Source: a virus (lineage: Duplodnaviria; Caudoviricetes). Taken from it: a stretch of 64,000 nucleotides of DNA. The stretch lies in IMG/VR virus record IMGVR_UViG_3300037608_000261, positions 1-64,000 of that record. One strand, written 5' to 3'. Positions within the stretch are counted from its first letter, which is position 1. Each line of letters begins with the position of its first letter. The position numbers were made by a program, and so were the translations under genes. This document shows positions 1-64,000 of the stretch, piece after piece. The notes under the pieces were generated by a model that saw nothing but the letters and a program-made list of their open reading frames with translations, had not been told where the DNA came from and ran no database searches.

Positions 1-172
1 CGTTACGTTTTGATTTAATTGGCGCGCTTTTGTTCTCGTAATTCACGACTGAAGCCAAAAGGCCCTATGCGCGACTTGTAGGTCCAAGCAAATAATCTTC
101 ACATTTATATTTTTGATCAAAATAGGAACATGACATTTTATTAACTTCTTCCTCGGTTATCATGCTTACTCC

Positions 173-487
173 TTATTTTCCCTTGAGGTTTATGATAATG
201 GTCCTCAGTTCTTCCTGATACCCCCTATCAAGTTCATGGTTCATAAGCAGAGTTTTTGCATTTATCTCGTCAAGGGTATAAAGATCGCCCGCTTTTCCCC
301 ATATCACCGAGTAGTATTCAGGCATAGGTGGAGGATCAGGGACTTCCTGCTTTACGTATTTAATTTCCTTTACTACCGGCTGCACTGTTGTTTCCGGCAT
401 GGTTGAACATCCCATTGAGAGTATCAAAGATGCCATCACCAGAAGAACTGCCATTATTTTCAATCTTATCTTCATTGTTTCCTCCAT
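173..487 (-). CDS. o-spanin (Rz1-like outer-membrane lipoprotein)
   Basis: Hydrophobic N-terminus with lipobox LSMG-C and Pro-rich linker; overlaps the 3' end of the i-spanin; last gene of the lysis cluster. Start may be 475. Confidence 0.75.
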   Translation of the reverse strand: MEETMKIRLKIMAVLLVMASLILSMGCSTMPETTVQPVVKEIKYVKQEVPDPPPMPEYYSVIWGKAGDLYTLDEINAKTLLMNHELDRGYQEELRTIIINLKGK

Positions 488-809
488 TTGCGTTTCCCCC
501 TGGTTTGAGAGCGAGAATGTTCTTGAGGTTTTTGAGAGTCTTGTCTTTCACAGCCAATCGTGAATCGCAACCCTTCAGGGCATCTTTAACTTCCCCCTGA
601 AGACTCCCAATCGTGGCTTCGTTCGTTTTATTTGCAGACTTGCACACCTTAAAATTATCCTCCGAGACTTTAAGGTTTGCTTGACATGCCTTAATGTCCG
701 CTTCCTTTCCCTTTATCCTCATCTGCTGCACAAAACCCAAGAGGGCCGCTCCGATGAGGAAGCCGATAAAGTAAGGCAATAACTTTCGCGCTACCGTCAA
801 CCAGTCCAT
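360..809 (-). CDS. i-spanin (Rz-like)
   Basis: Single N-terminal TM helix then a coiled-coil region with Cys; follows the endolysin and overlaps the lipoprotein gene. Confidence 0.75.
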   Translation of the reverse strand: MDWLTVARKLLPYFIGFLIGAALLGFVQQMRIKGKEADIKACQANLKVSEDNFKVCKSANKTNEATIGSLQGEVKDALKGCDSRLAVKDKTLKNLKNILALKPGGNANGGNNEDKIENNGSSSGDGIFDTLNGMFNHAGNNSAAGSKGN

Positions 810-1105
810 TACTTCACCTTTTTAAGTTGGAAAATATTATTAACAACCACAAAACCGTAGCCGATCACGATTATCCACCCAACGATCAAGAATAGCAGGG
901 GATAATGCGTCCTTCCCCAGACAATCGCGGCAGCGCACAAAAGCCCTTGAAATGCCTTGGTATAAACGAAATACCCCCGGTTTATCACCCATTTCATGAC
1001 TGGATTCAGTTCCCGACCGCCTTTGGCGAGTATCTTCGTTGTGGTGAAATAGTCCAGAAAAGCCAATCCAATTATCAGAACCATAAGCAACACTGTTGTT
1101 ATCAT
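809..1105 (-). CDS. Small multi-TM membrane protein (DUF5658-like) in lysis cassette
   Basis: D-x-x-T-T...G-G-R-E-L-N-P motif and three hydrophobic segments; coupled to both neighbours. Confidence 0.55.
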   Translation of the reverse strand: MITTVLLMVLIIGLAFLDYFTTTKILAKGGRELNPVMKWVINRGYFVYTKAFQGLLCAAAIVWGRTHYPLLFLIVGWIIVIGYGFVVVNNIFQLKKVK

Positions 1106-1704
1106 TTGTATTTTTCCCCTTTTTGGCTAATTAGTTTGTAATACTTGAGATTCACATCCTTGCATAGGTCGAGGTATTTCCCATTTTTGAGACGAATTAT
1201 TTTCCTGTGGCATTGCTTTTCGACAAGAGAATACTCACACGACCCGGCTCGACGGATTTCCTTATTTAGTGTACCCGCGCCGCCGTTATAAGCCCTGAGA
1301 GCAAAATAGAGATTGTCATCCTTGCAGATTACCACCCCATAAAGATAACGGTCATAGAGTATAAGTGCCCGAATGGACCAGGCAGGATCATAGGGAGAGG
1401 GTTCGACAGAAATCTCTTTTAGCGCCTTTTCCCGCTCCTGAATCCATTCCGCCGTTTCCGGCATAAACTGACCAAGGCCCATACCGCCGTCGAAAGCTGT
1501 TATGCCAGCATTGCACCTGCTTTCCTGCTCGATTTGACCCATAAAAAGGTGATAAGGGGCATCTACGCCGATAAAGTAACGCGCCTCACGGATAACACGG
1601 GGGCGGTACTTGTTACACCTGTCCAGGGCATTAGAGTCCGAGACAGAGAGCAAGGATAATAGCAGCGTAAAGTATACCGCGAAACAGCATAATGCTCTGG
1701 ACAT
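1102..1704 (-). CDS. Endolysin, lytic transglycosylase (SLT-like) with N-terminal signal/SAR segment
   Basis: Catalytic QES, GLGQFMP and AYNGG motifs; hydrophobic N-terminus. Confidence 0.85.
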   Translation of the reverse strand: MSRALCCFAVYFTLLLSLLSVSDSNALDRCNKYRPRVIREARYFIGVDAPYHLFMGQIEQESRCNAGITAFDGGMGLGQFMPETAEWIQEREKALKEISVEPSPYDPAWSIRALILYDRYLYGVVICKDDNLYFALRAYNGGAGTLNKEIRRAGSCEYSLVEKQCHRKIIRLKNGKYLDLCKDVNLKYYKLISQKGEKYK

Positions 1705-1933
1705 TTGGGGATTCCTCCATTTTACCGAATACCGGTTTAAAGAAAAAAGCCCATATTACCTCGGCGAGACCTACTGCCACAGTAGCAAGGGCCACTTTGT
1801 ATGCTATTAACTTGAGCGAGTTGGTTCCCTGAGTATAGCAGAGAATAGGGACAGCCACGACCACAACCACAGCGAACCTGATAAGGTATTTCGTGATCTC
1901 TGTATAAGTGGTAAAATATTTTTTTAATATCAT
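1631..1933 (-). CDS. Putative holin
   Basis: Three TM segments ending RGILYAAIILALCLGL, directly upstream of the endolysin. Start 1933 has a GGAGG SD and an ATGA overlap with the upstream ORF. Confidence 0.65.
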   Translation of the reverse strand: MILKKYFTTYTEITKYLIRFAVVVVVAVPILCYTQGTNSLKLIAYKVALATVAVGLAEVIWAFFFKPVFGKMEESPNVQSIMLFRGILYAAIILALCLGL

Positions 1934-2100
1934 TGTTTTTTCCTCCATGTGCATTTGTCACATTTTTGGTGAACAAACGTTATTCTGTGGATATTGTCCG
2001 TGATATCCTCCAAGTCTTTGCCTGTGGGCCGGATAAATTTGCCGTACTTCCGAATTCGTCCGCATGAACATCTGATCATGACTATCCCATACTTATCCAT
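1930..2100 (-). CDS. 56-aa Cys-rich protein (CxC...CxxC), not in the ORF track
   Basis: Manual translation MDKYGIVMIRCSCGRIRK...KCDKCTWRKKQ; fills the gap exactly and its stop overlaps the holin ATG. Confidence 0.5.
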   Translation of the reverse strand: MDKYGIVMIRCSCGRIRKYGKFIRPTGKDLEDITDNIHRITFVHQKCDKCTWRKKQ

Positions 2101-2108
2101 GGCCCCGG

Positions 2109-2405
2109 TTACCCCGATGATGTTAATAACGGTTTTAAATCTTCCATGGGAATATTGGCCTTCAGGGCCACAACCAGAAGAATGCCGCGCATCTCTCCCA
2201 TACGCTCATCAAATTTCTTTTCCAGATCTCGTATATCCGTAGAACTACCTTTTGCGGAACAGCTTTGACAATCTGCTTTCGTAAGATAATCATCTTTAGT
2301 GAGCTTTTTGAAGAAATACTGCGTACCCTGTTTTATCAATTCACTGCCGATCATAATTACAAATACCAGTATGCCTACGTGAGTAATCGTAAGTTGTTCA
2401 ATCAT
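2109..2405 (-). CDS. Hypothetical membrane protein
   Basis: Probable start MIEQL at 2405; one N-terminal TM helix and a CxxC motif. Confidence 0.5.
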   Translation of the reverse strand: MIEQLTITHVGILVFVIMIGSELIKQGTQYFFKKLTKDDYLTKADCQSCSAKGSSTDIRDLEKKFDERMGEMRGILLVVALKANIPMEDLKPLLTSSG

Positions 2406-2472
2406 TGCGGTAGCTCCTTTGCAATTTCTTTTGTGATGGTTGTGATTTCCGTTTTCCAACAGTCTTTCATAT

Positions 2473-3501
2473 TCATAGCTTGAAGGCAGCACCTTCAGAA
2501 AAGTCATAGCCAGCAATAGCCTTCCCATACTCGGCGTCATCACCTGGGCGGTATTGGGGCGGTAATGTTGTCTTGCTCTTTTCATTATTTCCTGCCACGG
2601 GTAACGCCCCCAAATTCACACGGGACGCAGATTCAAAGAAACCGAGAATCTCGAAGAAATCACTCTCGCCTGCCATACTGAGCATGGCGTCGACGACCTT
2701 CTCAGGCACAACAATGACCGACTTCCCCGCGCATTCCATGATCATCTTTTTCCGGGTCTCTCTTGCGTTGGCCTCGTCAGCAAGCACCTTCTTTATTGCT
2801 TCGATTTCGGTTGTCTTTCCCTCAAGTTCTTCACGAATGGCATCTTCATAGATAGCTGCCTGTTCAAGCTGTTCCTCAAGGTCCATGGCACGAAACTGGG
2901 CAGAAGCCACCCATGAATTCAGGTATTGTTCGGCTGTTTTGTCTTCGATACCCAGCTTGCAGATACTTTCAAGGATCATATCCCTTGTCTTATTGTCCGC
3001 ACTTTCAAGGATATAGCCACGGTTCTCCGCAAATCCAGGATTCATAACATAATCGAATCCGTGAAAATTCGTGATTCGCGTCGCACCAATGATGCCACCA
3101 TCCGATCCCCCGCAAGCCCAGGAAAACCCTCCTACTTTCGATGCATTCAACCCAGCTACTACTTTTCCGGGTGCCGTCTCAAGGATTTCCTGATGGTGTT
3201 CGACGTTTCCGGCCTTGTTCACTTCAAAGAAAACCGTGATATTGGAGGGAATGTTTTCAACAATGATGGTTGACCCATCAGGCAACCTGACCGGTTCTAT
3301 CTCGCTCAACTGAAGCTTGCGGGCAATCTCGCGCCGACCATGCCCCAGATATCCGAGCTTTTCCCGCAGCCGAATCCCTTCTCTGGTTTCCGGTGCGTAG
3401 CAGACCTTGACAGCGCTCTCCAATATGTAATTCCGGTGATGGCCGGTATATTTGCGACCCTCATTGAACAGATTGAAGTTGCACTTTATAATTTCACCCA
3501 T
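2473..3501 (-). CDS. pro: Prohead (head-processing) protease, P1 Pro-like
   Basis: GYLGHGRR and GGFSWA motifs; directly downstream of the portal, as prt-pro in P1. Confidence 0.8.
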   Translation of the reverse strand: MGEIIKCNFNLFNEGRKYTGHHRNYILESAVKVCYAPETREGIRLREKLGYLGHGRREIARKLQLSEIEPVRLPDGSTIIVENIPSNITVFFEVNKAGNVEHHQEILETAPGKVVAGLNASKVGGFSWACGGSDGGIIGATRITNFHGFDYVMNPGFAENRGYILESADNKTRDMILESICKLGIEDKTAEQYLNSWVASAQFRAMDLEEQLEQAAIYEDAIREELEGKTTEIEAIKKVLADEANARETRKKMIMECAGKSVIVVPEKVVDAMLSMAGESDFFEILGFFESASRVNLGALPVAGNNEKSKTTLPPQYRPGDDAEYGKAIAGYDFSEGAAFKL

Positions 3502-3516
3502 GACAAACCTCCTTTT

Positions 3517-5196
3517 TTACTTTCCTGCTGCGTAGAGCCCCTCAATATATCTGTTGACGATGCTCTTCATTTGCTTGACTGATGCCGATTCAGTTAAAAC
3601 CTCTTCCTCGCCAGTTGCAATAGGTTGCCCATCGGGGCCAAGTTCCTGCCCACCAACCGGGCCGGTTATCTTTCCGGGGAACATCTTCCTGAACTTTTCC
3701 TCATCAATTTTCATGATGTCAGTAAACATATAATTGGCCAAGGCGTTCCTATCAACGGATGAGAATTCAGCATCAATTAATCCGACAAGTTGCCCGATCA
3801 TCGTGGCGAATGTGACGCGCCCTTCCAAGTTCTCGCGTTCCTCTCTTTCGAGTGCAGAAGACACGGAGTTGAAGACGATGCGCCACGGTTTTTCGCCGGG
3901 CAAGAACACTTTGCCGTACTTATACGCTACATGGATATCAAACAGGTTTTCAAGGCCACTCGATACGGCCCGCCTGAGCATGTTTGCCTTAATTGCGGCA
4001 AGGACAGAGATGCGAAAAAAACCGCCGTCGCCAAGACCGCCCGATAGCATTTCGCCAAAACCAAGCAGGGAGGGGTCAATTCCCAAAGCCGATCCCAACC
4101 GCTTCACGTGAAAGTTAATGTCTTCGAGACCGTCGATATTTGCGTTCCCTTCTATTGAGGCGATATCAAGGCGGCCCTTGCCGTCTCCGAAAATAGGGAT
4201 AAGATGGTTGATGACGGTCTGCACATAGCCACGCCGAAGGGACTGTTTTGCATTGGCCTGGTTGACCTTGAGGAGTTGGCTGGATACCGTGTTAAGGTAT
4301 TGGGAGGCTCGCTGCGGGGAGAGTTTGCCAGTGTTCACCCCTATCAATCGTTCGAGGCGGGCCGCATTTTTTCGGGACATGTTCATACTTAAGATAGCCT
4401 CCTGCAGATCCATCCATGGCCCATAGGCCGTTTCGATAAGCGATGTTCCGTAGTTCTGACTCTCAATGATGCTTTCTGATCTGAAATCATCATTTGATAT
4501 ATCGAAGACCGATCCATCAAGGCGCGGCGGCTCGATATCACTTTCGGATTTCCATATCGGCACCCGAAAGGCGATAAACTTCCACGGTTCCATTAATGCA
4601 ATATACCCTGCATTCTGCGAGGGATTCTGGTGTGCTGCCGTGTATCCGGCTATCTGACCGGCCTGTTCATATGCCCTGATGAATTGAGGGTGGCAATAAT
4701 AATCAGACCTTACGAGCTCCACGCCCTTTCGAGGCTGACCATAGATACGGGCGAACCCTATTCCGTTTAATGCAGCGTTGTAAGCCCAAAATTGGACATT
4801 TCGGTTGACCGTCTCCTTAAAGGTGTTGCGCAGATCGATGGTGATGGGGTCATCCTTGTCTGATGTCGATTCTATGGAGATTATTTCTCCTGTATCCGAT
4901 TTAGCAGACAGGGCATGGGAAATGTGCATCTTCAGGGCTGAATCAATGGTTGGATCATCAGCCATGACCCGGAAGAATTTGTATTTTATAAGGCGGTTGT
5001 TGGGGAGTTCTGTGAGCTGATATTCATCTTCTCCGCTGGCATCTCCGAGAGGTGATCCTGACACGATAGCATCAGCAACGAAGTCCTCGTAATTGGCCGT
5101 AGAAGGGGATTGAACATTGGCATTTGCCCCTTGATTTGCGCCCAAAGAACCCGGAAACAATCTTTGCCAAAATGAGCGTTTCTTTTCTTCTCCCAT
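3517..5196 (-). CDS. prt: Portal protein, P1 Prt-like
   Basis: 559 aa; M..DPTIDSALKMHISHAL, YGTSLIETAYGPW and LGIDPSLLGF segments; position before the protease. Confidence 0.85.
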   Translation of the reverse strand: MGEEKKRSFWQRLFPGSLGANQGANANVQSPSTANYEDFVADAIVSGSPLGDASGEDEYQLTELPNNRLIKYKFFRVMADDPTIDSALKMHISHALSAKSDTGEIISIESTSDKDDPITIDLRNTFKETVNRNVQFWAYNAALNGIGFARIYGQPRKGVELVRSDYYCHPQFIRAYEQAGQIAGYTAAHQNPSQNAGYIALMEPWKFIAFRVPIWKSESDIEPPRLDGSVFDISNDDFRSESIIESQNYGTSLIETAYGPWMDLQEAILSMNMSRKNAARLERLIGVNTGKLSPQRASQYLNTVSSQLLKVNQANAKQSLRRGYVQTVINHLIPIFGDGKGRLDIASIEGNANIDGLEDINFHVKRLGSALGIDPSLLGFGEMLSGGLGDGGFFRISVLAAIKANMLRRAVSSGLENLFDIHVAYKYGKVFLPGEKPWRIVFNSVSSALEREERENLEGRVTFATMIGQLVGLIDAEFSSVDRNALANYMFTDIMKIDEEKFRKMFPGKITGPVGGQELGPDGQPIATGEEEVLTESASVKQMKSIVNRYIEGLYAAGK

Positions 5197-5224
5197 AAAT
5201 AAGATTAAACGAGATATGCATAAA

Positions 5225-5274
5225 AATGAAAATACAGGAAAAACGAAGGATCGCGATAGAAAAACGAAGGATTA
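5225..5274 (-). promoter_or_regulatory. Putative late promoter upstream of the portal
   Basis: Two GAAAAACGAAGGAT direct repeats (5238-5251, 5259-5272; 21-bp period) and a TATTTT -10 candidate; 46/50 identical to 50385-50434. Confidence 0.75.
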
Positions 5275-5286
5275 AGAAAAGAGGGG

Positions 5287-5316
5287 AAAAACAGGGGCCG
5301 GGAAACCGGCCCCTGT
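5287..5316 (-). terminator. Intrinsic terminator upstream of the portal promoter
   Basis: Perfect 11-bp stem ACAGGGGCCGG/CCGGCCCCTGT with a 4-nt loop, followed by a T-run on the minus strand. Confidence 0.7.
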
Positions 5317-5348
5317 GCCAAGAACCTGCCAAGGCAGCTTATAAATGC

Positions 5349-5392
5349 TTTAATCAATTTTGTCGGAGGTTCGAATCCTCCACGGCCCACCA
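5349..5392 (+). other. 3' half of a tRNA (probably Lys-TTT); att-core-like site
   Basis: TTTAATCAA...GTCGGAGGTTCGAATCCTCCACGGCCCACCA has part of the anticodon loop, the T-arm, the acceptor 3' strand and CCA. No 5' half or D-arm is present upstream. Confidence 0.8.
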
Positions 5393-5551
5393 ATACTTAT
5401 AATGAGAATAACAAAATTACTTACGTATAGCACATGCAAAGGGAGTATTGGGCTTTTTGACCGTATTCTGAATTACGGAAAGAAAGGTTGGGTTTATAGA
5501 TAGCACCATGGCTGCAAAGAACGAGACCTGACCCCTTGCCTTTCCCCTTAC

Positions 5552-7810
5552 CTATGATAAGAAATCAATAAACTTTGTAAAACTTCCCTCAGACCGTTCA
5601 AATGCTTTCTCAATTAGGGACATTGGTTTACCAAGCTTGTATCTTTTTTGGTAGCCAGACGCATCGTATTTTACATCAATCAGAACTCCCGCTTTTTTCA
5701 GGACTGGCAGGACTTTATCTTCAAATTTGCCATATGATCTCCCTAATCTTAGTCTGAAGATGTTCTCATTTAACTGCGTCGATTTTAGGAACCTTCTCAT
5801 GATACGTTCTGTCAACAAAATTTCCTCGTCGATCTCGTTGGCCGGTAATGATGCCGTTTGGTATTGGTCTAGATACTTAATCTCAAAACCATGCCCTGCA
5901 AGTAGTCTGAAAACCTGATCAGGACCAAAAAAGCTATTTTCAGAATCGTTGTCATACACACTTCTGATATCACAGTCTAATAGTTTGGCCCCTTTCACTT
6001 CGGTTGTTTCATAAAGATCCAGTCTATCAAACCGACATTGTTCAAAAGTGCAATCAATCAACTTAGTATTCTCTAATCCAGAACTTTGAAAATAACAATT
6101 CTTGAAGGTTTTATTCGACAATTCAACCGCATTCAAAGAGTTCGGCGGCAAAATGAGTCCTGAAACTGTGGTAGTCTCTTTCATATCACCTGCCAAAAGC
6201 CTGATAAATATGGCTCCCAGATTCTCCCGGACAAAAGATACCATACCTTCTTTTTGGCAAAGAGCCACTAACAGTTCCTCCGCGGTAGCCGTCCTATAGG
6301 CCTTCGACTTAAGACTTTGCACTACAGTCTCGAAAGCTTGTTGAGGCAATATCCCCACTCTCAGCATCTGCATTAACGACGGGCGATCATCAGCTATAAT
6401 CTGATTTGCAAGGGACACCCCGATAAAATAATAGTAAAATTCCTGGTGGTCGAAACTAAAGGAATTACCTACGCCTTCTGTGCGAACAATCAACGCATGC
6501 TGTTTTATACGTTCTTTGATTTGGCGCTGATAGTTAGCGGTGAATCCTTTTGTTTCCGAGAACAAGTCCGCAATGTAGCCCATGACGTCATCCCCTAAAG
6601 ATTGTGTGTTGTTTATCCACATTTCTTGGGCAACTGAAGACAGTAATTCACGGTGCTCATCGACGGTTAATATGGGCCGAGCCACATCACCAGATCGATC
6701 TAACCACTTCGTATTGGCTTCTCTCTGCAATATTGCATCGACAAAATGTTCAAAATAATTCTGTGAGTCTCCGGCCGTAATGTTTCGTGCAATTTCTGCG
6801 AAGTCTTCACTTGTGACGAAGACATCCAGTAATTGCTTCACCAACACTGCTCTCGTGAGGATTGGATGGCTTGGTTGTAGCGCATTTGATAGAGTCTCAT
6901 ATGCACCATCGGGATTGTCAATCAATCGCATAGTAGCATATTCGACAAATTGCTCTCGATCCCATCTTTTCAATGATATTCTTGAAAAAGTCACATAATC
7001 TGATTGAATGGAATCAAAGAGACGAGCTTGCGTTGCGAAGCTTTTATAATCAAAGTAAGCTTTTCTCGCCGCGATCAACACCACCCCTTGTGAGTTCAGC
7101 TTATTCAATAGTTGGCCCAGAGAAGAAAGAGCCTCACCGGTTGAGCTTTCCATAAACATCTCTTCAAATCCATCAAGGGCAGGAACCAATATACCCATTT
7201 TCACCAATTCTATGAAGGAATCGTAATAGAAGACGTTGAACCGAAACCGATTAACTAGGGTGGCTATTATTATATCGTCAAGCCTTAAGAACGGTCTTCC
7301 CCCTAAGGGTATGGGCAATAGCAGCCAGGAAGATTCTTTTCGCTTATATCGTTCTGCCTGAATTCTAGCCAAATGATTAATTAATGTGGTTTTCCCCTCC
7401 CCTGCGTCAGATGTAATGTAGATGACCTGAGACGCCAGGGCATTTCTATTGTCCATCAATGTCTCAATCGCCTCAACAGTGTTCTCCACTTCATTCTGTG
7501 ATTCACTTGGGTCCTTTCCTATGTCTTCCAGAAATGAACCTTGAGGGCACACAAAATTCGGTTCCTGCTCCGAGAAATCTATGATTCTATCCGCCAACAT
7601 TGGTATGCGGGCTAATCTATTCACGATCCACGAAGACATGGAGGTCGACACGCCGTTTTCTTCGACATATAACTCCATATCTTTACGGCGCAACCTTATT
7701 TCAATGAGTTCATCACGGATATTTACCACAATCTCTTTGTTGTCACTTGCAATATCCATGGTTCGATCGGCAAATGAAGCCACAATTCTTTTGAAATCAA
7801 TCACATTCAT
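5552..7810 (-). CDS. STAND/NACHT-like NTPase with C-terminal pentapeptide-like repeats
   Basis: Walker A DAGEGKTT, Walker B LDGFEE, helical domain, then L/F-x-N-C-x-F repeats. Confidence 0.7.
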   Translation of the reverse strand: MNVIDFKRIVASFADRTMDIASDNKEIVVNIRDELIEIRLRRKDMELYVEENGVSTSMSSWIVNRLARIPMLADRIIDFSEQEPNFVCPQGSFLEDIGKDPSESQNEVENTVEAIETLMDNRNALASQVIYITSDAGEGKTTLINHLARIQAERYKRKESSWLLLPIPLGGRPFLRLDDIIIATLVNRFRFNVFYYDSFIELVKMGILVPALDGFEEMFMESSTGEALSSLGQLLNKLNSQGVVLIAARKAYFDYKSFATQARLFDSIQSDYVTFSRISLKRWDREQFVEYATMRLIDNPDGAYETLSNALQPSHPILTRAVLVKQLLDVFVTSEDFAEIARNITAGDSQNYFEHFVDAILQREANTKWLDRSGDVARPILTVDEHRELLSSVAQEMWINNTQSLGDDVMGYIADLFSETKGFTANYQRQIKERIKQHALIVRTEGVGNSFSFDHQEFYYYFIGVSLANQIIADDRPSLMQMLRVGILPQQAFETVVQSLKSKAYRTATAEELLVALCQKEGMVSFVRENLGAIFIRLLAGDMKETTTVSGLILPPNSLNAVELSNKTFKNCYFQSSGLENTKLIDCTFEQCRFDRLDLYETTEVKGAKLLDCDIRSVYDNDSENSFFGPDQVFRLLAGHGFEIKYLDQYQTASLPANEIDEEILLTERIMRRFLKSTQLNENIFRLRLGRSYGKFEDKVLPVLKKAGVLIDVKYDASGYQKRYKLGKPMSLIEKAFERSEGSFTKFIDFLS

Positions 7811-7820
7811 GGTTACTCCT

Positions 7821-8537
7821 TCAAAGGCCCCTTTCGCAATAATCGCTTGGAGCGTATTGTTTGTAGTGTTGAGGGGTTCGGCGATTGGGTTTAGTATGAA
7901 TATGCACTACCTTTGACCCTAACGCAAGAACTGTTCTTATCGTGGGCCAAAAGTCGTCATCGGAGGAGACTATTATTAACGGCGCCGCGCCATCCATGCA
8001 CAAATAAAATAAGTCAGTTGCCAACATTGTGTCGACCAGTTTTTGTTCGCCTCGATATATGAGATTAGACGGCTGCATTGTACAATTCGGTTTTGAGCAT
8101 CTCCCTATATTGATAAAATTAAACACATGTTTTATGGGACAACTAACATCGCCACACCCGTGGTCACCTGGGTCTGCGCAATGCAGATCACTTGGATAAG
8201 ATCTGATTCGATATGTGTGCATCAGCAATTCTTGCGGAGTTATCAGAAGCGACATTGCAAGCTCCATATTGACTATAAGGCTTCCGGCCGCGGAGGAGAC
8301 CGGCAGAACCGTTGGGAAACTAGCCTGGATCTCTGCAGACAACATCTGGGCGCGGCGTGAATTACCAGTCTGATCGCTCCAGCCGCCATAAAGACGAATT
8401 CTCACATTTGAAACGTTTTGTGGGAAATCTGAAGGTGTCAAAATTCCTAAGATCTGTGTAGCAATGGTAGCAAGGCCCCGTGATTTATGTAGTGGAATCA
8501 AATTATCATAATCTACAAGAATTTGAAGCATCAGCAA
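7821..8537 (-). CDS. NYN/PIN-family ribonuclease-like protein
   Basis: VDYDN, EQKLVDTMLATD and VSSDDDF acidic motifs typical of NYN/LabA folds. Confidence 0.75.
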   Translation of the reverse strand: MLMLQILVDYDNLIPLHKSRGLATIATQILGILTPSDFPQNVSNVRIRLYGGWSDQTGNSRRAQMLSAEIQASFPTVLPVSSAAGSLIVNMELAMSLLITPQELLMHTYRIRSYPSDLHCADPGDHGCGDVSCPIKHVFNFINIGRCSKPNCTMQPSNLIYRGEQKLVDTMLATDLFYLCMDGAAPLIIVSSDDDFWPTIRTVLALGSKVVHIHTKPNRRTPQHYKQYAPSDYCERGL

Positions 8538-8736
8538 TTATGCCCGTTAGTCGGTCGGGTGCTTAAGAACGCACCCAGACTATTCTCCAAGCTCCGCAAA
8601 CTCTGTTCCGTTTCTAAATGAAATCAATTTTCCCTCACATGTTGAATTATCAAATTTCTTCCTATTATATCCATTATCACCTGTAATGCTGCATGTCCAG
8701 AAAAATCCGGTAGTGGGTCAGTTTGAAATAATTAAT

Positions 8737-9162
8737 TTAATGAGGATAGAGATCATCACCAACAAAAATGATATGAAAAACATCATTTTGTCTAATTCCA
8801 GCTACACGACCGCCGTGTGAGTACGTAAATACTGTTAGTGAATTGACATCCTCAGTAACTATATCGGGGAAAGATTTAGCGTGAAACTGTTTTATAGGTA
8901 TATGCTCGTATCCCAACTGTTTTCTATCTGTTGAGGAAATATCTTTCCATTGTTTTTGAGATATCAATAAAAGTGTGTGTGCGAAATCAGCTTTGTCTTT
9001 GGGTTCACATTGGGACAAGCAATATGTTTTTCCGTATGGAATATTATAGAAAGAAAATATTGGTTTTTGGGAATCATAATCTATTTCTATTTGTTCTCGC
9101 TCTTTGTAGCGCTCATTTTCTTTATTAGCTTTCTTCTTCTTTAATAAGCTTCGTTTATCCAT
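8737..9162 (-). CDS. Putative RelE-fold toxin (MAG6450-like)
   Basis: FSF...CLS...LGYE.IP...RVAGIRQNDVFHIIF pattern; overlaps the 3' end of the Panacea gene. Confidence 0.55.
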   Translation of the reverse strand: MDKRSLLKKKKANKENERYKEREQIEIDYDSQKPIFSFYNIPYGKTYCLSQCEPKDKADFAHTLLLISQKQWKDISSTDRKQLGYEHIPIKQFHAKSFPDIVTEDVNSLTVFTYSHGGRVAGIRQNDVFHIIFVGDDLYPH

Positions 9163-9607
9163 CCTTCAGCCAAGATTTTAAATCTATTTTCATCGCTTCG
9201 GGTGTTATTTCATTATTAATACCTGCGTTTATATAACATTGGTCGGCATGTGCTAATTGCATAAGGCGAACAGCAGAATATTGACCAAAGAAATTATAAA
9301 TACCATCAAGGAAATCCTTTGTTTCATCGTCAATGGAAGATGGATTGAAAGCATTCTCGGAAGGGATACCTCCAGCGCCATAATGTTTATATTTACGATA
9401 GAGATCAGGGATAACAGGCCCATATTGCCATGCTATGATTTTATCATCATAAAGAGATGCCCCATATGCTGCAAGGTGAATACCTTGTGCATAATACACA
9501 AGCTTCTGAAGTTTTAAATTAGAAAGTAGCTCTTGATCTTCTTCTTGAGCTTTATAAAGGAAATAATCAGCTATATTAAAAGCAGAATATGTTGGCATTA
9601 TAACCAT
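9155..9607 (-). CDS. Panacea (DUF4065/SocA/GepA) antitoxin
   Basis: LSNLKLQKLVYYAQ and AWQYGPV motifs; start 9607 has an AGGAG SD. Confidence 0.85.
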   Translation of the reverse strand: MVIMPTYSAFNIADYFLYKAQEEDQELLSNLKLQKLVYYAQGIHLAAYGASLYDDKIIAWQYGPVIPDLYRKYKHYGAGGIPSENAFNPSSIDDETKDFLDGIYNFFGQYSAVRLMQLAHADQCYINAGINNEITPEAMKIDLKSWLKDG

Positions 9608-9700
9608 AATCGACCCTCCTTTTGACAAATTATCGTCTATTTGAGCCGCTTATTAATTATTGACATACCAATGAAGGCTTGTCAAGCAGTATGTGAAAAA

Positions 9701-10528
9701 TTACTCAATTAATTCAATAATATCTTCTATATTCCACAAATGATCTGTAACTCCTGCCGCTATTGCCGGTGTTATTCTCAATGTCTGGTGAATACGGCAA
9801 AAGTTATAATACATAAAATGAAGGGCTGCAGCATGAGCAAGGTTTTCTTCTTTCTTTGAAAATCCATTGGTAAGCCTTGTAAATCTTCTCATGCTCATTC
9901 TCATGGTAAGATTTTGTCTTTCAATATAGCTCGTAGATACCTTTTTAAGATCAGGATTGCCTTGAATAACTTTCTTTTCAGTTCCGATACATTGAGAGGG
10001 GCTATATTTTGCTTCATTAAACATTGGTGCACCGTACAACTTTATTAATTGACTGAAATCAATATTAGGCGCGGCGAAAGCATCTTCAACAGCTTCAAGA
10101 TACATCTTGTGACCGTCTGTTGTAAGTTGAACTCTATTACTTAATCTGCTTGCAAGGTTATTCATAAACTCTGTTGCTGTTACTATATTCCTGTTACCAA
10201 CACACCACGAAGGAACAAGTTTTGTATCGGCGCATATAGCGGTGAACGTCCATACATCACCATAGCCAAAAGTATTCTTTCTATCTTCAGGTACATTCTT
10301 GCTTTTAGCATAGCAGAAAGACCATATTTCATCGCATTGAATACGTTTACAAGTTAGATCGTGAAAAGCTTTGCCTTGATATTCAGAACAGACTTTTCCA
10401 ATATCAACGAGCAGTTTAGTGATTGTATTCTTTGATGCCCCTGTCATTCTAACGATAGCACGAATAGAATTGCCTTCCACTAAGGCGGCTATAATTTGTT
10501 TTTGTTTTTCTTTATTTAATCTGTTCAT
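9701..10528 (-). CDS. IS1-family DDE transposase
   Basis: N-terminal HTH; DEIWSF, TTDG and STSYIERQNLTMR motifs. Confidence 0.9.
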   Translation of the reverse strand: MNRLNKEKQKQIIAALVEGNSIRAIVRMTGASKNTITKLLVDIGKVCSEYQGKAFHDLTCKRIQCDEIWSFCYAKSKNVPEDRKNTFGYGDVWTFTAICADTKLVPSWCVGNRNIVTATEFMNNLASRLSNRVQLTTDGHKMYLEAVEDAFAAPNIDFSQLIKLYGAPMFNEAKYSPSQCIGTEKKVIQGNPDLKKVSTSYIERQNLTMRMSMRRFTRLTNGFSKKEENLAHAAALHFMYYNFCRIHQTLRITPAIAAGVTDHLWNIEDIIELIE

Positions 10529-10534
10529 ATTTAC

Positions 10535-10563
10535 ATTATATGCTTGAGCGGTTATGTTGTCAA
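10535..10563 (-). promoter_or_regulatory. Sigma70 promoter of the transposase, probably leaderless
   Basis: TTGACA-17 nt-TATAAT, then 6 nt to the ATG; the spacer carries an operator-like motif. Confidence 0.75.
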
Positions 10564-10601
10564 GCCTTTTGGTCAGTTTGCTAAATTTCGCAAATTAAAT
10601 A

Positions 10602-10630
10602 TTGACAAACAAATATTGATATGCTATTTT
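10602..10630 (+). promoter_or_regulatory. Sigma70 promoter of the HTH-peptidase gene, probably leaderless
   Basis: TTGACA-17 nt-TATTTT, then 6 nt to the ATG at 10637. Confidence 0.6.
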
Positions 10631-10636
10631 TTGTCT

Positions 10637-11776
10637 ATGAACGTTGAACAGTTCCGAACACCGGGCCAGCTTATAGATGCTTTAATAACTGAACGCAATT
10701 GGAGCCAAAGAACTTTAGCTATTATCGCAGGGATAGAAGAAACTGGTCTCAATAAAATCATCACGGGTAAAAAACAGGTTACAGCGGAAATGGCTATATT
10801 ATTGGGAGAAATTTTTGAACTTCCCGCAGAGAAATTTCTGGACTTGCAGAAGGCTTTCGACCTCGCACAAGCACGCATCATAGCTCGTCCCGATCCAAAT
10901 CGAGTTACTCGTGCACATATTTTTGGTGGATTACCTGTATCGGAAATGATTAAACGGAGATGGTTAGATGCTACAGATGTCAAAGATATTCCTAAAGTAG
11001 AAACGGCTTTAGCGAAATTTTTTGGTGTAAATTCTATTGATGAAATAGAAATACTTCCTCATGCAGCAAAGAAGACAAAGACATCTACCCCGGTTACGCC
11101 CGCTCAATTAGCATGGATTTATAGAGTAAAGGAAATCGCAAGTGAAATGCTTGTTGCTCGGTATTCTTCGGCTGGTGTCCAAAATGCTATCAAGCTTTTG
11201 AGCAGTTTATTATCTTCCCCTGAATTGTCTCGTAAAGTACCACGTATTCTCGCAGAGTGCGGAATACGATATGTCGTTGTAGAGACTTTATCAGCAGCAA
11301 AAATTGATGGAGTTTGTTTTTGGTTGAATGATTTTGCGCCTATAATAGGGATGTCAATACGATATGACCGTATTGATAATTTTTGGTTTGTTCTAAGACA
11401 TGAGTTAGAGCACGTTCTCCACCATGATGGTCGATCTGCCATTATGTTGGATACAGAACTTGAAGGAGAACGAGCAGGCACTGGTGCCGGTATCTTGGAA
11501 GAAGAACGTATAGCGAATGAAGCTGCCACGGAGTTTTGCGTATCCAAAGCTAAGATGGACAGCTTTGTAGCACGAAAATCGCCCTTTTTCCATGAAAGAG
11601 ACATCCTTGGTTTAGCAAACACCTTGCACATCCACCCCGGTTTGATAGCAGGGCAACTACAACACCGAACAGGCAGATATGATCTCTTCCGTAAGCACTT
11701 AGTTAAAATCCGCCATGCTATCGCCCCAGGGGCGATGGTTGATGGATGGGGAGACGTTGCTCCTATCGGACTATAA
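10637..11776 (+). CDS. XRE/HigA-type HTH fused to ImmA/IrrE (DUF955) metallopeptidase
   Basis: N-terminal HTH (PGQLI...WSQRTLA); DNFWFVLRHELEH HExxH motif. Confidence 0.85.
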   Translation: MNVEQFRTPGQLIDALITERNWSQRTLAIIAGIEETGLNKIITGKKQVTAEMAILLGEIFELPAEKFLDLQKAFDLAQARIIARPDPNRVTRAHIFGGLPVSEMIKRRWLDATDVKDIPKVETALAKFFGVNSIDEIEILPHAAKKTKTSTPVTPAQLAWIYRVKEIASEMLVARYSSAGVQNAIKLLSSLLSSPELSRKVPRILAECGIRYVVVETLSAAKIDGVCFWLNDFAPIIGMSIRYDRIDNFWFVLRHELEHVLHHDGRSAIMLDTELEGERAGTGAGILEEERIANEAATEFCVSKAKMDSFVARKSPFFHERDILGLANTLHIHPGLIAGQLQHRTGRYDLFRKHLVKIRHAIAPGAMVDGWGDVAPIGL

Positions 11777-11786
11777 GGAGGACTTA

Positions 11787-12266
11787 GTGTTAACAAAAAA
11801 GCACCAATTACAAAACTTCATTCGGTATTACAAGGAGCAAACAGGAGAAACACAGGTAAACATGAAAGATGTGGCTCGATTTGCGGTATCAAATGGATGG
11901 AAACTACCATCCCCTTCCGATCCGCTTGATATATTGGCAAAAGATTTCTCTGATGCTGCCCGTGAAGAGATCAAGCATGATAAAAAAACAGGGCATCCAT
12001 ACCGCGTAAATCATGCAATTAGGCAAGGACGAGGACAACAACTTCATCTCTGGATTGATATTGATGAAGCCCCGCGTAAACCAATGCTCAAGAGTTTGAT
12101 ACAGCGACGAGAACAAATGGTTGGCGATGGTCTACAACTCACTTATGACGCTGATCATTGGAATAGTGTTCATGAAAGAGAAGAACCTATCATTATGCCT
12201 TTAGATTTTACGGACGATATTGAGTGGCGCAAAAATGCCCCAAGAGAAAAAAGGAAAGCGGTTTAA
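11787..12266 (+). CDS. Hypothetical protein
   Basis: GTG start with an AGGAGG SD, directly after the HTH-peptidase gene. Confidence 0.65.
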   Translation: MLTKKHQLQNFIRYYKEQTGETQVNMKDVARFAVSNGWKLPSPSDPLDILAKDFSDAAREEIKHDKKTGHPYRVNHAIRQGRGQQLHLWIDIDEAPRKPMLKSLIQRREQMVGDGLQLTYDADHWNSVHEREEPIIMPLDFTDDIEWRKNAPREKRKAV

Positions 12267-12514
12267 TCATCGGTTTTTTTCCATCTTGCTTGAGCAGCTA
12301 ATGTTGCTATTTCTTTTCTTTGTTCTTCTGTTAACTTCTCCGCTCTTGCTTTGCCTCCCTTCAACCCTCCTAATCTTCCAAGGGCTACGGCAGCGGGGTT
12401 CTTTTCTCTGATGGGTTCTATTGGCGGGGCTTCTTCGGTAGGCTTTGATTCTGTGGTTTGATCTGTGATAAACTTAGCAAGTTGATTTATATCGGTAGGG
12501 GTCTTTTTCTTCAT
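12263..12514 (-). CDS. Small basic KGG-motif protein
   Basis: NPAAVALGRLGGLKGGKARAEKL motif; has its own promoter at the element end. Confidence 0.75.
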   Translation of the reverse strand: MKKKTPTDINQLAKFITDQTTESKPTEEAPPIEPIREKNPAAVALGRLGGLKGGKARAEKLTEEQRKEIATLAAQARWKKTDD

Positions 12515-12520
12515 GCTCTA

Positions 12521-12549
12521 AGTATAGCATGAGCGGTTAAGCATGGCAA
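12521..12549 (-). promoter_or_regulatory. Sigma70 promoter of the KGG protein, probably leaderless
   Basis: TTGCCA-17 nt-TATACT, then 6 nt to the ATG; shares the spacer motif with the transposase promoter. Confidence 0.7.
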
Positions 12550-12818
12550 GTGCAGAAAAAATGAAACTCACCCACTATCGAAAAATCCGCAAAATTCACT
12601 TTCAGGAAGGATTTATTGTCTACAGACATTCCAGGGATAAAAACTAATTATCCCCTACCAGTTTTTTTCTTATAAATCCCTCTATCGTTCCTATAGCTTT
12701 CGGTAGCTCTTTCCTTACCACCAGTTCATCTTTGTCATTGTAAAACAGCACATACGTCTTCCCATCTTCGTCTACGAATTCCATCTGGTAGTATTTGCTC
12801 TCGTCGGTATCCAAATTT

Positions 12819-13382
12819 TTAATACCTCGGCATCAGCTTCTCTGAATGTTGCTTATGTTTCACGAAATTGTCAATATATATACCGGCAAGCTCTGAATTT
12901 TTGAGTATCAATAAATTTTCTGCATTCTTCTCTTCTGCTGCTTTAGAAAAGTTAAATGAACCTGTAATAACAATCTGCTTATCGATAATAATGATCTTAT
13001 TGTGGGCTATAGAATGAGCATCATCAATATATGTAGGCACTTTCATATTTGCCAAAAAAGTTGCTGATGTATAGCTTGCTCCTTGTTTCTTCGGTTCTTT
13101 TCTTTGTGATTTATCAACTATGACTTCAACATTCACTGCTCTTTTTTTAGCATTAACAAGGGCTTTTGCAATCGGCGCTGAAGTAAATGAATATGCCTGA
13201 ACAAGAACTTCCATTGTAGCATTATCAATTTGTTTTACAATAGCAGCGGTGCAGCCCCCGTCAGGGCTGAAATAAACATGGGCAGGGGTGTTATTGAGGG
13301 TAAGATCAAATGAATGAGATGGAGTGCAGAAGACCGATAAAATTAGAAGGATAAAGAGAGGGGTTAAAACTGTTTTTCTCAT
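12819..13382 (-). CDS. Phospholipase D-family nuclease (Nuc-like) with signal peptide
   Basis: Single HKD motif HNKIIIID...GSFNFS...NAEN; N-terminal signal peptide from MRKT at 13382. Confidence 0.85.
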   Translation of the reverse strand: MRKTVLTPLFILLILSVFCTPSHSFDLTLNNTPAHVYFSPDGGCTAAIVKQIDNATMEVLVQAYSFTSAPIAKALVNAKKRAVNVEVIVDKSQRKEPKKQGASYTSATFLANMKVPTYIDDAHSIAHNKIIIIDKQIVITGSFNFSKAAEEKNAENLLILKNSELAGIYIDNFVKHKQHSEKLMPRY

Positions 13383-13463
13383 GAAGATCTCCTGATATGG
13401 ATTTATGAGCATTATAGTTCAAGGAATTGGGGATGTCAAAAGGGAAAGTGTTGGTTGTTTTTA

Positions 13464-13928
13464 TCAGTCAGATTTTCTGTGGGACATACCCGGATTGAAA
13501 TATCCATCAAGTTTTTCCAAAGCTTCCATTCTTGCCTGAACTGCCATATTGAATGCCTTCTCTTCACCGTATTTGTTTATTGAGAATTTCTTTTGTTTTG
13601 TCTTGCCAGGTACAGGTGACCACGTGGCCATCCAATACCAACGGTAATTACCTTCTTTATCAGGTTCATTGTTTCTACAGTGACATACTCCTGGAATACC
13701 TGATTTGCAATTACGTTTTACAATAGAACAGAATTCTTTTAGAGTCAGAGGATCATATAGGGAGAGAATTTCATTTAGATATTTCTTTGCAGCGGCAAGA
13801 GCTTTATTCTTACTCCCATATGTGGCATCACTGAAAGAACCGAAGTGTTTCTTGTTTTTTCGGGATATGGTTACTACCCATGAATGGGTACGGGTTTTAT
13901 CATTATCTATTCGTGTAATACCGTACAT
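13464..13928 (-). CDS. AP2-domain DNA-binding protein
   Basis: Two AP2-like units (GI.R...W.V....FS...YG...AL..AK; SGIPGV...W.ATW...FS..KYG..AF..A...R). Confidence 0.7.
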   Translation of the reverse strand: MYGITRIDNDKTRTHSWVVTISRKNKKHFGSFSDATYGSKNKALAAAKKYLNEILSLYDPLTLKEFCSIVKRNCKSGIPGVCHCRNNEPDKEGNYRWYWMATWSPVPGKTKQKKFSINKYGEEKAFNMAVQARMEALEKLDGYFNPGMSHRKSD

Positions 13929-14117
13929 GACTCATATATCATAAAATAAATTCTATTCCGAAACATTGAAAAACACTTGTTCATATGCAATTAGGGGATA
14001 GCAGCAAAATTGCTTTGTTGAAACAATTAATAATAATAGACAGTTAATCATTGACGGATATGTTTCTGATATGGTTAAAAATACGAAAAATAATTCTTGC
14101 ACCTTCAGGAGAAAAAC

Positions 14118-14393
14118 ATGACAAAGATAGACATTGTAAATAACCTATATGATAGATTGGGCCTTACGAAACAGGAGTGTGCCGATGTAGCAGATAGATT
14201 CTTTGAGATTATAAAAGAAACATTGGCAAAAGATGAAGATGTAAATATTTCCGGTTTTGGTAAGTTCACGGTGAAACAGAAAAATGCCAGGAGAGGAAGA
14301 AATCCTCAGACAGGGAATAAGATACAGATTGAGGAAAGGAAGGTACTACTTTTCAGGTTGAGTAAAGTTCTGAATGAGAAGGTAAATGAATAA
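14118..14393 (+). CDS. ihfA: Integration host factor alpha-like (HU/IHF) protein
   Basis: MTKIDIV...VNISGFGKFTVKQKNARRGRNPQTG signature; AGGAG SD. Confidence 0.85.
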   Translation: MTKIDIVNNLYDRLGLTKQECADVADRFFEIIKETLAKDEDVNISGFGKFTVKQKNARRGRNPQTGNKIQIEERKVLLFRLSKVLNEKVNE

Positions 14394-14605
14394 CCGGAGA
14401 TCAGCTTTTGTTAATTGGAATAATAGTGGTGAAAATAGAGGTTGTTGACAGCACCTGCGAAGCGTGGGCTGCGTGATTTTGCAGAGGCAAAGATTACCAG
14501 TTAAAACGTACTTCTTTGCCCTTAATGGGATAATTATTTTTGTCACCTACGACTAAGTAATTAATAATAATAATTGAGTTATCGATAATTACTAACTGAA
14601 ATGTG

Positions 14606-14664
14606 GTAGAACAGAAGGCTGTGCAGCGTGGCCGTTTTGAATATGCAGGAGCGCCTGGTTATGC
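14606..14664 (-). other. Degenerate attC-like site 3 (59 bp)
   Basis: R'' GCATAAC contains the stop codon of the 89-aa gene; R' GTTCTAC; arms pair weakly. Confidence 0.45.
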
Positions 14665-14928
14665 CTTTTTGGTCTTATCTTCCGACTTATTTAATTCCCA
14701 ACTTTGATTTTGAAAAACGTCATATCCATAGCTTGTGTAGTGGCCACAGGTGCAAGCAATGCTATGAAAAGGCATTGATGCGTCTTGTGTGTGCCGGTAA
14801 AGCGAAGGATCGCAATCTCGCGGAGCGCGCCCTCCGTATTTTGATATCTCTCTATCACGCCCGCAATGGAAACATCGGATGTAGCGCGGAATTTTACGAG
14901 ATTTCGTAGGCATTATATTTTCTCCCAT
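14659..14928 (-). CDS. Small Cys-rich cassette protein (CxxC...CxCxH)
   Basis: Lies between two attC-like sites; probable start 14913 after a GGAG SD. Confidence 0.55.
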   Translation of the reverse strand: MGENIMPTKSRKIPRYIRCFHCGRDREISKYGGRAPRDCDPSLYRHTQDASMPFHSIACTCGHYTSYGYDVFQNQSWELNKSEDKTKKA

Positions 14929-14938
14929 AATATTTTTT

Positions 14939-14995
14939 GCTTAACAACAAAATTACCCGCCGACGAAGGAAGTCGGGTCCATTTTGTTGTTAAGC
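14939..14995 (-). other. attC-like site 2 (57 bp)
   Basis: R'' GCTTAAC and R' GTTAAGC are exact complements; AACAAAAT/ATTTTGTT arms, bulged bases, CCGAC/GTCGG inner stem. Confidence 0.8.
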
Positions 14996-15007
14996 GTTTC
15001 TTTTTCG

Positions 15008-16099
15008 TCATTTCTGAACTTTGCCCTTTGCACGGAATCGGATAGGAACCGCCAACAAGTTTTCATAAACAACACGAGCTTGATTTAGAAGATCGTCATA
15101 GGTGATTACCTTTATATGCCCACGACGACTGAAATTTTCCTCATCTAATCTCTTTTCCAATTCAGGTGAAAGCTGCGAGTGACGACCAATGACAACGAGC
15201 CCTTCCGGCCTGCGTATCCCTGGCAACTTGGATTCTGCGTAAGCACGATTATCCGCAATCCATGCCTGAAAATCTCTTAATTGCCCAATAGCGTCGTTCA
15301 ATTCGCTGTGGATTCTACCCTTGACTGTGAATAAGCGGTCGGTTGATTTTTCTATCTCGACTAAGATGTAGGTCCCATCCACCCTCCGGACAACAAAATC
15401 AGTAATAAAATCGTCACCTAATTCGTGCTTACTTCTTAGCTCAATTGCCAGTGGGTCAAGGAATATAGGATGGTCGAATAGAAACTGATGGATTTCCTCC
15501 TCTTTTCCATGCAATGTCGCGAGAAGAGTCTCGAACTGCTCTAAGAGTTGCTTGTTCAATGTGAGGTGCGAATCAAGTAAAAGGGAAAGAAATGCATCTC
15601 GAACAGAATGGTCGCTCTCTTCTTTTACTGAGACCATTGTCTCCATGGCGAAGTTTATTATTAATTTCCTTTGAATCTCGCGATCTATTGCTTGCTCTAA
15701 AAGTAAACCTCTAAGTATTTGAAGCGCATACATAGATAAAACCGGCGTGACAGAAATACCGCATCTTTCAAGCCAGTCAGAAGGGACAAACATCGATTTG
15801 ATTTCAGAAAGGGGGATATGGGCGGCAAGAGCCAAAAGAATTTTCTGGGCATCGGTGCTATGTAAACCTGAAAGAAGATGCTCTTTCAATGAATCCAGCC
15901 CTGACTCACCCCATGCAACGAGAGCCAAAAGTGCTGGTACTGCGATGATTTCATCAAAGAGTCCATCCATCTCTGATAATTCGATTACAAAGGGCAGAGA
16001 TTCCTGTTCATGCTGGCGTGCAAGTAGCGCTATACCTGATAGAACTTCTTCTACAGAAATATGCTGTTGATTGAGTAATTGTCGTATTTCTTCGATCAT
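15008..16099 (-). CDS. Shedu (SduA/DUF4263)-type PD-(D/E)xK nuclease with an extra N-terminal domain
   Basis: EEEIHQFL, DF..., VEIEK, AIGQLRDFQAW and GLVVIGR motifs in the C-terminal half. Confidence 0.75.
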   Translation of the reverse strand: MIEEIRQLLNQQHISVEEVLSGIALLARQHEQESLPFVIELSEMDGLFDEIIAVPALLALVAWGESGLDSLKEHLLSGLHSTDAQKILLALAAHIPLSEIKSMFVPSDWLERCGISVTPVLSMYALQILRGLLLEQAIDREIQRKLIINFAMETMVSVKEESDHSVRDAFLSLLLDSHLTLNKQLLEQFETLLATLHGKEEEIHQFLFDHPIFLDPLAIELRSKHELGDDFITDFVVRRVDGTYILVEIEKSTDRLFTVKGRIHSELNDAIGQLRDFQAWIADNRAYAESKLPGIRRPEGLVVIGRHSQLSPELEKRLDEENFSRRGHIKVITYDDLLNQARVVYENLLAVPIRFRAKGKVQK

Positions 16100-16114
16100 T
16101 TGTCCTATTTTTTA

Positions 16115-16178
16115 GCCCAAAATCATGGCTCACCTGGAGCCTGATTTTTAGGCGATCCGGTGCAGCCGATAGTTATGT
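16115..16178 (-). other. attC-like site 1 (64 bp)
   Basis: R'' ACATAAC just after the stop codon; L'' GGCTGCACC / L' GGTGAGCC with one extra base; R' TTTGGGC (G to T change). Confidence 0.7.
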
Positions 16179-16180
16179 GT

Positions 16181-16732
16181 CTAAATTACATGTGGAACGT
16201 ATCCGGGAATGTTTATTGTGTCGTAATACTTGTTATTAATGTCAATAAGAAGAAGAATGGGATCGCCATCTTTCATGAAGTTGGGAAATACTGCTTTATC
16301 GACTAATCCCATAGTAATTTCTTTATCTCTCCATTTGGCGGGATACTTCAACTCAGTGAAGTTGAACTTATTGTGGGCACACCCGTTCCTGACATGTCGC
16401 AAAAACTGGATATCCGGTTCTTTTGCGATAGCATTATAAGTTTTGGTTTCTTTAAGTGTTTCCCAAGCGGATACCACAAAAATCTTGTTTATTTCGCTGA
16501 AGGAGCTTCTTAAGTTTTTAGGGGAAAGTAGCCCTTGGCTTTCAATTTCTCCTATGATACTCGTAACGTTCAAGTTTATATGCTGATTTGGATTTGTGTA
16601 TGACGATTCAATTGACGCGGTAGGGTAGTTCTTTATCAGTATGGCCTGGACATCTGGAATCCGGAGGGCCATCACACCAAGGCACATTTCCAGATAGGCG
16701 TCATACGTTTCCGAAGTTATGAACTTTTCCAT
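16181..16732 (-). CDS. Hypothetical protein with a HEPN-like RxxxxH motif
   Basis: FLRHVRNGCAH in a helical context; first cassette of the array. Confidence 0.5.
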   Translation of the reverse strand: MEKFITSETYDAYLEMCLGVMALRIPDVQAILIKNYPTASIESSYTNPNQHINLNVTSIIGEIESQGLLSPKNLRSSFSEINKIFVVSAWETLKETKTYNAIAKEPDIQFLRHVRNGCAHNKFNFTELKYPAKWRDKEITMGLVDKAVFPNFMKDGDPILLLIDINNKYYDTINIPGYVPHVI

Positions 16733-16752
16733 TTTGCCTCCATTATTCGTTC

Positions 16753-16803
16753 ACATAACAATTAATATACCAAGTTTGTTTTTCTTCAAATGATATACCA
16801 AGT
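16753..16803 (-). other. attI-like site
   Basis: Core GTTATGT (exact complement of the attC1 R'') preceded by two ACTTGGTATAT direct repeats (16765-16775, 16793-16803). Confidence 0.5.
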
Positions 16804-16970
16804 ACAGGAAAAATCAATAAAAAATTCCTATATTTTCTACAATAATAAACATAAATTATGTTGTTATGTGGTTTTTGCTGATATTACGTTGTAAAAACAA
16901 ATATACCTTTTTGTGGTCTTTTTGCATGAGGGCTTTGAATAGATGATTACCACATGAAACATTTCATAAT

Positions 16971-17094
16971 TTTAGATTCGTCCGCCTATCGCTTTCAGGA
17001 AGTTATTTATGCCGCAGGGAAAAATCATGAAGTGTGCATTTCGGGGAGAAAGCAGTGCATCCGGCAAAAACCACGTAGTATCAACCACAGGAGC
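16971..17094 (-). repeat. 46-bp-period repeat, two units plus a partial one
   Basis: Units at 17063-17094, 17017-17048 and a partial unit ending at 17002 match the reverse complement of the 50.5-kb array. Confidence 0.7.
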
Positions 17095-17309
17095 TATACA
17101 TAACAAATCCTGCTTTATCTCCTAATATAGCCAGTTACACCATGTTTTCCTTTTACATGTTTTTCTATCCCCCAAGGGTATCTTCAATATTGCATATGAT
17201 TGTTCGCCAATCAGCATTTTTTAGAGTAAATACCTGTCTTCTGTCTGGCTCCGCTGCATGACGAACTCAATAGTATTGTAATAATCCCGGTAACTCTTTA
17301 TGTTTCGGG

Positions 17310-17714
17310 CTATTCTCGCATTTCCATGTCTGGGTCATTTGAGGCAAATTCAACCGCATCTCCGCCGTCTATGGTCTCCATAACATGGAATGGATCATCA
17401 ATCATGTTTTTGGCCATTCGCATGTCCTCATAGAGGAAGGCGGCCATAATATTCAATTCCGGCTTGCCGTAATCCATAGTTGAAAACCATTCTTGATCGA
17501 GAAAATCTCCAAAAGAGAAGTCTTCTTTATCAATATAGATTTTCTTCAACGGCCACCAGTATGGCCCATAGGTCCTGTAGCGAAGTGGGCTCTTTAGAAG
17601 AATGACCTTTAGATTTGCCGAAAACTTTTCTATCCACTGATCAAGGGGCTGCTTGGCCACGGCCTGCATTAAAAAAGGTTGTAAATCGTTTTCCGAGGGC
17701 TTATAGATGTCCAT
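17310..17714 (-). CDS. ulx: Ulx-like anti-restriction accessory protein
   Basis: LLKSPLRYRTYGPYWWPLKK resembles P1 Ulx; located downstream of darB as in P1. Confidence 0.7.
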   Translation of the reverse strand: MDIYKPSENDLQPFLMQAVAKQPLDQWIEKFSANLKVILLKSPLRYRTYGPYWWPLKKIYIDKEDFSFGDFLDQEWFSTMDYGKPELNIMAAFLYEDMRMAKNMIDDPFHVMETIDGGDAVEFASNDPDMEMRE

Positions 17715-17848
17715 AATGTCTCCTTATGTCTCCAGTTCCTGAATCACCTTTATTTTTCCGATAAAGTATCCGGCTTCGTCTATATTTGCAACTGCTTTTA
17801 TGAGCTGTACCATTTCACATTTCACTTTGATGCTCGCCATCGATGGGT

Positions 17849-17876
17849 AAAAGTGGCCGCCGCAAAGCACGGCCAC
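17849..17876 (-). terminator. Possible weak intrinsic terminator
   Basis: GTGGCCG/CGGCCAC 7-bp stem followed by TTTT. Confidence 0.45.
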
Positions 17877-17900
17877 CTGGTTATATTTTCTCAACATTGT

Positions 17901-18701
17901 TTAGGATGCGGCAATAAGCCCATGTCCTTCAAGTCTGGCAATAACTGAATTTACGGCATCCTTGATTCCGTTGACGTTGCCAAGGAAAGTATTCATTTCC
18001 TCAGCAGATACGAACCCGTAACCACTGGTCGTGGCCGTTCCTGATACCGCCGTACCATCCGCAACATGCAAACCCGGAGTAGCTACAGCAATGTTTCCGG
18101 TCTCGTCAAACACAGCAACCTTGCCCGTAGGAACAGGATCGACCGGGACCTTTGTTGCGAGCCCGGACAAGCTCTGATTGTCTGATCCGGGAGCGTGGGA
18201 GTTTGTAATGGCACCCTTCACTGCCGCCACCGTAACAGCATTCGGGCCACCCGTGTCAAGCCCCTGGTCTGTTCCCTGGGTATGAACCTCGCTTATTTCA
18301 AGAGATGTATTGAGCCATACCGCAGCACCTTCCGTTGCATCGACACAGCGGTAAACCTCGTGAGGTGTTGCTGTCGTGTTGATCCAGACAGACCCCACAG
18401 AATATCCTTCCGTCTCGTCATTGTCGGCGTCCGGTGTAGTGGTTGCCCCGTAATTGTCCTTCTGGAAAGGCATGTACTCAGGAAGTACACCATCATCAAA
18501 GGTTGCAACTGAAGTAACCACCATGGCTGGGCGTTTCGCCTTCACCGCCGCTGTGATCACAATCGCATGTTCTGCCGGAACATTGACGGAAATACCGGCG
18601 CTTCCAATTGTCCCGCCCGGCACTTCAAAATCAACGCCATACCCGATGTAATGCACTCCCGATGAACCGTAATTCTCAAACTTCAAAGCTGTTTTCAGCA
18701 T
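17901..18701 (-). CDS. Virion structural protein, possible head fibre/decoration
   Basis: GYSVGSVWIN...YRCVDATEGAAVW module; C-terminal NSVIARLEGHGLIA trimerisation-like end. Confidence 0.45.
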   Translation of the reverse strand: MLKTALKFENYGSSGVHYIGYGVDFEVPGGTIGSAGISVNVPAEHAIVITAAVKAKRPAMVVTSVATFDDGVLPEYMPFQKDNYGATTTPDADNDETEGYSVGSVWINTTATPHEVYRCVDATEGAAVWLNTSLEISEVHTQGTDQGLDTGGPNAVTVAAVKGAITNSHAPGSDNQSLSGLATKVPVDPVPTGKVAVFDETGNIAVATPGLHVADGTAVSGTATTSGYGFVSAEEMNTFLGNVNGIKDAVNSVIARLEGHGLIAAS

Positions 18702-18715
18702 TTCTTAAAACCTCC

Positions 18716-21700
18716 TTATGCAATTAATTCATAGATTACCTTCAAGTCAGTCGATGAAGGCATGTGCCACCAGGCTCCTTTGAACGCTTCCCCCGCATCC
18801 GAAAAGAACTGAGCCCCATAACGCGCTTTCAGAATGTCTTTTGTCCTGAAAAGCACACCGCTTTTTCCATTTCTGTCCTGGAAAAACCACTTCGCAAAGG
18901 GTTCCAAAACGGTCCCCCTGCGCCCTTTAAACCCTGGCAAAGCCATGCTTGTAATGTTGGTTTTGACCGTAATGCCGATTTTGGCAAACGCTTCTATTAC
19001 TTCCTGCGGGACCTCCTTATAGCGGGGATCACTCTTCAGCGCTTCCTGAGCGGCCCGCTCTTTATCGGCTTTCTTGGCTGTCACCGCCGATTCCAATTCG
19101 GCCACTACCCCGTCAACATATTGATGGGCGATCTGTCTGATTTGCTCGGCATTATCTCCCAATTCTATTGTACCAGCCCCTATTACGTCAGGAAGTCGGT
19201 ATTTCAGGTTTGTCATAGTGGTAGAACCGTCTAAAACAGATCCAACAATGGCGTCAAAACCTCCCTTCTCTTCCAGGAAAGTAGCCCATCTTTTGGCACA
19301 ATATTCACGTACTTCGACCTCTGTTGCTGTTTTCCCATAGCCAAGAGCAACTTCGTTGTAGTTGTTGCCGAACAATAGCCCCATTATGCCCGAAATATAG
19401 TAGCCCGACCCACCTTCACGCTTTACCGCAAGGTAGGCTTCACATACTGCCTTGCGAAACCCCTCGTTGTTTGGTTCGGGGTAGACGATAGCTGCCGCAA
19501 GGCCCTCAGTAGAATACCCGTCAGCAATGTTTATTGCTCCGTCCTGATTGCGAACGACATATATGGAGTGCTGATCCCAATTGATCTCTTGGCGGTGATC
19601 GAGAAACGTCTCCTTATCAATCCTGCCATCAATGAGCGAATTATAGTCATGCGGTTCCGACAATGCCTTTTTAAGGTTCAGCTCTTTCTCGGAATAGGAG
19701 ACCTTTTTCAACCCTTTGGCTTCCAGTTTAGCCAGACTGCCAGCTAAGTACCACCCCCAATTACCCGGAACGCGCCCCAAGTCCATTGACCCGATCCGAC
19801 CCGTGATATCTTCATACTTGAAGGCCCGGTGCACCGGATCAACCTCTGAAATCTTTATGATTCCATGTTCGTAATCACTCTTATATTCATAGCAATCACC
19901 AACAGCAACTACTTTGCCGGCCAGGGTCACACAGGCGCTTTCGGGTTTGTCTATCAGGGTTTCATCAAAGGGAAGTTGCCCTTTCTTTGCCTTTTGTTTA
20001 AGAAGACCAGCAGTCTGCTTCACTGTCGATGTCAGCCTGGTCCGTCTCTCATCAAATGTCTGATCCAGTGTTCCAAGCTTTACCGTAAAATTCTTCAGGG
20101 TTTGCTGCTTTTCAACAATTTGGCTGCCCAATCTCATTCGATCATTCCCTTCGGCAGCCGACCACCTTTCCTGAAGCCTTTTGATTTCTGCCTCAAGATC
20201 AGGAATTCTCTTAGTCAGACGCTCGCGCTCTGCCTGCCTTGCCACATCAAGGCCAGCAAGGTCCATAGTTGCCTGCGAAAGTATCTGTAACTGGTTTGCA
20301 AGTCGCCTTTGTTCTTTTTCGGCCTCTTCTGCCTGCTTCGCCGCCAGTCTATCCAACCGTCTCTTTTTGGCTGCCTCGGGATCTGCTTCAAGCATATCCA
20401 TCATCTCATCTTGGCTTAAGGCATTTGCGTTTTCTGCCGTCGCGTCGGTACCGCCAAAGAGGTCGCTCATCCAATTTGATTTTGCTTTAAGTATCTCAAG
20501 ACGGTATGCATCGAAAGACCCTTTCCCGCAATAGTAGTAGATGTGAATCATGGGGGCAGTGTTGCCCTGTCTGACCCCGCGCCCGTTTCTCTGTTGGATA
20601 CTCGCAGGCGTCCACGGAAGGGTTAAATGGTGAATGGCGGTAGTGCCTTTCTGAAGATTGACCCCGACTTCCGCCTTTTTGTTACAGATCACAAATTTCA
20701 GGCCCCCTGAATTATACTGGTCAGAAATTTTTTGCAGGTCCTCCCCCTGAGCTTCCTCAGCGTTAATAATACCGATCAATTTGGCAATGGTAGGAATATG
20801 GTGCACAATTAGTCGCAAAATCTTTTGGTGCTGTGATTTCTCTTCCGTAAAGATCAGTTGCTTTCCGTCCGCCTCAAGGTCCGACCGTAGGTTTTCAATT
20901 AGACGTGCATATTTTGGCATGAGGGGGTGTGAAACATTTTCCATGGCAATGTTATTTTGTGGGATTCGATCCACAACCAGGTTCTCGTATTCTTTTGGGA
21001 AGACCACAACATAGCTTCCGTTTTCCGTTCGTGAAGTAATTCTAAGCTCTACAGTGACTTCCCGAGATTTACCCTTGTTCATTTCAGGATCAAGTCCGAG
21101 TGCATCCATTTCCTCGTCATCGAGGACACGCTTAACCTTGATAGATTGGGGAAGACTTTTTACCAGATCATCTACATTGGGCTTGTCCCCTTCCCGGAAC
21201 ACAAATGTCATTGTCTTATTATAGAGGTCCATGTCCGTCGTGACCCTATCCATGTCTCGGATAACGGAAAACATGCTTTCCTTCTTTTCCCCTCGACCCG
21301 GTGGTTTTGCAGCATCCTTTGCCCGGTCGCGCAAGATTGCATAGACCCGTTGCTGTTCCTCGGTGAGTTCGATATTAAGACTTGTCTCCTCATGGGGAGG
21401 CAGCTTGATCTGATCGGGAAAGTCCTCTGCACTTTTCATATTTACATATTTGTGGAACATGCTGCGCAACCCATCAAGATTTTGAAATCCCGTCAGCCCA
21501 TCTTTAGACTTTATGCCACCATCAACCATCATTTTATCTACGCTCGTGATTTGCCCGAATACGCGGATGAAGTCGTCTGGGGTATATATGCCGTAGCGTT
21601 CAAATTCTTCTAAAGGGCAGGTATAGGAAAGCATGTTGAATATCTCGAATGGGCTGTTCGTAACCGGGGTAGCGGAAAGCATGTAGGCCCCTCGACCATT

Positions 21701-24700
21701 GTTAGCATCGCGCAGATAGGCCATCTTCATGGTCATATCGAGGGCGCGTTTTGCGGGCGGGGCCGTGGGAAGATAGGCCACATCCTGGTAGTGCTCCCCA
21801 GCAAGGAGATTATTTTTGAATTCGTGGGATTCATCAATTATGATATCGGTGAACCCCATATCCTCGAAGTAGGGAAGTTCTCCCTTTTTCGCAGTTCCCT
21901 CATCGGAGAATTGCTGTTCAAGTCTTGTTTTCGCCACATCCTCATCGTAAGAAATCTTCTTCCCTGTTGACTTGTCATCGCCTTGAGCGTTGCCACCCGT
22001 CGCCTCTGCGTGCATTTTCTCGCTGATGAGCGACCTTTTGACCATCTTATCGGCATACGTCTTCTTGCTGTCCGGTCTCATAGGAATCATGCCGAATTTG
22101 TCTTTTGTCATAACAACAAGAGAATGATTTGACTGGGGGATTTTCCACATGGCTTCCCATACATCCTCTTTGCTGTTTCTCTCTACAAGAACATCCTGGT
22201 ATTCAAGCTGTCCAGTAAATGCGTTTGTCTTTGGGTTTCCCCTCTCGTCCTTGACGACTTCATGTTCGACTTGCCCATCCTTGCTTGTTTTTGGTTCAAA
22301 ACCGATGAAGAGCGCATCGTTGAGATTACCCAGGAACTTCTTTGACTCATGATACCAGTTCCCCAGCACTGATTTAGGAACCACAATACAAGTTTTCTTG
22401 GAGCGGCCCATCTTTTTGTTATATGCATAGAGTCCGAGGGCTGAGTAGGTTTTCCCGAGCCCAACATTATGGGCCAGTATCCCCCGACCCTCTTCGGATA
22501 ACCGCCTGACAGCCGCATTCTGATAACCGTGCAGCTTCACCTGTGGCGAAACTCCCTCCAGATGCAAATTACTATCTTCATAGTCAAAGGGCGTGAACCC
22601 ATTGAATTTTCGGTTATATTGTTCAGCAATTTCACTTATTTCAATATGCTGTTGCATCCATGCGTTGAACTGTTCTTCGAGAATTCGACAACGGTCTTTA
22701 TACTCTTTGATTCTTTCTTGTGCATCTTCTCCGGATGATGTGACATTACCGCCGTTGAGATAGGAGAGAAACTGCTTCGGGAAACCGCCCTTACTGTCAA
22801 TTCCCACAAATTCGCCAAACGGATTATCATAGTCCTCTTTAAACTGCGTAGTGGTGAACGTCTTGCCGGAATAAGGGTCTTCTTTTTCTACCTTTTCCAT
22901 TGCCCCGTAATTTACATTCGGGTACCCATTTTCTCTGAGAAATTCAACCACATATTTTCTATTGAACCACTTCTGACGCATACTGAATACAATATTGTCA
23001 GGCTCCGTTGTTATGCGCTTGCGCATGATCTCGGAGATTTGCTTCATATACTTGTCTTTAATCTGTTCATCCTTTTCCGCAGCCAGTGCATCGCCCATAG
23101 CCTGAATCTTCGGATAGATATCTCCTACGGTATAGCGCCCCATCGGGACAACGAAACCATCCGGGGTAATTGCCAGCGCGCCGTCATCGGCAAGGTCGGA
23201 CAGTGACTTTATTTCACGTTTCCCTGTGTAAAGCTTTTGGATATCCTCCAGCTCTATTTCCCTAATTCCTTCCCGAACAAAGAGGTGTTCGACAATAGCT
23301 TGAAGATTTGTCGAATCATACTCCAAGGTCCGTCCCGATCCGCCCATGGTTCCGGCAAGCAGGTCGGAAAACTGGCCATTTTCATCAACAGCATTCTTGA
23401 AAAGGCCAAACATCTTTGAAGTTTCCCCGGTTATCAACAGCCCCTTGTTATTTTTAGGGTGCCCATAAGTATCGATCTCCTTGGAAACAAGCTCCTGCAG
23501 TTCAAGCCGATCCACATCTTCGGCAGTTCCGTCGTTGACAGAGTTCTGATAGCGTGCAATCATGCCGCCAATGATTGAGCCCCGGAATAGCTGTTCTTGG
23601 TATTCTTCCTTGGGCTGGCTCATGGCAAATTCGATGGAGGCCTTCTGTAGTGGGGTCAAGTATTCCGGGAAAGCTTTAAAGATGGCAAAGAGCTGCTTTG
23701 CGGAAAGAACCAGGGCTCCCTTTGGCGATGACAGGACTGCCTTCAGTTCGGCCAGGCTTGCCGCACCGTAGCGATCCTTGTCAATGGCCATGGATGTATC
23801 ATCTGTCTTGACTACACGGGACCACCGTCCATTTGTCAGCTCATGCTCTGTGCCATTAATGATCTTCCGGTCGCCCTCTATATAATTCCTGGCTATGGGT
23901 TCCGATGCCTCAAGGAGGTCCCAGTTTATACGGGAGTCAAACTTTTGAGCCAGACGCACTTTCAGACCCGCATTGTCAATATCCCCGTCCACAACTTCCC
24001 GACTCCATCGATCACCCTCGACTTTCGGGACCCACTTGCCCATGATGAATTGGTGTCCTTCGCCAAGCCAGTATTGGCCGCTAACGAATTCATCCCAAAC
24101 GACCTTTGCGGCCTTCATAATATCGAAGGGAACGGTGTCTATTTTCTCCAAGAACTCTTTCGGATGCTTTCTAAAGACAACGATGTCCACAACAGTGTCG
24201 GTTCCCTGGGCCGAGAACGTCTTAGACGGTAGCTTGTGTGCCCCAAGAAATTCAGCTTTTTTGTTGACTGCTATTCTGAATTTTTCCCATTGCCCTCCCT
24301 TGGCACCCACGATGTTAGTGGGGACGACCAAGCAGCAGAGGCCACCAGGCCGAACCTTGTCTAAGGCTCTGAGAATAAAATAACGTTCAATCCGCTTTTC
24401 ATCCTTGTAGTCTGGATCATCATAAGCACTTGCACCTCGTGCATTGCCGAACGGGACATTGCCAACCACGGCATCAAAGGTGTTGTCTGGGGTTTCCATG
24501 ACAACCTTTTCGAAGGATTGAGTTTTGATCAGATCATCCGGGTTGAGAAGCTGTGCCACTTTTGAACCTACAGGATCAATATCCGCCCCGGTGATGATCG
24601 TCCCTTTTGGCTTCGTTGCCGAGAAGACACCGGCGCCCGTGCAGGGGTCAAGAACGTTCCCATTCTCAAATCCGTTTGCCATCATACCATCCCACAGCCC

Positions 24701-25054
24701 TTCGGCCACATGAGTAGGCGTGTAATATTCAAACTGGGAATTCTCGGTAAGGCCACCGCGCCCTGAATATTGTTTCAGTATCTCCCGGTCCTCGTCCTTC
24801 AAAGCTCCAGAGTCCTTCACGCGGTCGATAATCTCGCGGGCCTGTTCATTTAGCCTCTCGCGGGCTTTAATGCCCTTGACTTTTAGACCATAATCCGAGC
24901 TTTCATTTTTGTAATTGCTCGGGTCTTTTGGCGACTCTTGACCAGGTATTTGCTTCAAGTCAAAAAGGGTTTGAATAACTACTGCTATTTCAAAGAAATT
25001 GCCTGCTGCTTGAACCTTAGATTTCCAATCGGGTAAAGCACGTTCAAGAATCAT
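18716..25054 (-). CDS. darB: DarB-like N6-methyltransferase plus SNF2 helicase anti-restriction protein
   Basis: DPCTGAG and NVPFG MTase motifs; HNVGLGKT, IDESHEFKN, SATPVTN and QQRNGRGVRQGN helicase motifs; 2112 aa. Confidence 0.9.
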   Translation of the reverse strand: MILERALPDWKSKVQAAGNFFEIAVVIQTLFDLKQIPGQESPKDPSNYKNESSDYGLKVKGIKARERLNEQAREIIDRVKDSGALKDEDREILKQYSGRGGLTENSQFEYYTPTHVAEGLWDGMMANGFENGNVLDPCTGAGVFSATKPKGTIITGADIDPVGSKVAQLLNPDDLIKTQSFEKVVMETPDNTFDAVVGNVPFGNARGASAYDDPDYKDEKRIERYFILRALDKVRPGGLCCLVVPTNIVGAKGGQWEKFRIAVNKKAEFLGAHKLPSKTFSAQGTDTVVDIVVFRKHPKEFLEKIDTVPFDIMKAAKVVWDEFVSGQYWLGEGHQFIMGKWVPKVEGDRWSREVVDGDIDNAGLKVRLAQKFDSRINWDLLEASEPIARNYIEGDRKIINGTEHELTNGRWSRVVKTDDTSMAIDKDRYGAASLAELKAVLSSPKGALVLSAKQLFAIFKAFPEYLTPLQKASIEFAMSQPKEEYQEQLFRGSIIGGMIARYQNSVNDGTAEDVDRLELQELVSKEIDTYGHPKNNKGLLITGETSKMFGLFKNAVDENGQFSDLLAGTMGGSGRTLEYDSTNLQAIVEHLFVREGIREIELEDIQKLYTGKREIKSLSDLADDGALAITPDGFVVPMGRYTVGDIYPKIQAMGDALAAEKDEQIKDKYMKQISEIMRKRITTEPDNIVFSMRQKWFNRKYVVEFLRENGYPNVNYGAMEKVEKEDPYSGKTFTTTQFKEDYDNPFGEFVGIDSKGGFPKQFLSYLNGGNVTSSGEDAQERIKEYKDRCRILEEQFNAWMQQHIEISEIAEQYNRKFNGFTPFDYEDSNLHLEGVSPQVKLHGYQNAAVRRLSEEGRGILAHNVGLGKTYSALGLYAYNKKMGRSKKTCIVVPKSVLGNWYHESKKFLGNLNDALFIGFEPKTSKDGQVEHEVVKDERGNPKTNAFTGQLEYQDVLVERNSKEDVWEAMWKIPQSNHSLVVMTKDKFGMIPMRPDSKKTYADKMVKRSLISEKMHAEATGGNAQGDDKSTGKKISYDEDVAKTRLEQQFSDEGTAKKGELPYFEDMGFTDIIIDESHEFKNNLLAGEHYQDVAYLPTAPPAKRALDMTMKMAYLRDANNGRGAYMLSATPVTNSPFEIFNMLSYTCPLEEFERYGIYTPDDFIRVFGQITSVDKMMVDGGIKSKDGLTGFQNLDGLRSMFHKYVNMKSAEDFPDQIKLPPHEETSLNIELTEEQQRVYAILRDRAKDAAKPPGRGEKKESMFSVIRDMDRVTTDMDLYNKTMTFVFREGDKPNVDDLVKSLPQSIKVKRVLDDEEMDALGLDPEMNKGKSREVTVELRITSRTENGSYVVVFPKEYENLVVDRIPQNNIAMENVSHPLMPKYARLIENLRSDLEADGKQLIFTEEKSQHQKILRLIVHHIPTIAKLIGIINAEEAQGEDLQKISDQYNSGGLKFVICNKKAEVGVNLQKGTTAIHHLTLPWTPASIQQRNGRGVRQGNTAPMIHIYYYCGKGSFDAYRLEILKAKSNWMSDLFGGTDATAENANALSQDEMMDMLEADPEAAKKRRLDRLAAKQAEEAEKEQRRLANQLQILSQATMDLAGLDVARQAERERLTKRIPDLEAEIKRLQERWSAAEGNDRMRLGSQIVEKQQTLKNFTVKLGTLDQTFDERRTRLTSTVKQTAGLLKQKAKKGQLPFDETLIDKPESACVTLAGKVVAVGDCYEYKSDYEHGIIKISEVDPVHRAFKYEDITGRIGSMDLGRVPGNWGWYLAGSLAKLEAKGLKKVSYSEKELNLKKALSEPHDYNSLIDGRIDKETFLDHRQEINWDQHSIYVVRNQDGAINIADGYSTEGLAAAIVYPEPNNEGFRKAVCEAYLAVKREGGSGYYISGIMGLLFGNNYNEVALGYGKTATEVEVREYCAKRWATFLEEKGGFDAIVGSVLDGSTTMTNLKYRLPDVIGAGTIELGDNAEQIRQIAHQYVDGVVAELESAVTAKKADKERAAQEALKSDPRYKEVPQEVIEAFAKIGITVKTNITSMALPGFKGRRGTVLEPFAKWFFQDRNGKSGVLFRTKDILKARYGAQFFSDAGEAFKGAWWHMPSSTDLKVIYELIA

Positions 25055-28000
25055 TATGCGCGTCCCTCCTGCAAAGATGTTTTGATGAGTTTCAATAACT
25101 TATCCATATTTCTCTGGTCACTGAGCATATTCAACGGATCTTGTTTTAGAGTCCGTCTAATGTTCGGAATGATACTCCGATTGATTTCTTCCCGTAACGT
25201 GGAGAAATCAGATTGTTCATATAATCCAATATGGGCGCTGTCTTTCATGATGCCGCTGATTTCCTGGAGATATCCAAGAATTTTTTTTATGTTCTTCCCG
25301 TAAGTCTTCCCCTTGCTTTCTTCCATAGCCAGAATGCTTTTGTATTTCTGATGATAGTCATCAATAAAAGCATCCAGTCTTGCGGTATCGTAAGAAGGGG
25401 TAACACTTCGGCGCTTTTCGATGATCAGATTGTTTAGGAAACTTCTTATCTTGTCTGCCGTGGGATTCTCTTCACGTAAGTAACGATCCCCTTGGGTCAA
25501 ATAGCTGTCGGCTTCCGAGGTGATTTCCATGATTTGTTTCCGGGTAGAGGCTTCATTCAGTGCCTTTAGGTAGTTCCGGTATGCTTCAGCCCTTGGGTAT
25601 GCTTGCCCTTGCGCCCTCTCTTCAGCAACCAGGACATTTATAAGGCTGGGAATGTCTTTATCGTTCCTCTTTTTATCTGATAGAATGTCTTGGTATTCAT
25701 TTATGACTTCGGCGGGGATATCTTTCCCTGCCTTAATTGCGTCCTGAATATCTGTAAAATGCACCGCATAGGCTTGGGCTTCCGAGACAATTTCGGGATT
25801 ACGTTTCCAGAATTCAGCGATTGTCATCTCCCACGACTTTTTGGAATTATTTATTACCATCGGGAATATCTTTTCAAATACTGAGAATATCTCATCGAAC
25901 GATACCGACACGCTAACGGCCCTTCTCCAATCAAATTCACCAGTATCCTCAAAAAGGTTCTTTCCGCCATCCTGGACGTGGTCGCGAGGCTTAAGACCCT
26001 CGGTCATCTTTCCCAAATATGCTCTCCATGCAACGATTGATTTATCCTTGTTTTCGATTGCGGTTGCCCTTCGGTTCCTGCCATCAATAATGTCCCCGTC
26101 CGGTCCTATTAGGATTGGTTTAGAATGGTCAGCATCTGGATCATTGACAGGGTTAAGCGTTTTAGGATCGATTATTTCCAATTGCCAGTAATCGCCTGCC
26201 GCTGACCAGTGTTTTTTCTCGGCATCTGATACCTTTCCGAAGGTATCCCGATACTTGTTTATTTTGAGTACATTCTTATAGAAATCCTGCCATGCAAATG
26301 TATTTGCGGACTCTAAAATGCCTTTGGCAACTTCTGTCGCTGCATCTATATCTTCATTTTGGGCTGACTCAAGAATAGTATTACTCGCGGACTTCATGAT
26401 GTCGCCTTCGCGTAGCCACTTTTTGAAGGCCTCCATGGAAAGCTCTGTAATTGCTCCTATCCTGTACACACCCTTACCATCTGAAAACCCTTTACAGTAA
26501 ACTTCACGAGCATCTTCGCTGTCGTTACAACCAATAATCCCTTTGCATTCATCGAACTTCCCGGTATCTACATCAAGTTGATCGACAATAAACACCCGTT
26601 CGCTGTCTGTGTTTTCCCCTATATACACATCAAAATTGTCACCATCGGGGGCTTTTGTCTTTTTCACATATCCATAATGCGCAGGCATAGTAACGGACCA
26701 CTTCTTTCCATTAGGGTCTATCCCGGATCGCTCGGACCCCTTCGGGTTCTCAATGGCGATAGCCAGGCCACTAATAGTTACATGACCCTTACGGTAATTT
26801 CCCGCTTCTTTTTGGGCCTCTGTGGGCTCAGAAAGGTTATTCTTGGGAGAGGATGCCGCTTTGTGGGCTTCCTTGTCAATTGCAGATGACTCAAGAATCT
26901 CCTTGACAGCATTCATATCTGCGCCTATACTTTCTTTATAGTGAGTGTAATGCTCTCTATAAGAAGGTTCTGAGGCCGGGGCTAAATTCTCTGGAACAGA
27001 ACTTTCTAAAGGTCCCGACCTCCGGGCTTCTACCCCGGACAAACTTGGGGCCTTTCTTTTTTCGTAAAGCACATCAGGATCATGATTTAGATTGTAAAAC
27101 AAGTGCCCCCTGTCATCTTCTCCGACTGTAACGCCTACAAGAATAATTTCATTTTCCATCTCAACTTTACCGTCAAAAAAATGAAACCTTTTGATATTGT
27201 CATGACGGGTTTTAAACGGATCAGAAACGCAATGTTTCCCATATTGAATGATAACGGGTGCAACAGGAAGTAGTTTGGCTTTTTTAATGTCCGTTTTTAT
27301 ACCGCGTCTAAACTTTTCCCACCCTTTACCGGAAAACCTTATCTCCCCAACACCTTCCCTGGTTACTGTTTTGCCCTGTAGTTTTGCCCTATAATAGGCT
27401 CTGGCTGTCTTAACGGAATTCTCCGAATCAATGTCATCACCTAATTCTTTACCGGTAAGCGTCATCAAGACACCACCTGCCGATTCAAATAACCTCGTCC
27501 CTTCTCTTGCGGTTTTTTCTTTTTCTATAGCCAGCGTTACAATTTGGGTCGGTGTCGGTAAAGGCTCCCCTGCATCTATAAGTTTGGGTGCTTTCTCATA
27601 TTCAAGACGGGTTTTTAATAATCTGCCTGCTTCTTTAAAAACCGCTCCCATGCGCTTTGCGGACCGGATACTATCATTGATAAACCTGGCGATATGCTTC
27701 GTATCCTCCGATACATTATCAAAGAAACCGCCCTGATTGAGCACCATTTCAAGAGATTCCCCGTCTCCCTTTGATCTTTTAACCAGTTTTGCGGCCTCGA
27801 TAATGCAGCCGGGTATGTTTATCCCCATAAGGTCCGATGATAAAGCCTTTGCCTGTGAGAATTCACCTGCTGCAACAGTCATGGCTGACAGGATGTTCTT
27901 TATTTTCGGGTCCATTTCCTCAGCCATAAGGGCAAGTAAATTATCATCCTGATATGCTTTCTGGAATATGGCAGCCTGTACACGGTCGATAAGCTGTTTT

Positions 28001-29382
28001 GTGTATCCTCCATCTTTTGTCATGTAGCCGGTTGCTGCAACTCCGCCCATGTTCTCGACGAATCTTGCCAGGAACGCACGGTTTGATGTAGCCGTTATAT
28101 CTCCGTCTTCAGAAGGTTGAAAAAGGGCAAGGTCTTTGTCGGTAAGTTTTGCTGCATCCGCCCTGGCAAGTTCAGAAGGCGCCATTTGGGCAATCTCGTC
28201 TTCGTTGGCCTTTCTTGTAAACTCTGCCCGGTCTATTTCAGTAATGCGGATTCTTACCAGCACGGGTTTATCCATACCTTCGATAATCTTTCCGGAAATA
28301 CCAAAATTACCTGAATTATCAATTATCCACTGCTTGTATTCCTGCCCTTTTGTACCTGAATTATATGCTTTGCGTATTGCTATAGTCCTGCCGTTGCCAG
28401 ACTCAACAGTGAGGTCCTGGCCGATAACAGGAGCTCCCGTTGAAACGCTTGTAGATTCTCCAAGACGTTCCGGATTTAACTTTCCAGCCATTTGCTCAAC
28501 CTGTAATTTCATACCTTCCCTGGTACGGTCCCTGGGCTGAAGGTCCTGTGAAAAACCCTCATTGAGAGACATATCATCATCATGGGAAGTAATCAGGCGG
28601 TCGATCTCTACCACGGCATATTGAAGATCAATAGGGGTATTGTCATTAAGGTAGGAGGTTGCCTTTTCGCCTTTGGTGATGCCTGTTTCATTTTCGTCGT
28701 CAAGCTCTGCGGATTTCTCACGCATACTCTTGATCTTACTTTCAAGCTCTGAAATCTCTCTGGAAATGAATTTCTTTACTACAATGGGCCCGAACATTGC
28801 CGCAAATACGTTCTCTATGTCGTCGAAAGAATGAGCGGCTTTAACTGCTTGATTATAGTCGGTGACTGGCTGGACACGCTCGAAAATGGGCTTGATAGAA
28901 TTGGAAAGCGGGTCTATACTCTCTTTGTAGAGAGCGTCATGCTCTCTGTCAAAAGGCTCCAAACCCCGGGCTTCTAACCTGGGTAAAATTGGGGCCTTTC
29001 TTTTTTCCATAAGTACATCCGGATCAGAAAACAGGTCTACATATCCTTCAGGCGGGATAAATCCTAATACCTCAAAATCACGGATGCTGTTTTGTTTTCC
29101 GTCTTCAAGATAAATCTTGCTAAGGGTAAGAACATGGTATATGTCTTCAGGAAAGGTTTGATCGCTTTCTTCCAGATCGAATTTATAGCCTCTCATTCCG
29201 AATCCGAATTCACGAAAATACTCTTTTAAAACTTTCTCCGGCATTTTAAGGCCATAATTATTGATCTGAAATTTTGCCGGGCAGTCAAACTCTGTCGGTT
29301 CTATTCTAAGCCCTATTTCTCCTGCAAGGGTCATAATGTTAAAAGTATAAGGAGTTACCGGATATTGAATGTTTTCAATCAT
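25054..29382 (-). CDS. ddrB: DdrB-like polyvalent protein (DdrB-ParB, LPD3-like, PPase-like, second ParB-like domain)
   Basis: LQPRDRT and ESGNGRT; GLAIAIENPKGSERSG...HYGYVK...DGD; PILIGPDGDIIDGRNR. Confidence 0.7.
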   Translation of the reverse strand: MIENIQYPVTPYTFNIMTLAGEIGLRIEPTEFDCPAKFQINNYGLKMPEKVLKEYFREFGFGMRGYKFDLEESDQTFPEDIYHVLTLSKIYLEDGKQNSIRDFEVLGFIPPEGYVDLFSDPDVLMEKRKAPILPRLEARGLEPFDREHDALYKESIDPLSNSIKPIFERVQPVTDYNQAVKAAHSFDDIENVFAAMFGPIVVKKFISREISELESKIKSMREKSAELDDENETGITKGEKATSYLNDNTPIDLQYAVVEIDRLITSHDDDMSLNEGFSQDLQPRDRTREGMKLQVEQMAGKLNPERLGESTSVSTGAPVIGQDLTVESGNGRTIAIRKAYNSGTKGQEYKQWIIDNSGNFGISGKIIEGMDKPVLVRIRITEIDRAEFTRKANEDEIAQMAPSELARADAAKLTDKDLALFQPSEDGDITATSNRAFLARFVENMGGVAATGYMTKDGGYTKQLIDRVQAAIFQKAYQDDNLLALMAEEMDPKIKNILSAMTVAAGEFSQAKALSSDLMGINIPGCIIEAAKLVKRSKGDGESLEMVLNQGGFFDNVSEDTKHIARFINDSIRSAKRMGAVFKEAGRLLKTRLEYEKAPKLIDAGEPLPTPTQIVTLAIEKEKTAREGTRLFESAGGVLMTLTGKELGDDIDSENSVKTARAYYRAKLQGKTVTREGVGEIRFSGKGWEKFRRGIKTDIKKAKLLPVAPVIIQYGKHCVSDPFKTRHDNIKRFHFFDGKVEMENEIILVGVTVGEDDRGHLFYNLNHDPDVLYEKRKAPSLSGVEARRSGPLESSVPENLAPASEPSYREHYTHYKESIGADMNAVKEILESSAIDKEAHKAASSPKNNLSEPTEAQKEAGNYRKGHVTISGLAIAIENPKGSERSGIDPNGKKWSVTMPAHYGYVKKTKAPDGDNFDVYIGENTDSERVFIVDQLDVDTGKFDECKGIIGCNDSEDAREVYCKGFSDGKGVYRIGAITELSMEAFKKWLREGDIMKSASNTILESAQNEDIDAATEVAKGILESANTFAWQDFYKNVLKINKYRDTFGKVSDAEKKHWSAAGDYWQLEIIDPKTLNPVNDPDADHSKPILIGPDGDIIDGRNRRATAIENKDKSIVAWRAYLGKMTEGLKPRDHVQDGGKNLFEDTGEFDWRRAVSVSVSFDEIFSVFEKIFPMVINNSKKSWEMTIAEFWKRNPEIVSEAQAYAVHFTDIQDAIKAGKDIPAEVINEYQDILSDKKRNDKDIPSLINVLVAEERAQGQAYPRAEAYRNYLKALNEASTRKQIMEITSEADSYLTQGDRYLREENPTADKIRSFLNNLIIEKRRSVTPSYDTARLDAFIDDYHQKYKSILAMEESKGKTYGKNIKKILGYLQEISGIMKDSAHIGLYEQSDFSTLREEINRSIIPNIRRTLKQDPLNMLSDQRNMDKLLKLIKTSLQEGRA

Positions 29383-31505
29383 TTCAAGTCCTCAATAAAT
29401 GTTGGGAGTTCTTCAATGTCTTGTAATTCAGGAGGCACTAACTTCTGTTTTACGCTGAGCTCCAGCTTGTAACCAATTGTTGATGCTGTTTTCGGATCAA
29501 CAATGATTCCTTTTTGAACGTAAAGGAGATAAAGGAATACAAAATTTCTTGCGTCCTGCCTGTTGCTAAAATACATACCGTGGGTTGCCATACCAGGTCC
29601 TTTAGGATCACCGGGGTAATAATAATAAATTACTGTTGTTCCTTTGCTTTTGCCTCTGGACGCACCATAACCGTCTATGCTGACAATCAGCCCGTCGCCT
29701 TTACCTTTCCAGAATTCATCATCTTTGGCTTTTTTTGCTAAGGACGCATAGAATTTATCAATAATTTCCTGCCTGCTTGTCTCGTTTAATGCAGCTTGCT
29801 GCACGATTCCCTTTTTGGCAATTTCTCTGGCTGTCGGCTTTGATCTCATGAAGCCAACCATCAGACTGAACATCTGCGGATCGCGCTTTGCAAGAAAGAT
29901 TGTGTCTTCCGGAGAGGAAAACATCTGTAACCCCATGGAAAGCACTTCGGTAGAGGCTTGGCGATAAACTTTACCAACATAAGGATCAAAGAAATCATCT
30001 GTATAGGCAACTTCATCTGATCTAAAACCAGGGTTCCCGGTAATGCTCTTCAAGCTCTTGAGCCCTTTCTCCTTTTTTGCTCTTGTATCCCGAAACGTTT
30101 CGCCCATGACTTCCAGTTTCATCTCTGCTTCCAGCAAGTGCGCCATTTCATGAAACAAAATCTTTTTTGTAAAGCGGCTGTCAACGTAGATTAACCCGCG
30201 AGAATGAATGGCATTTGCCCTTTTGTCTCCCTTTGAATCAAAAAACGCCTTGCCGATCCTGCCGCCTGTTAACCGGTAAAATTCTGCCATGTCCTTTCTG
30301 ATTGCGTTTTCATCATATCCTTGCTTTTTTAGACGGGCTTTCGCTGTTTTACTTATCGCCTGGCTTTTTACCCACTGATCGGCTTCTTCTTCTGTCACGG
30401 GGGATACTTCAAGGATTTTAGCGACAACGACTTTCCCTGCCTGATCGGTAATCTCTTTTTTTCTGGCTTCCAGGCCCTTGATCTCTCCTTCCATATACTT
30501 GGTTTCAAGATCGGCCATTTTCTCACGGTATTTCTGTCCTATAGGCTCTATGAATGCATTCTGGAGGTCGCTTACTTTAGAAGAAATTTTGTCATATTCC
30601 TCGGCGTATCGTTTCAAATACTCATTTTGTTCTGTTGACCATTTGGGCCATCCTCCAGCACCGCTATCGCGTTGAGCTTTTTGATTGTTGTACACCCAGT
30701 CGTTGCGTTCTTTGTTCATGTCATATAATTTCTTTGTCAGGACGTCCAGCCCACACGCTTTTCTTGCCGCTTCCTTATCCACTGCTAACTGATTAATCGT
30801 CTCCTCTAATTCCTCATTATATTGCTGATGCAGGACATCTATTTTCTTTTGAAGTTCATCAATCTGATTCACATTTTCGTAAAAACTTGGCATAGCCTCA
30901 TTGAGCAGTTTTTCTCCGTCTTTGCAATTCCTGTCAAAAAGATATTTGCCAACTAATGCAGGGGATTGAAGTTCTATTATGGCAGCATCTTTCATTGCTT
31001 TCCCTGCCATGTTCTTGAAGCCAGGGTTGTAACGGCATTCTCTGGCTATGCCTTCAATCTCACGGGCAATTTCGTATTTTATTTCAATGTCCGTTTCTGC
31101 CCGAAAGACATCATGAAGAGCCATAGCTTTCTTCGCAGCATCGTACTCTTTTTCCCATGAATCAGGATTAATACTGTAAGGAAAAAGACGAACGAATATG
31201 TTCAGAATGTCATCAAAGTTAAGAGCGTTTTGGACAAGACGAGGGTAATTGTCTTTTGCCGTAACAAAAACCACTTTAACTGGTGGGGTGTTGTCTGCAC
31301 CTTCAAGTACTTTATCCTCTTCTTTGACGCCCATGGACTTTTTGAAAACGCCTACTACGTATTTCCTATAGGCTTCTCCGTCATCTGCCTCAGAAATACC
31401 GGCCTGTTCCTCGGTAATCTTCTTGGCTTTCTCCCATCGGTTTTCAGCTTCAGAAATACTGATGTTCTTTTCTTCTGCAAGAGTTCTTACAAGCGCCGCA
31501 GGCAT
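29379..31505 (-). CDS. Polyvalent head-internal protein with a zincin-like peptidase domain
   Basis: Coiled coil then ILFHEMAHLLE and TEVLSMG motifs; inside the Dar operon. Confidence 0.6.
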   Translation of the reverse strand: MPAALVRTLAEEKNISISEAENRWEKAKKITEEQAGISEADDGEAYRKYVVGVFKKSMGVKEEDKVLEGADNTPPVKVVFVTAKDNYPRLVQNALNFDDILNIFVRLFPYSINPDSWEKEYDAAKKAMALHDVFRAETDIEIKYEIAREIEGIARECRYNPGFKNMAGKAMKDAAIIELQSPALVGKYLFDRNCKDGEKLLNEAMPSFYENVNQIDELQKKIDVLHQQYNEELEETINQLAVDKEAARKACGLDVLTKKLYDMNKERNDWVYNNQKAQRDSGAGGWPKWSTEQNEYLKRYAEEYDKISSKVSDLQNAFIEPIGQKYREKMADLETKYMEGEIKGLEARKKEITDQAGKVVVAKILEVSPVTEEEADQWVKSQAISKTAKARLKKQGYDENAIRKDMAEFYRLTGGRIGKAFFDSKGDKRANAIHSRGLIYVDSRFTKKILFHEMAHLLEAEMKLEVMGETFRDTRAKKEKGLKSLKSITGNPGFRSDEVAYTDDFFDPYVGKVYRQASTEVLSMGLQMFSSPEDTIFLAKRDPQMFSLMVGFMRSKPTAREIAKKGIVQQAALNETSRQEIIDKFYASLAKKAKDDEFWKGKGDGLIVSIDGYGASRGKSKGTTVIYYYYPGDPKGPGMATHGMYFSNRQDARNFVFLYLLYVQKGIIVDPKTASTIGYKLELSVKQKLVPPELQDIEELPTFIEDLK

Positions 31506-31518
31506 AACCCAGTTCCCC

Positions 31519-32616
31519 TTAATTCACGTAACTGTTTGTTCTGGTCCAGAGTTTCCCGAACACTTCGCTGAGCGCGCTTTCCATGATTGCTTCAATCTTG
31601 TCCTGGTTGGTTTCAATGTACGTGATTGTAGGTGGCTTTACGGGTTCGATATCGTTAATTTCCTCTACAATATCCTTCAGGACCTTCAAAAATACTTCGG
31701 GTGGTTCGTTGTTGTATTTGCCTGCAATAAGGTCGGTAAGTTTCTGATTCTGGTGTGGCCCTCCCTGACCATTTATGTAATTGGAATATGCTTTCACGGC
31801 ATCGTAGGGTTCCGGAAAGTATTCAGTAACCCCTGCGCCTTTCTGATACATTACCCGGTAACCTTCACCTTGGCTGTATGATAGGAGAGCATCTCCACCG
31901 ATACCGCCATGAAGAGTAAAGGCAATGCTGTCGCTTCGATCCTCAAGGACTTCTCCGCCGTGATCGATTACGGCGTTTTTCATCTTACGGATATCAGGAT
32001 CGCCTTTTGGGTATTCGTCCTCTGTACCTGTCTTTTCGCCCACGCCTTTAACCTGTCCAAGTGTCTTGGTTCTCCAATATAAGTCAAGTTCAACATTAAG
32101 CCGTATCAGTTCTTCGATATTGATATACCCCAGTTCTGCATTCTGTTTGTCATTGTTCAGGATCGCGTAACCAAATGCCTGAAGCTGCTCTTCTTCCGAA
32201 TCCTTTTCTGTAATGTACCAGTCTGACCCGCCTTTGAAATAATGAAGATATACAACCGCGTCGTCGCCTTTGCCATCCTGCCCGTAAACCTTCGGCATGT
32301 CGTTAATAGCCTTGGCAATTTCCACAAATTTGTCTTTAAAGGATTGACCTTCTTCACCCCTGGTCCCATTACCCATTGCGGATAATTGAGACGGTCCTAT
32401 AAAATGCTTTACCAGAGGCATGACATTATTAACGTCAGCTATCGTTGCAGGCTGCGGTTCAACTATGTCCAGCTTTTCCTTCAACTTTGCGAAAGCGTCC
32501 TGTATTTCCTTCTGAAGCGTTCTCTTCTCAGCAAAGGGGAGAGTACCAGCCTGAAGGTTAGCCAGATTCATTGTAATTACTTTTTGTAGACCTCGTTTTT
32601 CAGAGAATGAAAGCAT
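31519..32616 (-). CDS. Dar-operon protein with a DUF2958-like domain
   Basis: LHYFKGGSDWYITEKD...FGY...ELGYINIEEL...ELDLYW; duplicated N-terminal L.F.EKR.LQK helix. Confidence 0.55.
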   Translation of the reverse strand: MLSFSEKRGLQKVITMNLANLQAGTLPFAEKRTLQKEIQDAFAKLKEKLDIVEPQPATIADVNNVMPLVKHFIGPSQLSAMGNGTRGEEGQSFKDKFVEIAKAINDMPKVYGQDGKGDDAVVYLHYFKGGSDWYITEKDSEEEQLQAFGYAILNNDKQNAELGYINIEELIRLNVELDLYWRTKTLGQVKGVGEKTGTEDEYPKGDPDIRKMKNAVIDHGGEVLEDRSDSIAFTLHGGIGGDALLSYSQGEGYRVMYQKGAGVTEYFPEPYDAVKAYSNYINGQGGPHQNQKLTDLIAGKYNNEPPEVFLKVLKDIVEEINDIEPVKPPTITYIETNQDKIEAIMESALSEVFGKLWTRTNSYVN

Positions 32617-32617
32617 G

Positions 32618-34327
32618 TTATGCAGCCTCCTTTTTCAAGAGTTCTGTTAAGTGATCCGCTGCGCTATTTAATAGAGAGTCGAATTCCTGAGCTTTCCCTT
32701 CTGCTTCCAGATCGGCAGCAGCCTTATCAAGGGCATCTCCCAACTTACCGGAATCTCCATCATATTTACCGGCAAGAATGTCGTTAAGGACGCTAACGGC
32801 TGGGGATTCGGTTGTATCGGTAGGTCCCTTAGTTGTATCCTGAGCGCCGCCTGCCAGTTTCAGCGACCCGTCAGCAAGGTATCCCTGAAGTTTGTCGTAG
32901 CTGATGCTGATACTGCTGTTATCGCTCTCAAATGTGATTGCGGGGAGATTTGAACCGCCAGCCTCCGCGCCGTCAAGCCTACGAACGGAAAACCCACTCA
33001 TGTAATCATCCGCCTCAAACGCTGGCGACACAAAGGTTTTACGGCTGAGCATATACTGGTCACCAACCTTAAACTGGCTTACAACGGATTGATATTTCGC
33101 CGCCCACCCTGCCACGGTTTCCCTGTCCTTGATTGCAGCATCGAATGCCTTGATAGCTTTATCAAAGGCATTGTTGGCTGTGACAATTCCCTTTGCCTCA
33201 AATTTTTTATCGGCTGCATAAACAACGACCTTGCCTGCTGGCGCTTCGTCAACCATTTCAACGTAATAGGTGACCGATATGGTTTCGACCGCAAGCTTCC
33301 CTTTATAAGTTCCAACCATGTCGATCCTGAATTCGTTGTCGTTTGTTCCACTTCTTTCTGCGCCCCGCCCCACCAATTCTTGCTCAAACTCTGCCTTCTT
33401 TGCCTTAAATTCCGTCCTTTCCTGCTCTGCTTTCATCTCTGCCTCGGTCTTCGGAGTGTCCCCGCCTGTTGCTTTTCCGTCATTACCTGCCTGCTTTCCT
33501 TTCAGTGCATCTATTTTATTCTGTAAATCATCATTAAAGGCTTTCTGTTTCTCTATCCGTTCCTTCAGGTTGATAACTTTAGCATCTGCGGCTTCGACGG
33601 AATCCTGCTTTTCCTTCAGTGCAGCAACAAGCTCATCATGCTGTTTTACTACCGTATCAGCTTGTGCCTTCAGGTCCCCAAGTTGCTTTTTCTGTTCAAG
33701 AAGTTCTTTCTGCATAACCTGAAAGCGAACACTGTTTTTTTCCACCAGTTGTGCCGTTCTCTTGCCAATTTCCTGGAGGCTTATCTCAGCGTCATTTTCA
33801 GGAGACACGACATGGGTTATATCTCTCTTATTCAAGAGCCAACGGAAAGCAATAATTTCATCATCTGCCGTGATCTTCATTTTGTTGTTATCCGGACTAT
33901 GGAAAATTACGCTCACCACCTGACCATCGCTAAATGGAATCTGGACAGTGACGGAAGCAAATAGACCTGTTTTCTTTGGTGTTCCGATTACCGGACTCAT
34001 GGCTTCGATGTTCTTGTCTTTCAAATAACCGTTGAACACGCGCACAAGGGCGGCCATTTTAGTATCCGTCCGTGCAAACTTCTGAATCGTAATGGCTTCA
34101 AGAATCAGGAGCTCTTCGGTCTTCAGCCTGTCGTTTTCGTCATAAAAGTCCCCAGGGTTATAGACATCATTCACTTCATCCATGGTGGCAGTTTCGAATA
34201 GAAAACGTTCCTGCCTTTTATCGGCAGTCAGCTTGTAATATGCTTCAGATAACTGAATGCCGGTAAAGCCTGTAGCAAAATAGTCATATCCTGTTTTAAT
34301 CCTCTTACCTTCTGTCAGTGGATTCAT
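32618..34327 (-). CDS. darA: DarA-like anti-restriction/head morphogenesis protein
   Basis: VTVQIPFSDGQVVSVIFHSPD...FRWLLNKRDITHVVSPE domain; follows hdf. Confidence 0.85.
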   Translation of the reverse strand: MNPLTEGKRIKTGYDYFATGFTGIQLSEAYYKLTADKRQERFLFETATMDEVNDVYNPGDFYDENDRLKTEELLILEAITIQKFARTDTKMAALVRVFNGYLKDKNIEAMSPVIGTPKKTGLFASVTVQIPFSDGQVVSVIFHSPDNNKMKITADDEIIAFRWLLNKRDITHVVSPENDAEISLQEIGKRTAQLVEKNSVRFQVMQKELLEQKKQLGDLKAQADTVVKQHDELVAALKEKQDSVEAADAKVINLKERIEKQKAFNDDLQNKIDALKGKQAGNDGKATGGDTPKTEAEMKAEQERTEFKAKKAEFEQELVGRGAERSGTNDNEFRIDMVGTYKGKLAVETISVTYYVEMVDEAPAGKVVVYAADKKFEAKGIVTANNAFDKAIKAFDAAIKDRETVAGWAAKYQSVVSQFKVGDQYMLSRKTFVSPAFEADDYMSGFSVRRLDGAEAGGSNLPAITFESDNSSISISYDKLQGYLADGSLKLAGGAQDTTKGPTDTTESPAVSVLNDILAGKYDGDSGKLGDALDKAAADLEAEGKAQEFDSLLNSAADHLTELLKKEAA

Positions 34328-34917
34328 GCCGCCACCTCCTTTAACTGGTCGTATTCTGTCTGTAGAGATTCTCCCACGGCAACCAGATTGCTTAATTCGG
34401 TTTCAAGAGCAGCTACAGTATTGCTTTTCTCTGTACCGGCGGTTTCAATCTCTGTTATCTGTGCGGTGATCTCTGCGTTGGCTGTATTTGTGTCATCAAC
34501 GGTAGTCTGCATCTGTGAAATATGCTCAGCCACCGTTGTGTTGACAGCTTTTATCTTAGGTATAACGACCTTTTGGCGCGCAAGAGCCTTCTCCTTCATT
34601 TTCTGATAATGAGGTTCGTTCGCCTTAACATAATCAACAACTTCCTGAATCGCCTTGTCGAGGTCGTCAACGTTCTTGATGGCCAAGACTTTGTTGTTCA
34701 GCTTGACCTGGAAAATTGAGCCACCCGCTTTTGCTTTCACGAGAAGTTTCTGTCCGCTCTCGAAGTTAATGATTGCGGATTTTACCTGGAATCCAGATTC
34801 ACGCTTTGCCTTATTATCGGCCTCCACGTCAGCAACCGGCAAACCCGTTTTCTCGAACTTTTCCAGAATAGGCTTTAGCCCCACCTTGTTGAATTTGTCA
34901 AAATCGATATGAATCAT
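34324..34917 (-). CDS. hdf: Hdf-like (DarA-related) protein
   Basis: KRESGFQVK...FESGQKL...GSIFQVKLN.KVLAIKN pattern with a coiled-coil tail; precedes darA. Confidence 0.8.
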   Translation of the reverse strand: MIHIDFDKFNKVGLKPILEKFEKTGLPVADVEADNKAKRESGFQVKSAIINFESGQKLLVKAKAGGSIFQVKLNNKVLAIKNVDDLDKAIQEVVDYVKANEPHYQKMKEKALARQKVVIPKIKAVNTTVAEHISQMQTTVDDTNTANAEITAQITEIETAGTEKSNTVAALETELSNLVAVGESLQTEYDQLKEVAA

Positions 34918-34944
34918 CCTTAGCCTCCCTTTCAATTAACTGTT

Positions 34945-35493
34945 TTAATCTATTGGCATCGTGGGCCACACCGGATTTTCATAATCTATTACCCCCGGTA
35001 AATCCCTTAACGCTTTTTTGTATGTCCGCCAAGCCGACTTTTGTTCTGCTAACATGACTTCCCAGCGATCTGCATTACAATGGACCGTGTCCGCTTCATT
35101 CAGTAGTTGATTTCGTTTTGGCCGGATATCCGTATCCAGCCATCTCTCGCGGTTTAATACCCATTTACCGTCATCAAAATCATGATACGCTGACGGCTGC
35201 GGATTATGATCAGCATCAGTTTCCTCAGGGAGAACATCCAACGCCTCGATCCGGAATTGTGTGCCATCGCGCTTCCACCACACCTCTCCACGGTAGTCAG
35301 CTACTATATGCCACGCTCCATCATGGAAAACAGGGGCTTCATGTTCACCTGCCTGCGGCGGAGCATCGATAGTTGAGTGTGCTGGCATCAGATACACCTC
35401 TTTGTCCTGCTTTTTTGTTTCGAGCGGGTCTATTCTGGCTTCAGATGCCCCCATATATATTCCGGTTAATAGATCATAATGATATATCTGCAC
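34945..35493 (-). CDS. Tail fibre assembly chaperone
   Basis: IYHYD..TG.Y.G...PAHST...PP...W....DYRG pattern; C-terminal WRTYKKALRDLP...WP. Confidence 0.8.
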   Translation of the reverse strand: MQIYHYDLLTGIYMGASEARIDPLETKKQDKEVYLMPAHSTIDAPPQAGEHEAPVFHDGAWHIVADYRGEVWWKRDGTQFRIEALDVLPEETDADHNPQPSAYHDFDDGKWVLNRERWLDTDIRPKRNQLLNEADTVHCNADRWEVMLAEQKSAWRTYKKALRDLPGVIDYENPVWPTMPID

Positions 35494-35505
35494 ACGTCCT
35501 CCTTA

Positions 35506-37071
35506 TTAGTATCTAATTGTCCACATAACGTTTATGTTGATGGGACGGGTTTCGGTGCCGCCAGTTGCCTGAGTTGATACATCGCTGCGGTTACCGGCAG
35601 CCCCGCTACCCTGCAAAGTAAACGTGCCGCCCGCACCATCAGGTGTATTCTGCACATGTGAATGGCTTTTGAAAGCATCGCCTTGATTTGTCCCTACGTA
35701 GTCGCCGGTAGTCCCGTCGCCTCTGTTTGTACGGGTTGCTCTATCCGGGTCAATAGTTTGTCCATGCGCCCAGGCACGAGCAAACTTACCAGGCGTATTA
35801 GGTAAATAAAAATGACTGCTATCGGCATACCCGTATATTGGCCCACCAAAATATGTATATAAGCGGGCATATGTTGTTCTGGACAGGGATACTCCATTAA
35901 TCTCCAACTCGCCCGCATCCAAATCTGCTATAAATTTTTGTTGTGTTTTGCCAACATCTTTAAGATAAGATGGCGCCTCGGTGCATATTACAAAACTATC
36001 TGACACCAACGTGTGATCTGGACTATCTCCCGTATCATACTCATATTCAAACACAGCAACCATCTGACAATAATGGGACGCACTGCGGGTATATGTACTG
36101 CCAGCCTCTAACAGCATGTGTGATAGGTCCGTTATTGTCGTTGTCGTAGTAACATTGCGGAGAGTATAGTCGCGGGATATCGCCCATATAATGCCGGTTC
36201 CGTCCCATATCGCATACAGGCAAGCCCAATATCGTGATCCATTTAACGATGTTCTACCCCAATAACCAGCAGTATCAGCCAGAATGAATTGAGATGTACC
36301 GGATAAATACGCTGCCGCCCTTGAACGGATCGTGTAGCCGTTACCATCAGGTACAGCTATGGATATAACGTTATTAGCATCCGGAACCGCTCCACCGCTT
36401 TTTGTGAAAATATCGAGCTTATTCACGGTGGAGTTCGCAACAATTTTTAAATTTCTTACAAACCCAGCGCTCGCATGAGCCGTTACGTCTGTATTATGGT
36501 TTCCTACGGCTGTGGCAATTTGGGTAGGGATGTTGTGTGCGGTTGTAGACTCATTGTGAGTATCTGCTCCTCCCCGGATATCCTCATGAGCTGTCTCCGA
36601 TGCGTTATGAGTCACAATGTCCGAGACCTTTGCTATGGTCACAGTCGGATCGACAACCAGTGTGATAGCGCTTGCGTTTGAAACCTCAAAAATTAATCTT
36701 ACGACAAGCTCTTTCCCGGCACCCTCAGAAAATAGAGGCTTATACGTTACGGGAAACTTTCCTACAGCGAAGAGATTCCCTGTGCCGCTTATGAGACCAG
36801 CTTCTCTTATGTACCACCCTCCTTCCGTAGAGGGGATTACCATCTCTGCTATCACCCATCCAGGGTTATCCGGGTCCGTGGTTACCGAGTTAAGCCCCGC
36901 CCTATAGACCTCATTCACAAGTGAAGTCTGCCCTTCAGATGGTTCATAATAGTTCCCGTTTCCGTCTCCCAGCACCATATGCGTCAATGCCACTGGGATT
37001 GAAAGCGAGATCGCAGAGGAATATTCTGCCTGTCCCAATGATGTCAGTATGTTATAAAATTGTTCCGACAT
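35506..37071 (-). CDS. Tail fibre protein
   Basis: N-terminal GDGNG..Y.P...EVYR...GGWYIREAGL baseplate-attachment domain; C-terminal tail-collar domain (GTETRPIN). Confidence 0.85.
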   Translation of the reverse strand: MSEQFYNILTSLGQAEYSSAISLSIPVALTHMVLGDGNGNYYEPSEGQTSLVNEVYRAGLNSVTTDPDNPGWVIAEMVIPSTEGGWYIREAGLISGTGNLFAVGKFPVTYKPLFSEGAGKELVVRLIFEVSNASAITLVVDPTVTIAKVSDIVTHNASETAHEDIRGGADTHNESTTAHNIPTQIATAVGNHNTDVTAHASAGFVRNLKIVANSTVNKLDIFTKSGGAVPDANNVISIAVPDGNGYTIRSRAAAYLSGTSQFILADTAGYWGRTSLNGSRYWACLYAIWDGTGIIWAISRDYTLRNVTTTTTITDLSHMLLEAGSTYTRSASHYCQMVAVFEYEYDTGDSPDHTLVSDSFVICTEAPSYLKDVGKTQQKFIADLDAGELEINGVSLSRTTYARLYTYFGGPIYGYADSSHFYLPNTPGKFARAWAHGQTIDPDRATRTNRGDGTTGDYVGTNQGDAFKSHSHVQNTPDGAGGTFTLQGSGAAGNRSDVSTQATGGTETRPININVMWTIRY

Positions 37072-37086
37072 AATTCTGGCTCCTTT

Positions 37087-37806
37087 TTATTGTGGCCTGA
37101 CTTCAACTGTTTCCAAACCAAATGATCCGCCGACAATTCTTGTCCGCGTTGTGCTCACCTCAAGAGATGCCCGTGTATATGGGTTGACGGTTGTCGTCTC
37201 ACTACTCATCTCTCCAATCGCGATTTTGGGCATGTTGTTACACGACAAAGAGGCATATAGGCGGCATCTATCAAAAACGATATGTAGAGGCAAGAGGCTC
37301 CTGCACCTTCGGACAGCCAAATTTGCAGTATCTTCAGAAATTGGAACACTTGACATATCGATCACGAGCACGCCCCGAGATGTGAGAAGGCAGTTGTCCA
37401 CGCTCTCTCCCAATACCGCAACATGCTCGCTGGTGTAAAACGCATCCCCATAGTCTGCATCTGGAAGCATATACAGGGGTTTCCATTCCGCAACAACCCC
37501 GAGACGCACCATGGCTCTCACAAGCGGAATGTCGGTTTCCTTTTGGTGTAACTCCATCTTACGCATAGCAGTGCTGACTGGGATGTTTTCCTCGGCAATA
37601 CCATCTTCAAAATATGGACCTATCTCTACGAGAAGCTTTTTTTGATTGGTCGAATCAGCCGTATAAATGGAACGTAGGTTGGCGATTACATCGTAATCAG
37701 GATCAAAATTCTCTGCCCAAAACTCCTGAATAGCCTCGGCCAATTCCTTCCACCGCGAGGAATCTTTCTTTACGGGCGATAATCTTTTCTTCAGCCAATT
37801 TATCAT
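37087..37806 (-). CDS. Baseplate wedge protein, P1 gp16-like
   Basis: WLKKRLSPVK..S.RW.ELAEAIQ..W; follows bplA with an ATGA overlap. Confidence 0.7.
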   Translation of the reverse strand: MINWLKKRLSPVKKDSSRWKELAEAIQEFWAENFDPDYDVIANLRSIYTADSTNQKKLLVEIGPYFEDGIAEENIPVSTAMRKMELHQKETDIPLVRAMVRLGVVAEWKPLYMLPDADYGDAFYTSEHVAVLGESVDNCLLTSRGVLVIDMSSVPISEDTANLAVRRCRSLLPLHIVFDRCRLYASLSCNNMPKIAIGEMSSETTTVNPYTRASLEVSTTRTRIVGGSFGLETVEVRPQ

Positions 37807-39236
37807 ACGTAGCTCAACGATATTGTGGTTGCATCCATGTCTATGCACACCATTTCATTCAGTTCTGTCGCTTCAATCGTTCCGGTACATACAACTTCAA
37901 AATAAGCCCCGCTTGTAGAGAAATACCCGGTAGAGTTAATGATGCTATAAAAGTCCTTTACTCGCACTTCTGTCAGGCGGCTCGATGAATCCTTGCCATA
38001 ATTATTTTCCAGGATCTCCGTGATTGCTGACAGAACATCAGATACAACTACGGTGCGAGAAACCTTCCCTGTAATAGCAAGAGAAAACGTTGAAAAAACA
38101 GGGGCTACCCACTCAAATTTACGATTAAGAATATTGACATCGGCAAGCGCTTCTGTAACTTCGGTAGAAAGGTTTGGCCGGTCGGTTGCATAAGCGGAAA
38201 CAAATATCTTGTTGATATACTGAAGGCTTGCCCCATGAAGCGCTTCGGCTTCCTCTTCTCCCCACACTTTAATCCAAAGGATATCAGCCACTGCCCTTTT
38301 GATGAAAAAGATATAGTCATCACGCCACACAAGTTTTTCGTTGTATATCGGCCAATATTGGAGATTCTGTCTCATTTCCTCGACTGTCTCCGCATCCTGC
38401 CCATCTGTGATAGCTTCTGTTGTGACGATGGTTAGGTCAACAGTTTCCCCGGCGACATCCAAGGCCTCTCCTACAACATACAATGATTGCCCCTCGGCCA
38501 AACTTGCATCACCATCGGTAAGCCGGAACACAATCTTCACCGAGACCCCAACGGGAAGGATGGTTCCAACGTAACTATTACCAAAACGAATCCCGGCTTT
38601 TCCCGCATGTGTATAGAACTCATCGTAGACACGGTCTCCCTCGTATGCATTCTGGAAAAGGCGTGAACAGTTCCAAAGTTCATACCTAAGACCCTCTCCC
38701 ATATCGACGTAAACATCGAATTCATATATTCTGGTAGCCTGATCGAGCGTTAAATCACTATCAAGATCTTCATCAAAAAGGATTTCATAGAACACTTTTG
38801 CTTCTGTAACGACATGGGTAACTTCCATGTCGGACCTTTGAATAAATTCAACGGTGGCCGATTGGCCGGGGGTGAGGGTCAATGCTTGACTCGTAGCATA
38901 ATCAAGGTCTGCATCGGAAGATAACGGTTGATAGGCAGGCAAATAAACTGTGTTTTCGCCATTGTTTGTGATCGTTCCGGATCCCGATCCCGGAGTTCTT
39001 TTCCGGGGAATGTACTCCCGGTCCTCAACGCGTGCCAAAATACTGGATTTGTTCAATGCCGTGGAGAGAAAGAATTCTTGATAAACTCGCTCTATCGCCC
39101 AAAGCGACTCTCTCAACGCCCAGCTCATAAAAACAGCAAGGTGGTTGACAAACTGTGATTTCGCCAAAGTCTTCCATGACGACTTCGCCGTGAGAATCTC
39201 TTTGAATTTCGCTATTGCTTCGTCTTTGGTTATCAC
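37803..39236 (-). CDS. bplA: Baseplate wedge protein (gpJ/T4 gp6-like)
   Basis: EFFLSTALNKSSIL, IRFGN...G and G.D.ET.EEMR motifs. Confidence 0.8.
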   Translation of the reverse strand: MITKDEAIAKFKEILTAKSSWKTLAKSQFVNHLAVFMSWALRESLWAIERVYQEFFLSTALNKSSILARVEDREYIPRKRTPGSGSGTITNNGENTVYLPAYQPLSSDADLDYATSQALTLTPGQSATVEFIQRSDMEVTHVVTEAKVFYEILFDEDLDSDLTLDQATRIYEFDVYVDMGEGLRYELWNCSRLFQNAYEGDRVYDEFYTHAGKAGIRFGNSYVGTILPVGVSVKIVFRLTDGDASLAEGQSLYVVGEALDVAGETVDLTIVTTEAITDGQDAETVEEMRQNLQYWPIYNEKLVWRDDYIFFIKRAVADILWIKVWGEEEAEALHGASLQYINKIFVSAYATDRPNLSTEVTEALADVNILNRKFEWVAPVFSTFSLAITGKVSRTVVVSDVLSAITEILENNYGKDSSSRLTEVRVKDFYSIINSTGYFSTSGAYFEVVCTGTIEATELNEMVCIDMDATTISLSYV

Positions 39237-39586
39237 AGTTCTATCTTCTCCTCAAATATTCCAATGCGGTGCATGATAGTTATCCGGCACAAGTCAATTT
39301 CTGTGAATTCAACACTGACACCCTGTATGACTAAATTTTCAATATCTTGCGGCATTTTTGTCATGATACTCATTTCTGCCACGACATTCAGGTTGATACT
39401 CTGGGGTTCGTGCTTCAACGCCATAAGGTTATGTCCCCACTCAGGGAGGTCAGCCAGAGTTCCCTGGGGAGTTTCCAGCCATTCAAATATCCGATCCTGT
39501 ACGGCATCCTCATCACCATATTTTCTGACCTCCGTTGTCGGATTCAGTTCGAGCAAGTGGTCAAATTCTTCGATATAATTACCCAT
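39233..39586 (-). CDS. pmgA: Baseplate gp25-like sheath initiator
   Basis: EWLETPQGTLADLPEWG motif; between tape measure and bplA. Confidence 0.75.
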   Translation of the reverse strand: MGNYIEEFDHLLELNPTTEVRKYGDEDAVQDRIFEWLETPQGTLADLPEWGHNLMALKHEPQSINLNVVAEMSIMTKMPQDIENLVIQGVSVEFTEIDLCRITIMHRIGIFEEKIEL

Positions 39587-39587
39587 A

Positions 39588-42377
39588 TTACATCCTGTCG
39601 TATGCCATGAGAGTCAGCATGGTGTCGTCAAATTCCGTCCGGATTACCGGAGATCCCGATTGCTCAGCATCATCTTTGCCCGACATCTTTGCAACGCTTG
39701 CATTGAGCTTTTCGAGGACAGCCGTCAGCATACCGCTGATATCAGCGCCACCCTGCTGCAAAGACCCCTTTGCCTGTTTCGGTAGCTCTTCCATCTTTGC
39801 CATGGCTGTGGTCATTCTTTCCGGCTGGCTTACAGGCCGTGCAGGTGAACCCGTGGCAAGGGCTGTAACCGGTTCGGCGAAGTTCATTGCGCCATCGATA
39901 AGCTTTGCATCAACACCTTTAATGCCGGTTGCTTCCATAAGCTTTGCGCCCAACCCTTTAATGCCTCCGGGTGCGTTGAAACGTCCGCTTGCCGTGGGAA
40001 GAGCGGTAGCGACTGTCATAGGCTGTGGCTTGGCTGCATCACTTCCGTCAGCAAACATACCTTCACCTTTATTCTTGAAAGCAGGTTTTGCAGTGACTGT
40101 TGCTATGGGTTTCTCATCAACAAACATCCCCTCGCCCTTGTTTCTGAATGCAGTTTGTGGAGTGACGGGCTTTACATTATCACTTCCGTCAGCGAACATA
40201 CCTTCACCTTTGTTTCTAAAAACAGGCTTTGTTGTATCGTCAGCTATCGCTGCTTCCATCGACTTTGACCCTGTGGGTTGCCTTGTTTCGAGCTTTGCGA
40301 CCTGAACGGGTTTCTCCGCATTCGCCAAAGGCATCTCGGCTTTACGGGCAATGATGGTCGGGACAGCAGGTGCTGCAGTAGCTCCCGATAGAGGGTTGGC
40401 TAAATCTGCTGCTGTTTTACTTATGCCAAATTTTTCGGGGGATTTAGTTGCTAATATTGGTGACGCATCAACCGAAGGTGGCTGCTGCCCTTTATTAGCC
40501 AGCATGGAATTTGGATTAGCGCCTGCCGCTACTGCATTGTCAGCGTACTTAGTCCGCCACATATTGAGGAAATCACGAGCGCTCATGCCCTCCTTCCCAC
40601 CGTTCACATTCATCTGCTTTCGCAAGGCATCGGAGACAGGTGCATCGTTCTTGCTCGCATCAAGGAGGTCTACGACCCCGCCTTTTCCAACTCGCCCGAC
40701 GCCCAATTGATGGGCCATGTATAGATTAGAGTCGCTCGTCGCTATCCCTCTTTTTTCAAGTTGTTTTTTATTGTCGGCAGTCAGCCTCGCTGCAGCTTCA
40801 ATATTGGCCTGGGGATCAAATTCTTTCCCTGAAATTCCATATTGACGAGCCGTACCACCAACGAATTGATAAAGCCCCTTAGCGCCTGTCGAACTGACCG
40901 CGCGTGCATTCCCCTGGCTCTCAATGTGCATCATGGTCTTCATATAATCTTCCGAGACACCGTTTTTGGCTGATGCATCCTTCACCGTCCCGGCATACTC
41001 GGTGTCATATTTGTTCTGGAACTTGACATCGGGCTTTCCTTTGCCGGTTATGAAATTTCCTATAGCCTCTTTTGTGTCATAGACCTGCCCCCCGAGGTTC
41101 CAGCCTTTTTTGCCCGTAACATTCTCTCCGGCAGCATTCACGGCATTGCTAATAGGGTTCTCTTTCCCGGTTACGGCAGAATACGCAGCGCTACCTACCG
41201 CTCCCGCCGCTGCAAGTCCGGCTGCAATCGTACCAAGAGGTATGGCTGCAAGCAAGGGCGCCACCTTTGCAACCATTGACCCCAGTTTCCCCATCATACC
41301 GCCGCCAGCACCACCACCTATTCCGGGTATTTTTGCCATTCCAGGGATACTATTCAACTTATCAAGGAGACCTCCACTTCTTTTCCCTCCGGGTATCTTT
41401 TCCGCCTTAGCGCTTGCAGATACCTGTTTCTTTCGCAGCACATTCCGGGCTTTTTCCCTCATGGTTGACCCTGGGCCTGTCTCTTTGGCCGGGCCTTTGC
41501 CCCCACTTAAAATGGCCTTGACAAGCTCTTCGTGCCTCTTTTCATCTTTATCTTCCGTGTTATTAATTGCTTCAATGATCTTTGCGGCCTCTGGGTCAAG
41601 AAAACGACTTTTCTGGTCATGGTTGGCCTTGACGTCGGTTGCCGTCTGAGTGCCGTTTCCCCCCTTAAATTTTGTATACTTTTCTTTCAGCGTATTTTTC
41701 GAGTCTTTGAAATCATCATAATGAGACTTCATCTCTACTACTGCGTCATACATTGGTCCCAATGTTGCCCGGCCCACAGCTTCCCGCATTGTTTCTTTTT
41801 TATCTCCTACGCCTCCTTTTGTCATATGAACAGCGAAAGCTGTTAGCGTCGCCAATCGGCCCCTGTTTTTCGGGGAGTTATCATTACTCTCGTCAACCTT
41901 AACGCCTTGTGCTCTCTGTTTACCCGTAAAACGACCACTTGCGTCTCTTTTCGGCTCAACAGTGACCACAGCGGTCTGCGAATCATCTATTGCAGCTCTC
42001 TGGGGACTTGCAAAGCCCACAGGGGATGAAAATGTCCGTCTCTTCTTCGGGATAGCAGCTTTCTTTGCAGCAATAGCCATGGTAACGACGGCTTTATCCG
42101 CTTTTTGTCTCTGGACCTTCTCTTTATTTCCTGCTGGCGATTGTGCTCTTTCGGCACGGACTGAAGGAGGGGCGGATGGGGAGACTGATTCTCTGGTGTT
42201 GACAGTTGCACGTTCATGACCGGCACCAGGTCCTGCGAGAAATGTTCCTCTCTTTTTCAGGGCAGCGGTATTGGCCTCTATCTTCTTGAGAAGAGGTAAG
42301 ACAGTTTCATTGTTTATATTCTCAAGTACTTTGAGAATATAAGAGAAGGTGATTATATCGTTCTTTTCGTCGCTCAT
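39588..42377 (-). CDS. sit: Tape measure protein with a lytic transglycosylase domain (P1 Sit-like)
   Basis: IESQGNARAVSSTGAKGLYQF SLT motif; hydrophobic segment; C-terminal DDTMLTLMAYDR. Confidence 0.8.
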   Translation of the reverse strand: MSDEKNDIITFSYILKVLENINNETVLPLLKKIEANTAALKKRGTFLAGPGAGHERATVNTRESVSPSAPPSVRAERAQSPAGNKEKVQRQKADKAVVTMAIAAKKAAIPKKRRTFSSPVGFASPQRAAIDDSQTAVVTVEPKRDASGRFTGKQRAQGVKVDESNDNSPKNRGRLATLTAFAVHMTKGGVGDKKETMREAVGRATLGPMYDAVVEMKSHYDDFKDSKNTLKEKYTKFKGGNGTQTATDVKANHDQKSRFLDPEAAKIIEAINNTEDKDEKRHEELVKAILSGGKGPAKETGPGSTMREKARNVLRKKQVSASAKAEKIPGGKRSGGLLDKLNSIPGMAKIPGIGGGAGGGMMGKLGSMVAKVAPLLAAIPLGTIAAGLAAAGAVGSAAYSAVTGKENPISNAVNAAGENVTGKKGWNLGGQVYDTKEAIGNFITGKGKPDVKFQNKYDTEYAGTVKDASAKNGVSEDYMKTMMHIESQGNARAVSSTGAKGLYQFVGGTARQYGISGKEFDPQANIEAAARLTADNKKQLEKRGIATSDSNLYMAHQLGVGRVGKGGVVDLLDASKNDAPVSDALRKQMNVNGGKEGMSARDFLNMWRTKYADNAVAAGANPNSMLANKGQQPPSVDASPILATKSPEKFGISKTAADLANPLSGATAAPAVPTIIARKAEMPLANAEKPVQVAKLETRQPTGSKSMEAAIADDTTKPVFRNKGEGMFADGSDNVKPVTPQTAFRNKGEGMFVDEKPIATVTAKPAFKNKGEGMFADGSDAAKPQPMTVATALPTASGRFNAPGGIKGLGAKLMEATGIKGVDAKLIDGAMNFAEPVTALATGSPARPVSQPERMTTAMAKMEELPKQAKGSLQQGGADISGMLTAVLEKLNASVAKMSGKDDAEQSGSPVIRTEFDDTMLTLMAYDRM

Positions 42378-42523
42378 GCCGTTATCGTCTGGTTATCTTC
42401 ATTTTTCTTTGCAACGCCTTATGCAGCGCAATTACCTTGCTCTGTGGCGACCTTCTTAACCCATCTATTGTCTGGTTCCCGTACAGGCACAGATTTTCGA
42501 TTATGATGTCCCAAGACCGTTCG

Positions 42524-43303
42524 CTATAAACCTGGTATGTAGTTGATATTCCAAAAGGGATAACGCACTCGCGTTTTTCCACCTCCTCCGGGGCACTCAT
42601 GGGGCGGCATAATGAGATAACAACGGCCCTCGTCGTATTCCATATCAAGCCCATGCTTTATCTCGGAAAGTAGACCGGATACCATTTCTGCAAACACCGA
42701 AAAATCATCCAAAGACATTGCCAGAATCTTATCTCTGGTCCTGACTTTGATCTTTTCCCGGTCCCTTGGCGTTTTGTCTGTTCTATCTTCGAAAATTACC
42801 GACATGGTGAAGTATTCAAGGGTCATCGCGGCTTTTGCCTTTTTGTGCTCCAGTCCGCCAGGGGCAAGCTCGAACATGAGGCGCTTACGCTCCAGGTCTT
42901 CCATGTCCCATCCGGTAAGAGGATGAACTACAATGTTTTCATCTTTCCACTGACCCTTTCTCAGTGGGGACCCGTTGAGCGCCGTGTAATGGTCGCCAAG
43001 GACCCTGAAATCCTGTAAGTAGATGTGTTTTTCTCCACAGTACAGGCAATCGTAGGACAGGGCTATATCATGGTCTGTTGTGGTATGAAGCCAATGCCAG
43101 AAGAGGGCAAGACAGCGATCTTCCGCCGTCCATTTCCTTGGGTCCCTGATGGTCCCCTCCTGCATCTTCCTCAAGAACAAGGTGGTAAGCTCTTCCTCGT
43201 GGCTATCATCCACGTCCGCAAAGTCCATGGCATCGGCTACTGTAGCGTCTCTCAGTTGTATCTGTACTGTCGGGTCTGATGCTAAGGTAAAAGGCGGTAT
43301 CAT
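42524..43303 (-). CDS. pmgB: Tail/baseplate-hub assembly chaperone (PmgB/T4 gp26-like), possible frameshift extension to 42382
   Basis: IPPF.L...REAT-like start and CxxC motif; directly upstream of the tape measure gene. Confidence 0.7.
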   Translation of the reverse strand: MIPPFTLASDPTVQIQLRDATVADAMDFADVDDSHEEELTTLFLRKMQEGTIRDPRKWTAEDRCLALFWHWLHTTTDHDIALSYDCLYCGEKHIYLQDFRVLGDHYTALNGSPLRKGQWKDENIVVHPLTGWDMEDLERKRLMFELAPGGLEHKKAKAAMTLEYFTMSVIFEDRTDKTPRDREKIKVRTRDKILAMSLDDFSVFAEMVSGLLSEIKHGLDMEYDEGRCYLIMPPHECPGGGGKTRVRYPFWNINYIPGL

Positions 43304-43306
43304 TAT

Positions 43307-43810
43307 TTATTCACCCCACGATCTAAATTGTATGAAAGATATCGGAAACTCTAAAAATCCTTCAGAATCTACAGATTCTGTGATATCCCCCAGTTTGGTC
43401 GGAAACACAAACCATGTATCTTGTACCTCATCATTTGCCAGGTTGATGCGTTCAGCCTTCCTGACATAGCCAGCTTCGCCATATGGCAAGTTAACCGTCC
43501 CGTCGTAGTTGATCATTTCTTTTGACCATGCCGTAAACCAGTCATAGATACGCCGATCCTTGTTATCTCTCATAGTCATGGAGAGTCCCACAGGAGCCGT
43601 TCCGGTAGGGTAGGTCAAGGTCTGCATTCCAGCCTTAATACTCTCTGTTTCTACCTCAATCGGGCTAAAAGTGATGTCCTTGACATAAATATCAAGATCA
43701 TCCGGTGAGTTTTCGTCATCAATATCGAGACGAAACTGCCATCCTTCCTGAAAAGGCGTCCGCACCAGTTGCTTGGCGATTAATCGCAGTTTATTGAAAT
43801 CTTCTTCCAT
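43307..43810 (-). CDS. tub: Tail tube initiator (P1 Tub-like)
   Basis: GWQFRL...YVKDITFSP tube fold; position next to pmgB as in P1. Confidence 0.6.
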   Translation of the reverse strand: MEEDFNKLRLIAKQLVRTPFQEGWQFRLDIDDENSPDDLDIYVKDITFSPIEVETESIKAGMQTLTYPTGTAPVGLSMTMRDNKDRRIYDWFTAWSKEMINYDGTVNLPYGEAGYVRKAERINLANDEVQDTWFVFPTKLGDITESVDSEGFLEFPISFIQFRSWGE

Positions 43811-44355
43811 CAGTACACCGTGGCCATCGGGATGATTGCCCGTGAATCTTCTATGGCCAGTTCAAGATTTTCCGCTCTGCTCCTCAGTTCTTCTTCAGAC
43901 GGATATTCCGCCTGTATTCCCGTTGCCGTGGCTATCTGTCTTGCTCGTGCTGTATTAGGGATTGCGATCAGGGCCTCAAGGTAGTCACGAAGAAGTCCGA
44001 TGGTTTCGGACGGCAATTCATCGTCATTAATGTCCATGTCGCGCAGATTGACAAAGTAGGAGACGATATACGGCTTGACGCTCTTCCCGCCTTGCACAAC
44101 TACCGTAACTGAGTCTTTGCTCACCTGATGCTCGTGCCACCGCCCTTCCGCATCCGCCACATATATAATCTCCAATAGATCAGCAGGCGCGTCTACTTCT
44201 GTGGCGTTGTCGTCAAATTGAAGCTTTCTGACCACCCCGGCTTTATCCTGATAGGTCCCAAGAGCCTGTTTTAACAGGTTCGTCAATTTAGCTGGTTCAA
44301 GATAAATGACCTGAAACTGGGTCTTGACCTGGTCAAGCAACTCATTTGGTGTCAT
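43810..44355 (-). CDS. pmgC: Head-tail adaptor (P1 PmgC-like)
   Basis: MTP..LL..VK..F...LL.QALGTYQDKAG N-terminus. Confidence 0.7.
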   Translation of the reverse strand: MTPNELLDQVKTQFQVIYLEPAKLTNLLKQALGTYQDKAGVVRKLQFDDNATEVDAPADLLEIIYVADAEGRWHEHQVSKDSVTVVVQGGKSVKPYIVSYFVNLRDMDINDDELPSETIGLLRDYLEALIAIPNTARARQIATATGIQAEYPSEEELRSRAENLELAIEDSRAIIPMATVY

Positions 44356-44358
44356 GAT

Positions 44359-44886
44359 TTATTCCCAGGGGAGCGTTTCCTGCTCCTCATCTGCCCATGT
44401 CACCCAGTTGCCGTGAATGGTCCCGGTCGGCTTTATCAGCGTTGTCGTGTCGTCGACCGACAGATCGATGGCGTCGATTTCAATCCAGGCATCTTCCATG
44501 ACAACGGAGTTCGCAACAGCCGAGTCTGGAAGACTCTCTGAAATCAGCGCAAGCGTGACCTGCTTGTACTCTTTATTTTTCACCCACGCCCGTAAGGCCT
44601 CCAATGCCTTCCCGGAAATAACTTCCTTAAAGGTGATAGTGATGTCCTGGGCGTTCATGAAGTTGCCCTGTTGATTGAACATCACTCCGTGGGGCCCCTT
44701 AGATTCAATCATTTCCCGCTTGAGGGCCGGAAGCTGAGTGGACTGTACGAGAAATTCAAGATCGGGATAGCCTTCAATGGTCATCCTGAAATCGTCGCCT
44801 TTTACTCCCTCGCCCATTGATACCAATTTTTTATACGAATTCTTAACCAGCGGCACGTTTTGCCGAACATTGGATATGTTAGCCAT
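44359..44886 (-). CDS. bplB: Tail tube protein (P1 BplB/T4 gp19-like)
   Basis: FRMTIEGYPDLEFLVQSTQLP...GPHG tube signature. Confidence 0.7.
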   Translation of the reverse strand: MANISNVRQNVPLVKNSYKKLVSMGEGVKGDDFRMTIEGYPDLEFLVQSTQLPALKREMIESKGPHGVMFNQQGNFMNAQDITITFKEVISGKALEALRAWVKNKEYKQVTLALISESLPDSAVANSVVMEDAWIEIDAIDLSVDDTTTLIKPTGTIHGNWVTWADEEQETLPWE

Positions 44887-44907
44887 CTTTTTCTCCTCTC
44901 TTGTTTT

Positions 44908-45588
44908 TTACGGCCATGTCTGCCCGATGTTTTCCTTGTTCAACATGACCTTTGTGGATATGGACAGCGTTGCATCTGCCCTGACAAGATATCCCTCCTT
45001 GGTCTTCTCCTTATCCAATGGCACAGACATTGATTCAATGACACAATTAGGAATCATCATGCGTCGACCGATGTTCAGAATAACGGGCTGAGGAATCCTG
45101 CCCCCCGGTATAGTGCCCTTGATAAGTTCCATCACGGCACCGTCTTTCTCTGATCCAGCCGAGACATTGGGCCCCATCATCTTTTCGAGCTCGCGTAGTG
45201 GAAACATGACTTCTTTCTGTGCATCGTTAATGGCATAGAAAGAAAGGGTCAAGTTAAAGGTGTGCGGCCTGTTTCCTTCCCATATTTGTGTTGATGACAG
45301 CGTAGTAACTGATGTCTTTCCGGTTGCCGCCTGCAAAAACCCTCCCGTTTTCTCAAACATTCCCCCGAGGCTGCTTTGCTCGAACGGGCTGTTCCAGTTG
45401 GCCTGCAGGGACCGGGTTGTTCCCGGCCCTATCAGACCAATAACGCAAATACTTATTTTGCTTTCCTCATCCGGCTGGGCGATCCACGCCTTCAGATAGG
45501 GGCTTACCTTATCGTCGGCGTTGCCATATATCTGTAAACTTCCGGCTTTGCCTTGGGCGGTCGTCTTTTCAGCATCTGTCAGTGCCAA
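44908..45588 (-). CDS. pmgG: Baseplate tube-cap/initiator (P1 PmgG-like)
   Basis: ANWNSPFEQSSLG...QIWEG...FNLTL.F motifs. Confidence 0.65.
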   Translation of the reverse strand: MALTDAEKTTAQGKAGSLQIYGNADDKVSPYLKAWIAQPDEESKISICVIGLIGPGTTRSLQANWNSPFEQSSLGGMFEKTGGFLQAATGKTSVTTLSSTQIWEGNRPHTFNLTLSFYAINDAQKEVMFPLRELEKMMGPNVSAGSEKDGAVMELIKGTIPGGRIPQPVILNIGRRMMIPNCVIESMSVPLDKEKTKEGYLVRADATLSISTKVMLNKENIGQTWP

Positions 45589-46245
45589 TTACATACCTCT
45601 TTTGCGACGCATCCTCATCGATTTAGCTCTGGCAAGTTTTGCCGCACCGGTAAAGGCTCTTCTCCGGGCGATCTTCAAGCCAGCTTTCTGTGCAGCCGTC
45701 ATCTTGTGGGGCCGTCCAATTCGTTTCGTTTTGAATACGATCTGTCCGTTTCTAACAACTTTGATCACGGATTCCATAATCGGGGCATTGCTGACAGCAT
45801 AATGGCTGACCAGAGTGTCGTCATCATCCTGGACGCTCTGCATTTTCTCAGACAAGAAGGTCCCTAACTTTGCACCTTCTTCGTCATCTTCGTTGTCGAT
45901 GAAAGTTTGAATGTTTCCGGCGTCTGCGCCCAAAGCGGTGAAGGCATAGCCGACCTCGGTCAGCAGGTCATTGTAATAGGCTTCCTCATCGTTGGTGAAC
46001 TCTTCGTCTCCGTCCAGATCAGCAATGGTTGCGACGGAATCGGCCAAAGCCCCAAAGGAATAGTCCCCATTCTCCAACCACGTGAGAGCGCAAGCCATAG
46101 CCTGAGACCTCATCTGTTTTTTTGCGAAATCATCGATGGATCCCACATCGGCAGCTTCTTCGAATATCTTGCATTCCTTGGCCTTCTCAAAAATGAGATC
46201 ACCGAAAATTTCATTGGCTTCGTTTGTTCCAAACACACCCTTCAT
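45589..46245 (-). CDS. Prohead core/scaffold-like protein (P1 gp21-like)
   Basis: Acidic body, IMES site, and a basic C-terminus (AKLARAKSMRMRRKRGM) resembling T4 gp68; start 46245 has a GGAGG SD. Confidence 0.55.
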   Translation of the reverse strand: MKGVFGTNEANEIFGDLIFEKAKECKIFEEAADVGSIDDFAKKQMRSQAMACALTWLENGDYSFGALADSVATIADLDGDEEFTNDEEAYYNDLLTEVGYAFTALGADAGNIQTFIDNEDDEEGAKLGTFLSEKMQSVQDDDDTLVSHYAVSNAPIMESVIKVVRNGQIVFKTKRIGRPHKMTAAQKAGLKIARRRAFTGAAKLARAKSMRMRRKRGM

Positions 46246-46258
46246 ATCCTTTTCCTCC

Positions 46259-48127
46259 TTATTTAATAAGTCTTGGCTGTCCCGCAATACGACGGGCCGC
46301 TCCGGTAGGGCAAAAGTCCCAAGTGACAAGCCAGAGGTCTATTTCTTCCTGTGTCACGTTCAGGATATATGGTTGTGTCCCGTCCGCATCATCTCTGGGT
46401 TTAACCAGGGCGCCGGAAGTGACAAGTTGATCAAGTATTTCTTTTGTCATCTTTGTAAGACCCTGTTTGGTGAGGCCATCCGGCTCGAATTTCATATAAG
46501 CCGCACCTTCGACAAACCGGTGGTCAATATAGTCGGCGATGTCGTTTACCCATCCGAACCTGCTGTAATTTTGCTTGTACCAGACGGTAAGATCATCGTC
46601 GATCACCGCGCCGCCAGTGTCCCCTGATACAACAGGGTTAATGCGAGCGTCGTAGAAATCGTCACGGTTTATTGCATCGTCCGGAAACAAGGGCTTGATA
46701 CCGGTGCGGGTCAGTTTCCCCCGGTTGATACCTGCGGGAGAGTAATGAACGCCTGGGGTTGCTCCTGTAAAGTTTGCCAATCCGCGTGCTTTTGAGGCGA
46801 CTGCCGCCCCTGATACACCCCAGACTGTTTTTCCGCCGTACCATCGGTCGTTCGCCGAAAACGGTGAATAATAACAACGTGCGTGCCTGCTCTCGACACC
46901 CATGCCTTTCAGCCATGCAATCGCCTGATCTGATTGAAGATTTGGGTTAACATCGAAGAAAAAGGAACAGTGCCGTTTATCCGCAATGTCTATGCAGTTT
47001 GCAATCACTTCTTCGTCGTAGACACCAGCCGCAAACATGAGGTTGCAGGTGTAGGTCTCGTTTCTAAATAAATCCCATGCGGAAATCCAGTTCTCGGTTG
47101 AAGGATCGTCACCATTGTCTCCGCCAACAAATGTTGCCTTGACCCCGTATTTCAGGCTATCTTTGATGGTATCCCATGTAAGGTCTTCATCAATGTTGCC
47201 CCTGAACCGGTCGCTGTTTTGTTCCAGAACGGTTTCAAAGAACGCCGGACGGCCCATGTCGTCTTTATCTGTAGGGTTAAGACCAGCCACATAAGTTTCA
47301 AGAAGGTACTCATCGCCGTTCTCATCTTTGTCATAAATGTTGATGGTGAATCTCTGGTCGTATTGCCCTTTGTATGCCTTCCAGGTGGTTCCGGGGATGG
47401 CCAGCGTTGGAGCGTCACCTGAAGACGTGTGCGCTGTGGTGCAGATCAGTTTCCCGCCCGTAACGGTTATTACATCATTTACTTCGTAGGACGTAGTAGT
47501 CACCCACGCGCCTTTTTCCGTTATGACATTTGTGATCTCGAAAGACCGGTTAGTGCTTGGATCGCCGTCAATGGGCCACACTTCAAGGACATATCCTGCC
47601 CCAAGAGAAAGAGAGGTCCCGTATGGGTGCCCATCCTCATTCGACGTTTGACCCACTTCAAGGCTGCCGGTAAATACCTCCCAATTTATTGCGTTCGGGG
47701 GGTCATTCTCGCTGGATGAGGTGTGTGCCAGGATACAGATATACGTGACGCCGCCAAGCGTAACAACATCATCCTTCACATAATCATGGCCAGACACCCA
47801 TGCACCATGATAGGCAATCAATTTCACCAATAGAGAAGGGAAACGGGCCTCATCATCAATGGCCCGCACAACATTCACATAATTGCATTCCTTGACCGCG
47901 TCTGCAAGATGCCTGAGCCCTTCCATGAAGGTCGCTTTTCTGGAAAGAGGCTCTCCTAAAAGGCTCTCCCAGTTATCATCTCTTACCTGAAATACTTTTC
48001 CTACAGGTCCCTTGATCGCTGCAACAACCGTGGCACCCACGGATACCGGGCCTCCACCAGTCTTGTATGTATTATCAATCAACCGCAGGACGGTTATCTC
48101 TGCGGCATTTGTGATAACTGATTTCAT
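46259..48127 (-). CDS. Contractile tail sheath protein with two inserted carbohydrate-binding-like modules
   Basis: Sheath C-terminus (HYSPAG..RG; VVTWDFCPTGAARRI) and two W...Y..NDV...GG..Y.C..AHTS repeats. Confidence 0.85.
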   Translation of the reverse strand: MKSVITNAAEITVLRLIDNTYKTGGGPVSVGATVVAAIKGPVGKVFQVRDDNWESLLGEPLSRKATFMEGLRHLADAVKECNYVNVVRAIDDEARFPSLLVKLIAYHGAWVSGHDYVKDDVVTLGGVTYICILAHTSSSENDPPNAINWEVFTGSLEVGQTSNEDGHPYGTSLSLGAGYVLEVWPIDGDPSTNRSFEITNVITEKGAWVTTTSYEVNDVITVTGGKLICTTAHTSSGDAPTLAIPGTTWKAYKGQYDQRFTINIYDKDENGDEYLLETYVAGLNPTDKDDMGRPAFFETVLEQNSDRFRGNIDEDLTWDTIKDSLKYGVKATFVGGDNGDDPSTENWISAWDLFRNETYTCNLMFAAGVYDEEVIANCIDIADKRHCSFFFDVNPNLQSDQAIAWLKGMGVESRHARCYYSPFSANDRWYGGKTVWGVSGAAVASKARGLANFTGATPGVHYSPAGINRGKLTRTGIKPLFPDDAINRDDFYDARINPVVSGDTGGAVIDDDLTVWYKQNYSRFGWVNDIADYIDHRFVEGAAYMKFEPDGLTKQGLTKMTKEILDQLVTSGALVKPRDDADGTQPYILNVTQEEIDLWLVTWDFCPTGAARRIAGQPRLIK

Positions 48128-48546
48128 TTTTTACCTCCACTCTTCTTTTTCTTCTTCTTCGTGTTCCCTATACTCACCGTAGCTTTCCCTTGTGGGGTCG
48201 TTTCCGTCGTCTCTGTCCCGTCTGTGGTTGTGGTTTCAGTTGTGGTTTCAGTCTCTGATTTGGATTCGGGCTCCCCTACCCCTTCTTCAGTAGTCTCTGC
48301 CTGCGGGTCCGTCTCTGTGCTGGTTTCGCTTACAACAGACTGGACCGCTTCTTTGGTCTTCTCTGCCGCAACAATCGGCGTACATATGACTGCGGGGTGC
48401 CTGTGTTTGAGGTAGGAAAGAGCATTTTTGACGTATTGGCGGGGAACATCGACTATTTGTGATGACCGTCCGGGGATGTCAAGAGTAAAACCTATGTACC
48501 TTCGATTTACCCCCGACACACTGTTATTTTCGAACTTGATTTTCAT
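48124..48546 (-). CDS. Hypothetical protein with a Thr/Glu-rich linker and Lys tail
   Basis: Between capsid and sheath genes; ATGA overlap with the sheath start. Confidence 0.6.
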   Translation of the reverse strand: MKIKFENNSVSGVNRRYIGFTLDIPGRSSQIVDVPRQYVKNALSYLKHRHPAVICTPIVAAEKTKEAVQSVVSETSTETDPQAETTEEGVGEPESKSETETTTETTTTDGTETTETTPQGKATVSIGNTKKKKKKSGGKK

Positions 48547-48610
48547 GGTTAGCCTCCTACTGCCGTTTCACAATCCACGCCCACTCGGGGGTGACTAATA
48601 CAGAGAAATT

Positions 48611-48657
48611 GAAAGAAGGGCGATCCACCCGACAATAATTATGCGGATGGATCGCCC
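48611..48657 (-). terminator. Hairpin/terminator after the major capsid gene
   Basis: GGGCGATCCA.CCG / CGG.TGGATCGCCC stem followed by TTCTTTC. Confidence 0.65.
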
Positions 48658-48666
48658 ATGATATTC

Positions 48667-50292
48667 TTATTCCTCTGTGTCAGTAATGGCCAACTCCATG
48701 AAATACTCTCGGCCATCAAACGGATTCAGGTCGCGGTAGGCCAACTCCCACAGTGTGTTCTCATATTTTAAATCGCTCTGCATGGCGTGTTTGAATGCCA
48801 TTGCAGGGATAGCGTCACCGGCAATGTAACCGGCCTCACCTATGTTTTTCCCTTTCGCGTAGCAGAGACTGCTGTAGTCGGTAGACCGCTGCGGATCCTC
48901 GTAAAGGTCCCACATGCCGAAAAGACGACCGACATAGTGCGGCTGAGGAATCCTTACATACCCCGGAGCAGGTGAGAAATTAGGCTCCTTCATACTCTTA
49001 AACAGGACCGCAGTCTTGGAATCAGCTACAAGGCCAATGAGTCCGGATGTCCCGGTCTGAGACATAAGTATTGCGTCTATTTCCAGGAGAGTCTGCTTTA
49101 CACTTTCGTAATGTTCCTGGAAATATGTGCTGGCCGGTACATGCATGTTCCAGGACTTCTGTCCCTTCATATAGAAATACATATCGGCAAGGTGCTTGCG
49201 ATCTTTGTCGGCACTCAGCAAGTTCCTCATAGCGAGCATAGCCATGCTGTCGGCATTCAAGTTAAATTCTCTGCGCAACCCCCACAAAGACTGGAGTGTA
49301 GTGCTTGCTTCAATAGCCGATTCGTGCGGATAAATAGTCCTTGAATCCATCTCGTGATTTACTGCCGGTATTAGAGTCGGGTCTTTTTCGATATCGATAT
49401 CAATCCCGACATGTACCTCAATTCCGGTAGCTGGCGCTGTTGAAAAAACGGGGTGAACAATACCGCTGGCATAGTTGACCGTACCGGTTACGGTAATCGT
49501 GGTACCGCCGACAACAAAACTCCCCGACAATACAGCGGCCCCATCATCCTTTGCCACAACGTTGCGGTCATGGATAATCTTGATGGATTTTTTCTTGAAA
49601 GGCCGAATGCCGCCCCATTTTGTGTTAGAGTTCAAATCAAACTCATTTGATGATCCTGTTTTGGTTCCGTTGCCGGTACCCGTAAGAAATCGCTGATCCA
49701 TCGTTCCATACTGACCGGCGAAATCATGGGTGATCTTGTCGTTTATGGTGAGGTCACCAAATGTACTGGCAGCTACTCGCCAAATCTTGAATATCTCGCT
49801 CTGATTGAAAGTTCCGGGAATATATGACACAATGTTCCCGGTAACGGACAGGAGCATGACAGGCAGAATAAGCGCCACCATGCGGTCCCTCATGAGAATC
49901 CCCTCTGTCGTCGAAATATTGGCTGCCTCAAGAAGCATACCGCCCACTTCATGTCTTCCATTTCCGACAGTTGCAGTAATTGCATTTTCAATAGCCTGAT
50001 GAGCACTGGCAAGCATCTCCTCGGAGGGCATATGACCTCTCTGGTTACAATACTGCCTCAATGCGTTTGACCATGTAGCCTGAATTGTAGCGGCCCCTTT
50101 GCCAAGACCTTCAAAAATGCTTCCCTTGGTTGCGATCTCCAGCCGGTCTGCCCTTGTTCTACGATCACCAATAAACATCCCGGTTGCCTCATCAATCACT
50201 GGAACCAACAAAACATCCCGAAGATGGTTTGCCTTGTCCGTGATCGATTTTACTCTTTCATGGTATTCTTTCATCGTATCCTTTACCTCCAT
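48667..50292 (-). CDS. Major capsid protein (P1 gp23-like)
   Basis: 541 aa with an N-terminal prodomain ending near MLLE122; HK97-fold-like C-terminus (GYIAGDAIPA); strong SD. Confidence 0.85.
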   Translation of the reverse strand: MEVKDTMKEYHERVKSITDKANHLRDVLLVPVIDEATGMFIGDRRTRADRLEIATKGSIFEGLGKGAATIQATWSNALRQYCNQRGHMPSEEMLASAHQAIENAITATVGNGRHEVGGMLLEAANISTTEGILMRDRMVALILPVMLLSVTGNIVSYIPGTFNQSEIFKIWRVAASTFGDLTINDKITHDFAGQYGTMDQRFLTGTGNGTKTGSSNEFDLNSNTKWGGIRPFKKKSIKIIHDRNVVAKDDGAAVLSGSFVVGGTTITVTGTVNYASGIVHPVFSTAPATGIEVHVGIDIDIEKDPTLIPAVNHEMDSRTIYPHESAIEASTTLQSLWGLRREFNLNADSMAMLAMRNLLSADKDRKHLADMYFYMKGQKSWNMHVPASTYFQEHYESVKQTLLEIDAILMSQTGTSGLIGLVADSKTAVLFKSMKEPNFSPAPGYVRIPQPHYVGRLFGMWDLYEDPQRSTDYSSLCYAKGKNIGEAGYIAGDAIPAMAFKHAMQSDLKYENTLWELAYRDLNPFDGREYFMELAITDTEE

Positions 50293-50384
50293 TTCGTAGG
50301 TCTGTTTTGTGTTGCTCCTCGTTAAGCGGCGCGGGGGTGCCGCGTAAAGTGGCCGTTACAGTAAGGGTAATAGGATTCGAGTTG

Positions 50385-50434
50385 AATGAAAATACAGGAA
50401 AAACGAAGGATTGTAATAGAAAAACGAAGGATTA
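50385..50434 (-). promoter_or_regulatory. Putative late promoter upstream of the capsid operon
   Basis: 46/50 identical to 5225-5274; GAAAAACGAAGGAT at 50398-50411 and 50419-50432. Confidence 0.75.
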
Positions 50435-50529
50435 CATGATTTAGGGTGAAAAGAAATCGCTCCTGTCATTTCAAGTGGGTAATACAGTTTGTTGGCTGCA
50501 AGATATGTCGGCACTTGAAGTGTGAATAA

Positions 50530-50760
50530 CTTCCTGAAGTTGATACTGCGTGGTTTTTGCCTTAGATGCAACACTTCTTCATGTAATTCACACTTCGTGG
50601 CTTTTGCCTGAAGCGTAATGTTCTTCCTGAAGTTGATACTGCGTGGTTTTTGCCAAAGGCACTGCTTTCTTACCGAAATGCACGCTGCTCGGTTCTTTCC
50701 TTAGTCACAAACTTCTTCCTGAATTTTATACTGCGTGGTTTTTGCCTTAAATACAATGCT
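50530..50760 (+). repeat. Five-unit tandem array: 32-bp degenerate repeat plus 14-15-bp linker
   Basis: Units start at 50530, 50577, 50623, 50669 and 50715; consensus CTTCCTGAAGTTGATACTGCGTGGTTTTTGCC. Confidence 0.85.
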
Positions 50761-50836
50761 TCAAATCGGACTCTACAACACTGATAAAAATTCCCCTTGA
50801 CATAATGTCATAACAGGAAGAAAATGTGAAAGAGCA

Positions 50837-51730
50837 ATGTTTTATAAAATTACTGTTAATTCTTGGAATGATATCCTTTTACTCTTTGATAAGATGAATG
50901 GAAGAGGTTGGGACTGGGTATTTAGAGGACAATCTAATGATAGGTTGGAATTGTCTACCAAATTTGAAAGAGACGCAAAAAAATATCGATGCGATGACAC
51001 TTATTGGTTTAGGAATCGTGAGAAATATATATTATGGGATTTTCAACGTAGAGCGCATCAGTATATTAAGATTTTACCAAAATTAGAAAACCTCATAGAA
51101 TGGTTATCTCTATTACAGCACCATGGGGGAGCAACGAGGCTACTTGATTTTACATGGTCGTGTTATGTTGCTGCATTCTTTGCTGTCGAAACATCGGAGA
51201 CTGATTCGATCATATGGGCAGTCAATATTAAGAAATTGATTGAGCAGCTAAAGAATATTAACGATAGCAAGATAACAGAGAAAGAACATGCATGGGAAGA
51301 TATTATCGAAAGGAATAATCAGTGGGCCAATGGTATAATCAAGGATAGAAAAAATGATAATCTCGTCCTCTTGGTCGAGCCTTTCCAGCAGCATGAACGA
51401 ATTTCTATACAGCAAGGGCTTTTTCTTTTTCCAGGCAATATTGAAGAGTCTTTTGAGTTTAATATATCCTCAGTTTTTAAGTTTGATTTTAAGGAACTTT
51501 CAGATAATAATGCGTCTAATATAGTATTTTCAAGAAATGATAAATTTGATTTTTCAGATATCTCAATTATAAAAATCGTTATTCCATTTGGTTTACACTC
51601 AGAAGTACTTATGAAACTATATAACATGAATATAACAGCTGCCACTCTTTTTCCTGGGCTTGATGGATTTGCTCGAAGTCTATCTTATCGTTTTAGAGAA
51701 CTTGATTATTTCTTAAATCGTAAAGGTTGA
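50837..51730 (+). CDS. FRG-domain protein
   Basis: WVFRGQSN, LQHHGGATRLLDFT..AAFFA and RISIQQGLFL motifs. Confidence 0.9.
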   Translation: MFYKITVNSWNDILLLFDKMNGRGWDWVFRGQSNDRLELSTKFERDAKKYRCDDTYWFRNREKYILWDFQRRAHQYIKILPKLENLIEWLSLLQHHGGATRLLDFTWSCYVAAFFAVETSETDSIIWAVNIKKLIEQLKNINDSKITEKEHAWEDIIERNNQWANGIIKDRKNDNLVLLVEPFQQHERISIQQGLFLFPGNIEESFEFNISSVFKFDFKELSDNNASNIVFSRNDKFDFSDISIIKIVIPFGLHSEVLMKLYNMNITAATLFPGLDGFARSLSYRFRELDYFLNRKG

Positions 51731-52079
51731 AGAAAGACTTATTACATAATGTAATTATTGTTGTTTCTTTGATGATAGGCCATTTTGTTGCAGGTGGAGC
51801 ACACAATTTTTAATATTGATTCGATTTAGAAATTCATTTCTAAGATGTACTTCCTGTTATCGAATTTTTCATAAAGAAACAATTTGTCCTATTTTCAAGT
51901 GGTAATGTAGAAAACAATAATAATTTTCTTGACATAATTTGCATACAATATAAGAATAAAACAAAAAGTTATATAAAAATGGTGAAGAAAGGGTGGGGAT
52001 AGCAATTGAAGGTTTCCCTCTGATCCAAAAAAACTAACTCTTTTTGCTGCTATTGCTCATTAATAAAGTGGAGGGCACA

Positions 52080-52676
52080 ATGGATATAGACAAGTTCCAG
52101 AAAATAGCTTCTTGTTGCAGTTCCTGCGTTGTCGCGGTTGCATTAATCATCGGTGCTATCTGGGCCATCTACACATTTAATTCAGAGCTACGTGTACAAA
52201 ACGCAAAAGCACAGTTGGAAAAACTGAATAGAGATCTTGCTCAAGAACCAAAATTAGAGATAGATATTGAGATGCAGCAACTATCTACGCATCCATCAAA
52301 AGAGAGAATAATAATTGGCAAACTATTGGTAACAAATATTGGGACTGGCGACGTAGTTTTGAAGCAAGCAGGTAAAGATAAGGATGACCCACCGCTACAC
52401 CTTTATGAAGTGAGATGGAGCAAAGGCCATGAGGATTGGAAACACGTGGTATCGTTTTATTTGCCTTTAGGAAAGGATATGAGGTTTGGGGAGATGACAG
52501 TATATGCAGGACTAACAAACCAAGCGCGCTTTTGTATCACAGTGCCACGACCAGGTTTATATGTTTTGGTGTTTAAAATACCTGGGGACAACGTTGAATT
52601 GGAGCGGGCAAAGAGAGCAGGGGCTACGCTCCCCGACATTTTTTCGCACGCATCTAACTATATATTGGTAAAATAG
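52080..52676 (+). CDS. Hypothetical membrane-anchored protein
   Basis: N-terminal TM helix, short coiled coil, beta-rich domain; GGAGG SD; own TTGACA promoter upstream. Confidence 0.65.
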   Translation: MDIDKFQKIASCCSSCVVAVALIIGAIWAIYTFNSELRVQNAKAQLEKLNRDLAQEPKLEIDIEMQQLSTHPSKERIIIGKLLVTNIGTGDVVLKQAGKDKDDPPLHLYEVRWSKGHEDWKHVVSFYLPLGKDMRFGEMTVYAGLTNQARFCITVPRPGLYVLVFKIPGDNVELERAKRAGATLPDIFSHASNYILVK

Positions 52677-53031
52677 CTCATGACATTTAAATTTATTGTT
52701 AAAACTATTGAGTAGTAAAAGTGGCACAAAGCCATTATATAACCGTTGACAAGCTAATAAATCGCTTCAGTCAATCAGCCATAAATACGGTCACTATGGC
52801 TAAACCTGGCTACTTCCTCTGTTTCAATTGGTAGTTCTCGATAATGTATTTATTTGAAATCACTCAGTTGTAGGTGCAGTTATTTCGTATAGCAACTTGA
52901 AATCCTCATATTGGCACCCTTCTCTTTGAATATATGAAGTGTCGGGGTTAGCATATCTCATATTAGCTACTCAATGCGAGAAAGAGACTCTATAAATCTT
53001 AGGTAAGAGGCCTGGAGCCCCCTACCCTGTT

Positions 53032-53829
53032 TTAATGGCTGTGGTGGTTTGTATTTGACCCGCCATCAATTATATTGCCGGTTGCACTGATATTTCCCTT
53101 CACATCAATGGGGCCAACTATCTCAAAATTACCTGTCAATACAGCAGTTGCTCCTCCTCCACCCATGCCTAACGCGCCAGCATTAATATTTACAACCGGT
53201 GCGCTTATCGTGACCGACTGCTCGCCATTCAATGCCAGTTGCGGAGCGGTGATAAGAGCAGCTTCCTTTGCTGATGCAAAAATCTTCTTTTCACTATGCA
53301 GAGTAATATCCCCTTGCGGTGATATGCGTATCGCCGTCCCGGACGCTCGCTGAGTCACGGCAAAAGAGGTATCCTCATTAATTTCAATGGTGACGCCGTG
53401 CTGTGTATAAACACAGTTTCTATGATATGTAGCGGCTGCCGGTGCAGGCTCTTCACCGGTTGTCTTGTGGACAAGTTTGCTGGCTCCCGCAAATGCCTCA
53501 TGAGGAAAATTAGGAACTTTCCCCGGTGCCATATGGACTGATCCGGTAATACGAGGTCTTCGCGGGTCGGTATTGTACGGAAAATCCACCCAGACATAAT
53601 CTCCCAGGTCTACCGGAGTAAAGAACCCGTCATTTACCCGTGCGCCCAGAGGAAGCTTGTACTCTGCCCATGGAAGGGCCTTCATCGGCACCTGTTCGGT
53701 ATGTATAGAAAACACTCTGACTTGCACCCTCATGAGATGGTTAGGATCGTCTATGCACTCTACGCGGCCAATGTGCTCACCGTAATATTTGCCTTGATTT
53801 GTAGATGTCTGATTAGGTTCGCCGTTCAT
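53032..53829 (-). CDS. Baseplate central spike (P1 gp5/gpV-like)
   Basis: OB-fold DDP..LMRVQVR...LPWA, beta-helix, terminal HHSH metal site. Confidence 0.85.
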   Translation of the reverse strand: MNGEPNQTSTNQGKYYGEHIGRVECIDDPNHLMRVQVRVFSIHTEQVPMKALPWAEYKLPLGARVNDGFFTPVDLGDYVWVDFPYNTDPRRPRITGSVHMAPGKVPNFPHEAFAGASKLVHKTTGEEPAPAAATYHRNCVYTQHGVTIEINEDTSFAVTQRASGTAIRISPQGDITLHSEKKIFASAKEAALITAPQLALNGEQSVTISAPVVNINAGALGMGGGGATAVLTGNFEIVGPIDVKGNISATGNIIDGGSNTNHHSH

Positions 53830-54830
53830 TTTGGCAACACTCCTTTAACTCTGGTAAAGAATTTCTGTGCGCCATAATAATGTGCTACTGTCCCGATGAC
53901 CACCTTTGCCGGTAAGCTTTCGTCGATAGGTGCATCAATTCTGGCAGCATTCCATTTCAAGGAGATTGTCGCCCCAGGCACAAGCGTGCCATTGCCCAGT
54001 GCGGTAAAATCAATGGCTGGGTAAGGAATCTCGGCAAGATTGTTCATGGTCGCCATATTGAAAACAGAAACGAATTCAGGCGGTTTTGTTGTCTTCTTTC
54101 CCGACTTCATGACACCCTTGACCATATCCCATCCGATGACATTACGATCCACGCGGTCCTTGATAAGTGCCTTGGCGTTTTCTCTGGTAAAAAATATGAT
54201 CTGGTTTTTAGCCTTCGGGTTATCGTGCTCATAGGTGTGCTTCGCTTCCTTCTTAAAGAGTTCCGCCAGTTTTATGAATACAAGTGCCCCTCGCCGGTAA
54301 AAACAAAGACCACCTCTTTCTTTTGCCATCTGCCGCAATAGTTTTGTCGGCCTCTCACCTGGAAGCAAGTGATAGGCTTCAAGCGTTGGAAAGTTGCCAA
54401 CATTGTATCGGAGACCTGGGGCCAGACGCTTCAGTATTGTTTCTATCGGTGCCTTCGGAAATAGTATGCTGTCCTTTGCGGGTTGTTTCAGAAGGTCAAC
54501 ATTGCGCTGCATACAGTTCAGTGTGACCATGTTTCCTTTGTTCGGCATCGTCCAGATTGTAAACTGCATGGTCTGGTCAATACCATCCCGCCCCCACACG
54601 TCGGCTATACGAACCTGCAACACATCCCGCTCTTTGACCTTCATATCATCCCGGATGATCGAGTGGGCATCATCAAAGGTCATCATGAGACGAGGCCCCG
54701 ATAAGTCGAGGGTCTCAACAAAGGTTACTTCCTTGAGAAATGACAGATCGAATGTTCGGGCCTCCACCCCGTTTCTGATTAACTTCACATCCTGCAGAAG
54801 GTAATCTTCCTGTTTGACAGCTTCAGACAT
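53826..54830 (-). CDS. Baseplate hub protein (P1 gp6-like)
   Basis: Size and position between spike and tail terminator; ETLDLSGPRLM...D motif. Confidence 0.7.
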   Translation of the reverse strand: MSEAVKQEDYLLQDVKLIRNGVEARTFDLSFLKEVTFVETLDLSGPRLMMTFDDAHSIIRDDMKVKERDVLQVRIADVWGRDGIDQTMQFTIWTMPNKGNMVTLNCMQRNVDLLKQPAKDSILFPKAPIETILKRLAPGLRYNVGNFPTLEAYHLLPGERPTKLLRQMAKERGGLCFYRRGALVFIKLAELFKKEAKHTYEHDNPKAKNQIIFFTRENAKALIKDRVDRNVIGWDMVKGVMKSGKKTTKPPEFVSVFNMATMNNLAEIPYPAIDFTALGNGTLVPGATISLKWNAARIDAPIDESLPAKVVIGTVAHYYGAQKFFTRVKGVLPK

Positions 54831-55569
54831 TGGTGCCCCCTGGCAGATAGTCGTTATTTATATAGCTTTGCAGAATGCCTTGGATTTCAACATTGTCCGG
54901 AGCATCCACGCCTGCACCGAAAATAACATCCGTAGCGACTTGCACTCCCGTGGAGACAGCATAAACCCGGCCTCCATCCTGACCGGGAGGAATACTCTCA
55001 TCGGTACAAAGTAACGATTTATGATCACCTATATGTGCCGGAATATCAAACACGTCCTCCACTCCAACCCGGTACCGGCACGTGAATGTTTCATTTCTTA
55101 CCATGTAGGCGTACCAAGCCAGTTGTATCTTATCAAGTGTCGGCTTGTCCCAGGCCAGGAAGAATAGCCTGTAGTCCAGGACAAGAGGAAGGACCATGAA
55201 TTTATATGCGTTCGCAAGGCCATCTTCGCTTTCCGAGAACATAAAGCGTCCACGTCTCGTCATTTCTTTGTCGATGCCATTTGTGAGACCGGGTTTGCGG
55301 AAATAGTAGATCAGAGGAAGTTCAACAAGATTCAACTTCGCACCTGCAACGGTCTTTTCGGCTGTTTTTGCAGACCGGTACGCCTTCAGGAATTCTGCCG
55401 GGCTCTCGGCGTCGTGGCGATAAATCTGCCTGTTTGTAGGTCTGCCCAGGAACTCCCTGAATCCCTTGGGACCAGCCTGGTCATTCAAGCCATTGAGAGC
55501 CGCAGCGATGAAGGCCCCAAGACCAAAATCAACGGCCTGTAGTTCAGAAAATTCGTTTTCGTTGCTCAT
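54823..55569 (-). CDS. Tail terminator/completion protein (P1 gp24-like)
   Basis: NLVELPLI..FRKP...DY.L...AWDKPTL; gene order 5-6-24-7-25-26 as in P1. Confidence 0.6.
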   Translation of the reverse strand: MSNENEFSELQAVDFGLGAFIAAALNGLNDQAGPKGFREFLGRPTNRQIYRHDAESPAEFLKAYRSAKTAEKTVAGAKLNLVELPLIYYFRKPGLTNGIDKEMTRRGRFMFSESEDGLANAYKFMVLPLVLDYRLFFLAWDKPTLDKIQLAWYAYMVRNETFTCRYRVGVEDVFDIPAHIGDHKSLLCTDESIPPGQDGGRVYAVSTGVQVATDVIFGAGVDAPDNVEIQGILQSYINNDYLPGGTNV

Positions 55570-56390
55570 TGAAAGACCTCCATAGTGGTAAACCTTGTTT
55601 CCTCGGACCAATCCGACCACACTGCTTCTTCGCCTTCCTCATCACCCACAGCGCCGCGATACCGGACACGCCAGAAATAGACATTAGCAGCTTCCAGATT
55701 TTCTGCCGGAACAATATGGCTTCTCAGATCTGCACACGCCCCGCTATCGTAGGCTGGGTCGTCGTCATAGGTCCCGTCCTCTGTCCGAATCTGCCATTGG
55801 CTCTTTCCGTGGGTGTCGTCTTCGTTGGAGTGTAAGACAAACTCGCTTGCTGTCAAGGTGGGCGTTTCACCAATGTCCTCGGCCTCATCCTCGGGGGATT
55901 CATTCAAGGGCGGCTCAATAAATTCATAATCGAACACCTGGAATGGCACACAGTAATGCTTCTCACAAACGCCAGGGGCCTCTCCTATGATCTCGCTGCG
56001 CATGATATATAACGACACCACCCGGACGTCGGTATCGTTGATAAATTCCCGGTACGAAGCCACAGTCTGTTTCGGGATGTCAGGATCTCCGATAAGGAGA
56101 ACTACGGGCTGGTCCATATTCCCGTCAGGTTCGCCGCCTGTATCCACGGCCCCGAAGGGAAATTCATCGGGGATCAAAACGGCCTTGGCCATGACAGGAT
56201 CGAGGTATTCGATTGCCCTCTCTTCACTTTCCAAGGCACCGACCACATCCTGATTAACAGCCACCGTTTCGAGGGAATCCGGATCCGGCTTGAAAAGCAG
56301 AACATCAAAGGCATCCGGGTGATTTCTGACAAAGACCATGAAGTCCTCTGACATCGCTTTATTGAAGCCCCTGTAGTCACGTGGTTTCAT
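55566..56390 (-). CDS. Neck/head-closure protein (P1 gp7-like) with a C-terminal FN3-like domain
   Basis: PDAFDVLLFKP N-terminus; SQWQI...YDSG...YFWRVRYR...WSDWS FN3 signature. Confidence 0.65.
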   Translation of the reverse strand: MKPRDYRGFNKAMSEDFMVFVRNHPDAFDVLLFKPDPDSLETVAVNQDVVGALESEERAIEYLDPVMAKAVLIPDEFPFGAVDTGGEPDGNMDQPVVLLIGDPDIPKQTVASYREFINDTDVRVVSLYIMRSEIIGEAPGVCEKHYCVPFQVFDYEFIEPPLNESPEDEAEDIGETPTLTASEFVLHSNEDDTHGKSQWQIRTEDGTYDDDPAYDSGACADLRSHIVPAENLEAANVYFWRVRYRGAVGDEEGEEAVWSDWSEETRFTTMEVFQ

Positions 56391-57595
56391 AGGATGCTCG
56401 CCTCCTTTCCCAATTTCTCGACCTCTTTCACAGTCATTTTGTTTGCATCTGCAAATGACTTTATAGCCTCGTCTTTCGGCTTTTTGCCAATCTGAACTGC
56501 TCGCAGGATATGGGCATCAAGCTTGCCAATAAGGATGTCTCTGTCTTTGGCCGCTGATTCTTTTTCGAGTTGTTTGTTTTTCTTAATTTCATGCTTCAGT
56601 AGTGTTTCTGATACCGTTCCCTTGCCAAGCATAGCATCCATCTTTTTCTCCGTTTTTTTCGTTCTTCCGGTGAGAAGACTTAATATCTTTTGTCCTATCC
56701 CCTGCTGCGCCTTCTTCATGTCCTTGAAAGCCTTCACAATATCAACGTTCCCGCTGAGTTCTGATGCCTGTAAATCTTTCCCTTCCATGAACGTCTCTGT
56801 GGGTCGCTCTCCATGCAGCAGGCGACTGAACCAGCCCTTTTTCTGGGCTTGCGCCTTCATCTCCAGGGCGATCCGGCTTTGCACAAAGGGTGTCTGCATG
56901 ACGGCTAACGTTTTTATGACATGTTTGCAGCAACATCCTTGCAACTTCGGGTTCCGTATCTTTGGGAAAGCAAATTCTTTAGGGTCAAGGGCAAAGCCAC
57001 CGATAGTAGCCAAATAACGATACCAATACTGATGTCTACCACAGTCACAGTCGAAGGATACCCGGCCACGGGCTGCGCTTGCCGCTGCAGGTAAATAAGT
57101 ATCGCCCCTTCCCGCTCTGACCTCATGTTCCCAGTCTTCTATCCGAATTTTTACTTGATGATAACCATTATCATTTTGGCTTGTTGCCCGGAATAGCATA
57201 ATGGACCCGTCAAACTTGTAAAGGGTTGAATTTGTGATCTTCTTTGCCCTTTCAATGTCAATCTTTCGAGAAGACCGGATCAAATCCGCCACAGAAACAC
57301 CCCTTGTCGATTCCCCGAATTTGCCCTCGGCCTTCTCCATGGCCTTTGCCATTTTGTTAAGATCGGCCAACGTGTATGAAACTTTACCACCTTGAGAGCC
57401 AAGATCGAGAACAAGCTTTTGTTTTCCACTTTGGGTAACCTCACGTCGTCTCCGCAAAAGATCGGGAGTAAGAAAAGCATCTCGCCTGTCGGCTTGACGC
57501 TCGGTGCTTTTCTTTGCCCAAACCCGTTTGAACATCTTCTCAAACTGCTTTAACTCATCCTTCTTTTTATCGCCGAAAAGTCCGAAAAAAGCCAT
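56387..57595 (-). CDS. P1 gp25-like protein with a SWIM-type zinc finger
   Basis: DCDCGRHQYWYRY...PKIRNP...CCKH motif. Confidence 0.7.
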   Translation of the reverse strand: MAFFGLFGDKKKDELKQFEKMFKRVWAKKSTERQADRRDAFLTPDLLRRRREVTQSGKQKLVLDLGSQGGKVSYTLADLNKMAKAMEKAEGKFGESTRGVSVADLIRSSRKIDIERAKKITNSTLYKFDGSIMLFRATSQNDNGYHQVKIRIEDWEHEVRAGRGDTYLPAAASAARGRVSFDCDCGRHQYWYRYLATIGGFALDPKEFAFPKIRNPKLQGCCCKHVIKTLAVMQTPFVQSRIALEMKAQAQKKGWFSRLLHGERPTETFMEGKDLQASELSGNVDIVKAFKDMKKAQQGIGQKILSLLTGRTKKTEKKMDAMLGKGTVSETLLKHEIKKNKQLEKESAAKDRDILIGKLDAHILRAVQIGKKPKDEAIKSFADANKMTVKEVEKLGKEASIL

Positions 57596-57612
57596 TATAA
57601 TTTATCCCTGCT

Positions 57613-57641
57613 TTGACTTATTGTAACATATTTGTTAATAT
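57613..57641 (+). promoter_or_regulatory. TA operon promoter with a palindromic operator
   Basis: TTGACT-17 nt-TAATAT with TAACA-N4-TGTTA in the spacer; ATG 7 nt after the -10. Confidence 0.6.
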
Positions 57642-57648
57642 CTCTATT

Positions 57649-57933
57649 ATGCAGTGGGAGATTGAGTATTACAGTGAGAAGGTAAGAACAACCATTGATG
57701 CCTGGCCGGTTGGAATAAGGGCTTTTTATGCGAGAACGGTGGACAGAATCATGATATACGGCCCTGAGTTGCCGTTTCCTTTTACCAGAAGCATAGGAAA
57801 TAAACTTTTTGAAATCAGAGCTATTGGCAAACAAGGCATAGGTCGCGCCTTTTATTGTACCGACAAGACGCCGCTTCGAGAACTTGAAACGGCAAGAAAA
57901 AGATTGCAAGAGGTGCAATATGAAAACACATGA
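57649..57933 (+). pseudogene. RelE/HigB (Gp49/DUF891-like) toxin with an apparent internal in-frame deletion
   Basis: LFEIR..G..GIGRAFYCT joins directly to DKTP; the usual xxxIxxLHxFxKK segment is absent. Confidence 0.65.
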
Positions 57934-58210
57934 TGAAATGGTGTCCGATTGGATGAAAGACCCTGAGTTTAAAGTCGCATACGACGCCCTTGAGGATGAT
58001 TTTACCCTCTTTGATGAATGCCTCAAAGCCCGAAAACGGATAGGTCTTACCCAGGAACAGATAGCGGATCGTATGGGTACAAAGGCATCTGCTGTAGCAA
58101 GGATAGAAGCAGGCGGAGGCAGTAAAAAACATTCTCCGTCAATTGCCACACTTCGCCGGTACGCCGATGCTGTTGGATGTAAGCTCAAGATTGAGTTGGT
58201 AGAAAAGTAA
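57920..58210 (+). CDS. XRE-HTH antitoxin (HigA-like)
   Basis: DPEFKVAYDALE...GLTQEQIADRMGTKASAVARIE...PSIATLRRYA. Confidence 0.85.
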   Translation: MKTHDEMVSDWMKDPEFKVAYDALEDDFTLFDECLKARKRIGLTQEQIADRMGTKASAVARIEAGGGSKKHSPSIATLRRYADAVGCKLKIELVEK

Positions 58211-58223
58211 GAACCGTTATGTA

Positions 58224-58532
58224 TCATTCTCCGGTATCTCCAGCGTAAAACTTGATCCGCTCACGTATCCAGACAGTCGGGGGTAATCTGATTAATGTTC
58301 CTGCCTCCAGAACCTCTCGCATATCATCCAGGCCCGCAGCAATTAGAACAACCCACTTCAAGAGATCGGTGCCGTAGAAACGGTAGGCAACCAGTTCCGG
58401 CATATATACCTCATCGGGCTGTATTTCGTATTGTGGCCAGTCGTCGTTCCCTTTTTTGATCTCGCGGTACAGGTCGGACCGTAAGAGGTCGTCAGCGATG
58501 TTATATGGCGAAAGCCGCGATATTGTTGTCAT
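58224..58532 (-). CDS. Baseplate wedge LysM-like protein (P1 gp26/T4 gp53-like)
   Basis: PELVAYRFYG...WVVLI...G..IRLP motif. Confidence 0.75.
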   Translation of the reverse strand: MTTISRLSPYNIADDLLRSDLYREIKKGNDDWPQYEIQPDEVYMPELVAYRFYGTDLLKWVVLIAAGLDDMREVLEAGTLIRLPPTVWIRERIKFYAGDTGE

Positions 58533-58753
58533 AACAGGGCACCTTCTTGTAAGGTTTCCTGGCTCTTGCTGTCTCCTGTAATGAGAACCATTTCCCCATT
58601 AAGTATTATTTGATCACCTATTTTCAATGGCGTTGATGCTTCCCAGTTCATATTTTTCATTTCTCCTTTGTCTCCTGGAATCTTGGTAATCCCGTTACTT
58701 GCCCTCACTCGTTGGCCGTTCTTTTTCTCTCTTTTGAACCGCTCAATGGTCAT
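58529..58753 (-). CDS. Hypothetical protein
   Basis: ATGA overlaps at both ends. Confidence 0.45.
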   Translation of the reverse strand: MTIERFKREKKNGQRVRASNGITKIPGDKGEMKNMNWEASTPLKIGDQIILNGEMVLITGDSKSQETLQEGALL

Positions 58754-59412
58754 CTTCTTTCTTCCATCTCCTTTGCCAACTCTTCCCTTGCCTCTTCCAA
58801 TGCTTTCCCTTTGCCTAAATCCATGGCGGCGAATATCTTTGCCCATCGCCTTACCGGATTGTTGTCTTCAGGATCTGGAATGGGCTCCCCAAACATGGCA
58901 GCAATAAAGCGGTCGCTCAAAGGTTCAGTCATAGCGGCAACAACACAGAGAAGGATGGCTCGGTGCCCACCGGTAAATGACGACCAATCAATTGAGTAGT
59001 ACGGTTTCCCTTTCTCATCCTGCTTCTTTTCAACCTTCTGACCCTCGCCGCCCGCCCGAATCAGAAACCGCTTTGCATCGTCGTCGGCTATCAGGTTTCC
59101 CATATCCTGCAAGGCAAAATACCAGTCAAGTGCATTATACAGGTTGCTGCGTTCCTCGATATCTTCAAGGAGATATTGCGTTGCATACTGCGCAATTAAG
59201 TCGGTCTTTTCCTCAACGATCACGACATAGCCCTTAGCTTTTTTGTCAATTATTTCATCTACAATGGGCTTACGCCAGAAGGCAAACATCCCGGCAATAG
59301 GATCAACTCGACTGATAACAAGTTGTTCTCCATTGAACACAGCATACGCCTTACTCCGTTGAGTCCCCATTAAGGAGATGGTCATTATTTTCAGGATTTC
59401 GCCGGTATTCAT
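58750..59412 (-). CDS. Conserved hypothetical protein of the morphogenesis region
   Basis: Coupled to the terminase large subunit gene; function not recognised. Confidence 0.55.
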   Translation of the reverse strand: MNTGEILKIMTISLMGTQRSKAYAVFNGEQLVISRVDPIAGMFAFWRKPIVDEIIDKKAKGYVVIVEEKTDLIAQYATQYLLEDIEERSNLYNALDWYFALQDMGNLIADDDAKRFLIRAGGEGQKVEKKQDEKGKPYYSIDWSSFTGGHRAILLCVVAAMTEPLSDRFIAAMFGEPIPDPEDNNPVRRWAKIFAAMDLGKGKALEEAREELAKEMEERR

Positions 59413-60902
59413 GATGCTTCTCCCTCAGCTATGATCTTTCTGGCCATGGCAAGGAGTTCATTTTCCTCGCCACTTGTTATCTCAATGTCTTCCCCTGCCG
59501 GTGTGTAGTCAACCAGGAAGAAAAAGCAATGAGTATCAAACCGGTCAGGCGATTTGATACCGTTGGACTTCATCTGCTCTTTAGGCATCATCTGATACCG
59601 TCCGGCCTCTTCAATCTTGTAGGGGAGAAGCGACCCTTGTTCGACGGTCTTTTTGTGGCCATCAATTCTCATCCGGCCTTCAAAGATCGCTTCCCTGACC
59701 TTCACGTGAGAATAGGCCCTCAAGTTCTTGTATCGTCTTCTGTCCCCCTCCGTATGTGGAGGAAGGCCCCAGTGGATACGTTCCACAACGTACCCCAGGT
59801 CTTCAAGCTCAAGGATTGTTGCACGTCCGGCGCCATCTGCATCAATGGCTATGGTGATATTTGGAAGACCCATGACCCTCTCGTGTATCTTGTGAGCAAA
59901 TTGCTTTTCATTCAAATCATTGTATTCCATGCAATCAACGACCTGAACCCGGCGATCCGGCCCATACCCGGATACTTTCCCAAGGGTCCATACTGACGAG
60001 TCCCGGTGAACGCCTTCCCCGACGTCGCCGGTAATTACCCACCCCCAAGGAACCAGATGAACGATGACGAGAAGTTTCGATTCTTCAAGCCAGCTCCGGG
60101 GGATCAGGAAACCGGAAAGGTTATCCGGGAAACGCCCGAGCACCTTGATTTGATATTCCGGGCTATGGTGCCCACCGTATTCGATCAGTTTTTCCCGTAT
60201 GAACTCCCTGGAAACGAGGGGGCTTTCTTCCGAGTTGAACGTCAGGCATGTGTAAATGTCTCTCAGTGACTTGAAGGCATCCGCAAAGTGGCCTACCGTC
60301 CGTGTCGGCTGTGATATCATTACATAGCGGTTTTCCTTATTCGTAAGGCCTCCGCGAAGAACACCATGAATTTCATCCTCCACACCACTCGCCTCATCGA
60401 CCAGCACGGTATACCATTGGCGATGTTGGCCGGCCACGCCTTCCGGTTTATGTTTTGGGGCCGTCTTGGGGATAACATACCAGCTATCTTTATGCCCACG
60501 TGCGTAGTACCGCTGAGTCTCTTTGATGAAATATTCATTCAGCCACGGGTAACGCTCTGCTACTTGGGCAGTTACTGTGTCCAGTTCCTTCCATACAACT
60601 GTTCGGAGCTGGGAAACGTTCGTGGAGGTCAGCATTGTGTTGCTCCACGGGTATACCTTCAAAAGCCAGTCGCACGTTACTGCATAGCATCTACTTTTAC
60701 CGGTTCCATGGCCGCTCCCGGCAGCGGTACGGCTACCCGGCTTTTCTATCGCCTCAAACAAGTCACGTTGCTGCCAAGTTGGGTCCATGCCCGTGACTTC
60801 GATTGCATACCGATTAAGTTGATGCCTGTACCGCATACAAAAGTCCTTGTAGCGGTTCAAGATCGTACTTGGGGCAGATAATATGCTATGATTCTTGGCC
60901 AC
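59409..60902 (-). CDS. pacB: Terminase large subunit (P1 PacB-like)
   Basis: PTWQQ...SGHGTGKS Walker A, VDEASGV Walker B, DVGEG nuclease motif, KSPDRFD. Confidence 0.9.
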   Translation of the reverse strand: MAKNHSILSAPSTILNRYKDFCMRYRHQLNRYAIEVTGMDPTWQQRDLFEAIEKPGSRTAAGSGHGTGKSRCYAVTCDWLLKVYPWSNTMLTSTNVSQLRTVVWKELDTVTAQVAERYPWLNEYFIKETQRYYARGHKDSWYVIPKTAPKHKPEGVAGQHRQWYTVLVDEASGVEDEIHGVLRGGLTNKENRYVMISQPTRTVGHFADAFKSLRDIYTCLTFNSEESPLVSREFIREKLIEYGGHHSPEYQIKVLGRFPDNLSGFLIPRSWLEESKLLVIVHLVPWGWVITGDVGEGVHRDSSVWTLGKVSGYGPDRRVQVVDCMEYNDLNEKQFAHKIHERVMGLPNITIAIDADGAGRATILELEDLGYVVERIHWGLPPHTEGDRRRYKNLRAYSHVKVREAIFEGRMRIDGHKKTVEQGSLLPYKIEEAGRYQMMPKEQMKSNGIKSPDRFDTHCFFFLVDYTPAGEDIEITSGEENELLAMARKIIAEGEAS

Positions 60903-61824
60903 GGTCCCCTTTTGTCATCTCAGCGTCGGGGCCGAAAGATTCGATATCCTTCAACTCGTCTTTAATCCCCTGGACTTCATCACGACGTTTCGGCACCCAT
61001 TCCTGTTCCTGTTTATCAATTTCTGCCATTTTGCGCCTATACCCAGCCTCAAGCTCAGCGTCATCCATAGCTGGCGGGAGTTCTGGAGGAGGAACGTCGG
61101 GTGGTGTTTTTTCGAGTTCAATCTTCATGACTTCGGGGATCTGTTCGCCGATCATGTAGAGTTTGTATGCAGCCTCCTTGGCGGTTATATTCTCGGCGAG
61201 CAATTCTTTTATGATTGCAACGGCCTCACGGCTCGGCACGGGTTTGTCTCCATATCCTCTTTTCCTGCCTTTTGTTTTCAGTCCGAAGATTGTTGACACC
61301 TCCGCTCCAGCAATAATATTTCGATGGAGGGCCTCTTCCCATGCGTCAATCTTGGCCTCATTAACCTCGTCATATCTCGCCATGAAAGCATTGTCCGTAT
61401 CTCGCCAGTGGTAAAATGTTTGCCGTGATATACCAGCCTCTTTACATGCTTTGTAGATGCAGAAACGATTGTTCGTGAGGGCTTCAAGAAACCTATCCTG
61501 GCACGCTCGCGTGAGTTCTTTCCTGCGGCTTCCGATCCGGGGAGGGTTTTTACTTCCTCTTGTTGTTTTAACTTCCGCTTTCTTTGAAATATTTTTCTTC
61601 AACACTTTTGCAGCAACTGTTACCTTCTTCTTTGAAGGCGCCTTCGATTTTTTTGTGGCCACCACTTTCGCTTTTTTCACTTCCGGGCCATTCTTCTTTA
61701 CCGTAGTGACCTTCGGTGCGGCTTTAGACTTTAAGGCTGTGCTCTTCCCAGACCCGGATAATCCCTTTTTGTCCGCTCTTTGTACAATTGCAGATGTTCC
61801 TGTTTTTACTACTTTATTTCCCAT
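60886..61824 (-). CDS. pacA: Terminase small subunit (P1 PacA-like) with a Lys-rich N-terminal extension
   Basis: HTH (KACKEAGISRQTFYHW), IFGLKTKGRKRGY and MDDAELE C-terminus. Confidence 0.8.
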   Translation of the reverse strand: MGNKVVKTGTSAIVQRADKKGLSGSGKSTALKSKAAPKVTTVKKNGPEVKKAKVVATKKSKAPSKKKVTVAAKVLKKNISKKAEVKTTRGSKNPPRIGSRRKELTRACQDRFLEALTNNRFCIYKACKEAGISRQTFYHWRDTDNAFMARYDEVNEAKIDAWEEALHRNIIAGAEVSTIFGLKTKGRKRGYGDKPVPSREAVAIIKELLAENITAKEAAYKLYMIGEQIPEVMKIELEKTPPDVPPPELPPAMDDAELEAGYRRKMAEIDKQEQEWVPKRRDEVQGIKDELKDIESFGPDAEMTKGDRGQES

Positions 61825-62273
61825 GTACGTCTCCCTTTCAGGATATTTGGCACCTTTGCCCCTCGCTCCGCCCAGCCAAGATTAACAGCCAATAACTCAT
61901 TAAAATCCTTCGTTGTATGATCATTGAGCCTACCAAATGGCTTCCCAATATGCCTAAGTTCGTGGTACATGAGTAGGGCCCGTTGCTCTAAGGTCATGTA
62001 ATCACACATAGATTCATAAAAAACAATTGCATAAAGCTTATTTGTGAACAAACTGATTGGATGATCTCCAAACCTATAGCACCGCGCAAGCGCCTTGGGG
62101 CGAGACTTCATTTCCTGCAAGAAAAGAATCTCTTCAAGGTTAATAAAATCAAAGACTTCATATCGGCGTATAATATTATTTGCCAATTTCTTAAGATCAG
62201 CCGATTCTTTATATTCGAGAAACATATTTTGCTTTTTCTCCAAGCTATTCCGGCCTGTCCGGTTTTTCCTCAC
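61809..62273 (-). CDS. Phage putative metallopeptidase
   Basis: ALLMYHELRHI HExxH motif followed by HTTKDF. Confidence 0.7.
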   Translation of the reverse strand: MRKNRTGRNSLEKKQNMFLEYKESADLKKLANNIIRRYEVFDFINLEEILFLQEMKSRPKALARCYRFGDHPISLFTNKLYAIVFYESMCDYMTLEQRALLMYHELRHIGKPFGRLNDHTTKDFNELLAVNLGWAERGAKVPNILKGRRTWEIK

Positions 62274-62676
62274 TTGCCTTTATCGTTGACTCCATACCTT
62301 TATTTGTCCCCTTTATCTCATCGATGCGGACATTCACTTCGTGCTCAATGGCGGCCAAGAGCACCTTCCTTGCTCCTTCTCTAATAATATCAATATCTTC
62401 TACCCGTAAGATGCTCTTATGTCCTTCCCCTTTATTTTCTGTTTTGACCGGAACACCACTCTTTGTAGGCACATTCATCCTTTCATCCCTCCAGGCTTGA
62501 TATTTCTCCTTACTCATTTCGAGCCTGCCGCTTATTTTTTGAACAGGAAGGTTCTCGTTTTTGATCCTGCTGACAACCGCCTGCCAATCCGATAGTTGCA
62601 GAAAATGCAGAATCCCCTTGCGGCCAATGATTAAGTCATCATCGCGGTCAGCAATAGGATCATCCTTCATCTTCAT
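62245..62676 (-). CDS. Hypothetical protein with a possible N-terminal HTH
   Basis: IIGRKGILHFLQLSDW...LPVQKISGR excisionase-like pattern; GGAGG SD; ATGA overlap. Confidence 0.5.
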   Translation of the reverse strand: MKMKDDPIADRDDDLIIGRKGILHFLQLSDWQAVVSRIKNENLPVQKISGRLEMSKEKYQAWRDERMNVPTKSGVPVKTENKGEGHKSILRVEDIDIIREGARKVLLAAIEHEVNVRIDEIKGTNKGMESTIKASEEKPDRPE

Positions 62677-63194
62677 GCCTCCATTGTATCTGCACATGTG
62701 ACAGCAACCGCCAGCGCTGCCCACCCATGCCCGGATATACCAAACAGCCTGCCACCCTTGATAACATCCTTGTTTCCTTTTTTATTGTACTTGACATATT
62801 GCAGGTCTTCCAACTTATCAATAAGTGCTTGCCGAATATATGTATCGTTCGTCGTGGTGTTGCCGCAAAGATGATTTTTAATATCCTTTCGCGGTATGAG
62901 TTTGACAATAGGAATCCCGGCTTCCCTTGCCGATATATCGAACCTTCCTATCCATTCACATGTTTCATAAGTATCATTCCCGGCAACCTGTCCGTATCCC
63001 CTGATTCTTTCTATTGCCAGTGCTGTGAGTCTGTGGCCCTTAACCAGATAATGCCTCAATGCTTCATTTTCCATCGTACCAGCCTCGGCCCTTGCTCCAT
63101 CCCAAATAACATAACCGCTTTCTTTTGGCCCCGGATCAATACCCAATATCCTCATACCCTCAGATCCTTTCATCGTCCTTTTTCCTCCTGTCAT
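62673..63194 (-). CDS. RuvC-like Holliday junction resolvase
   Basis: ILGIDPG, LAIERI and terminal WAALAVA motifs. Confidence 0.75.
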   Translation of the reverse strand: MTGGKRTMKGSEGMRILGIDPGPKESGYVIWDGARAEAGTMENEALRHYLVKGHRLTALAIERIRGYGQVAGNDTYETCEWIGRFDISAREAGIPIVKLIPRKDIKNHLCGNTTTNDTYIRQALIDKLEDLQYVKYNKKGNKDVIKGGRLFGISGHGWAALAVAVTCADTMEA

Positions 63195-64000
63195 CGTTTA
63201 TATGTCACCCCCATTTGTGAAGCTAAATTATCTACAAGGTCATTCACCTGTTTAATCTTTTCAGGGTCTGGGTCCTCATGTTCAAAGACTTCAGTTTTTT
63301 TGGGAGTATCTTTTTGTGGTTGTGCAGGTTTTTGTTCGGCTACTTTAATTTTTTCCGGGAAATATCCCTTACGTTCCCAGACACCGATGGTGGCATAGTC
63401 AGACTCATATTCTTTCCGCCACTTTTTAATACCCTTTGATTCAATTTTCAAATTCATGTAATCAAGCAATTCTTGAAAATGGCTGTTGTATTTGACTTTC
63501 AGTTTTTCATGCTCATCTTCAGTTAAAAGCAAGTGACCGAAAAGCTTCTTTTCGGGTAAAGTTTCTTCTTCTTTTTTCTTTTGTATAGTTTCTTTCTTTT
63601 CTTTTGTGGTCGTCTGTAGAGACGATAGAAATGTCGTCTGTAGAGACGATATTAGCGACACGAAATGACGATAGCAACCCTGCCTATCGTCTGGATTGAC
63701 GATAAGGAACTCTTTGATCATTTCGTGCAATTTATGGTGACAAGGCAGACAGACAAAAATGGTATTTTCCTTAATGTCCTTTCCACCCATAGATTTAGGT
63801 AAGATATGATGATTATTTATATTTCCATTAAAACTGAATTCGTTAAAACAGAACCCGCAGAGAGTGTTATGCGATGACTTGTAGCGATACCCAGGCGGGG
63901 GAAACCACTTCGGCCTTGTGTCTCTGTAGACGATATTTGTCGTCTCAGGTGACGATACCTTCCATGTGTCCCAATCCTTATTGAACCCTATCGAATGCCC
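63191..64000 (-). CDS. Lambda O-like replication initiator with an internal HNH domain (5' end beyond the window)
   Basis: The frame is open from 64000: IGFNKDWDTWK, then CGFC...HHILPKSMGGKD..N...CLPCHHKLH, then a C-terminal LTEDEHEKL...YESDYATI..W domain. Confidence 0.7.
   Translation of the reverse strand, partial: GHSIGFNKDWDTWKVSSPETTNIVYRDTRPKWFPPPGYRYKSSHNTLCGFCFNEFSFNGNINNHHILPKSMGGKDIKENTIFVCLPCHHKLHEMIKEFLIVNPDDRQGCYRHFVSLISSLQTTFLSSLQTTTKEKKETIQKKKEEETLPEKKLFGHLLLTEDEHEKLKVKYNSHFQELLDYMNLKIESKGIKKWRKEYESDYATIGVWERKGYFPEKIKVAEQKPAQPQKDTPKKTEVFEHEDPDPEKIKQVNDLVDNLASQMGVTYKR
63610..63957. repeat. Iteron-like palindromic 18-mers TCGTCT-N5-GACGATA (putative lytic origin)
   Basis: Copies at 63610, 63634, 63687, 63918 (degenerate) and 63940, inside the replication gene next to an AT-rich tract. 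Confidence 0.7.

Follow-up and report, generated by a model that had tools for sequence, protein, structure and literature searches.

A probable integrase-less integron fragment with a Shedu cassette in the accessory island of a P1-like phage

The region 14606-16869 of the window (the whole 64,000-nucleotide stretch of phage DNA that was analysed) is probably a piece of a bacterial integron, in which an attI-like leader is followed by three promoterless single-gene cassettes bounded by attC-type sites. It has no integrase (a CALIN) and is carried by a P1-like phage. The preliminary description had called the region an integron-like array, and the integron-type nature of the cassettes is supported by three kinds of evidence: one of the sites is a canonical attC, a relative of the Shedu cassette lies together with its attC beside a true intI, and the site cores and the leader are shared with metagenome contigs. 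The site that closes the array is at chance level.

Structure of the array and its sites

The array is laid out at the coordinates given in the preliminary description and contains four hairpin sites (A, B, C and the leader, D) that are unequal in quality. The three same-strand single-gene cassettes reported there correspond to minus-strand open reading frames (ORFs) in the ORF list at 16181-16732, 15008-16099 and 14659-14928, in cassettes 1, 2 and 3, respectively. These cassettes are 638, 1176 and 333 bp long, with the ATG situated 20, 15 and 10 nt past R' and the stop codon 2 nt before R'', 12 nt before R'' and inside R''. The last of these, TAA at 14661-14659 within the GCATAAC of site A, had been pointed out earlier and is present. 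The array thus has the CALIN feature of one co-oriented ORF per cassette, with its start close behind R' and its end right ahead of or within R''.

Behind every ORF there is an element with AAC...GTT-type ends of 57 bp (site B), 64 bp (site C) or 59 bp (site A), to be compared with a range of 55-141 bp for attC sites. The palindromes of 57-64 bp that had been claimed are therefore found as elements, but a strong fold is seen only in site B. In the same way, the claimed RYYYAAC/GTTRRRY cores are exact in site B but have one mismatch per box in site C and one and two mismatches in site A.

Site B (14939-14995, minus strand) is the canonical 57-bp attC of the Shedu cassette (GCTTAAC ... G/TTAAGC) with perfect arms of 15 bp. 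Its boxes GCTTAAC and GTTAAGC fit both consensus boxes exactly and the site has the classic length. The fold of -19.9 kcal/mol (z -6.4) was equalled in none of 200 shuffles, and nowhere else in 82 kb does a strict-consensus site fold strongly. The palindromic-arm score, which backs this site only, is 17.5, whereas 84 kb of shuffled sequence gave 9 at most. When viral contigs were searched for an exact 15-mer from site B, only chance matches came up, none of them with the partner arm.

Site C (16115-16178, minus strand), the attC of cassette 1, has R'' ACATAAC, an L box GGCT-[G]-CAC / GTG-AGCC and R' T/TTGGGC. The R box pairs poorly, with its single mismatches in ACATAAC and TTTGGGC, and the site folds with moderate strength (z -3.1 to -3.7), mostly owing to an inner hairpin of 39 bp. 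Sites B and C share with the host attCs an extra unpaired G on the 5' arm of the gene-sense strand. The extra base is consequently a C on the bottom strand, contrary to textbook attCs, in which the extra base is a G on the bottom strand. Site A (14606-14664, minus strand; GCATAAC ... GTTCTAC), read from the sequence, is a weak terminal attC-like element whose fold is no better than that of shuffles (z +0.6 to +0.8).

The sites were also scanned with covariance models. Because MAFFT did not align the attCs in register, model R1 was built from a single host attC and model R2 from the matches of R1. With filters off, the two best matches of R1 over the whole phage were site C (14.1 bits, E 0.14; the top match across 82 kb) and site B (14.0 bits, E 0.15), and R2 gave nothing significant on the phage. 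These weak scores neither confirm nor reject the sites because both models miss several genuine host attCs. Site A was not picked up by R1, R2 or the arm score, and a scan of the island against Rfam gave no match. A scanner combining strict R boxes with folding was discarded as too strict, missing a true attC in the closest bacterial integron, and its relaxed version as too loose.

The leader (site D; 16753-16869, minus strand) ends in G/TTATGT where the first cassette begins. As reported earlier, this GTTATGT (16759-16753, minus strand) is perfectly complementary to ACATAAC at 16178-16172; the first ATG comes 20 nt later. The two 11-bp direct repeats were likewise recovered, with ATATACCAAGT at 16766-16776 and 16794-16804 (ACTTGGTATAT on the minus strand; family D3, spanning 16766-16804). 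They are 28 bp apart and end 7 nt before the leader GTT, and a third, weaker copy is found at 16892-16907 (D4). The leader also has perfect terminal inverted repeats of 10 bp, CACATAACAA / TTGTTATGTG (inverted repeat I12), but its fold lacks significance, and at 9.0 it scores no higher for its arms than the best shuffled sequence.

An abundant shorter form of the leader, without 16774-16874, occurs on metagenome contigs. Judged from its motifs, this short form looks like an attI in that two direct repeats are followed by GTTATGT and there is no palindrome. The leader itself looks attI-like, or else it may be a degenerate AT-rich attC. No sequence similarity was found between the leader and the attI regions of the fetched integrons, and searches for leader DNA in 187 genomes of the donor family gave short chance matches only. 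A 20-mer of the leader had two matches in 401 genomes of the order, which is the chance level, and neither was near an intI.

Cassette genes and their relatives in bacterial integrons

The 183-amino-acid protein of cassette 1 had been described as HEPN-like. This is plausible, and the Rx4-6H motif (RNGCAH) is kept, with R115, N116 and H120 invariant across 28 aligned members of a 39-member family, but the match to Pfam HEPN_LA2681 (E 0.078, 12.8 bits) is below the cut-off of 27. The PADLOC model for the Cas13b HEPN gave E 0.0015. The AF2 model has a pLDDT of 92.8, and its best fold matches (VIA-align) are the HEPN domains of Las1, SO_3166 and LsoA with Z 5.2-5.8 and of RnlA with Z 4.5, all too low to be relied on for helical bundles. 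Nothing was found in a sequence profile search of the PDB or with Foldseek, and the HEPN-like protein had no match in 201 donor-order genomes.

Cassette 2 encodes a Shedu SduA nuclease of 363 amino acids, and here the earlier assignment is well founded: PF14082 is matched at 3.1e-18 (66.9 bits, cut-off 27) and PADLOC SduA (PDLC00389) at 3e-37. D234, E248 and E250 are invariant among 18 relatives, and an identical Shedu protein is present in three contigs. Cassette 3 encodes an orphan protein of 89 amino acids rich in Cys and His, with no Pfam family at E up to 10 and only weak, unnamed neighbours in the protein atlas. The Cys/His pattern that had led to its designation as a zinc-binding protein is present, but this pattern is the sole basis of the designation.

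The nearest relative of the Shedu protein, with 78% amino acid identity, is encoded by a cassette gene in the chromosome (MAG) of an uncultured Desulforhopalus (OY781976.1, here L112). The intI of L112 (1382-2581) scores 372.7 bits with TIGR02249 (cut-off 265); it is divergent and ends about 3.4-3.5 kb upstream of the Shedu cassette. A group II intron lies antisense in the attC of the first cassette, as attC-specific introns do, and in cassette 2 the 5' end (TTGGCT) is complementary to the R'' of the same cassette (AGCCAA).

Nucleotide homology between the phage and L112 spans the Shedu gene into site C and ends at the AAC of R''. The Shedu cassette and the attC preceding it are thus homologous to an array adjoining an integron integrase. 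When the 81-nt spacer containing site C was compared with the attC before the Shedu cassette of L112 the score was 25, a value reached by none of 2000 shuffles (8.7 +/- 1.6), and site C has one compensatory pair, G:C in the phage and T:A in L112. The two arrays also share the cassette 5' end TTGGGC. They differ in that an intI and an attI are found in L112, together with a group II intron within one attC and an IS66 element truncating the Shedu gene, and the neighbouring cassettes of L112 are unrelated to those of the phage. No homologues of cassettes 1 and 3 were found in arrays adjoining an integron integrase.

Other relatives have a similar arrangement. The Shedu ORF begins 15-20 nt past a GTTGG-type R' box in the phage, in L112 and in the loci L185/L187 and L191, and attC-like sites are found 3' of the Shedu gene in three loci (L119, L190 and L201). 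An IntI above the cut-off was found in 169 of 301 genomes of the likely donor's order and is thus common there. The chromosomal integrons of Desulfobulbales-like bacteria are the kind of source that matches these cassettes.

Parts of the array also recur on other contigs. Logan contigs from groundwater runs contain the site-C core only, or the leader only, joined to other genes. In contigs of three runs only 16130-16164 is common, and the other flanks read GTTGGAC followed by AGGAG..ATG and similar.

The phage locus and the mobility of the cassettes

The IMG/VR record (IMGVR_UViG_3300037608_000261) is an 81.9-kb provirus that is 90% complete, and its identity as a phage is evident from DarB-like, tail sheath, baseplate and tail-fibre genes. 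The phage is P1-like and comes from coal and groundwater samples with an anaerobic subsurface community. No RNA data are listed among the sequencing runs with phage sequence.

The array lies in an accessory and defence island of this P1-like temperate phage. The island (5330-17310, about 12 kb) is found between a 134-amino-acid ulx-side gene and the portal gene and has a low GC content, 0.38-0.41 compared with 0.46-0.50 elsewhere. Apart from the cassette array it contains a STAND and NYN pair, an IS1-type element, a PLD nuclease, an AP2 protein and HU. In a relative with 75% nucleotide identity (L001), position 17319 of the window is joined straight to 5273. The spot is empty in six relatives, with 75-410 bp, and occupied by 3.2 kb in L211 and 6.3 kb in L217. 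This variation in gap size bears out the earlier placement of the array at a hotspot, a variable position in this phage group between the Dar/ulx-side genes and the portal gene. None of the recovered phage relatives carries the cassette array, and exact patterns of the leader and the site-C core had no match in any relative in IMG/VR.

The missing integrase was correctly noted for the window, and the whole 81.9-kb record has no IntI either. Searches of the record with PF00589 and TIGR02249 gave no match, and thus no tyrosine recombinase, when 14 of 14 control genomes were positive. No intI adjoins the array, as it would in a complete integron.

It is very unlikely that there is no link to integrons and that the hairpins are ordinary terminators or regulatory palindromes of the phage among defence-island genes, with AAC and GTT ends arising by chance. 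Such an origin would agree with the terminator-like stems with T-runs in sites B and C, with the chance level of site A, with the weak E-values from R1 and R2, and with the overlap between CACATAAC and an iteron-like repeat family that is present at 50.5 kb too. However, when read in gene-sense direction the hairpins B and C are followed by A-runs and not by T-runs, site B is exact in both consensus boxes at 57 bp, site C has a homologue in an attC that adjoins a true intI, and copies of the site-C core elsewhere are flanked differently, by sequence that reads R' box, RBS and ATG. That the cassettes are worked by a different, phage-type recombinase and not by IntI is highly improbable, because neither recombinase profile matched in the 81.9 kb although the controls were positive, and because the homologous array adjoins a canonical IntI.

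The preliminary description went further and proposed that the phage captures and swaps cassettes at the hotspot. The leader would then be a working attI where a host IntI repeatedly inserts and excises cassettes, and phage copies would differ by whole cassettes. The attI-like anatomy of the abundant short leader, the richness in IntI of the likely donor order and the hotspot character of the locus are consistent with this, as is the continuation of the leader at 16750/16752, in runs X5 and X6, into the starts of at least two different ORFs. But the contigs in question share 16752-16913 at 5-10 times the depth of the phage before they enter two other ORF starts below 16750/16752, and they probably belong to another replicon because of this depth and because they diverge from the phage at 16913. 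The phage-matching contigs from other runs keep the same array, for example a contig of run X4 that covers 14376-15295 without a single difference. Among the contigs listed from independent runs, not one reaches without a break from the array into the phage backbone. Since, in addition, no IMG/VR relative has the leader or the site-C core and six relatives are without the island, capture and swapping by the phage is not borne out and such an active platform appears doubtful. There is likewise only a small chance that the leader at 16753-16869 is a functional attI on a phage-plasmid, served in trans by a host IntI, and that the alternative first genes in groundwater are other versions of the phage locus. 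If that were true, phages would be platforms for cassette exchange and not just passive carriers, and this phage would be a self-transmissible integron platform without an integrase of its own, with a population trading defence cassettes. A joint from 16178 to 16753 in run X5 was considered as a cassette excision and was not counted, as one of its sides is just 22 letters long and repeated 8-mers flank it.

If the array is an integron fragment carried by the phage, the block would have been captured from an integron of the host or a neighbour, either as a whole or through the action of IntI at a secondary site. Expression of the cassettes might be driven from the leader region, and the cassettes might guard the lysogen against other phages. 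Any further movement of cassettes would need a host IntI in trans.

Integron material in phages and defence cassettes

The locus joins three known themes: cassettes as defence libraries, phages carrying pieces of integrons, and the hotspots of P1-like phage-plasmids, in a habitat far from clinical settings. It indicates concretely how a Shedu cassette, being compact, can get out of a chromosomal integron and travel by phage infection. The lineage of the cassette donor also gives a hint about the host of an uncultured phage.

The array is a real but rare example of something already described and not a new kind of system. The earlier remark that integrons are rarely reported in phages is fair, but a systematic report exists, including P1 with integrons. 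Qi et al. 2023 (PMC9892861) found 17 CALINs, 3 complete integrons and 1 In0 in 10,705 phage genomes, and the phage attCs recombine with IntI1 (PMC9892861). Those phage CALINs resemble the present array in having a few attC-bounded cassettes without an integrase inside a phage genome. The present array differs by its uncultured P1-like phage from coal and groundwater, its Shedu cargo, its attI-like leader and the fact that a donor-type integron can be identified.

An E. coli phage P1 isolate with a mosaic of class 1 integrons (MH445380) was included in the same report (PMC9892861) and is similar in being a P1-type temperate phage with integron material. There, however, the integron is a clinical one of class 1, and it has its integrase, attI1 and resistance cassettes, whereas the array described here has no integrase, attCs of environmental type and a defence-type cargo. 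The Vibrio anguillarum prophages with pieces of the sedentary chromosomal integron of their host (PMC9892861) are also temperate phages holding a subset of a chromosomal cassette array. These have intIA, homogeneous Vibrio-type attCs and a known host array, in contrast to the heterogeneous sites found here. Integron cassettes were described as anti-phage defence libraries in 2024 (bioRxiv 10.1101/2024.07.02.601686 and 10.1101/2024.07.02.601719), and compact single-gene defence systems in the form of cassettes are common to those libraries and the present array. The libraries are found on chromosomal and plasmid integrons of bacteria, whereas here the cassettes ride on a phage.

Cassette genes and their flanking sites

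The block at 14606-16869 is best read as a true cassette array of the integron type that has an attI-like leader but no integrase, in an accessory hotspot of the phage. It comprises three minus-strand ORFs arranged head to tail: cassette 1 (16181-16732, 183 aa), cassette 2 (15008-16099, 363 aa) and cassette 3 (14659-14928, 89 aa). The 363-aa protein was described earlier as a Shedu-type nuclease, and matches to PF14082 (3e-18) and in PADLOC (3e-37) bear this out and identify it as Shedu SduA. Cassette 1 encodes a 183-aa protein from a family with 39 members, all unnamed. The proposed HEPN-like nature of this protein is favoured by an RNxxxH motif (R115, N116, H120) that is invariant in 28 aligned members, but the Pfam HEPN match is below threshold. 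The AlphaFold model is confident (pLDDT 92.8) and has the HEPN domains of Las1, SO_3166 and LsoA among its best neighbours (Z 5.2-5.8, none decisive), with RnlA lower (Z 4.5, likewise not decisive). The 89-aa protein has a Cys/His pattern compatible with the suggested zinc binding and is an orphan.

Each cassette is followed by an attC-like element. Site B (14939-14995, 57 bp, GCTTAAC...GTTAAGC), after the 363-aa gene, is a canonical attC with perfect 15-bp arms and an inner GC hairpin (fold -19.9 kcal/mol, z -6.4). It is the sole well-folded candidate with strict boxes in the whole 82 kb, and its palindromic-arm score is 17.5, while shuffled DNA (84 kb) does not score above 9. Site C (16115-16178, ACATAAC...TTTGGGC), after cassette 1, folds moderately (z -3.1 to -3.7), and an inner 39-bp hairpin contributes most. 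In site A (14606-14664, GCATAAC...GTTCTAC), after cassette 3, the stop codon falls within the first box. This site is no better folded than shuffled sequence and is possibly a terminal site that has decayed. The preliminary description of three attC-bounded cassettes is accurate in layout, but by sequence alone only one of the three sites (B) is convincing.

Ahead of the first gene, two 11-bp direct repeats are followed by GTTATGT (16759-16753), which exactly complements the ACATAAC of site C. This opening and the stop codon inside R'' (an outer attC box) were both correctly placed from the start. GTTATGT also lies within one arm of site D (16753-16869), a 10-bp perfect inverted repeat in the leader with arms 99 nt apart, the second of which overlaps an iteron-like motif found again at 50.5 kb. 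Iteron-like repeats with the core GTGGTTTTTGC occur at 16868-17094 and 50530-50762 (8 matches, 1.6 expected); two inverted cores stand just upstream of the cassette leader, and five 46-bp units precede a 297-aa ORF at 50.8 kb. These repeats may be a plasmid-replication control element.

Two home-made attC covariance models were applied. R1, built from one host attC, ranked site C first and site B second in the whole phage with filters off (E 0.14-0.15). R2, built from the matches of R1, had narrowed to a single host family and had no significant hit on the phage. Both are weak proxies because they miss several true host attCs.

A related integron in Desulforhopalus

Outside the phage, the Shedu gene has its nearest relative (78% aa) on the chromosome of a Desulforhopalus MAG (OY781976.1). 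This locus has an integron integrase (372.7 bits on TIGR02249, cut-off 265) that is divergently oriented and ends 3.4 kb upstream of the Shedu gene. The interval contains an attI-type junction (G/TTAAAC) and two cassettes, in the second of which the 5' end, TTGGCT, is complementary to the cassette's own R'' (AGCCAAC). The attC of the first cassette has a group II intron in antisense orientation between the ORF and the R' box (3606-5500 of the locus; RVT_1 and GIIM, reverse transcriptase and maturase; Rfam RF00029, RF02001 and RF01998). Group IIC introns that target attC sites have the same antisense placement.

The Desulforhopalus Shedu cassette starts at G/TTGGGC and is truncated by IS66; the phage Shedu cassette begins with the identical TTGGGC. 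Nucleotide homology extends through the Shedu gene and site C and goes no further than the AAC of R''. Taken by itself, the 81-nt spacer gives a score of 25 between the two, compared with 8.7 +/- 1.6 for shuffles (0 of 2000 reach this), and pairing of the L box in site C is preserved by one double change, G:C in the phage and T:A in Desulforhopalus. In other Shedu relatives from metagenomes (L119, L185/187, L190, L191 and L201), the gene begins 15-20 nt past a GTTGG-type box or has an attC-like hairpin after it. Of 301 genomes from the bacterial order that includes Desulforhopalus, 169 have IntI above the cut-off. Judged from these comparisons, the Shedu cassette with site C is of the type found in Desulfobulbales integrons.

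Array elements in groundwater contigs

Logan contigs (assembled from sequencing runs) of four groundwater runs were compared with 12000-19000. Contigs in three runs match only at 16130-16164, the core of site C. One flank then reads as an R' box (GTTGGAC, GTTGTGT), a ribosome-binding site and an ATG in succession, and the opposite flank has other R''-type ends. In two runs, contigs matching 16752-16913, a stretch that includes the leader, have 5-10 times the depth of the phage and run on below 16750/16752 into one of two distinct ORF starts. In an abundant form, 16774-16874 is missing; the roughly 60 bp that remain have no palindrome and contain two direct repeats ahead of GTTATGT, an anatomy that looks attI-like. 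The leader contigs part from the phage sequence at 16913 and therefore probably belong to another replicon. Contigs matching the phage carry the same array.

A 40-bp segment (14512-14552) located between site A and the HU gene recurs in other metagenome contigs with different sequence on either side. The depth bin over this segment is roughly double that of adjacent bins, and the segment may be a further repeated element, of a recombination or regulatory kind.

The phage, its accessory island and known systems

The IMG/VR record (81.9 kb, labelled provirus, 90% complete), of which the first 64 kb are analysed here, comes from a P1-like myovirus, as judged from its long operons on the minus strand, in which genes for a 2112-aa DarB-like protein, tail sheath, baseplate, tail fibre and a T4-type portal are found. 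The runs containing it are coal and groundwater metagenomes. No tyrosine recombinase domain was found in the entire record by searches that were positive in 14 of 14 control genomes, and the reported lack of an integron integrase is thus confirmed.

In a related phage (L001, 75% nucleotide identity) 17319 directly abuts 5273, so that about 12 kb (5330-17310) is best read as inserted DNA, with a 134-aa gene on one side and the portal gene on the other. In six relatives these genes are 75-410 bp apart; L211 has 3.2 kb between them and L217, a more distant phage, 6.3 kb. The array occurs in none of the relatives recovered. The 3.2-kb insert of L211 (6756-10000) is a different one in the same spot, and its ORFs match no Pfam family.

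GC content is low across the island, which also encodes a STAND-like NTPase with an NYN protein, a Panacea antitoxin, an IS1-type transposase, a PLD nuclease, an AP2 protein and HU. At 5552-8537 and 8700-12588, the NTPase (752 aa, with pentapeptide repeats) adjoins the NYN-domain protein, and the IS1-type element beside this pair carries the Panacea antitoxin and an HTH protein. At the portal-side edge, 5349-5392 is the 3' half of a tRNA (T-arm and acceptor end), which may be an old attachment-site remnant; ARAGORN found no intact tRNA in the window.

The array would most likely derive from a bacterial integron, and its present role would most likely be that of defence cargo for the lysogen. 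Integrase-less arrays in phages and defence cassettes in integrons are already known. A screen of 10,705 phage genomes gave three complete integrons, one In0 and 17 CALINs (integrase-less attC clusters), with a P1 phage carrying class 1 integrons among the finds, and recombination of phage attCs with IntI1 was demonstrated (Qi et al. 2023, PMC9892861). Integron cassettes with defence systems were described in two 2024 preprints (bioRxiv 10.1101/2024.07.02.601686 and 10.1101/2024.07.02.601719).

What the first reader, a model, noticed from the sequence alone, without database searches (positions are those of the whole stretch)
24960..31250. Shared helical motif in four cargo segments: candidate capsid-targeting signal
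Seen: DarB N-terminus DWKSKVQAAGNFFEIAVVIQTLF; DdrB-like DYNQAVKAAHSFDDIENVFAAMF (near 28.8 kb) and DWRRAVSVSVSFDEIFSVFEKIF (near 25.9 kb); 708-aa protein NYPRLVQNALNFDDILNIFVRLF (near 31.2 kb). Consensus [DN][WY]xxxVxxAx[SN]Fx[DE]Ixx[VI][FI]xx[LMI]F. Each copy lies downstream of an xxE site (ILE, LME, LFE, VLE). Known: the P1 DarB N-terminus directs capsid packaging. Inference: a portable packaging tag reused on several cargo segments, potentially usable to load proteins into heads.
Basis: partly seen in the sequence, partly recalled or inferred. Interest (0 to 1): 0.75.

Follow-up and report, generated by a model that had tools for sequence, protein, structure and literature searches.

The report
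Shared head-loading tag on phage cargo
A 24-residue two-helix tag, usually just after a head-protease cutting site, recurs on the injected anti-restriction proteins of this P1-like prophage and of dozens of uncultured relatives; it is probably the address label that loads or holds them in the phage head, but nobody has tested that.

Summary
Four copies of a 23-24-residue motif lie at 24962-25030, 25864-25932, 28792-28860 and 31182-31250 (minus strand), in three translationally coupled cargo genes of a P1-like Dar operon. There are no other copies in the 81.9-kb provirus.

A profile built only from distant DarB-like N-termini ranks these four copies as its top four hits in the genome. The same module occurs in 86 of 120 DarB-like proteins, one to three times in upstream polyproteins of related IMG/VR phages, and in 37 further cluster representatives among 1.84 billion. 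All 19 representatives scanned are phage-type polyvalent proteins.

81% of 108 unique copies follow a hydrophobic-hydrophobic-Glu site within 20 residues, against a 15% background. That site matches the mapped P1 capsid-protein cleavage site.

Profile-profile comparison links the motif, in register, to the N-termini of P1-type DarB and DdrB. The DarB N-terminus lies inside the 30 residues shown experimentally to target P1 heads.

Best reading (about 0.6): a portable capsid-targeting or anchoring hairpin coupled to a prohead-protease site. Function is untested. The link to P1 is weak at the sequence level, and several predicted segments carry no tag.

I rate it a new variant of a known kind.

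The parts
24962..25030 (-). Tag copy A, residues 9-31 of the DarB-like methylase-helicase
   Evidence: AF2 predicts helix 10-15, a turn, then helix 20-30 (pLDDT about 74), followed by a low-confidence linker 31-53.
25043..25051 (-). Ile-Leu-Glu site, residues 2-4 of the DarB-like protein, 4 residues before copy A
   Evidence: Glu4 is kept in at least 90% of 26 aligned DarB-like proteins.
28792..28860 (-). Tag copy B, residues 175-197 of the DdrB-like polyprotein, about 50 residues before its ddrB-ParB domain
   Evidence: Scores 26.6 bits (E 1.8e-7) with the independent profile.
28879..28887 (-). Ile-Phe-Glu site, 6 residues before copy B
25864..25932 (-). Tag copy C, residues 1151-1173 of the DdrB-like polyprotein, heading its C-terminal module of unknown function
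   Evidence: weakest copy, 8-14 bits. An orthologous copy is kept in the 80%-identity relative L009.
25948..25956 (-). Leu-Phe-Glu site, 5 residues before copy C
31182..31250 (-). Tag copy D, residues 86-108 of the 708-aa peptidase-bearing protein
   Evidence: In relatives the orthologous protein starts with Met-Ile-Leu-Glu plus the tag.
31302..31310 (-). Val-Leu-Glu site, 17 residues before copy D
18716..25054 (-). DarB-like N6-methylase plus SNF2 helicase, 2112 aa
   Evidence: Pfam and PHROG hits. 36% identical to P1 DarB over 73% of its length.
25054..29382 (-). DdrB-like polyvalent polyprotein, 1442 aa (ddrB-ParB, LPD3, InPase). It has 13 candidate protease sites against 4 expected.
29379..31505 (-). 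708-aa protein with an HExxH peptidase module equivalent to the C-terminal part of P1 DdrB
31519..32616 (-). 365-aa gene in the ddrA position. Its N-terminal double helix repeat is shared with the N-termini of 14 other DarB-like proteins.
32618..34327 (-). DarA-like internal head protein, 569 aa
   Evidence: PHROG 1926. N-terminal propeptide block.
34160..34201 (-). DarA propeptide: Leu-Phe-Glu site followed directly by a half-tag (residues 43-56)
   Evidence: Conserved in 14 DarA homologues, including P1 and D6. hhalign 11.9 against the tag profile, reached by 2 of 444 shuffles and 6 of 140 natural decoy windows.
34097..34105 (-). DarA second site Ile-Leu-Glu (residues 75-77), the predicted mature N-terminus
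   Evidence: Aligns with P1 DarA Leu-Leu-Glu68. Residues 1-69 are invisible in the P1 cryo-EM map (PMC12810830).
34324..34935 (-). Hdf-like protein
   Evidence: PHROG 1620.
17310..17714 (-). Ulx-like protein
   Evidence: PHROG 1629.
2473..3501 (-). Homologue of the P1 prohead protease Pro, next to the portal gene (3517-5196)
   Evidence: PHROG 1801 is the family of P1 pro; PHROG 1497 is portal.
49927..49935 (-). Predicted maturation site Leu-Leu-Glu (residues 120-122) of the major capsid protein gene 48667-50292
   Evidence: Aligns column for column with the P1 gp23 site Met-Leu-Glu120 | Ser121, which was mapped by Edman sequencing.

Best explanation
The motif is a small, portable helix-turn-helix hairpin. 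Its consensus is D-W-x-x-x-I-x-x-A-x-S-F-x-D-I-x-x-V-F-x-x-L-F, and one face carries about nine conserved hydrophobic residues.

I propose that it docks head-internal cargo onto a component inside the assembling P1-type procapsid. The result is that anti-restriction and host-takeover polyproteins are enclosed in the head.

The hairpin is coupled to a cleavage site of the prohead protease Pro (hydrophobic-hydrophobic-Glu, most often Ile-Leu-Glu followed by Arg or Lys) lying 3-8 residues upstream. After maturation, each tagged module would therefore begin with its own hairpin and could stay tethered until ejection.

Shown here:
- the motif, its recurrence and its conservation;
- its restriction to phage cargo proteins;
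- its coupling to the site;
- its predicted fold;
- its profile-level, in-register similarity to P1-type DarB and DdrB N-termini.

Inferred:
- that it binds a procapsid receptor;
- that the sites are cut by Pro;
- that the tag is kept on the mature fragment.

The receptor is unknown. Candidates are the DarA-Hdf lattice, the ddrA-position protein, the capsid protein's scaffolding domain and Pro itself.
For: 1. Position and experiment. Copy A is the extreme N-terminus of a DarB homologue. In P1, the first 30 residues of DarB suffice to send a reporter into heads and 9 residues do not (PMC9024508).

2. Homology to P1-type N-termini.
- hhalign of the 82-copy tag profile against 20 P1-type DarB N-termini gives 15.1 (P 2.2e-4), in the expected register. 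This beats 903 of 903 column shuffles (max 11.0) and 140 of 140 natural decoy windows (max 14.8).
- Against P1-type DdrB N-termini the score is 14.3, beating 441 of 441 shuffles; one decoy window reaches it.
- P1-type DarB and DdrB N-termini match each other at 20.3, probability 80%.
- The D6 DarB N-terminus aligns in register in an anchored HMM; only 12 of 2000 shuffles do as well.

3. Conservation.
- 86 of 120 DarB-like proteins carry the tag directly before the methylase, and 16 of them carry it internally, up to about 800 residues in.
- Ala17 is invariant, and Glu4 and Phe31 are at least 90% conserved.

4. Specificity.
- All 42 hits of 9 bits or more, among 14,642 ORFs of 78 related loci plus the provirus's own 961 ORFs, lie in cargo ORFs on the DarB strand.
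- The search of 1.84 billion representatives gives 43 proteins at E <= 1e-3. 37 were verified with one to three copies, and all 19 scanned carry phage-type polyvalent domains.
- A podophage DarB-like giant protein has no copy.

5. Coupling to the protease.
- 88 of 108 unique copies have the site within 20 residues upstream, against a 15% background.
- The site equals the mapped P1 capsid-protein cut, Met-Leu-Glu | Ser, and the aligned Leu-Leu-Glu | Ala of the window's capsid protein.
- It also equals the DarA site that fits the cryo-EM N-terminus.

6. Fold. The model shows two short helices at pLDDT about 74, separated from the enzyme by a low-confidence linker.
Against: - No packaging, binding or cleavage experiment exists for this motif.
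- P1 DarB itself gives no significant score. The short HMMs find nothing in P1 or D6. The anchored shuffle test for P1 gives p = 0.3. An HMM of P1-type N-termini does not find the four window copies.
- The profile-profile scores are modest (probability 37-45%).
- In P1, deleting DarB residues 11-30 was reported as tolerated. That deletion removes most of the aligned motif.
- Several predicted mature segments carry no tag (InPase, LPD3). Ulx, Hdf and the 365-aa protein, whose P1 counterparts are virion proteins, also lack it, so it cannot be the only route into the head.
- A tag kept after cleavage is not what the T4 precedent predicts.
Confidence: 0.6

Rival explanations
1. Protease-substrate module. 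The hairpin is a docking element on the primed side of the cut. It presents the adjacent hydrophobic-hydrophobic-Glu site to the prohead protease, so that polyproteins are cut at the right places. It has no role in getting cargo into the head.
For: - 81% of copies follow such a site at a tight spacing of 3-8 residues.
- The site is kept even at extreme N-termini, where cutting would free only four residues.
- The DarA propeptide has a half-tag directly after its first site.
Against: - The mapped or best-supported sites have no hairpin after them. These are the capsid-protein site, the second DarA site and the three Ile-Leu-Glu | Ser sites flanking InPase.
- P1-type DarB and DdrB N-termini have the motif but no upstream site.
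- In P1 the N-terminal 30 residues are sufficient for targeting.
Confidence: 0.15
2. Retention or ejection leader. The hairpin is not needed for entry into the procapsid. It acts after maturation, at the new N-terminus of each fragment, either holding it on the inner capsid surface or leading it through the portal and tail at infection.
For: - The tag lies after the predicted cut and would be retained, unlike the T4 signal, which is removed.
- The P1 cryo-EM map shows unassigned density around DarA-Hdf pairs, which leave the head with the DNA.
Against: - P1 data show that the N-terminus is needed for incorporation itself.
- Untagged fragments would need another route out.
Confidence: 0.15
3. 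Fusion relic or structural cap. Each copy is only the inherited N-terminal end of formerly separate cargo genes, or a generic capped amphipathic helix. It has no shared partner.
For: - The tag travels with particular modules as units. Tag plus ddrB-ParB keeps a 72-77-residue spacing in seven proteins.
- Similarity to P1 is only at profile level.
Against: - One narrow profile describes copies in front of at least six unrelated modules.
- Nine hydrophobic positions and the Ala and Ser of the turn are conserved across proteins that share nothing else.
- Natural decoy windows do not reach the score.
Confidence: 0.1

Closest known systems
Capsid-targeting signal in the N-terminal 30 residues of phage P1 DarB (Gonzales et al. 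2022, PMC9024508)
   Same: - Same protein family and the same place, directly before the homologous methylase.
- Same phage type, with Hdf, DarA, Ulx, Pro and P1-type capsid protein present.
- In-register profile-profile match to P1-type DarB N-termini.
   Different: - That paper reported that BLAST found no consensus among Dar N-termini. Here a consensus emerges, shared with DdrB and, as a half-tag, with the DarA propeptide.
- The window-type tag is multi-copy, often internal, and coupled to a protease site that P1 DarB lacks.
- Direct sequence similarity to P1 is not significant.
Phage T4 capsid-targeting sequence of internal proteins (IPIII, Alt), cut by gp21 after Leu/Ile-x-Glu
   Same: - A short N-terminal address on injected head proteins.
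- The same kind of cleavage site, ending in Glu.
- It can carry foreign proteins into heads.
   Different: - The T4 signal is about 10 residues, lies before the cut and is removed.
- This tag is 24 residues and two helices, lies after the cut, and recurs inside polyproteins.
- No sequence similarity was tested or claimed.
Phage-type polyvalent proteins (Iyer et al. 2017, PMC5512222)
   Same: The carriers are typical members. ddrB-ParB, InPase, LPD1/LPD3, ART-PolyVal, PBECR and the zincin peptidase are strung together in late operons.
   Different: That work proposed processing by the proteins' own zincin peptidase. My term searches of its text turned up no targeting motif and no prohead-protease sites between domains. 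No Pfam model covers the tag.

Membership tests
P1 DarB-type capsid-targeting signal | Lies within the first 30 residues of a DarB-family methylase-helicase, directly before the methylase | tested here: met
   Copy A is residues 9-31. The methylase homology to P1 DarB begins about 25 residues later.
P1 DarB-type capsid-targeting signal | Sequence relationship to the P1 DarB N-terminus | tested here: inconclusive
   - Profile-profile match to P1-type N-termini scores 15.1, beating 903 of 903 shuffles and 140 of 140 decoys.
- The D6 anchored test gives p = 0.006.
- P1 itself gives p = 0.3, and HMM searches fail in both directions.
P1 DarB-type capsid-targeting signal | Sufficient to direct a heterologous protein into heads | not testable with these tools
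   Needs a fusion-and-packaging experiment.
P1 DarB-type capsid-targeting signal | Phage encodes the Dar incorporation machinery (Hdf, DarA) and a P1-type head | tested here: met
   PHROG hits for Hdf, DarA, Ulx, PmgB/C/G, portal, Pro and capsid protein.
T4-type capsid-targeting sequence | About 10 residues at the extreme N-terminus, ending at the protease site and removed at maturation | tested here: not met
   The tag lies 3-8 residues after the site, is 24 residues long, and is internal in many proteins.
Phage-type polyvalent proteins | Several unrelated effector domains in one polypeptide, including phage-only domains (InPase, ddrB-ParB), in a late structural operon | tested here: met
   Pfam on the window proteins and on 27 relatives. 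Gene neighbourhood.
Substrates of the P1-type prohead protease Pro | Cleavage after hydrophobic-hydrophobic-Glu, as mapped for P1 gp23 | tested here: inconclusive
   - The site pattern matches and is strongly coupled to the tag.
- It is enriched threefold in the 1442-aa protein.
- Actual cleavage is not observable here.

The most novel reading that the evidence does not exclude
The site-plus-hairpin module is a general, sequence-recognisable zip code of P1-like phages. It would mark which polypeptide segments are loaded into the head and injected, and it would be shared by DarB, DdrB and, as a half-tag, the DarA propeptide. A second interchangeable address, the double-helix repeat of the 365-aa protein, would serve the same purpose in other lineages. 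Together they would allow the injected proteome of uncultured phages to be read from sequence. They would also give a defined handle for loading chosen proteins into P1-type heads.
Probability: 0.45. Interest if true: 0.8.

Novelty: new variant of a known kind. Interest (0 to 1): 0.68.

Why it matters
P1 is a standard tool of E. coli genetics and a delivery vehicle. Its DarB targeting signal was mapped only as "the first 30 residues", and the authors found no consensus among Dar proteins.

A defined, conserved module shared across cargo proteins would:
- explain how very different enzymes are co-packaged;
- predict which segments of giant polyvalent proteins end up in the virion;
- suggest that the prohead protease, not only the proteins' own zincin peptidase, dissects these polyproteins;
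- give testable residues, namely the hydrophobic face and the Ala and Ser of the turn, for finding the receptor.

It stays a sequence-based inference until packaging and cleavage are measured.

Tried and rejected
- Megablast of the region against phage records found nothing.
- The search for related loci with the 708-aa protein found no relative.
I therefore could not see the genomic context of the DarB-like proteins or of the 43 global hits. Context comes only from IMG/VR loci and domain content.
- The 35-column tag alignment was too degenerate for the search for related loci.
- An exact back-translated eight-residue DNA pattern gave 44 IMG/VR matches. Only three contigs were real, all relatives I already held.
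- Short HMMs did not detect P1 or D6 Dar N-termini, and the reverse HMM did not detect the window copies. I therefore rest the P1 link on position and on profile-profile scores only.
- My regex count that the tag and the DdrA-like repeats never co-occur was wrong. phmmer shows two proteins with both, so I dropped the argument that the ddrA-position protein must be the receptor.
- The 365-aa protein is not detectably similar to P1 DdrA.
- A regex survey of repeats in tag-less loci was uninformative.
I redid it from files.
- Piya et al. 2017 could not be read.
Full report
**What the window is.** The window is the first 64 kb of an 81.9-kb IMG/VR provirus. PHROG profiles identify a P1-type myophage. 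They hit Hdf, DarA, Ulx, PmgB, PmgC, PmgG, sheath, baseplate, portal, the family of P1 pro, and a capsid protein 30% identical to P1 gp23. There is no nucleotide-level match to any phage record.

On the minus strand the genes run in this order:
- hdf (34324-34935);
- darA-like (32618-34327);
- a 365-aa gene (31519-32616);
- a 708-aa gene (29379-31505);
- a 1442-aa gene (25054-29382);
- a 2112-aa gene (18716-25054).

The last three overlap by start and stop codons.

- The 2112-aa protein is a DarB-type N6-methylase plus SNF2 helicase, 36% identical to P1 DarB.
- The 1442-aa protein carries ddrB-ParB, LPD3 and InPase domains. Its ParB part is 39% identical to P1 DdrB.
- Residues 368-533 of the 708-aa protein match the HExxH peptidase end of P1 DdrB. 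DdrB is therefore split between two genes here.

**The observation.** All four copies are present where stated. Similarity is confined to about 24 residues.

Three tests show this is not chance:
- Only four hits occur in the whole provirus.
- Leave-one-out models recover B, C and D.
- A profile built solely from 63 distant DarB-like N-termini of other phages ranks the four copies first to fourth among 961 six-frame ORFs. B scores 26.6 bits at E 1.8e-7.

**The family.** A search with residues 1-330 of the DarB-like protein returned 556 proteins. Of the best 120, 86 carry the motif directly before the methylase. In 16 of these it is internal, behind N-terminal extensions that reach 803 residues up to the methylase anchor motif. 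In a 26-protein alignment the motif's Ala is invariant, and the upstream Glu and the final Phe are at least 90% conserved.

A scan of IMG/VR gave 78 loci. I refined a 24-column profile to 82 unique copies and scanned 14,642 six-frame ORFs of these loci plus the provirus's own 961 ORFs. All 42 hits of 9 bits or more lie in cargo ORFs on the DarB strand.
- One 2053-aa upstream polyprotein has three copies.
- The relative at 80% identity keeps orthologous copies of B, C and D, although its domain order differs.

A profile search of 1.84 billion cluster representatives found 43 proteins at E <= 1e-3. I verified 37 with one to three copies each. All 19 that I scanned with Pfam are phage-type polyvalent proteins: ddrB-ParB, InPase, LPD1, LPD3, ART-PolyVal, PBECR, MuF_C and SNF2. 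Iyer et al. list InPase and ddrB-ParB as restricted to phage-type polyvalent proteins.

A Burkholderia podophage's 4515-aa DarB-like protein and a Xanthomonas phage's cargo genes have no copy. The tag is therefore portable across cargo types but appears tied to P1-type heads.

**Coupling to a protease site.** Of 108 unique copies, 88 have a hydrophobic-hydrophobic-Glu tripeptide within 20 residues upstream, mostly 3-8 residues before the tag. Only 15% of random windows in the same proteins have one. Ile-Leu-Glu (41), Ile-Phe-Glu (20) and Val-Leu-Glu (11) dominate. The next residue is Arg or Lys in 59 cases.

This is the specificity expected of the P1 prohead protease:
- P1 gp23 is cut between Glu120 and Ser121, after Met-Leu-Glu. 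The window's capsid protein aligns there with Leu-Leu-Glu | Ala.
- P1 DarA has Leu-Leu-Glu68 | Ala69, which fits the cryo-EM map that lacks residues 1-69. The window's DarA has Ile-Leu-Glu77 | Ala78 at the aligned place.

The 1442-aa protein holds 13 such sites against 4.0 expected from composition. Eight of them lie between its domains. It is therefore probably a polyprotein dissected in the prohead.

**Link to the experimental P1 signal.** Gonzales et al. showed three things: the first 30 residues of P1 DarB carry a reporter into heads, the first 9 do not, and BLAST finds no consensus among Dar N-termini.

From the P1-type loci I collected 20 distinct DarB N-termini and 16 DdrB N-termini. 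The comparisons are below.

| Comparison (hhalign) | Score | Column shuffles reaching it | Natural decoy windows reaching it (of 140) |
|---|---|---|---|
| Tag profile vs P1-type DarB N-termini | 15.1 (P 2.2e-4) | 0 of 903 | 0 |
| Tag profile vs P1-type DdrB N-termini | 14.3 | 0 of 441 | 1 |
| P1-type DarB vs P1-type DdrB N-termini | 20.3 (probability 80%) | 0 of 427 | not tested |
| Tag profile vs DarA propeptide block | 11.9 | 2 of 444 | 6 |

The DarB comparison aligns tag columns 4-21 in the register I had predicted by eye. The DarA block is a first protease site followed at once by a half-tag and, about 30 residues on, the maturation site. I treat the DarA match as suggestive only.

The D6 DarB N-terminus aligns in register in an HMM anchored on the methylase; 12 of 2000 shuffles do as well. 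P1 DarB does not (p = 0.3).

Sequence-level searches fail in both directions. The P1 link therefore rests on homologous position plus modest profile-level similarity.

On that alignment the P1 motif spans residues 8-24. This fits three P1 results: the sufficiency of 30 residues, the insufficiency of 9, and the loss of packaging on deleting 16-30 or 21-30. It does not fit the reported tolerance of deleting 11-30.

**Anatomy.** AlphaFold2, run on a 16-sequence alignment of residues 1-330, predicts a short helix (10-15), a four-residue turn holding the invariant Ala and the capping Ser/Asn, and a second helix (20-30). Both helices are at pLDDT about 74. A low-confidence linker (31-53) follows, and then the methylase. 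No contact map is returned, so I cannot say whether the hairpin is free. No Pfam model covers the tag.

**Mechanism.** The best-supported reading is a docking hairpin that brings cargo into the procapsid, or holds it there, paired with a Pro cleavage site so that each tagged module matures with the hairpin at its N-terminus.

Three observations limit this reading:
- The tag lies after the cut, unlike the T4 signal.
- Some predicted segments have none.
- Hdf, Ulx and the 365-aa protein have none.

The tag is therefore one address among several, and a role in retention or ejection is not excluded.

**Literature and earlier notes.** Full-text searches found no paper describing this consensus. My term searches of the polyvalent-protein paper turned up no targeting motif; it attributes processing to the proteins' own peptidase. 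Earlier notes of this scan on the same stretch made the same two suggestions, a tag and a polyprotein. They were untested first readings.

Noticed in passing
window 32437-32616 (first 60 residues of the 365-aa gene 31519-32616, minus strand): A second candidate address module. The gene starts with two tandem helices, each beginning Ser-Phe-x-Glu-Lys-Arg. The same double repeat forms the extreme N-terminus of 14 of 120 DarB-like proteins from other phages (phmmer E 3.5e-10 to 8e-4). Twelve of these lack the hairpin tag and two have both. The gene is not detectably similar to P1 DdrA.
   Followed up: partly
window 32750-32791 (DarA-like C-terminus) and 31705-31740 (365-aa protein, residues 293-304): Both proteins carry a similar short motif near the C-terminus (Leu-Asn/Thr-Asp-Ile/Leu-Ile/Leu-Ala-Gly-Lys-Tyr). 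P1 DarA and DdrA likewise share a short Gln-Ser-Thr-Asp stretch near their C-termini. I saw this by eye only.
   Followed up: no
window 25054-29382: The polyprotein has two LPD3-like modules that end in the same 12-residue stretch, with a protease-like site inside it (residues 124-126 and 772-774). InPase is bracketed by three Ile-Leu-Glu | Ser sites. The relative at 80% identity has the same modules in another order, with InPase before ParB. This suggests module shuffling between closely related phages.
   Followed up: partly
window 29379-31505: The peptidase half of P1 DdrB is a separate gene here, placed upstream of the ParB half. In relatives this gene starts with Met-Ile-Leu-Glu plus the tag. 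Here it has an extra 85-residue N-terminal extension, part of which recurs before the tag of another DarB-like protein (P0038).
   Followed up: partly
window 17901-18701: A 266-aa ORF directly after the DarB-like gene has only a weak partial PHROG match and no tag. Whether it is cargo is unknown.
   Followed up: no
L011:4598-16270: In one IMG/VR relative the upstream polyprotein and the DarB-like protein form a single 3891-residue open frame, with tags at residues 335 and 1802.
   Followed up: no

Follow-up and report, generated by a model that had tools for sequence, protein, structure and literature searches.

What is the tandem array that lies in front of an FRG-domain gene in the genome of a distant P1-like phage, and what could it do there? 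The window (the whole stretch of DNA analyzed, 64,000 nucleotides) belongs to a phage whose 541-amino-acid capsid protein is 30% identical to P1 gp23, and it also carries an Ulx-like gene and very large DarB-like ORFs. A sequence-only reading of the window had described a non-coding array of five ~46-bp units upstream of the FRG gene. TRF reports a single tandem array, at positions 50530-50751, with a period of 46, 4.8 copies, and a score of 155. A repeat search resolves this array (array A) into five head-to-tail units that start at 50530, 50577, 50623, 50669, and 50715 and are spaced by 47, 46, 46, and 46 bp. The 32-nt core of unit 1 is identical to that of unit 3 and differs from that of unit 5 by 2 mismatches, an agreement that none of 100 shuffles matched. 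By direct count, unit 2 agrees with the unit 1 core at 25 of 32 positions, and unit 4 agrees with it at 21 of 32. Autocorrelation of array A has peaks at lags 46 and 92, which means that the alternating higher-order period is real; a 23-bp half-unit period, hinted at by the two occurrences of CCTGAA in the consensus, has no autocorrelation support. The array contains no gene and its period is not divisible by 3. The earlier description of a real, non-coding array with units 1 and 3 identical, unit 5 nearly so, and a 92-bp superperiod is borne out.

The array lies between the upstream region of the capsid gene and the FRG gene (PF08867, E value of 1e-21), and the corresponding place of P1, upstream of gene 23, is occupied by parS, parB, parA, incA, repA, and oriR. 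Both parts of this positional comparison, which had been drawn in the sequence-only reading, are correct. The match is a coincidence, however; this is a spot that tolerates insertions, and it does not reflect a common function. Five IMG/VR relatives of the phage (L010 to L014), with capsid proteins 61 to 90% identical, have no array. In four of the five (L010 to L013), the spike/baseplate operon directly adjoins the capsid gene, from which it follows that positions 50434-53029 are an inserted island in this phage (island A) (Table 1). Array A stands at the head of this island, which has the layout module-gene-module-gene-module, and the region at its 3' end (52813-52834) resembles positions 14601-14544 in a second island. 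Both genes of island A have TTGACATAAT promoters (50798-50810 and 51929-51938), and the -35 element of the FRG gene is inside a possible operator, the perfect palindrome TGACAT-A-ATGTCA.

In the relatives G001 and G002, which likewise have no array, no more than ~80 bp separates the Ulx-like gene from the homologue of window position 5273 and below that comes after it. This direct junction identifies positions 5274-17318 as the second island (island B), and array B stands at its head. The sequence-only reading had noted a homologous array before the other accessory locus. This array is real, but it is partial (17092-16987, minus strand), and positions 17092-16994 on the minus strand are 78% identical to units 3 to 5 of array A. 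Its type 3 head occurs on metagenome contig L211 followed by CTTCCTG without any unit. The cargo of island B includes Shedu (15008-16099), a PLD-like nuclease (12819-13412), an AP2/HNH protein, and a SocA/Panacea antitoxin (9155-9628), together with an NYN-domain protein, an IS1-like transposase fragment (9701-10528), a protein with an HTH and an M78 peptidase, and a 752-amino-acid protein with a weak, sub-threshold pentapeptide-repeat match. The 183-amino-acid ORF directly behind array B (16181-16732, minus strand) has no matches beyond weak ones to Cas13b models, in their HEPN region (E value of ~0.002), and it may encode a small HEPN RNase. No homologues of the FRG protein or of this ORF were found in IMG/VR. 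A search of the whole 81.9-kb phage record with a profile of the unit found, beyond arrays A and B, only the single unit C, which is upstream of a promoter-like TTGCCA-17-TATACT and a small ORF (12514-12266). The phage therefore carries three copies of the element, all of them in horizontally acquired, low-GC islands and each of them before accessory genes, mostly defense genes. Both islands adjoin a 33-bp backbone motif (50398-50430 and 5238-5270) that precedes two late operons. This motif contains two copies of GAAAAACGAAGGATT, 21 bp apart at 50398 and 50419, and is 91% conserved in relative L172 (895-927); it probably belongs to the late promoters and may be an activator site.

Table 1. Coordinates of the arrays, islands, and associated features in the window
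Feature	Position	Strand	Details
Accessory island A	50434..53029		GC 30-40% vs ~49% in the backbone; absent from relatives L010-L013
Array A 5' head (type 1)	50455..50529	+	Degenerate edge unit with TTCAAGTGGGTAAT (50470-50483)
Array A, five 46-47-bp units	50530..50762	+	Three subtypes: units 1, 3, and 5; unit 2; unit 4
Array A tail motif TTCAAATCGGACT	50760..50772	+	45 nt from unit 5 start; family consensus TTCAAGTGGTAAT
Promoter-like TTGACA-17-GAAAAT for FRG gene	50797..50825	+	-35 inside palindrome TGACATAATGTCA
FRG-domain gene, array A cargo	50837..51730	+	PADLOC candidate defense family PDC-S15
Zero-unit module between island A genes	51850..51906	+	CTTCCTG, 37 nt, TTCAAGTGGTAAT at offset 44
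Promoter-like TTGACA-17-AAGAAT for second island A gene	51929..51957	+	
Second cargo ORF of island A, 210 aa	52044..52676	+	No family match
Collapsed module CTTCCTCTGTTTCAATTGGTAG near island A 3' end	52813..52834	+	
Accessory island B, ~12 kb	5274..17318		Absent from relatives
Array B, two units and start of third	16987..17092	-	Homologous to array A units 3-5
Array B head (type 3)	17093..17289	-	Also in MAG locus L167 and metagenome contigs L207 and L211
Array B tail and leader	16756..17002	-	Tail motif 16958-16946
Array B cargo	15008..16732	-	183-aa ORF (16732-16181) and Shedu SduA homologue (16099-15008)
Single diverged unit C	12574..12616	-	Profile match at 12609-12574(-)

Outside the phage, the element is found on chromosomes. 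A first pattern scan of GTDB genomes was loose and returned many chance matches; among the matches listed, only the one on L019 is real. L019, 167 kb long, is a contig of MAG G006, from an uncultured member of the Syntrophorhabdaceae; its array, which is 97.6% identical to units 1 and 2 over 83 bp, stands before genes for an AbiLi/PDC-M38A ATPase and a DUF3226 protein. Searching MAG G006 with array A gave 37 matches at ~30 loci, many of them at contig ends, while MAGs G010 and G033 gave at least 18 and at least 6 matches, respectively. The element is present in 3 of 61 sampled Syntrophorhabdaceae genomes, at many loci in each. A 20-mer from the unit occurs on 14 metagenome contigs, all of which have true arrays, and the IMG/VR viral contig L007 has 2.3 units before a gene. 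Two exact-pattern scans of IMG/VR returned single matches (one of them, L007, real) or nothing, and blastn of the array against phage and plasmid collections returned no match. Among the arrays in G006, G010, and G033, none is spanned by a large ORF. The phage capsid gene was not found in these three MAGs, which argues that the chromosomal arrays are not remnants of this phage. The shared repeat makes Syntrophorhabdaceae the probable host lineage, and the 97.6% identity offers a host lead for distant P1-like phages that are known only from metagenomes. The MAG lineage also has other high-copy repeat families, of ~160 bp (L202:6595-6756), ~300 to 570 bp (L202:52-620), and ~740 bp (L204:3057-3798), with dozens of copies of each in G010 and G033.

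Alignment of 56 units gives the consensus CTTCCTGAAATGCACACTGCGTGGTTTTTGCCTGAAGCACTGCTTT, in which the best-conserved blocks are CTTCCTGAA, CTGCGTGGTTTTTGCC, and CTGCGTGGTTTTTGCCTGA. The 14- to 15-nt linkers, which had been described as differing, are conserved between loci. In autocorrelation, the array of MAG locus L137 peaks at lag 93, and since the higher-order period is also found there, the subtype alternation in the phage array is inherited rather than a local peculiarity. Across the family, alternation is roughly supported, in a regular-expression split of units into subtypes that left 17 of the 56 unclassified. The number of units per locus ranges from 0 to 6, with one unit at 27 loci, two at 24, three at 14, and four to six at 4. 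Arrays usually begin exactly at CTTCCTG, and ahead of the first unit is a conserved head, of which at least three kinds exist; the head of array A is also present at MAG loci L143, L163, and L158. An array closes with a final CTTCCTG and, at a constant offset of 43 to 49 nt downstream, a motif close to TTCAAGTGGTAAT, which reads like a decayed unit start. The motif that head and tail have in common is direct, not inverted. The near-palindrome ACTTCCTGAAGT is present in some units and absent from most. Near-consensus sigma-70-type promoters lie 60 to 250 nt downstream of the arrays, at variable distances, and their position places the arrays probably outside the downstream mRNAs. By eye, neither a sigma-54 promoter nor an extended -10 element could be fitted to the tail motif, and no fitting antisense promoter was seen. 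A group within Syntrophorhabdaceae carries many copies of the element on its chromosomes, as 46-bp units in 0 to 6 copies with degenerate edges.

To describe the surroundings of the arrays, we took the nearest ORF of at least 120 amino acids on each side, on either strand, at 47 loci. The downstream gene is co-oriented with the array at 36 of the 47 loci (P = 3e-4) and the upstream gene at 30 of the 47 (P = 0.08). Arrays are sense to both neighbors at 23 loci and antisense to both at 4 (P = 3e-4). In a raw tally, the downstream gene is often a defense gene. In the phage, the downstream genes include FRG/PDC-S15 and Shedu, and on L019 the downstream gene is AbiLi. At other loci they include a pAgo-type SIR2, a KAP NTPase/PDC-S20, three OLD/AriA/HEC-like ATPases, two N6/N4 methylases, a T5orf172 gene, two metallophosphoesterases, an IS110 transposase, and ordinary genes. 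Loci L143 and L150 have the layout array-ORF-array-ORF. L019 (1600-1647, minus strand) and L146 (array at 1515-1558, minus strand) have a common junction, at which a unit is truncated after CTTCATGTAATYC and continues into YTGCCYTTAGGRAACC; in L019 this junction is at the 3' end of the AbiL cassette, and this cassette is therefore bracketed by array sequence in direct orientation. On L159 (1-1671, minus strand), an IS110-family transposase gene starts ~240 nt after the array, and the unit breaks right after CTTCCT. From this single case, an IS110-family element may target the repeat. We considered whether the type 2 head is the end of the IS110 element on L159, and rejected this because the two have only ~60 to 120 nt in common.

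Based on these observations, we conclude that array A is almost certainly a copy of a lineage-wide dispersed tandem repeat, of a kind closest to mycobacterial interspersed repetitive units (MIRUs) and with a layout like that of BOX elements. MIRUs are dispersed minisatellites (VNTR loci) in which repeats of tens of base pairs are arranged in tandem and whose orientation follows the flanking genes. The 46-bp element likewise consists of tandem repeats of tens of base pairs at many intergenic loci, its copy number varies from locus to locus, its orientation follows the flanking genes, and it is restricted to a single lineage. It differs in that MIRUs are described with short ORFs coupled to the flanking genes, whereas the 46-bp arrays have a period not divisible by 3 and show no such coupling, and in that the 46-bp family is also borne by a phage and mostly stands before accessory and defense genes. 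The family itself is undescribed and belongs to an uncultured lineage, but it is of a kind that is already known.

The likeness to pneumococcal BOX elements is one of architecture. BOX elements (boxA-boxB × n-boxC) carry a tandem run of boxB modules, variable in length, flanked by two different end modules; in Streptococcus suis, alternative end modules are found around the same middle unit, and a module- and orientation-dependent effect on downstream expression has been reported (PMC3049150). The 46-bp family has, in a comparable way, three head types and a tail around 0 to 6 units. In contrast, BOX elements end with terminal inverted repeats and form a stem-loop, while the head and tail of the 46-bp element carry a direct motif and its units have no consensus fold; there is no sequence similarity between the two, and they come from different phyla. 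An origin of the array as a MITE or as a BOX element proper is rejected, since it has no terminal inverted repeats, stem-loop, or target duplication, and one local inverted repeat only.

In three presence/absence comparisons, the 5' edge of the inserted DNA coincides with an array or has one close by. Two of these are islands A and B, and the third is a chromosomal cassette, in which an array and an HXXEE gene on contig C51 of G006 are missing from contig C39 of G010. In G006, the stop codon of the conserved gene upstream is directly followed by the array, and no target-site duplication is visible at the empty site. The sharing of sequence between loci is mosaic and extends from the arrays into the leaders. 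Window positions 16756-17033 are ~76% identical to the leader at L162, up to ~24 nt before the ATG, and the ORFs that follow are unrelated. Likewise, positions 51889-51985 and a leader at MAG locus L154, where the gene behind it is unrelated, are 87% identical, and the leaders of L141 (a methylase) and L165 (DUF2971) have 163 nt in common. The breakpoints differ from pair to pair and do not fall at one fixed position. This argues against a single precise crossover site and for exchange that is homology driven or illegitimate rather than site specific. There is also a counterexample. An array of G006 points at a rubrerythrin gene, and G010 and G033 have this gene in synteny but no array there, which indicates that an array does not always move together with the gene downstream of it. 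The cargo-capture platform that the sequence-only reading had listed among its explanations is compatible with the 5'-edge position in the three comparisons, which fall short of proving it.

The role that we tentatively favor for the element, although with somewhat less than even confidence, is one at the DNA level. The array copies would provide portable homology, and recombination or gene conversion between them would move or swap promoter-plus-gene cassettes between chromosome and phage, while slippage or unequal crossing-over would alter the number of units. The array may, in addition, affect in cis how strongly the downstream gene is expressed. Against the exchange role, the arrays have no linked recombinase or transposase, and neither a recombination event nor an intermediate was seen. 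The bias of the arrays toward the orientation of the downstream gene could reflect a regulatory role equally well. The presence of the repeat in both chromosome and phage before FRG, Shedu, AbiL, SIR2, KAP NTPase, and OLD-like genes, with the same leaders ahead of unrelated genes, points to a common pool of defense cassettes. The repeat would then be a specific sequence at which defense cassettes may be exchanged or regulated, and, if the exchange role is true, defense genes would have a new route by which to spread.

The main rival is a cis-regulatory role, although we consider it rather improbable. The units would bind a host DNA-binding protein that acts as a silencer, insulator, or activator and controls or shields the downstream promoter, with the number of units tuning the effect. 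The conservation of the family is in sequence and not in structure, and CTTCCTGAA and CTGCGTGGTTTTTGCC, its best-kept columns, look like a protein-binding motif. The pointing of arrays at the downstream gene (36 of 47 loci) would be expected of such a device, and the effect of BOX modules and their orientation on downstream expression offers a precedent (PMC3049150). Near-consensus -35 promoters ~60 to 250 nt downstream could be its targets, but the distance between array and promoter is not fixed. The near-palindrome ACTTCCTGAAGT could be a binding site where it occurs, but it is missing from most units. Moreover, no candidate regulator is encoded beside the arrays, and the number of units falls to zero at loci that keep head and tail.

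It is doubtful, though only slightly more so, that the element is a selfish or neutral dispersed minisatellite, which would be propagated through duplication and recombination, build up in islands and intergenic DNA that tolerate insertions, and have reached the phage as a passenger without a role. Degenerate edges, variable copy number, and the frequent location of arrays at contig ends, as is typical of assembly-breaking repeats, are consistent with this, as is the richness of the lineage in other repeat families, and we found no function-defining feature. However, the bias of 23 loci sense to both neighbors versus 4 antisense to both implies selection or a directional mechanism, and specific motifs are kept across diverged copies.

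We regard as unlikely the stronger proposal that the arrays are the recombination sites of an undescribed cassette-exchange system, with an integron-like outcome and with tandem 46-bp repeats in place of attC hairpins; a system of this kind would shuttle promoter-bearing defense genes between the host chromosome and P1-like phage-plasmids. Like attC sites, the arrays are repeated non-coding modules between promoter-plus-gene units that are mostly co-oriented, and many of the cargo genes are defense genes. Unlike attC sites, they have neither an imperfect palindrome nor an R''/R' core, they are scattered over many contigs, and their cassettes carry their own promoters. That the arrays are themselves attC sites is rejected, because there is no hairpin consensus and the motif is GGTAAT, not GTTRRRY. 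G006 does have an integron (IntI, TIGR02249, 442 bits), and its cassettes are separated by a different repeat. On contig C9 of G006 (L174, 1-5909), the integron integrase (4548-5909) is accompanied by divergently placed small ORFs, and an 85-bp repeat (510-594 and 3921-4003), unrelated to the 46-bp arrays, probably represents the attC sites.

An element that acts as RNA, either in a UTR or through processed small RNAs resembling type III antitoxins or antisense RNAs that titrate CsrA, is very unlikely. Type III toxin-antitoxin loci (ToxIN, CptIN, and TenpIN) have tandem repeats of 34 to 45 nt upstream of a defense gene. The arrays resemble the ToxI, CptI, and TenpI repeats in being short tandem direct repeats upstream of an abortive-infection or defense gene, and their orientation follows local transcription. 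However, the 46-bp repeats precede many unrelated genes, none of which encodes a toxin of the ToxN/AbiQ type, and they lack a promoter before them, a terminator after them, and a conserved RNA fold. No promoter-like site is found upstream of array A on its strand, and strong ones lie downstream of it. A type III toxin-antitoxin system is therefore rejected. As for CsrA, its genes are present in all three array-bearing genomes, and each unit reads in antisense as the CsrA-type motif CAGGAAG, but the strand with CAGGAAG is antisense to the neighboring genes. RNAalifold on the 56 aligned units gives no consensus structure on either strand (energy of 0.0). Single-strand fold z-scores for the two strands are -1.5 and 0.07, not better than shuffles, and a search of the whole window against Rfam at the gathering threshold gave no match. 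Together with the conserved linkers and the strong promoters downstream, these results speak against the processed small-RNA array of the earlier reading.

That the units are phage-specific sites, i.e., C1-type operators, a partition centromere, or replication iterons of a phage-plasmid (P1 incC/incA and parS or F sopC), as the earlier reading had also suggested, is hardly credible. In its favor, P1 has parS, the par genes, and RepA iterons upstream of its capsid gene, and the 43-bp repeats of F sopC show that centromeres can be tandem arrays of such size. Against it, MAGs in which no phage capsid gene was found contain the element at ~30 chromosomal loci per genome, other genomes and contigs with no trace of this phage carry it as well, the array is absent from the closest phage relatives, and there is no ParA, ParB, or Rep gene in the island. 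Identification of the array as a lineage-wide repeat replaces the tempting operator, centromere, and small-RNA readings with one that can be tested.

Three further candidates concern known repeat systems. A Chi-like hotspot is rejected: the octamer CTGCGTGG has 6 occurrences in 99 kb of MAG DNA, its three placeable positions are in known arrays, in the phage it is found in array A only, and there is no overrepresentation of it beyond the arrays. A Y1/RAYT transposase is an unlikely mobilizer of REP type, since its genes are present in G006 and G033 and none was found in G010, and they therefore do not track the arrays. A CRISPR mini-array or RNA anti-CRISPR repeat is rejected for the arrays in view of their 14- to 15-nt linkers, which are conserved between loci where variable spacers of ~30 to 40 nt would be expected, and of the absence of an Rfam match.

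Two other repeats were observed. In the window, a solitary unit, GTCACCCCCGAGTGGGCGTGGATTGTGAAAC, at 48565-48595 on the minus strand, lies between the capsid gene terminator and the ribosome-binding site of the next late gene. We take it to resemble a type I-C CRISPR repeat, and it could be a solitary repeat of the RNA anti-CRISPR type. In two related IMG/VR contigs, L004 (7286-7364) and L006 (2886-2810, minus strand), CGTGGTTTTTGCC and CGTGATTTTTGCC occur 61 bp apart upstream of a gene, and this pair could be either a distant relative of the 46-bp unit or a chance resemblance.
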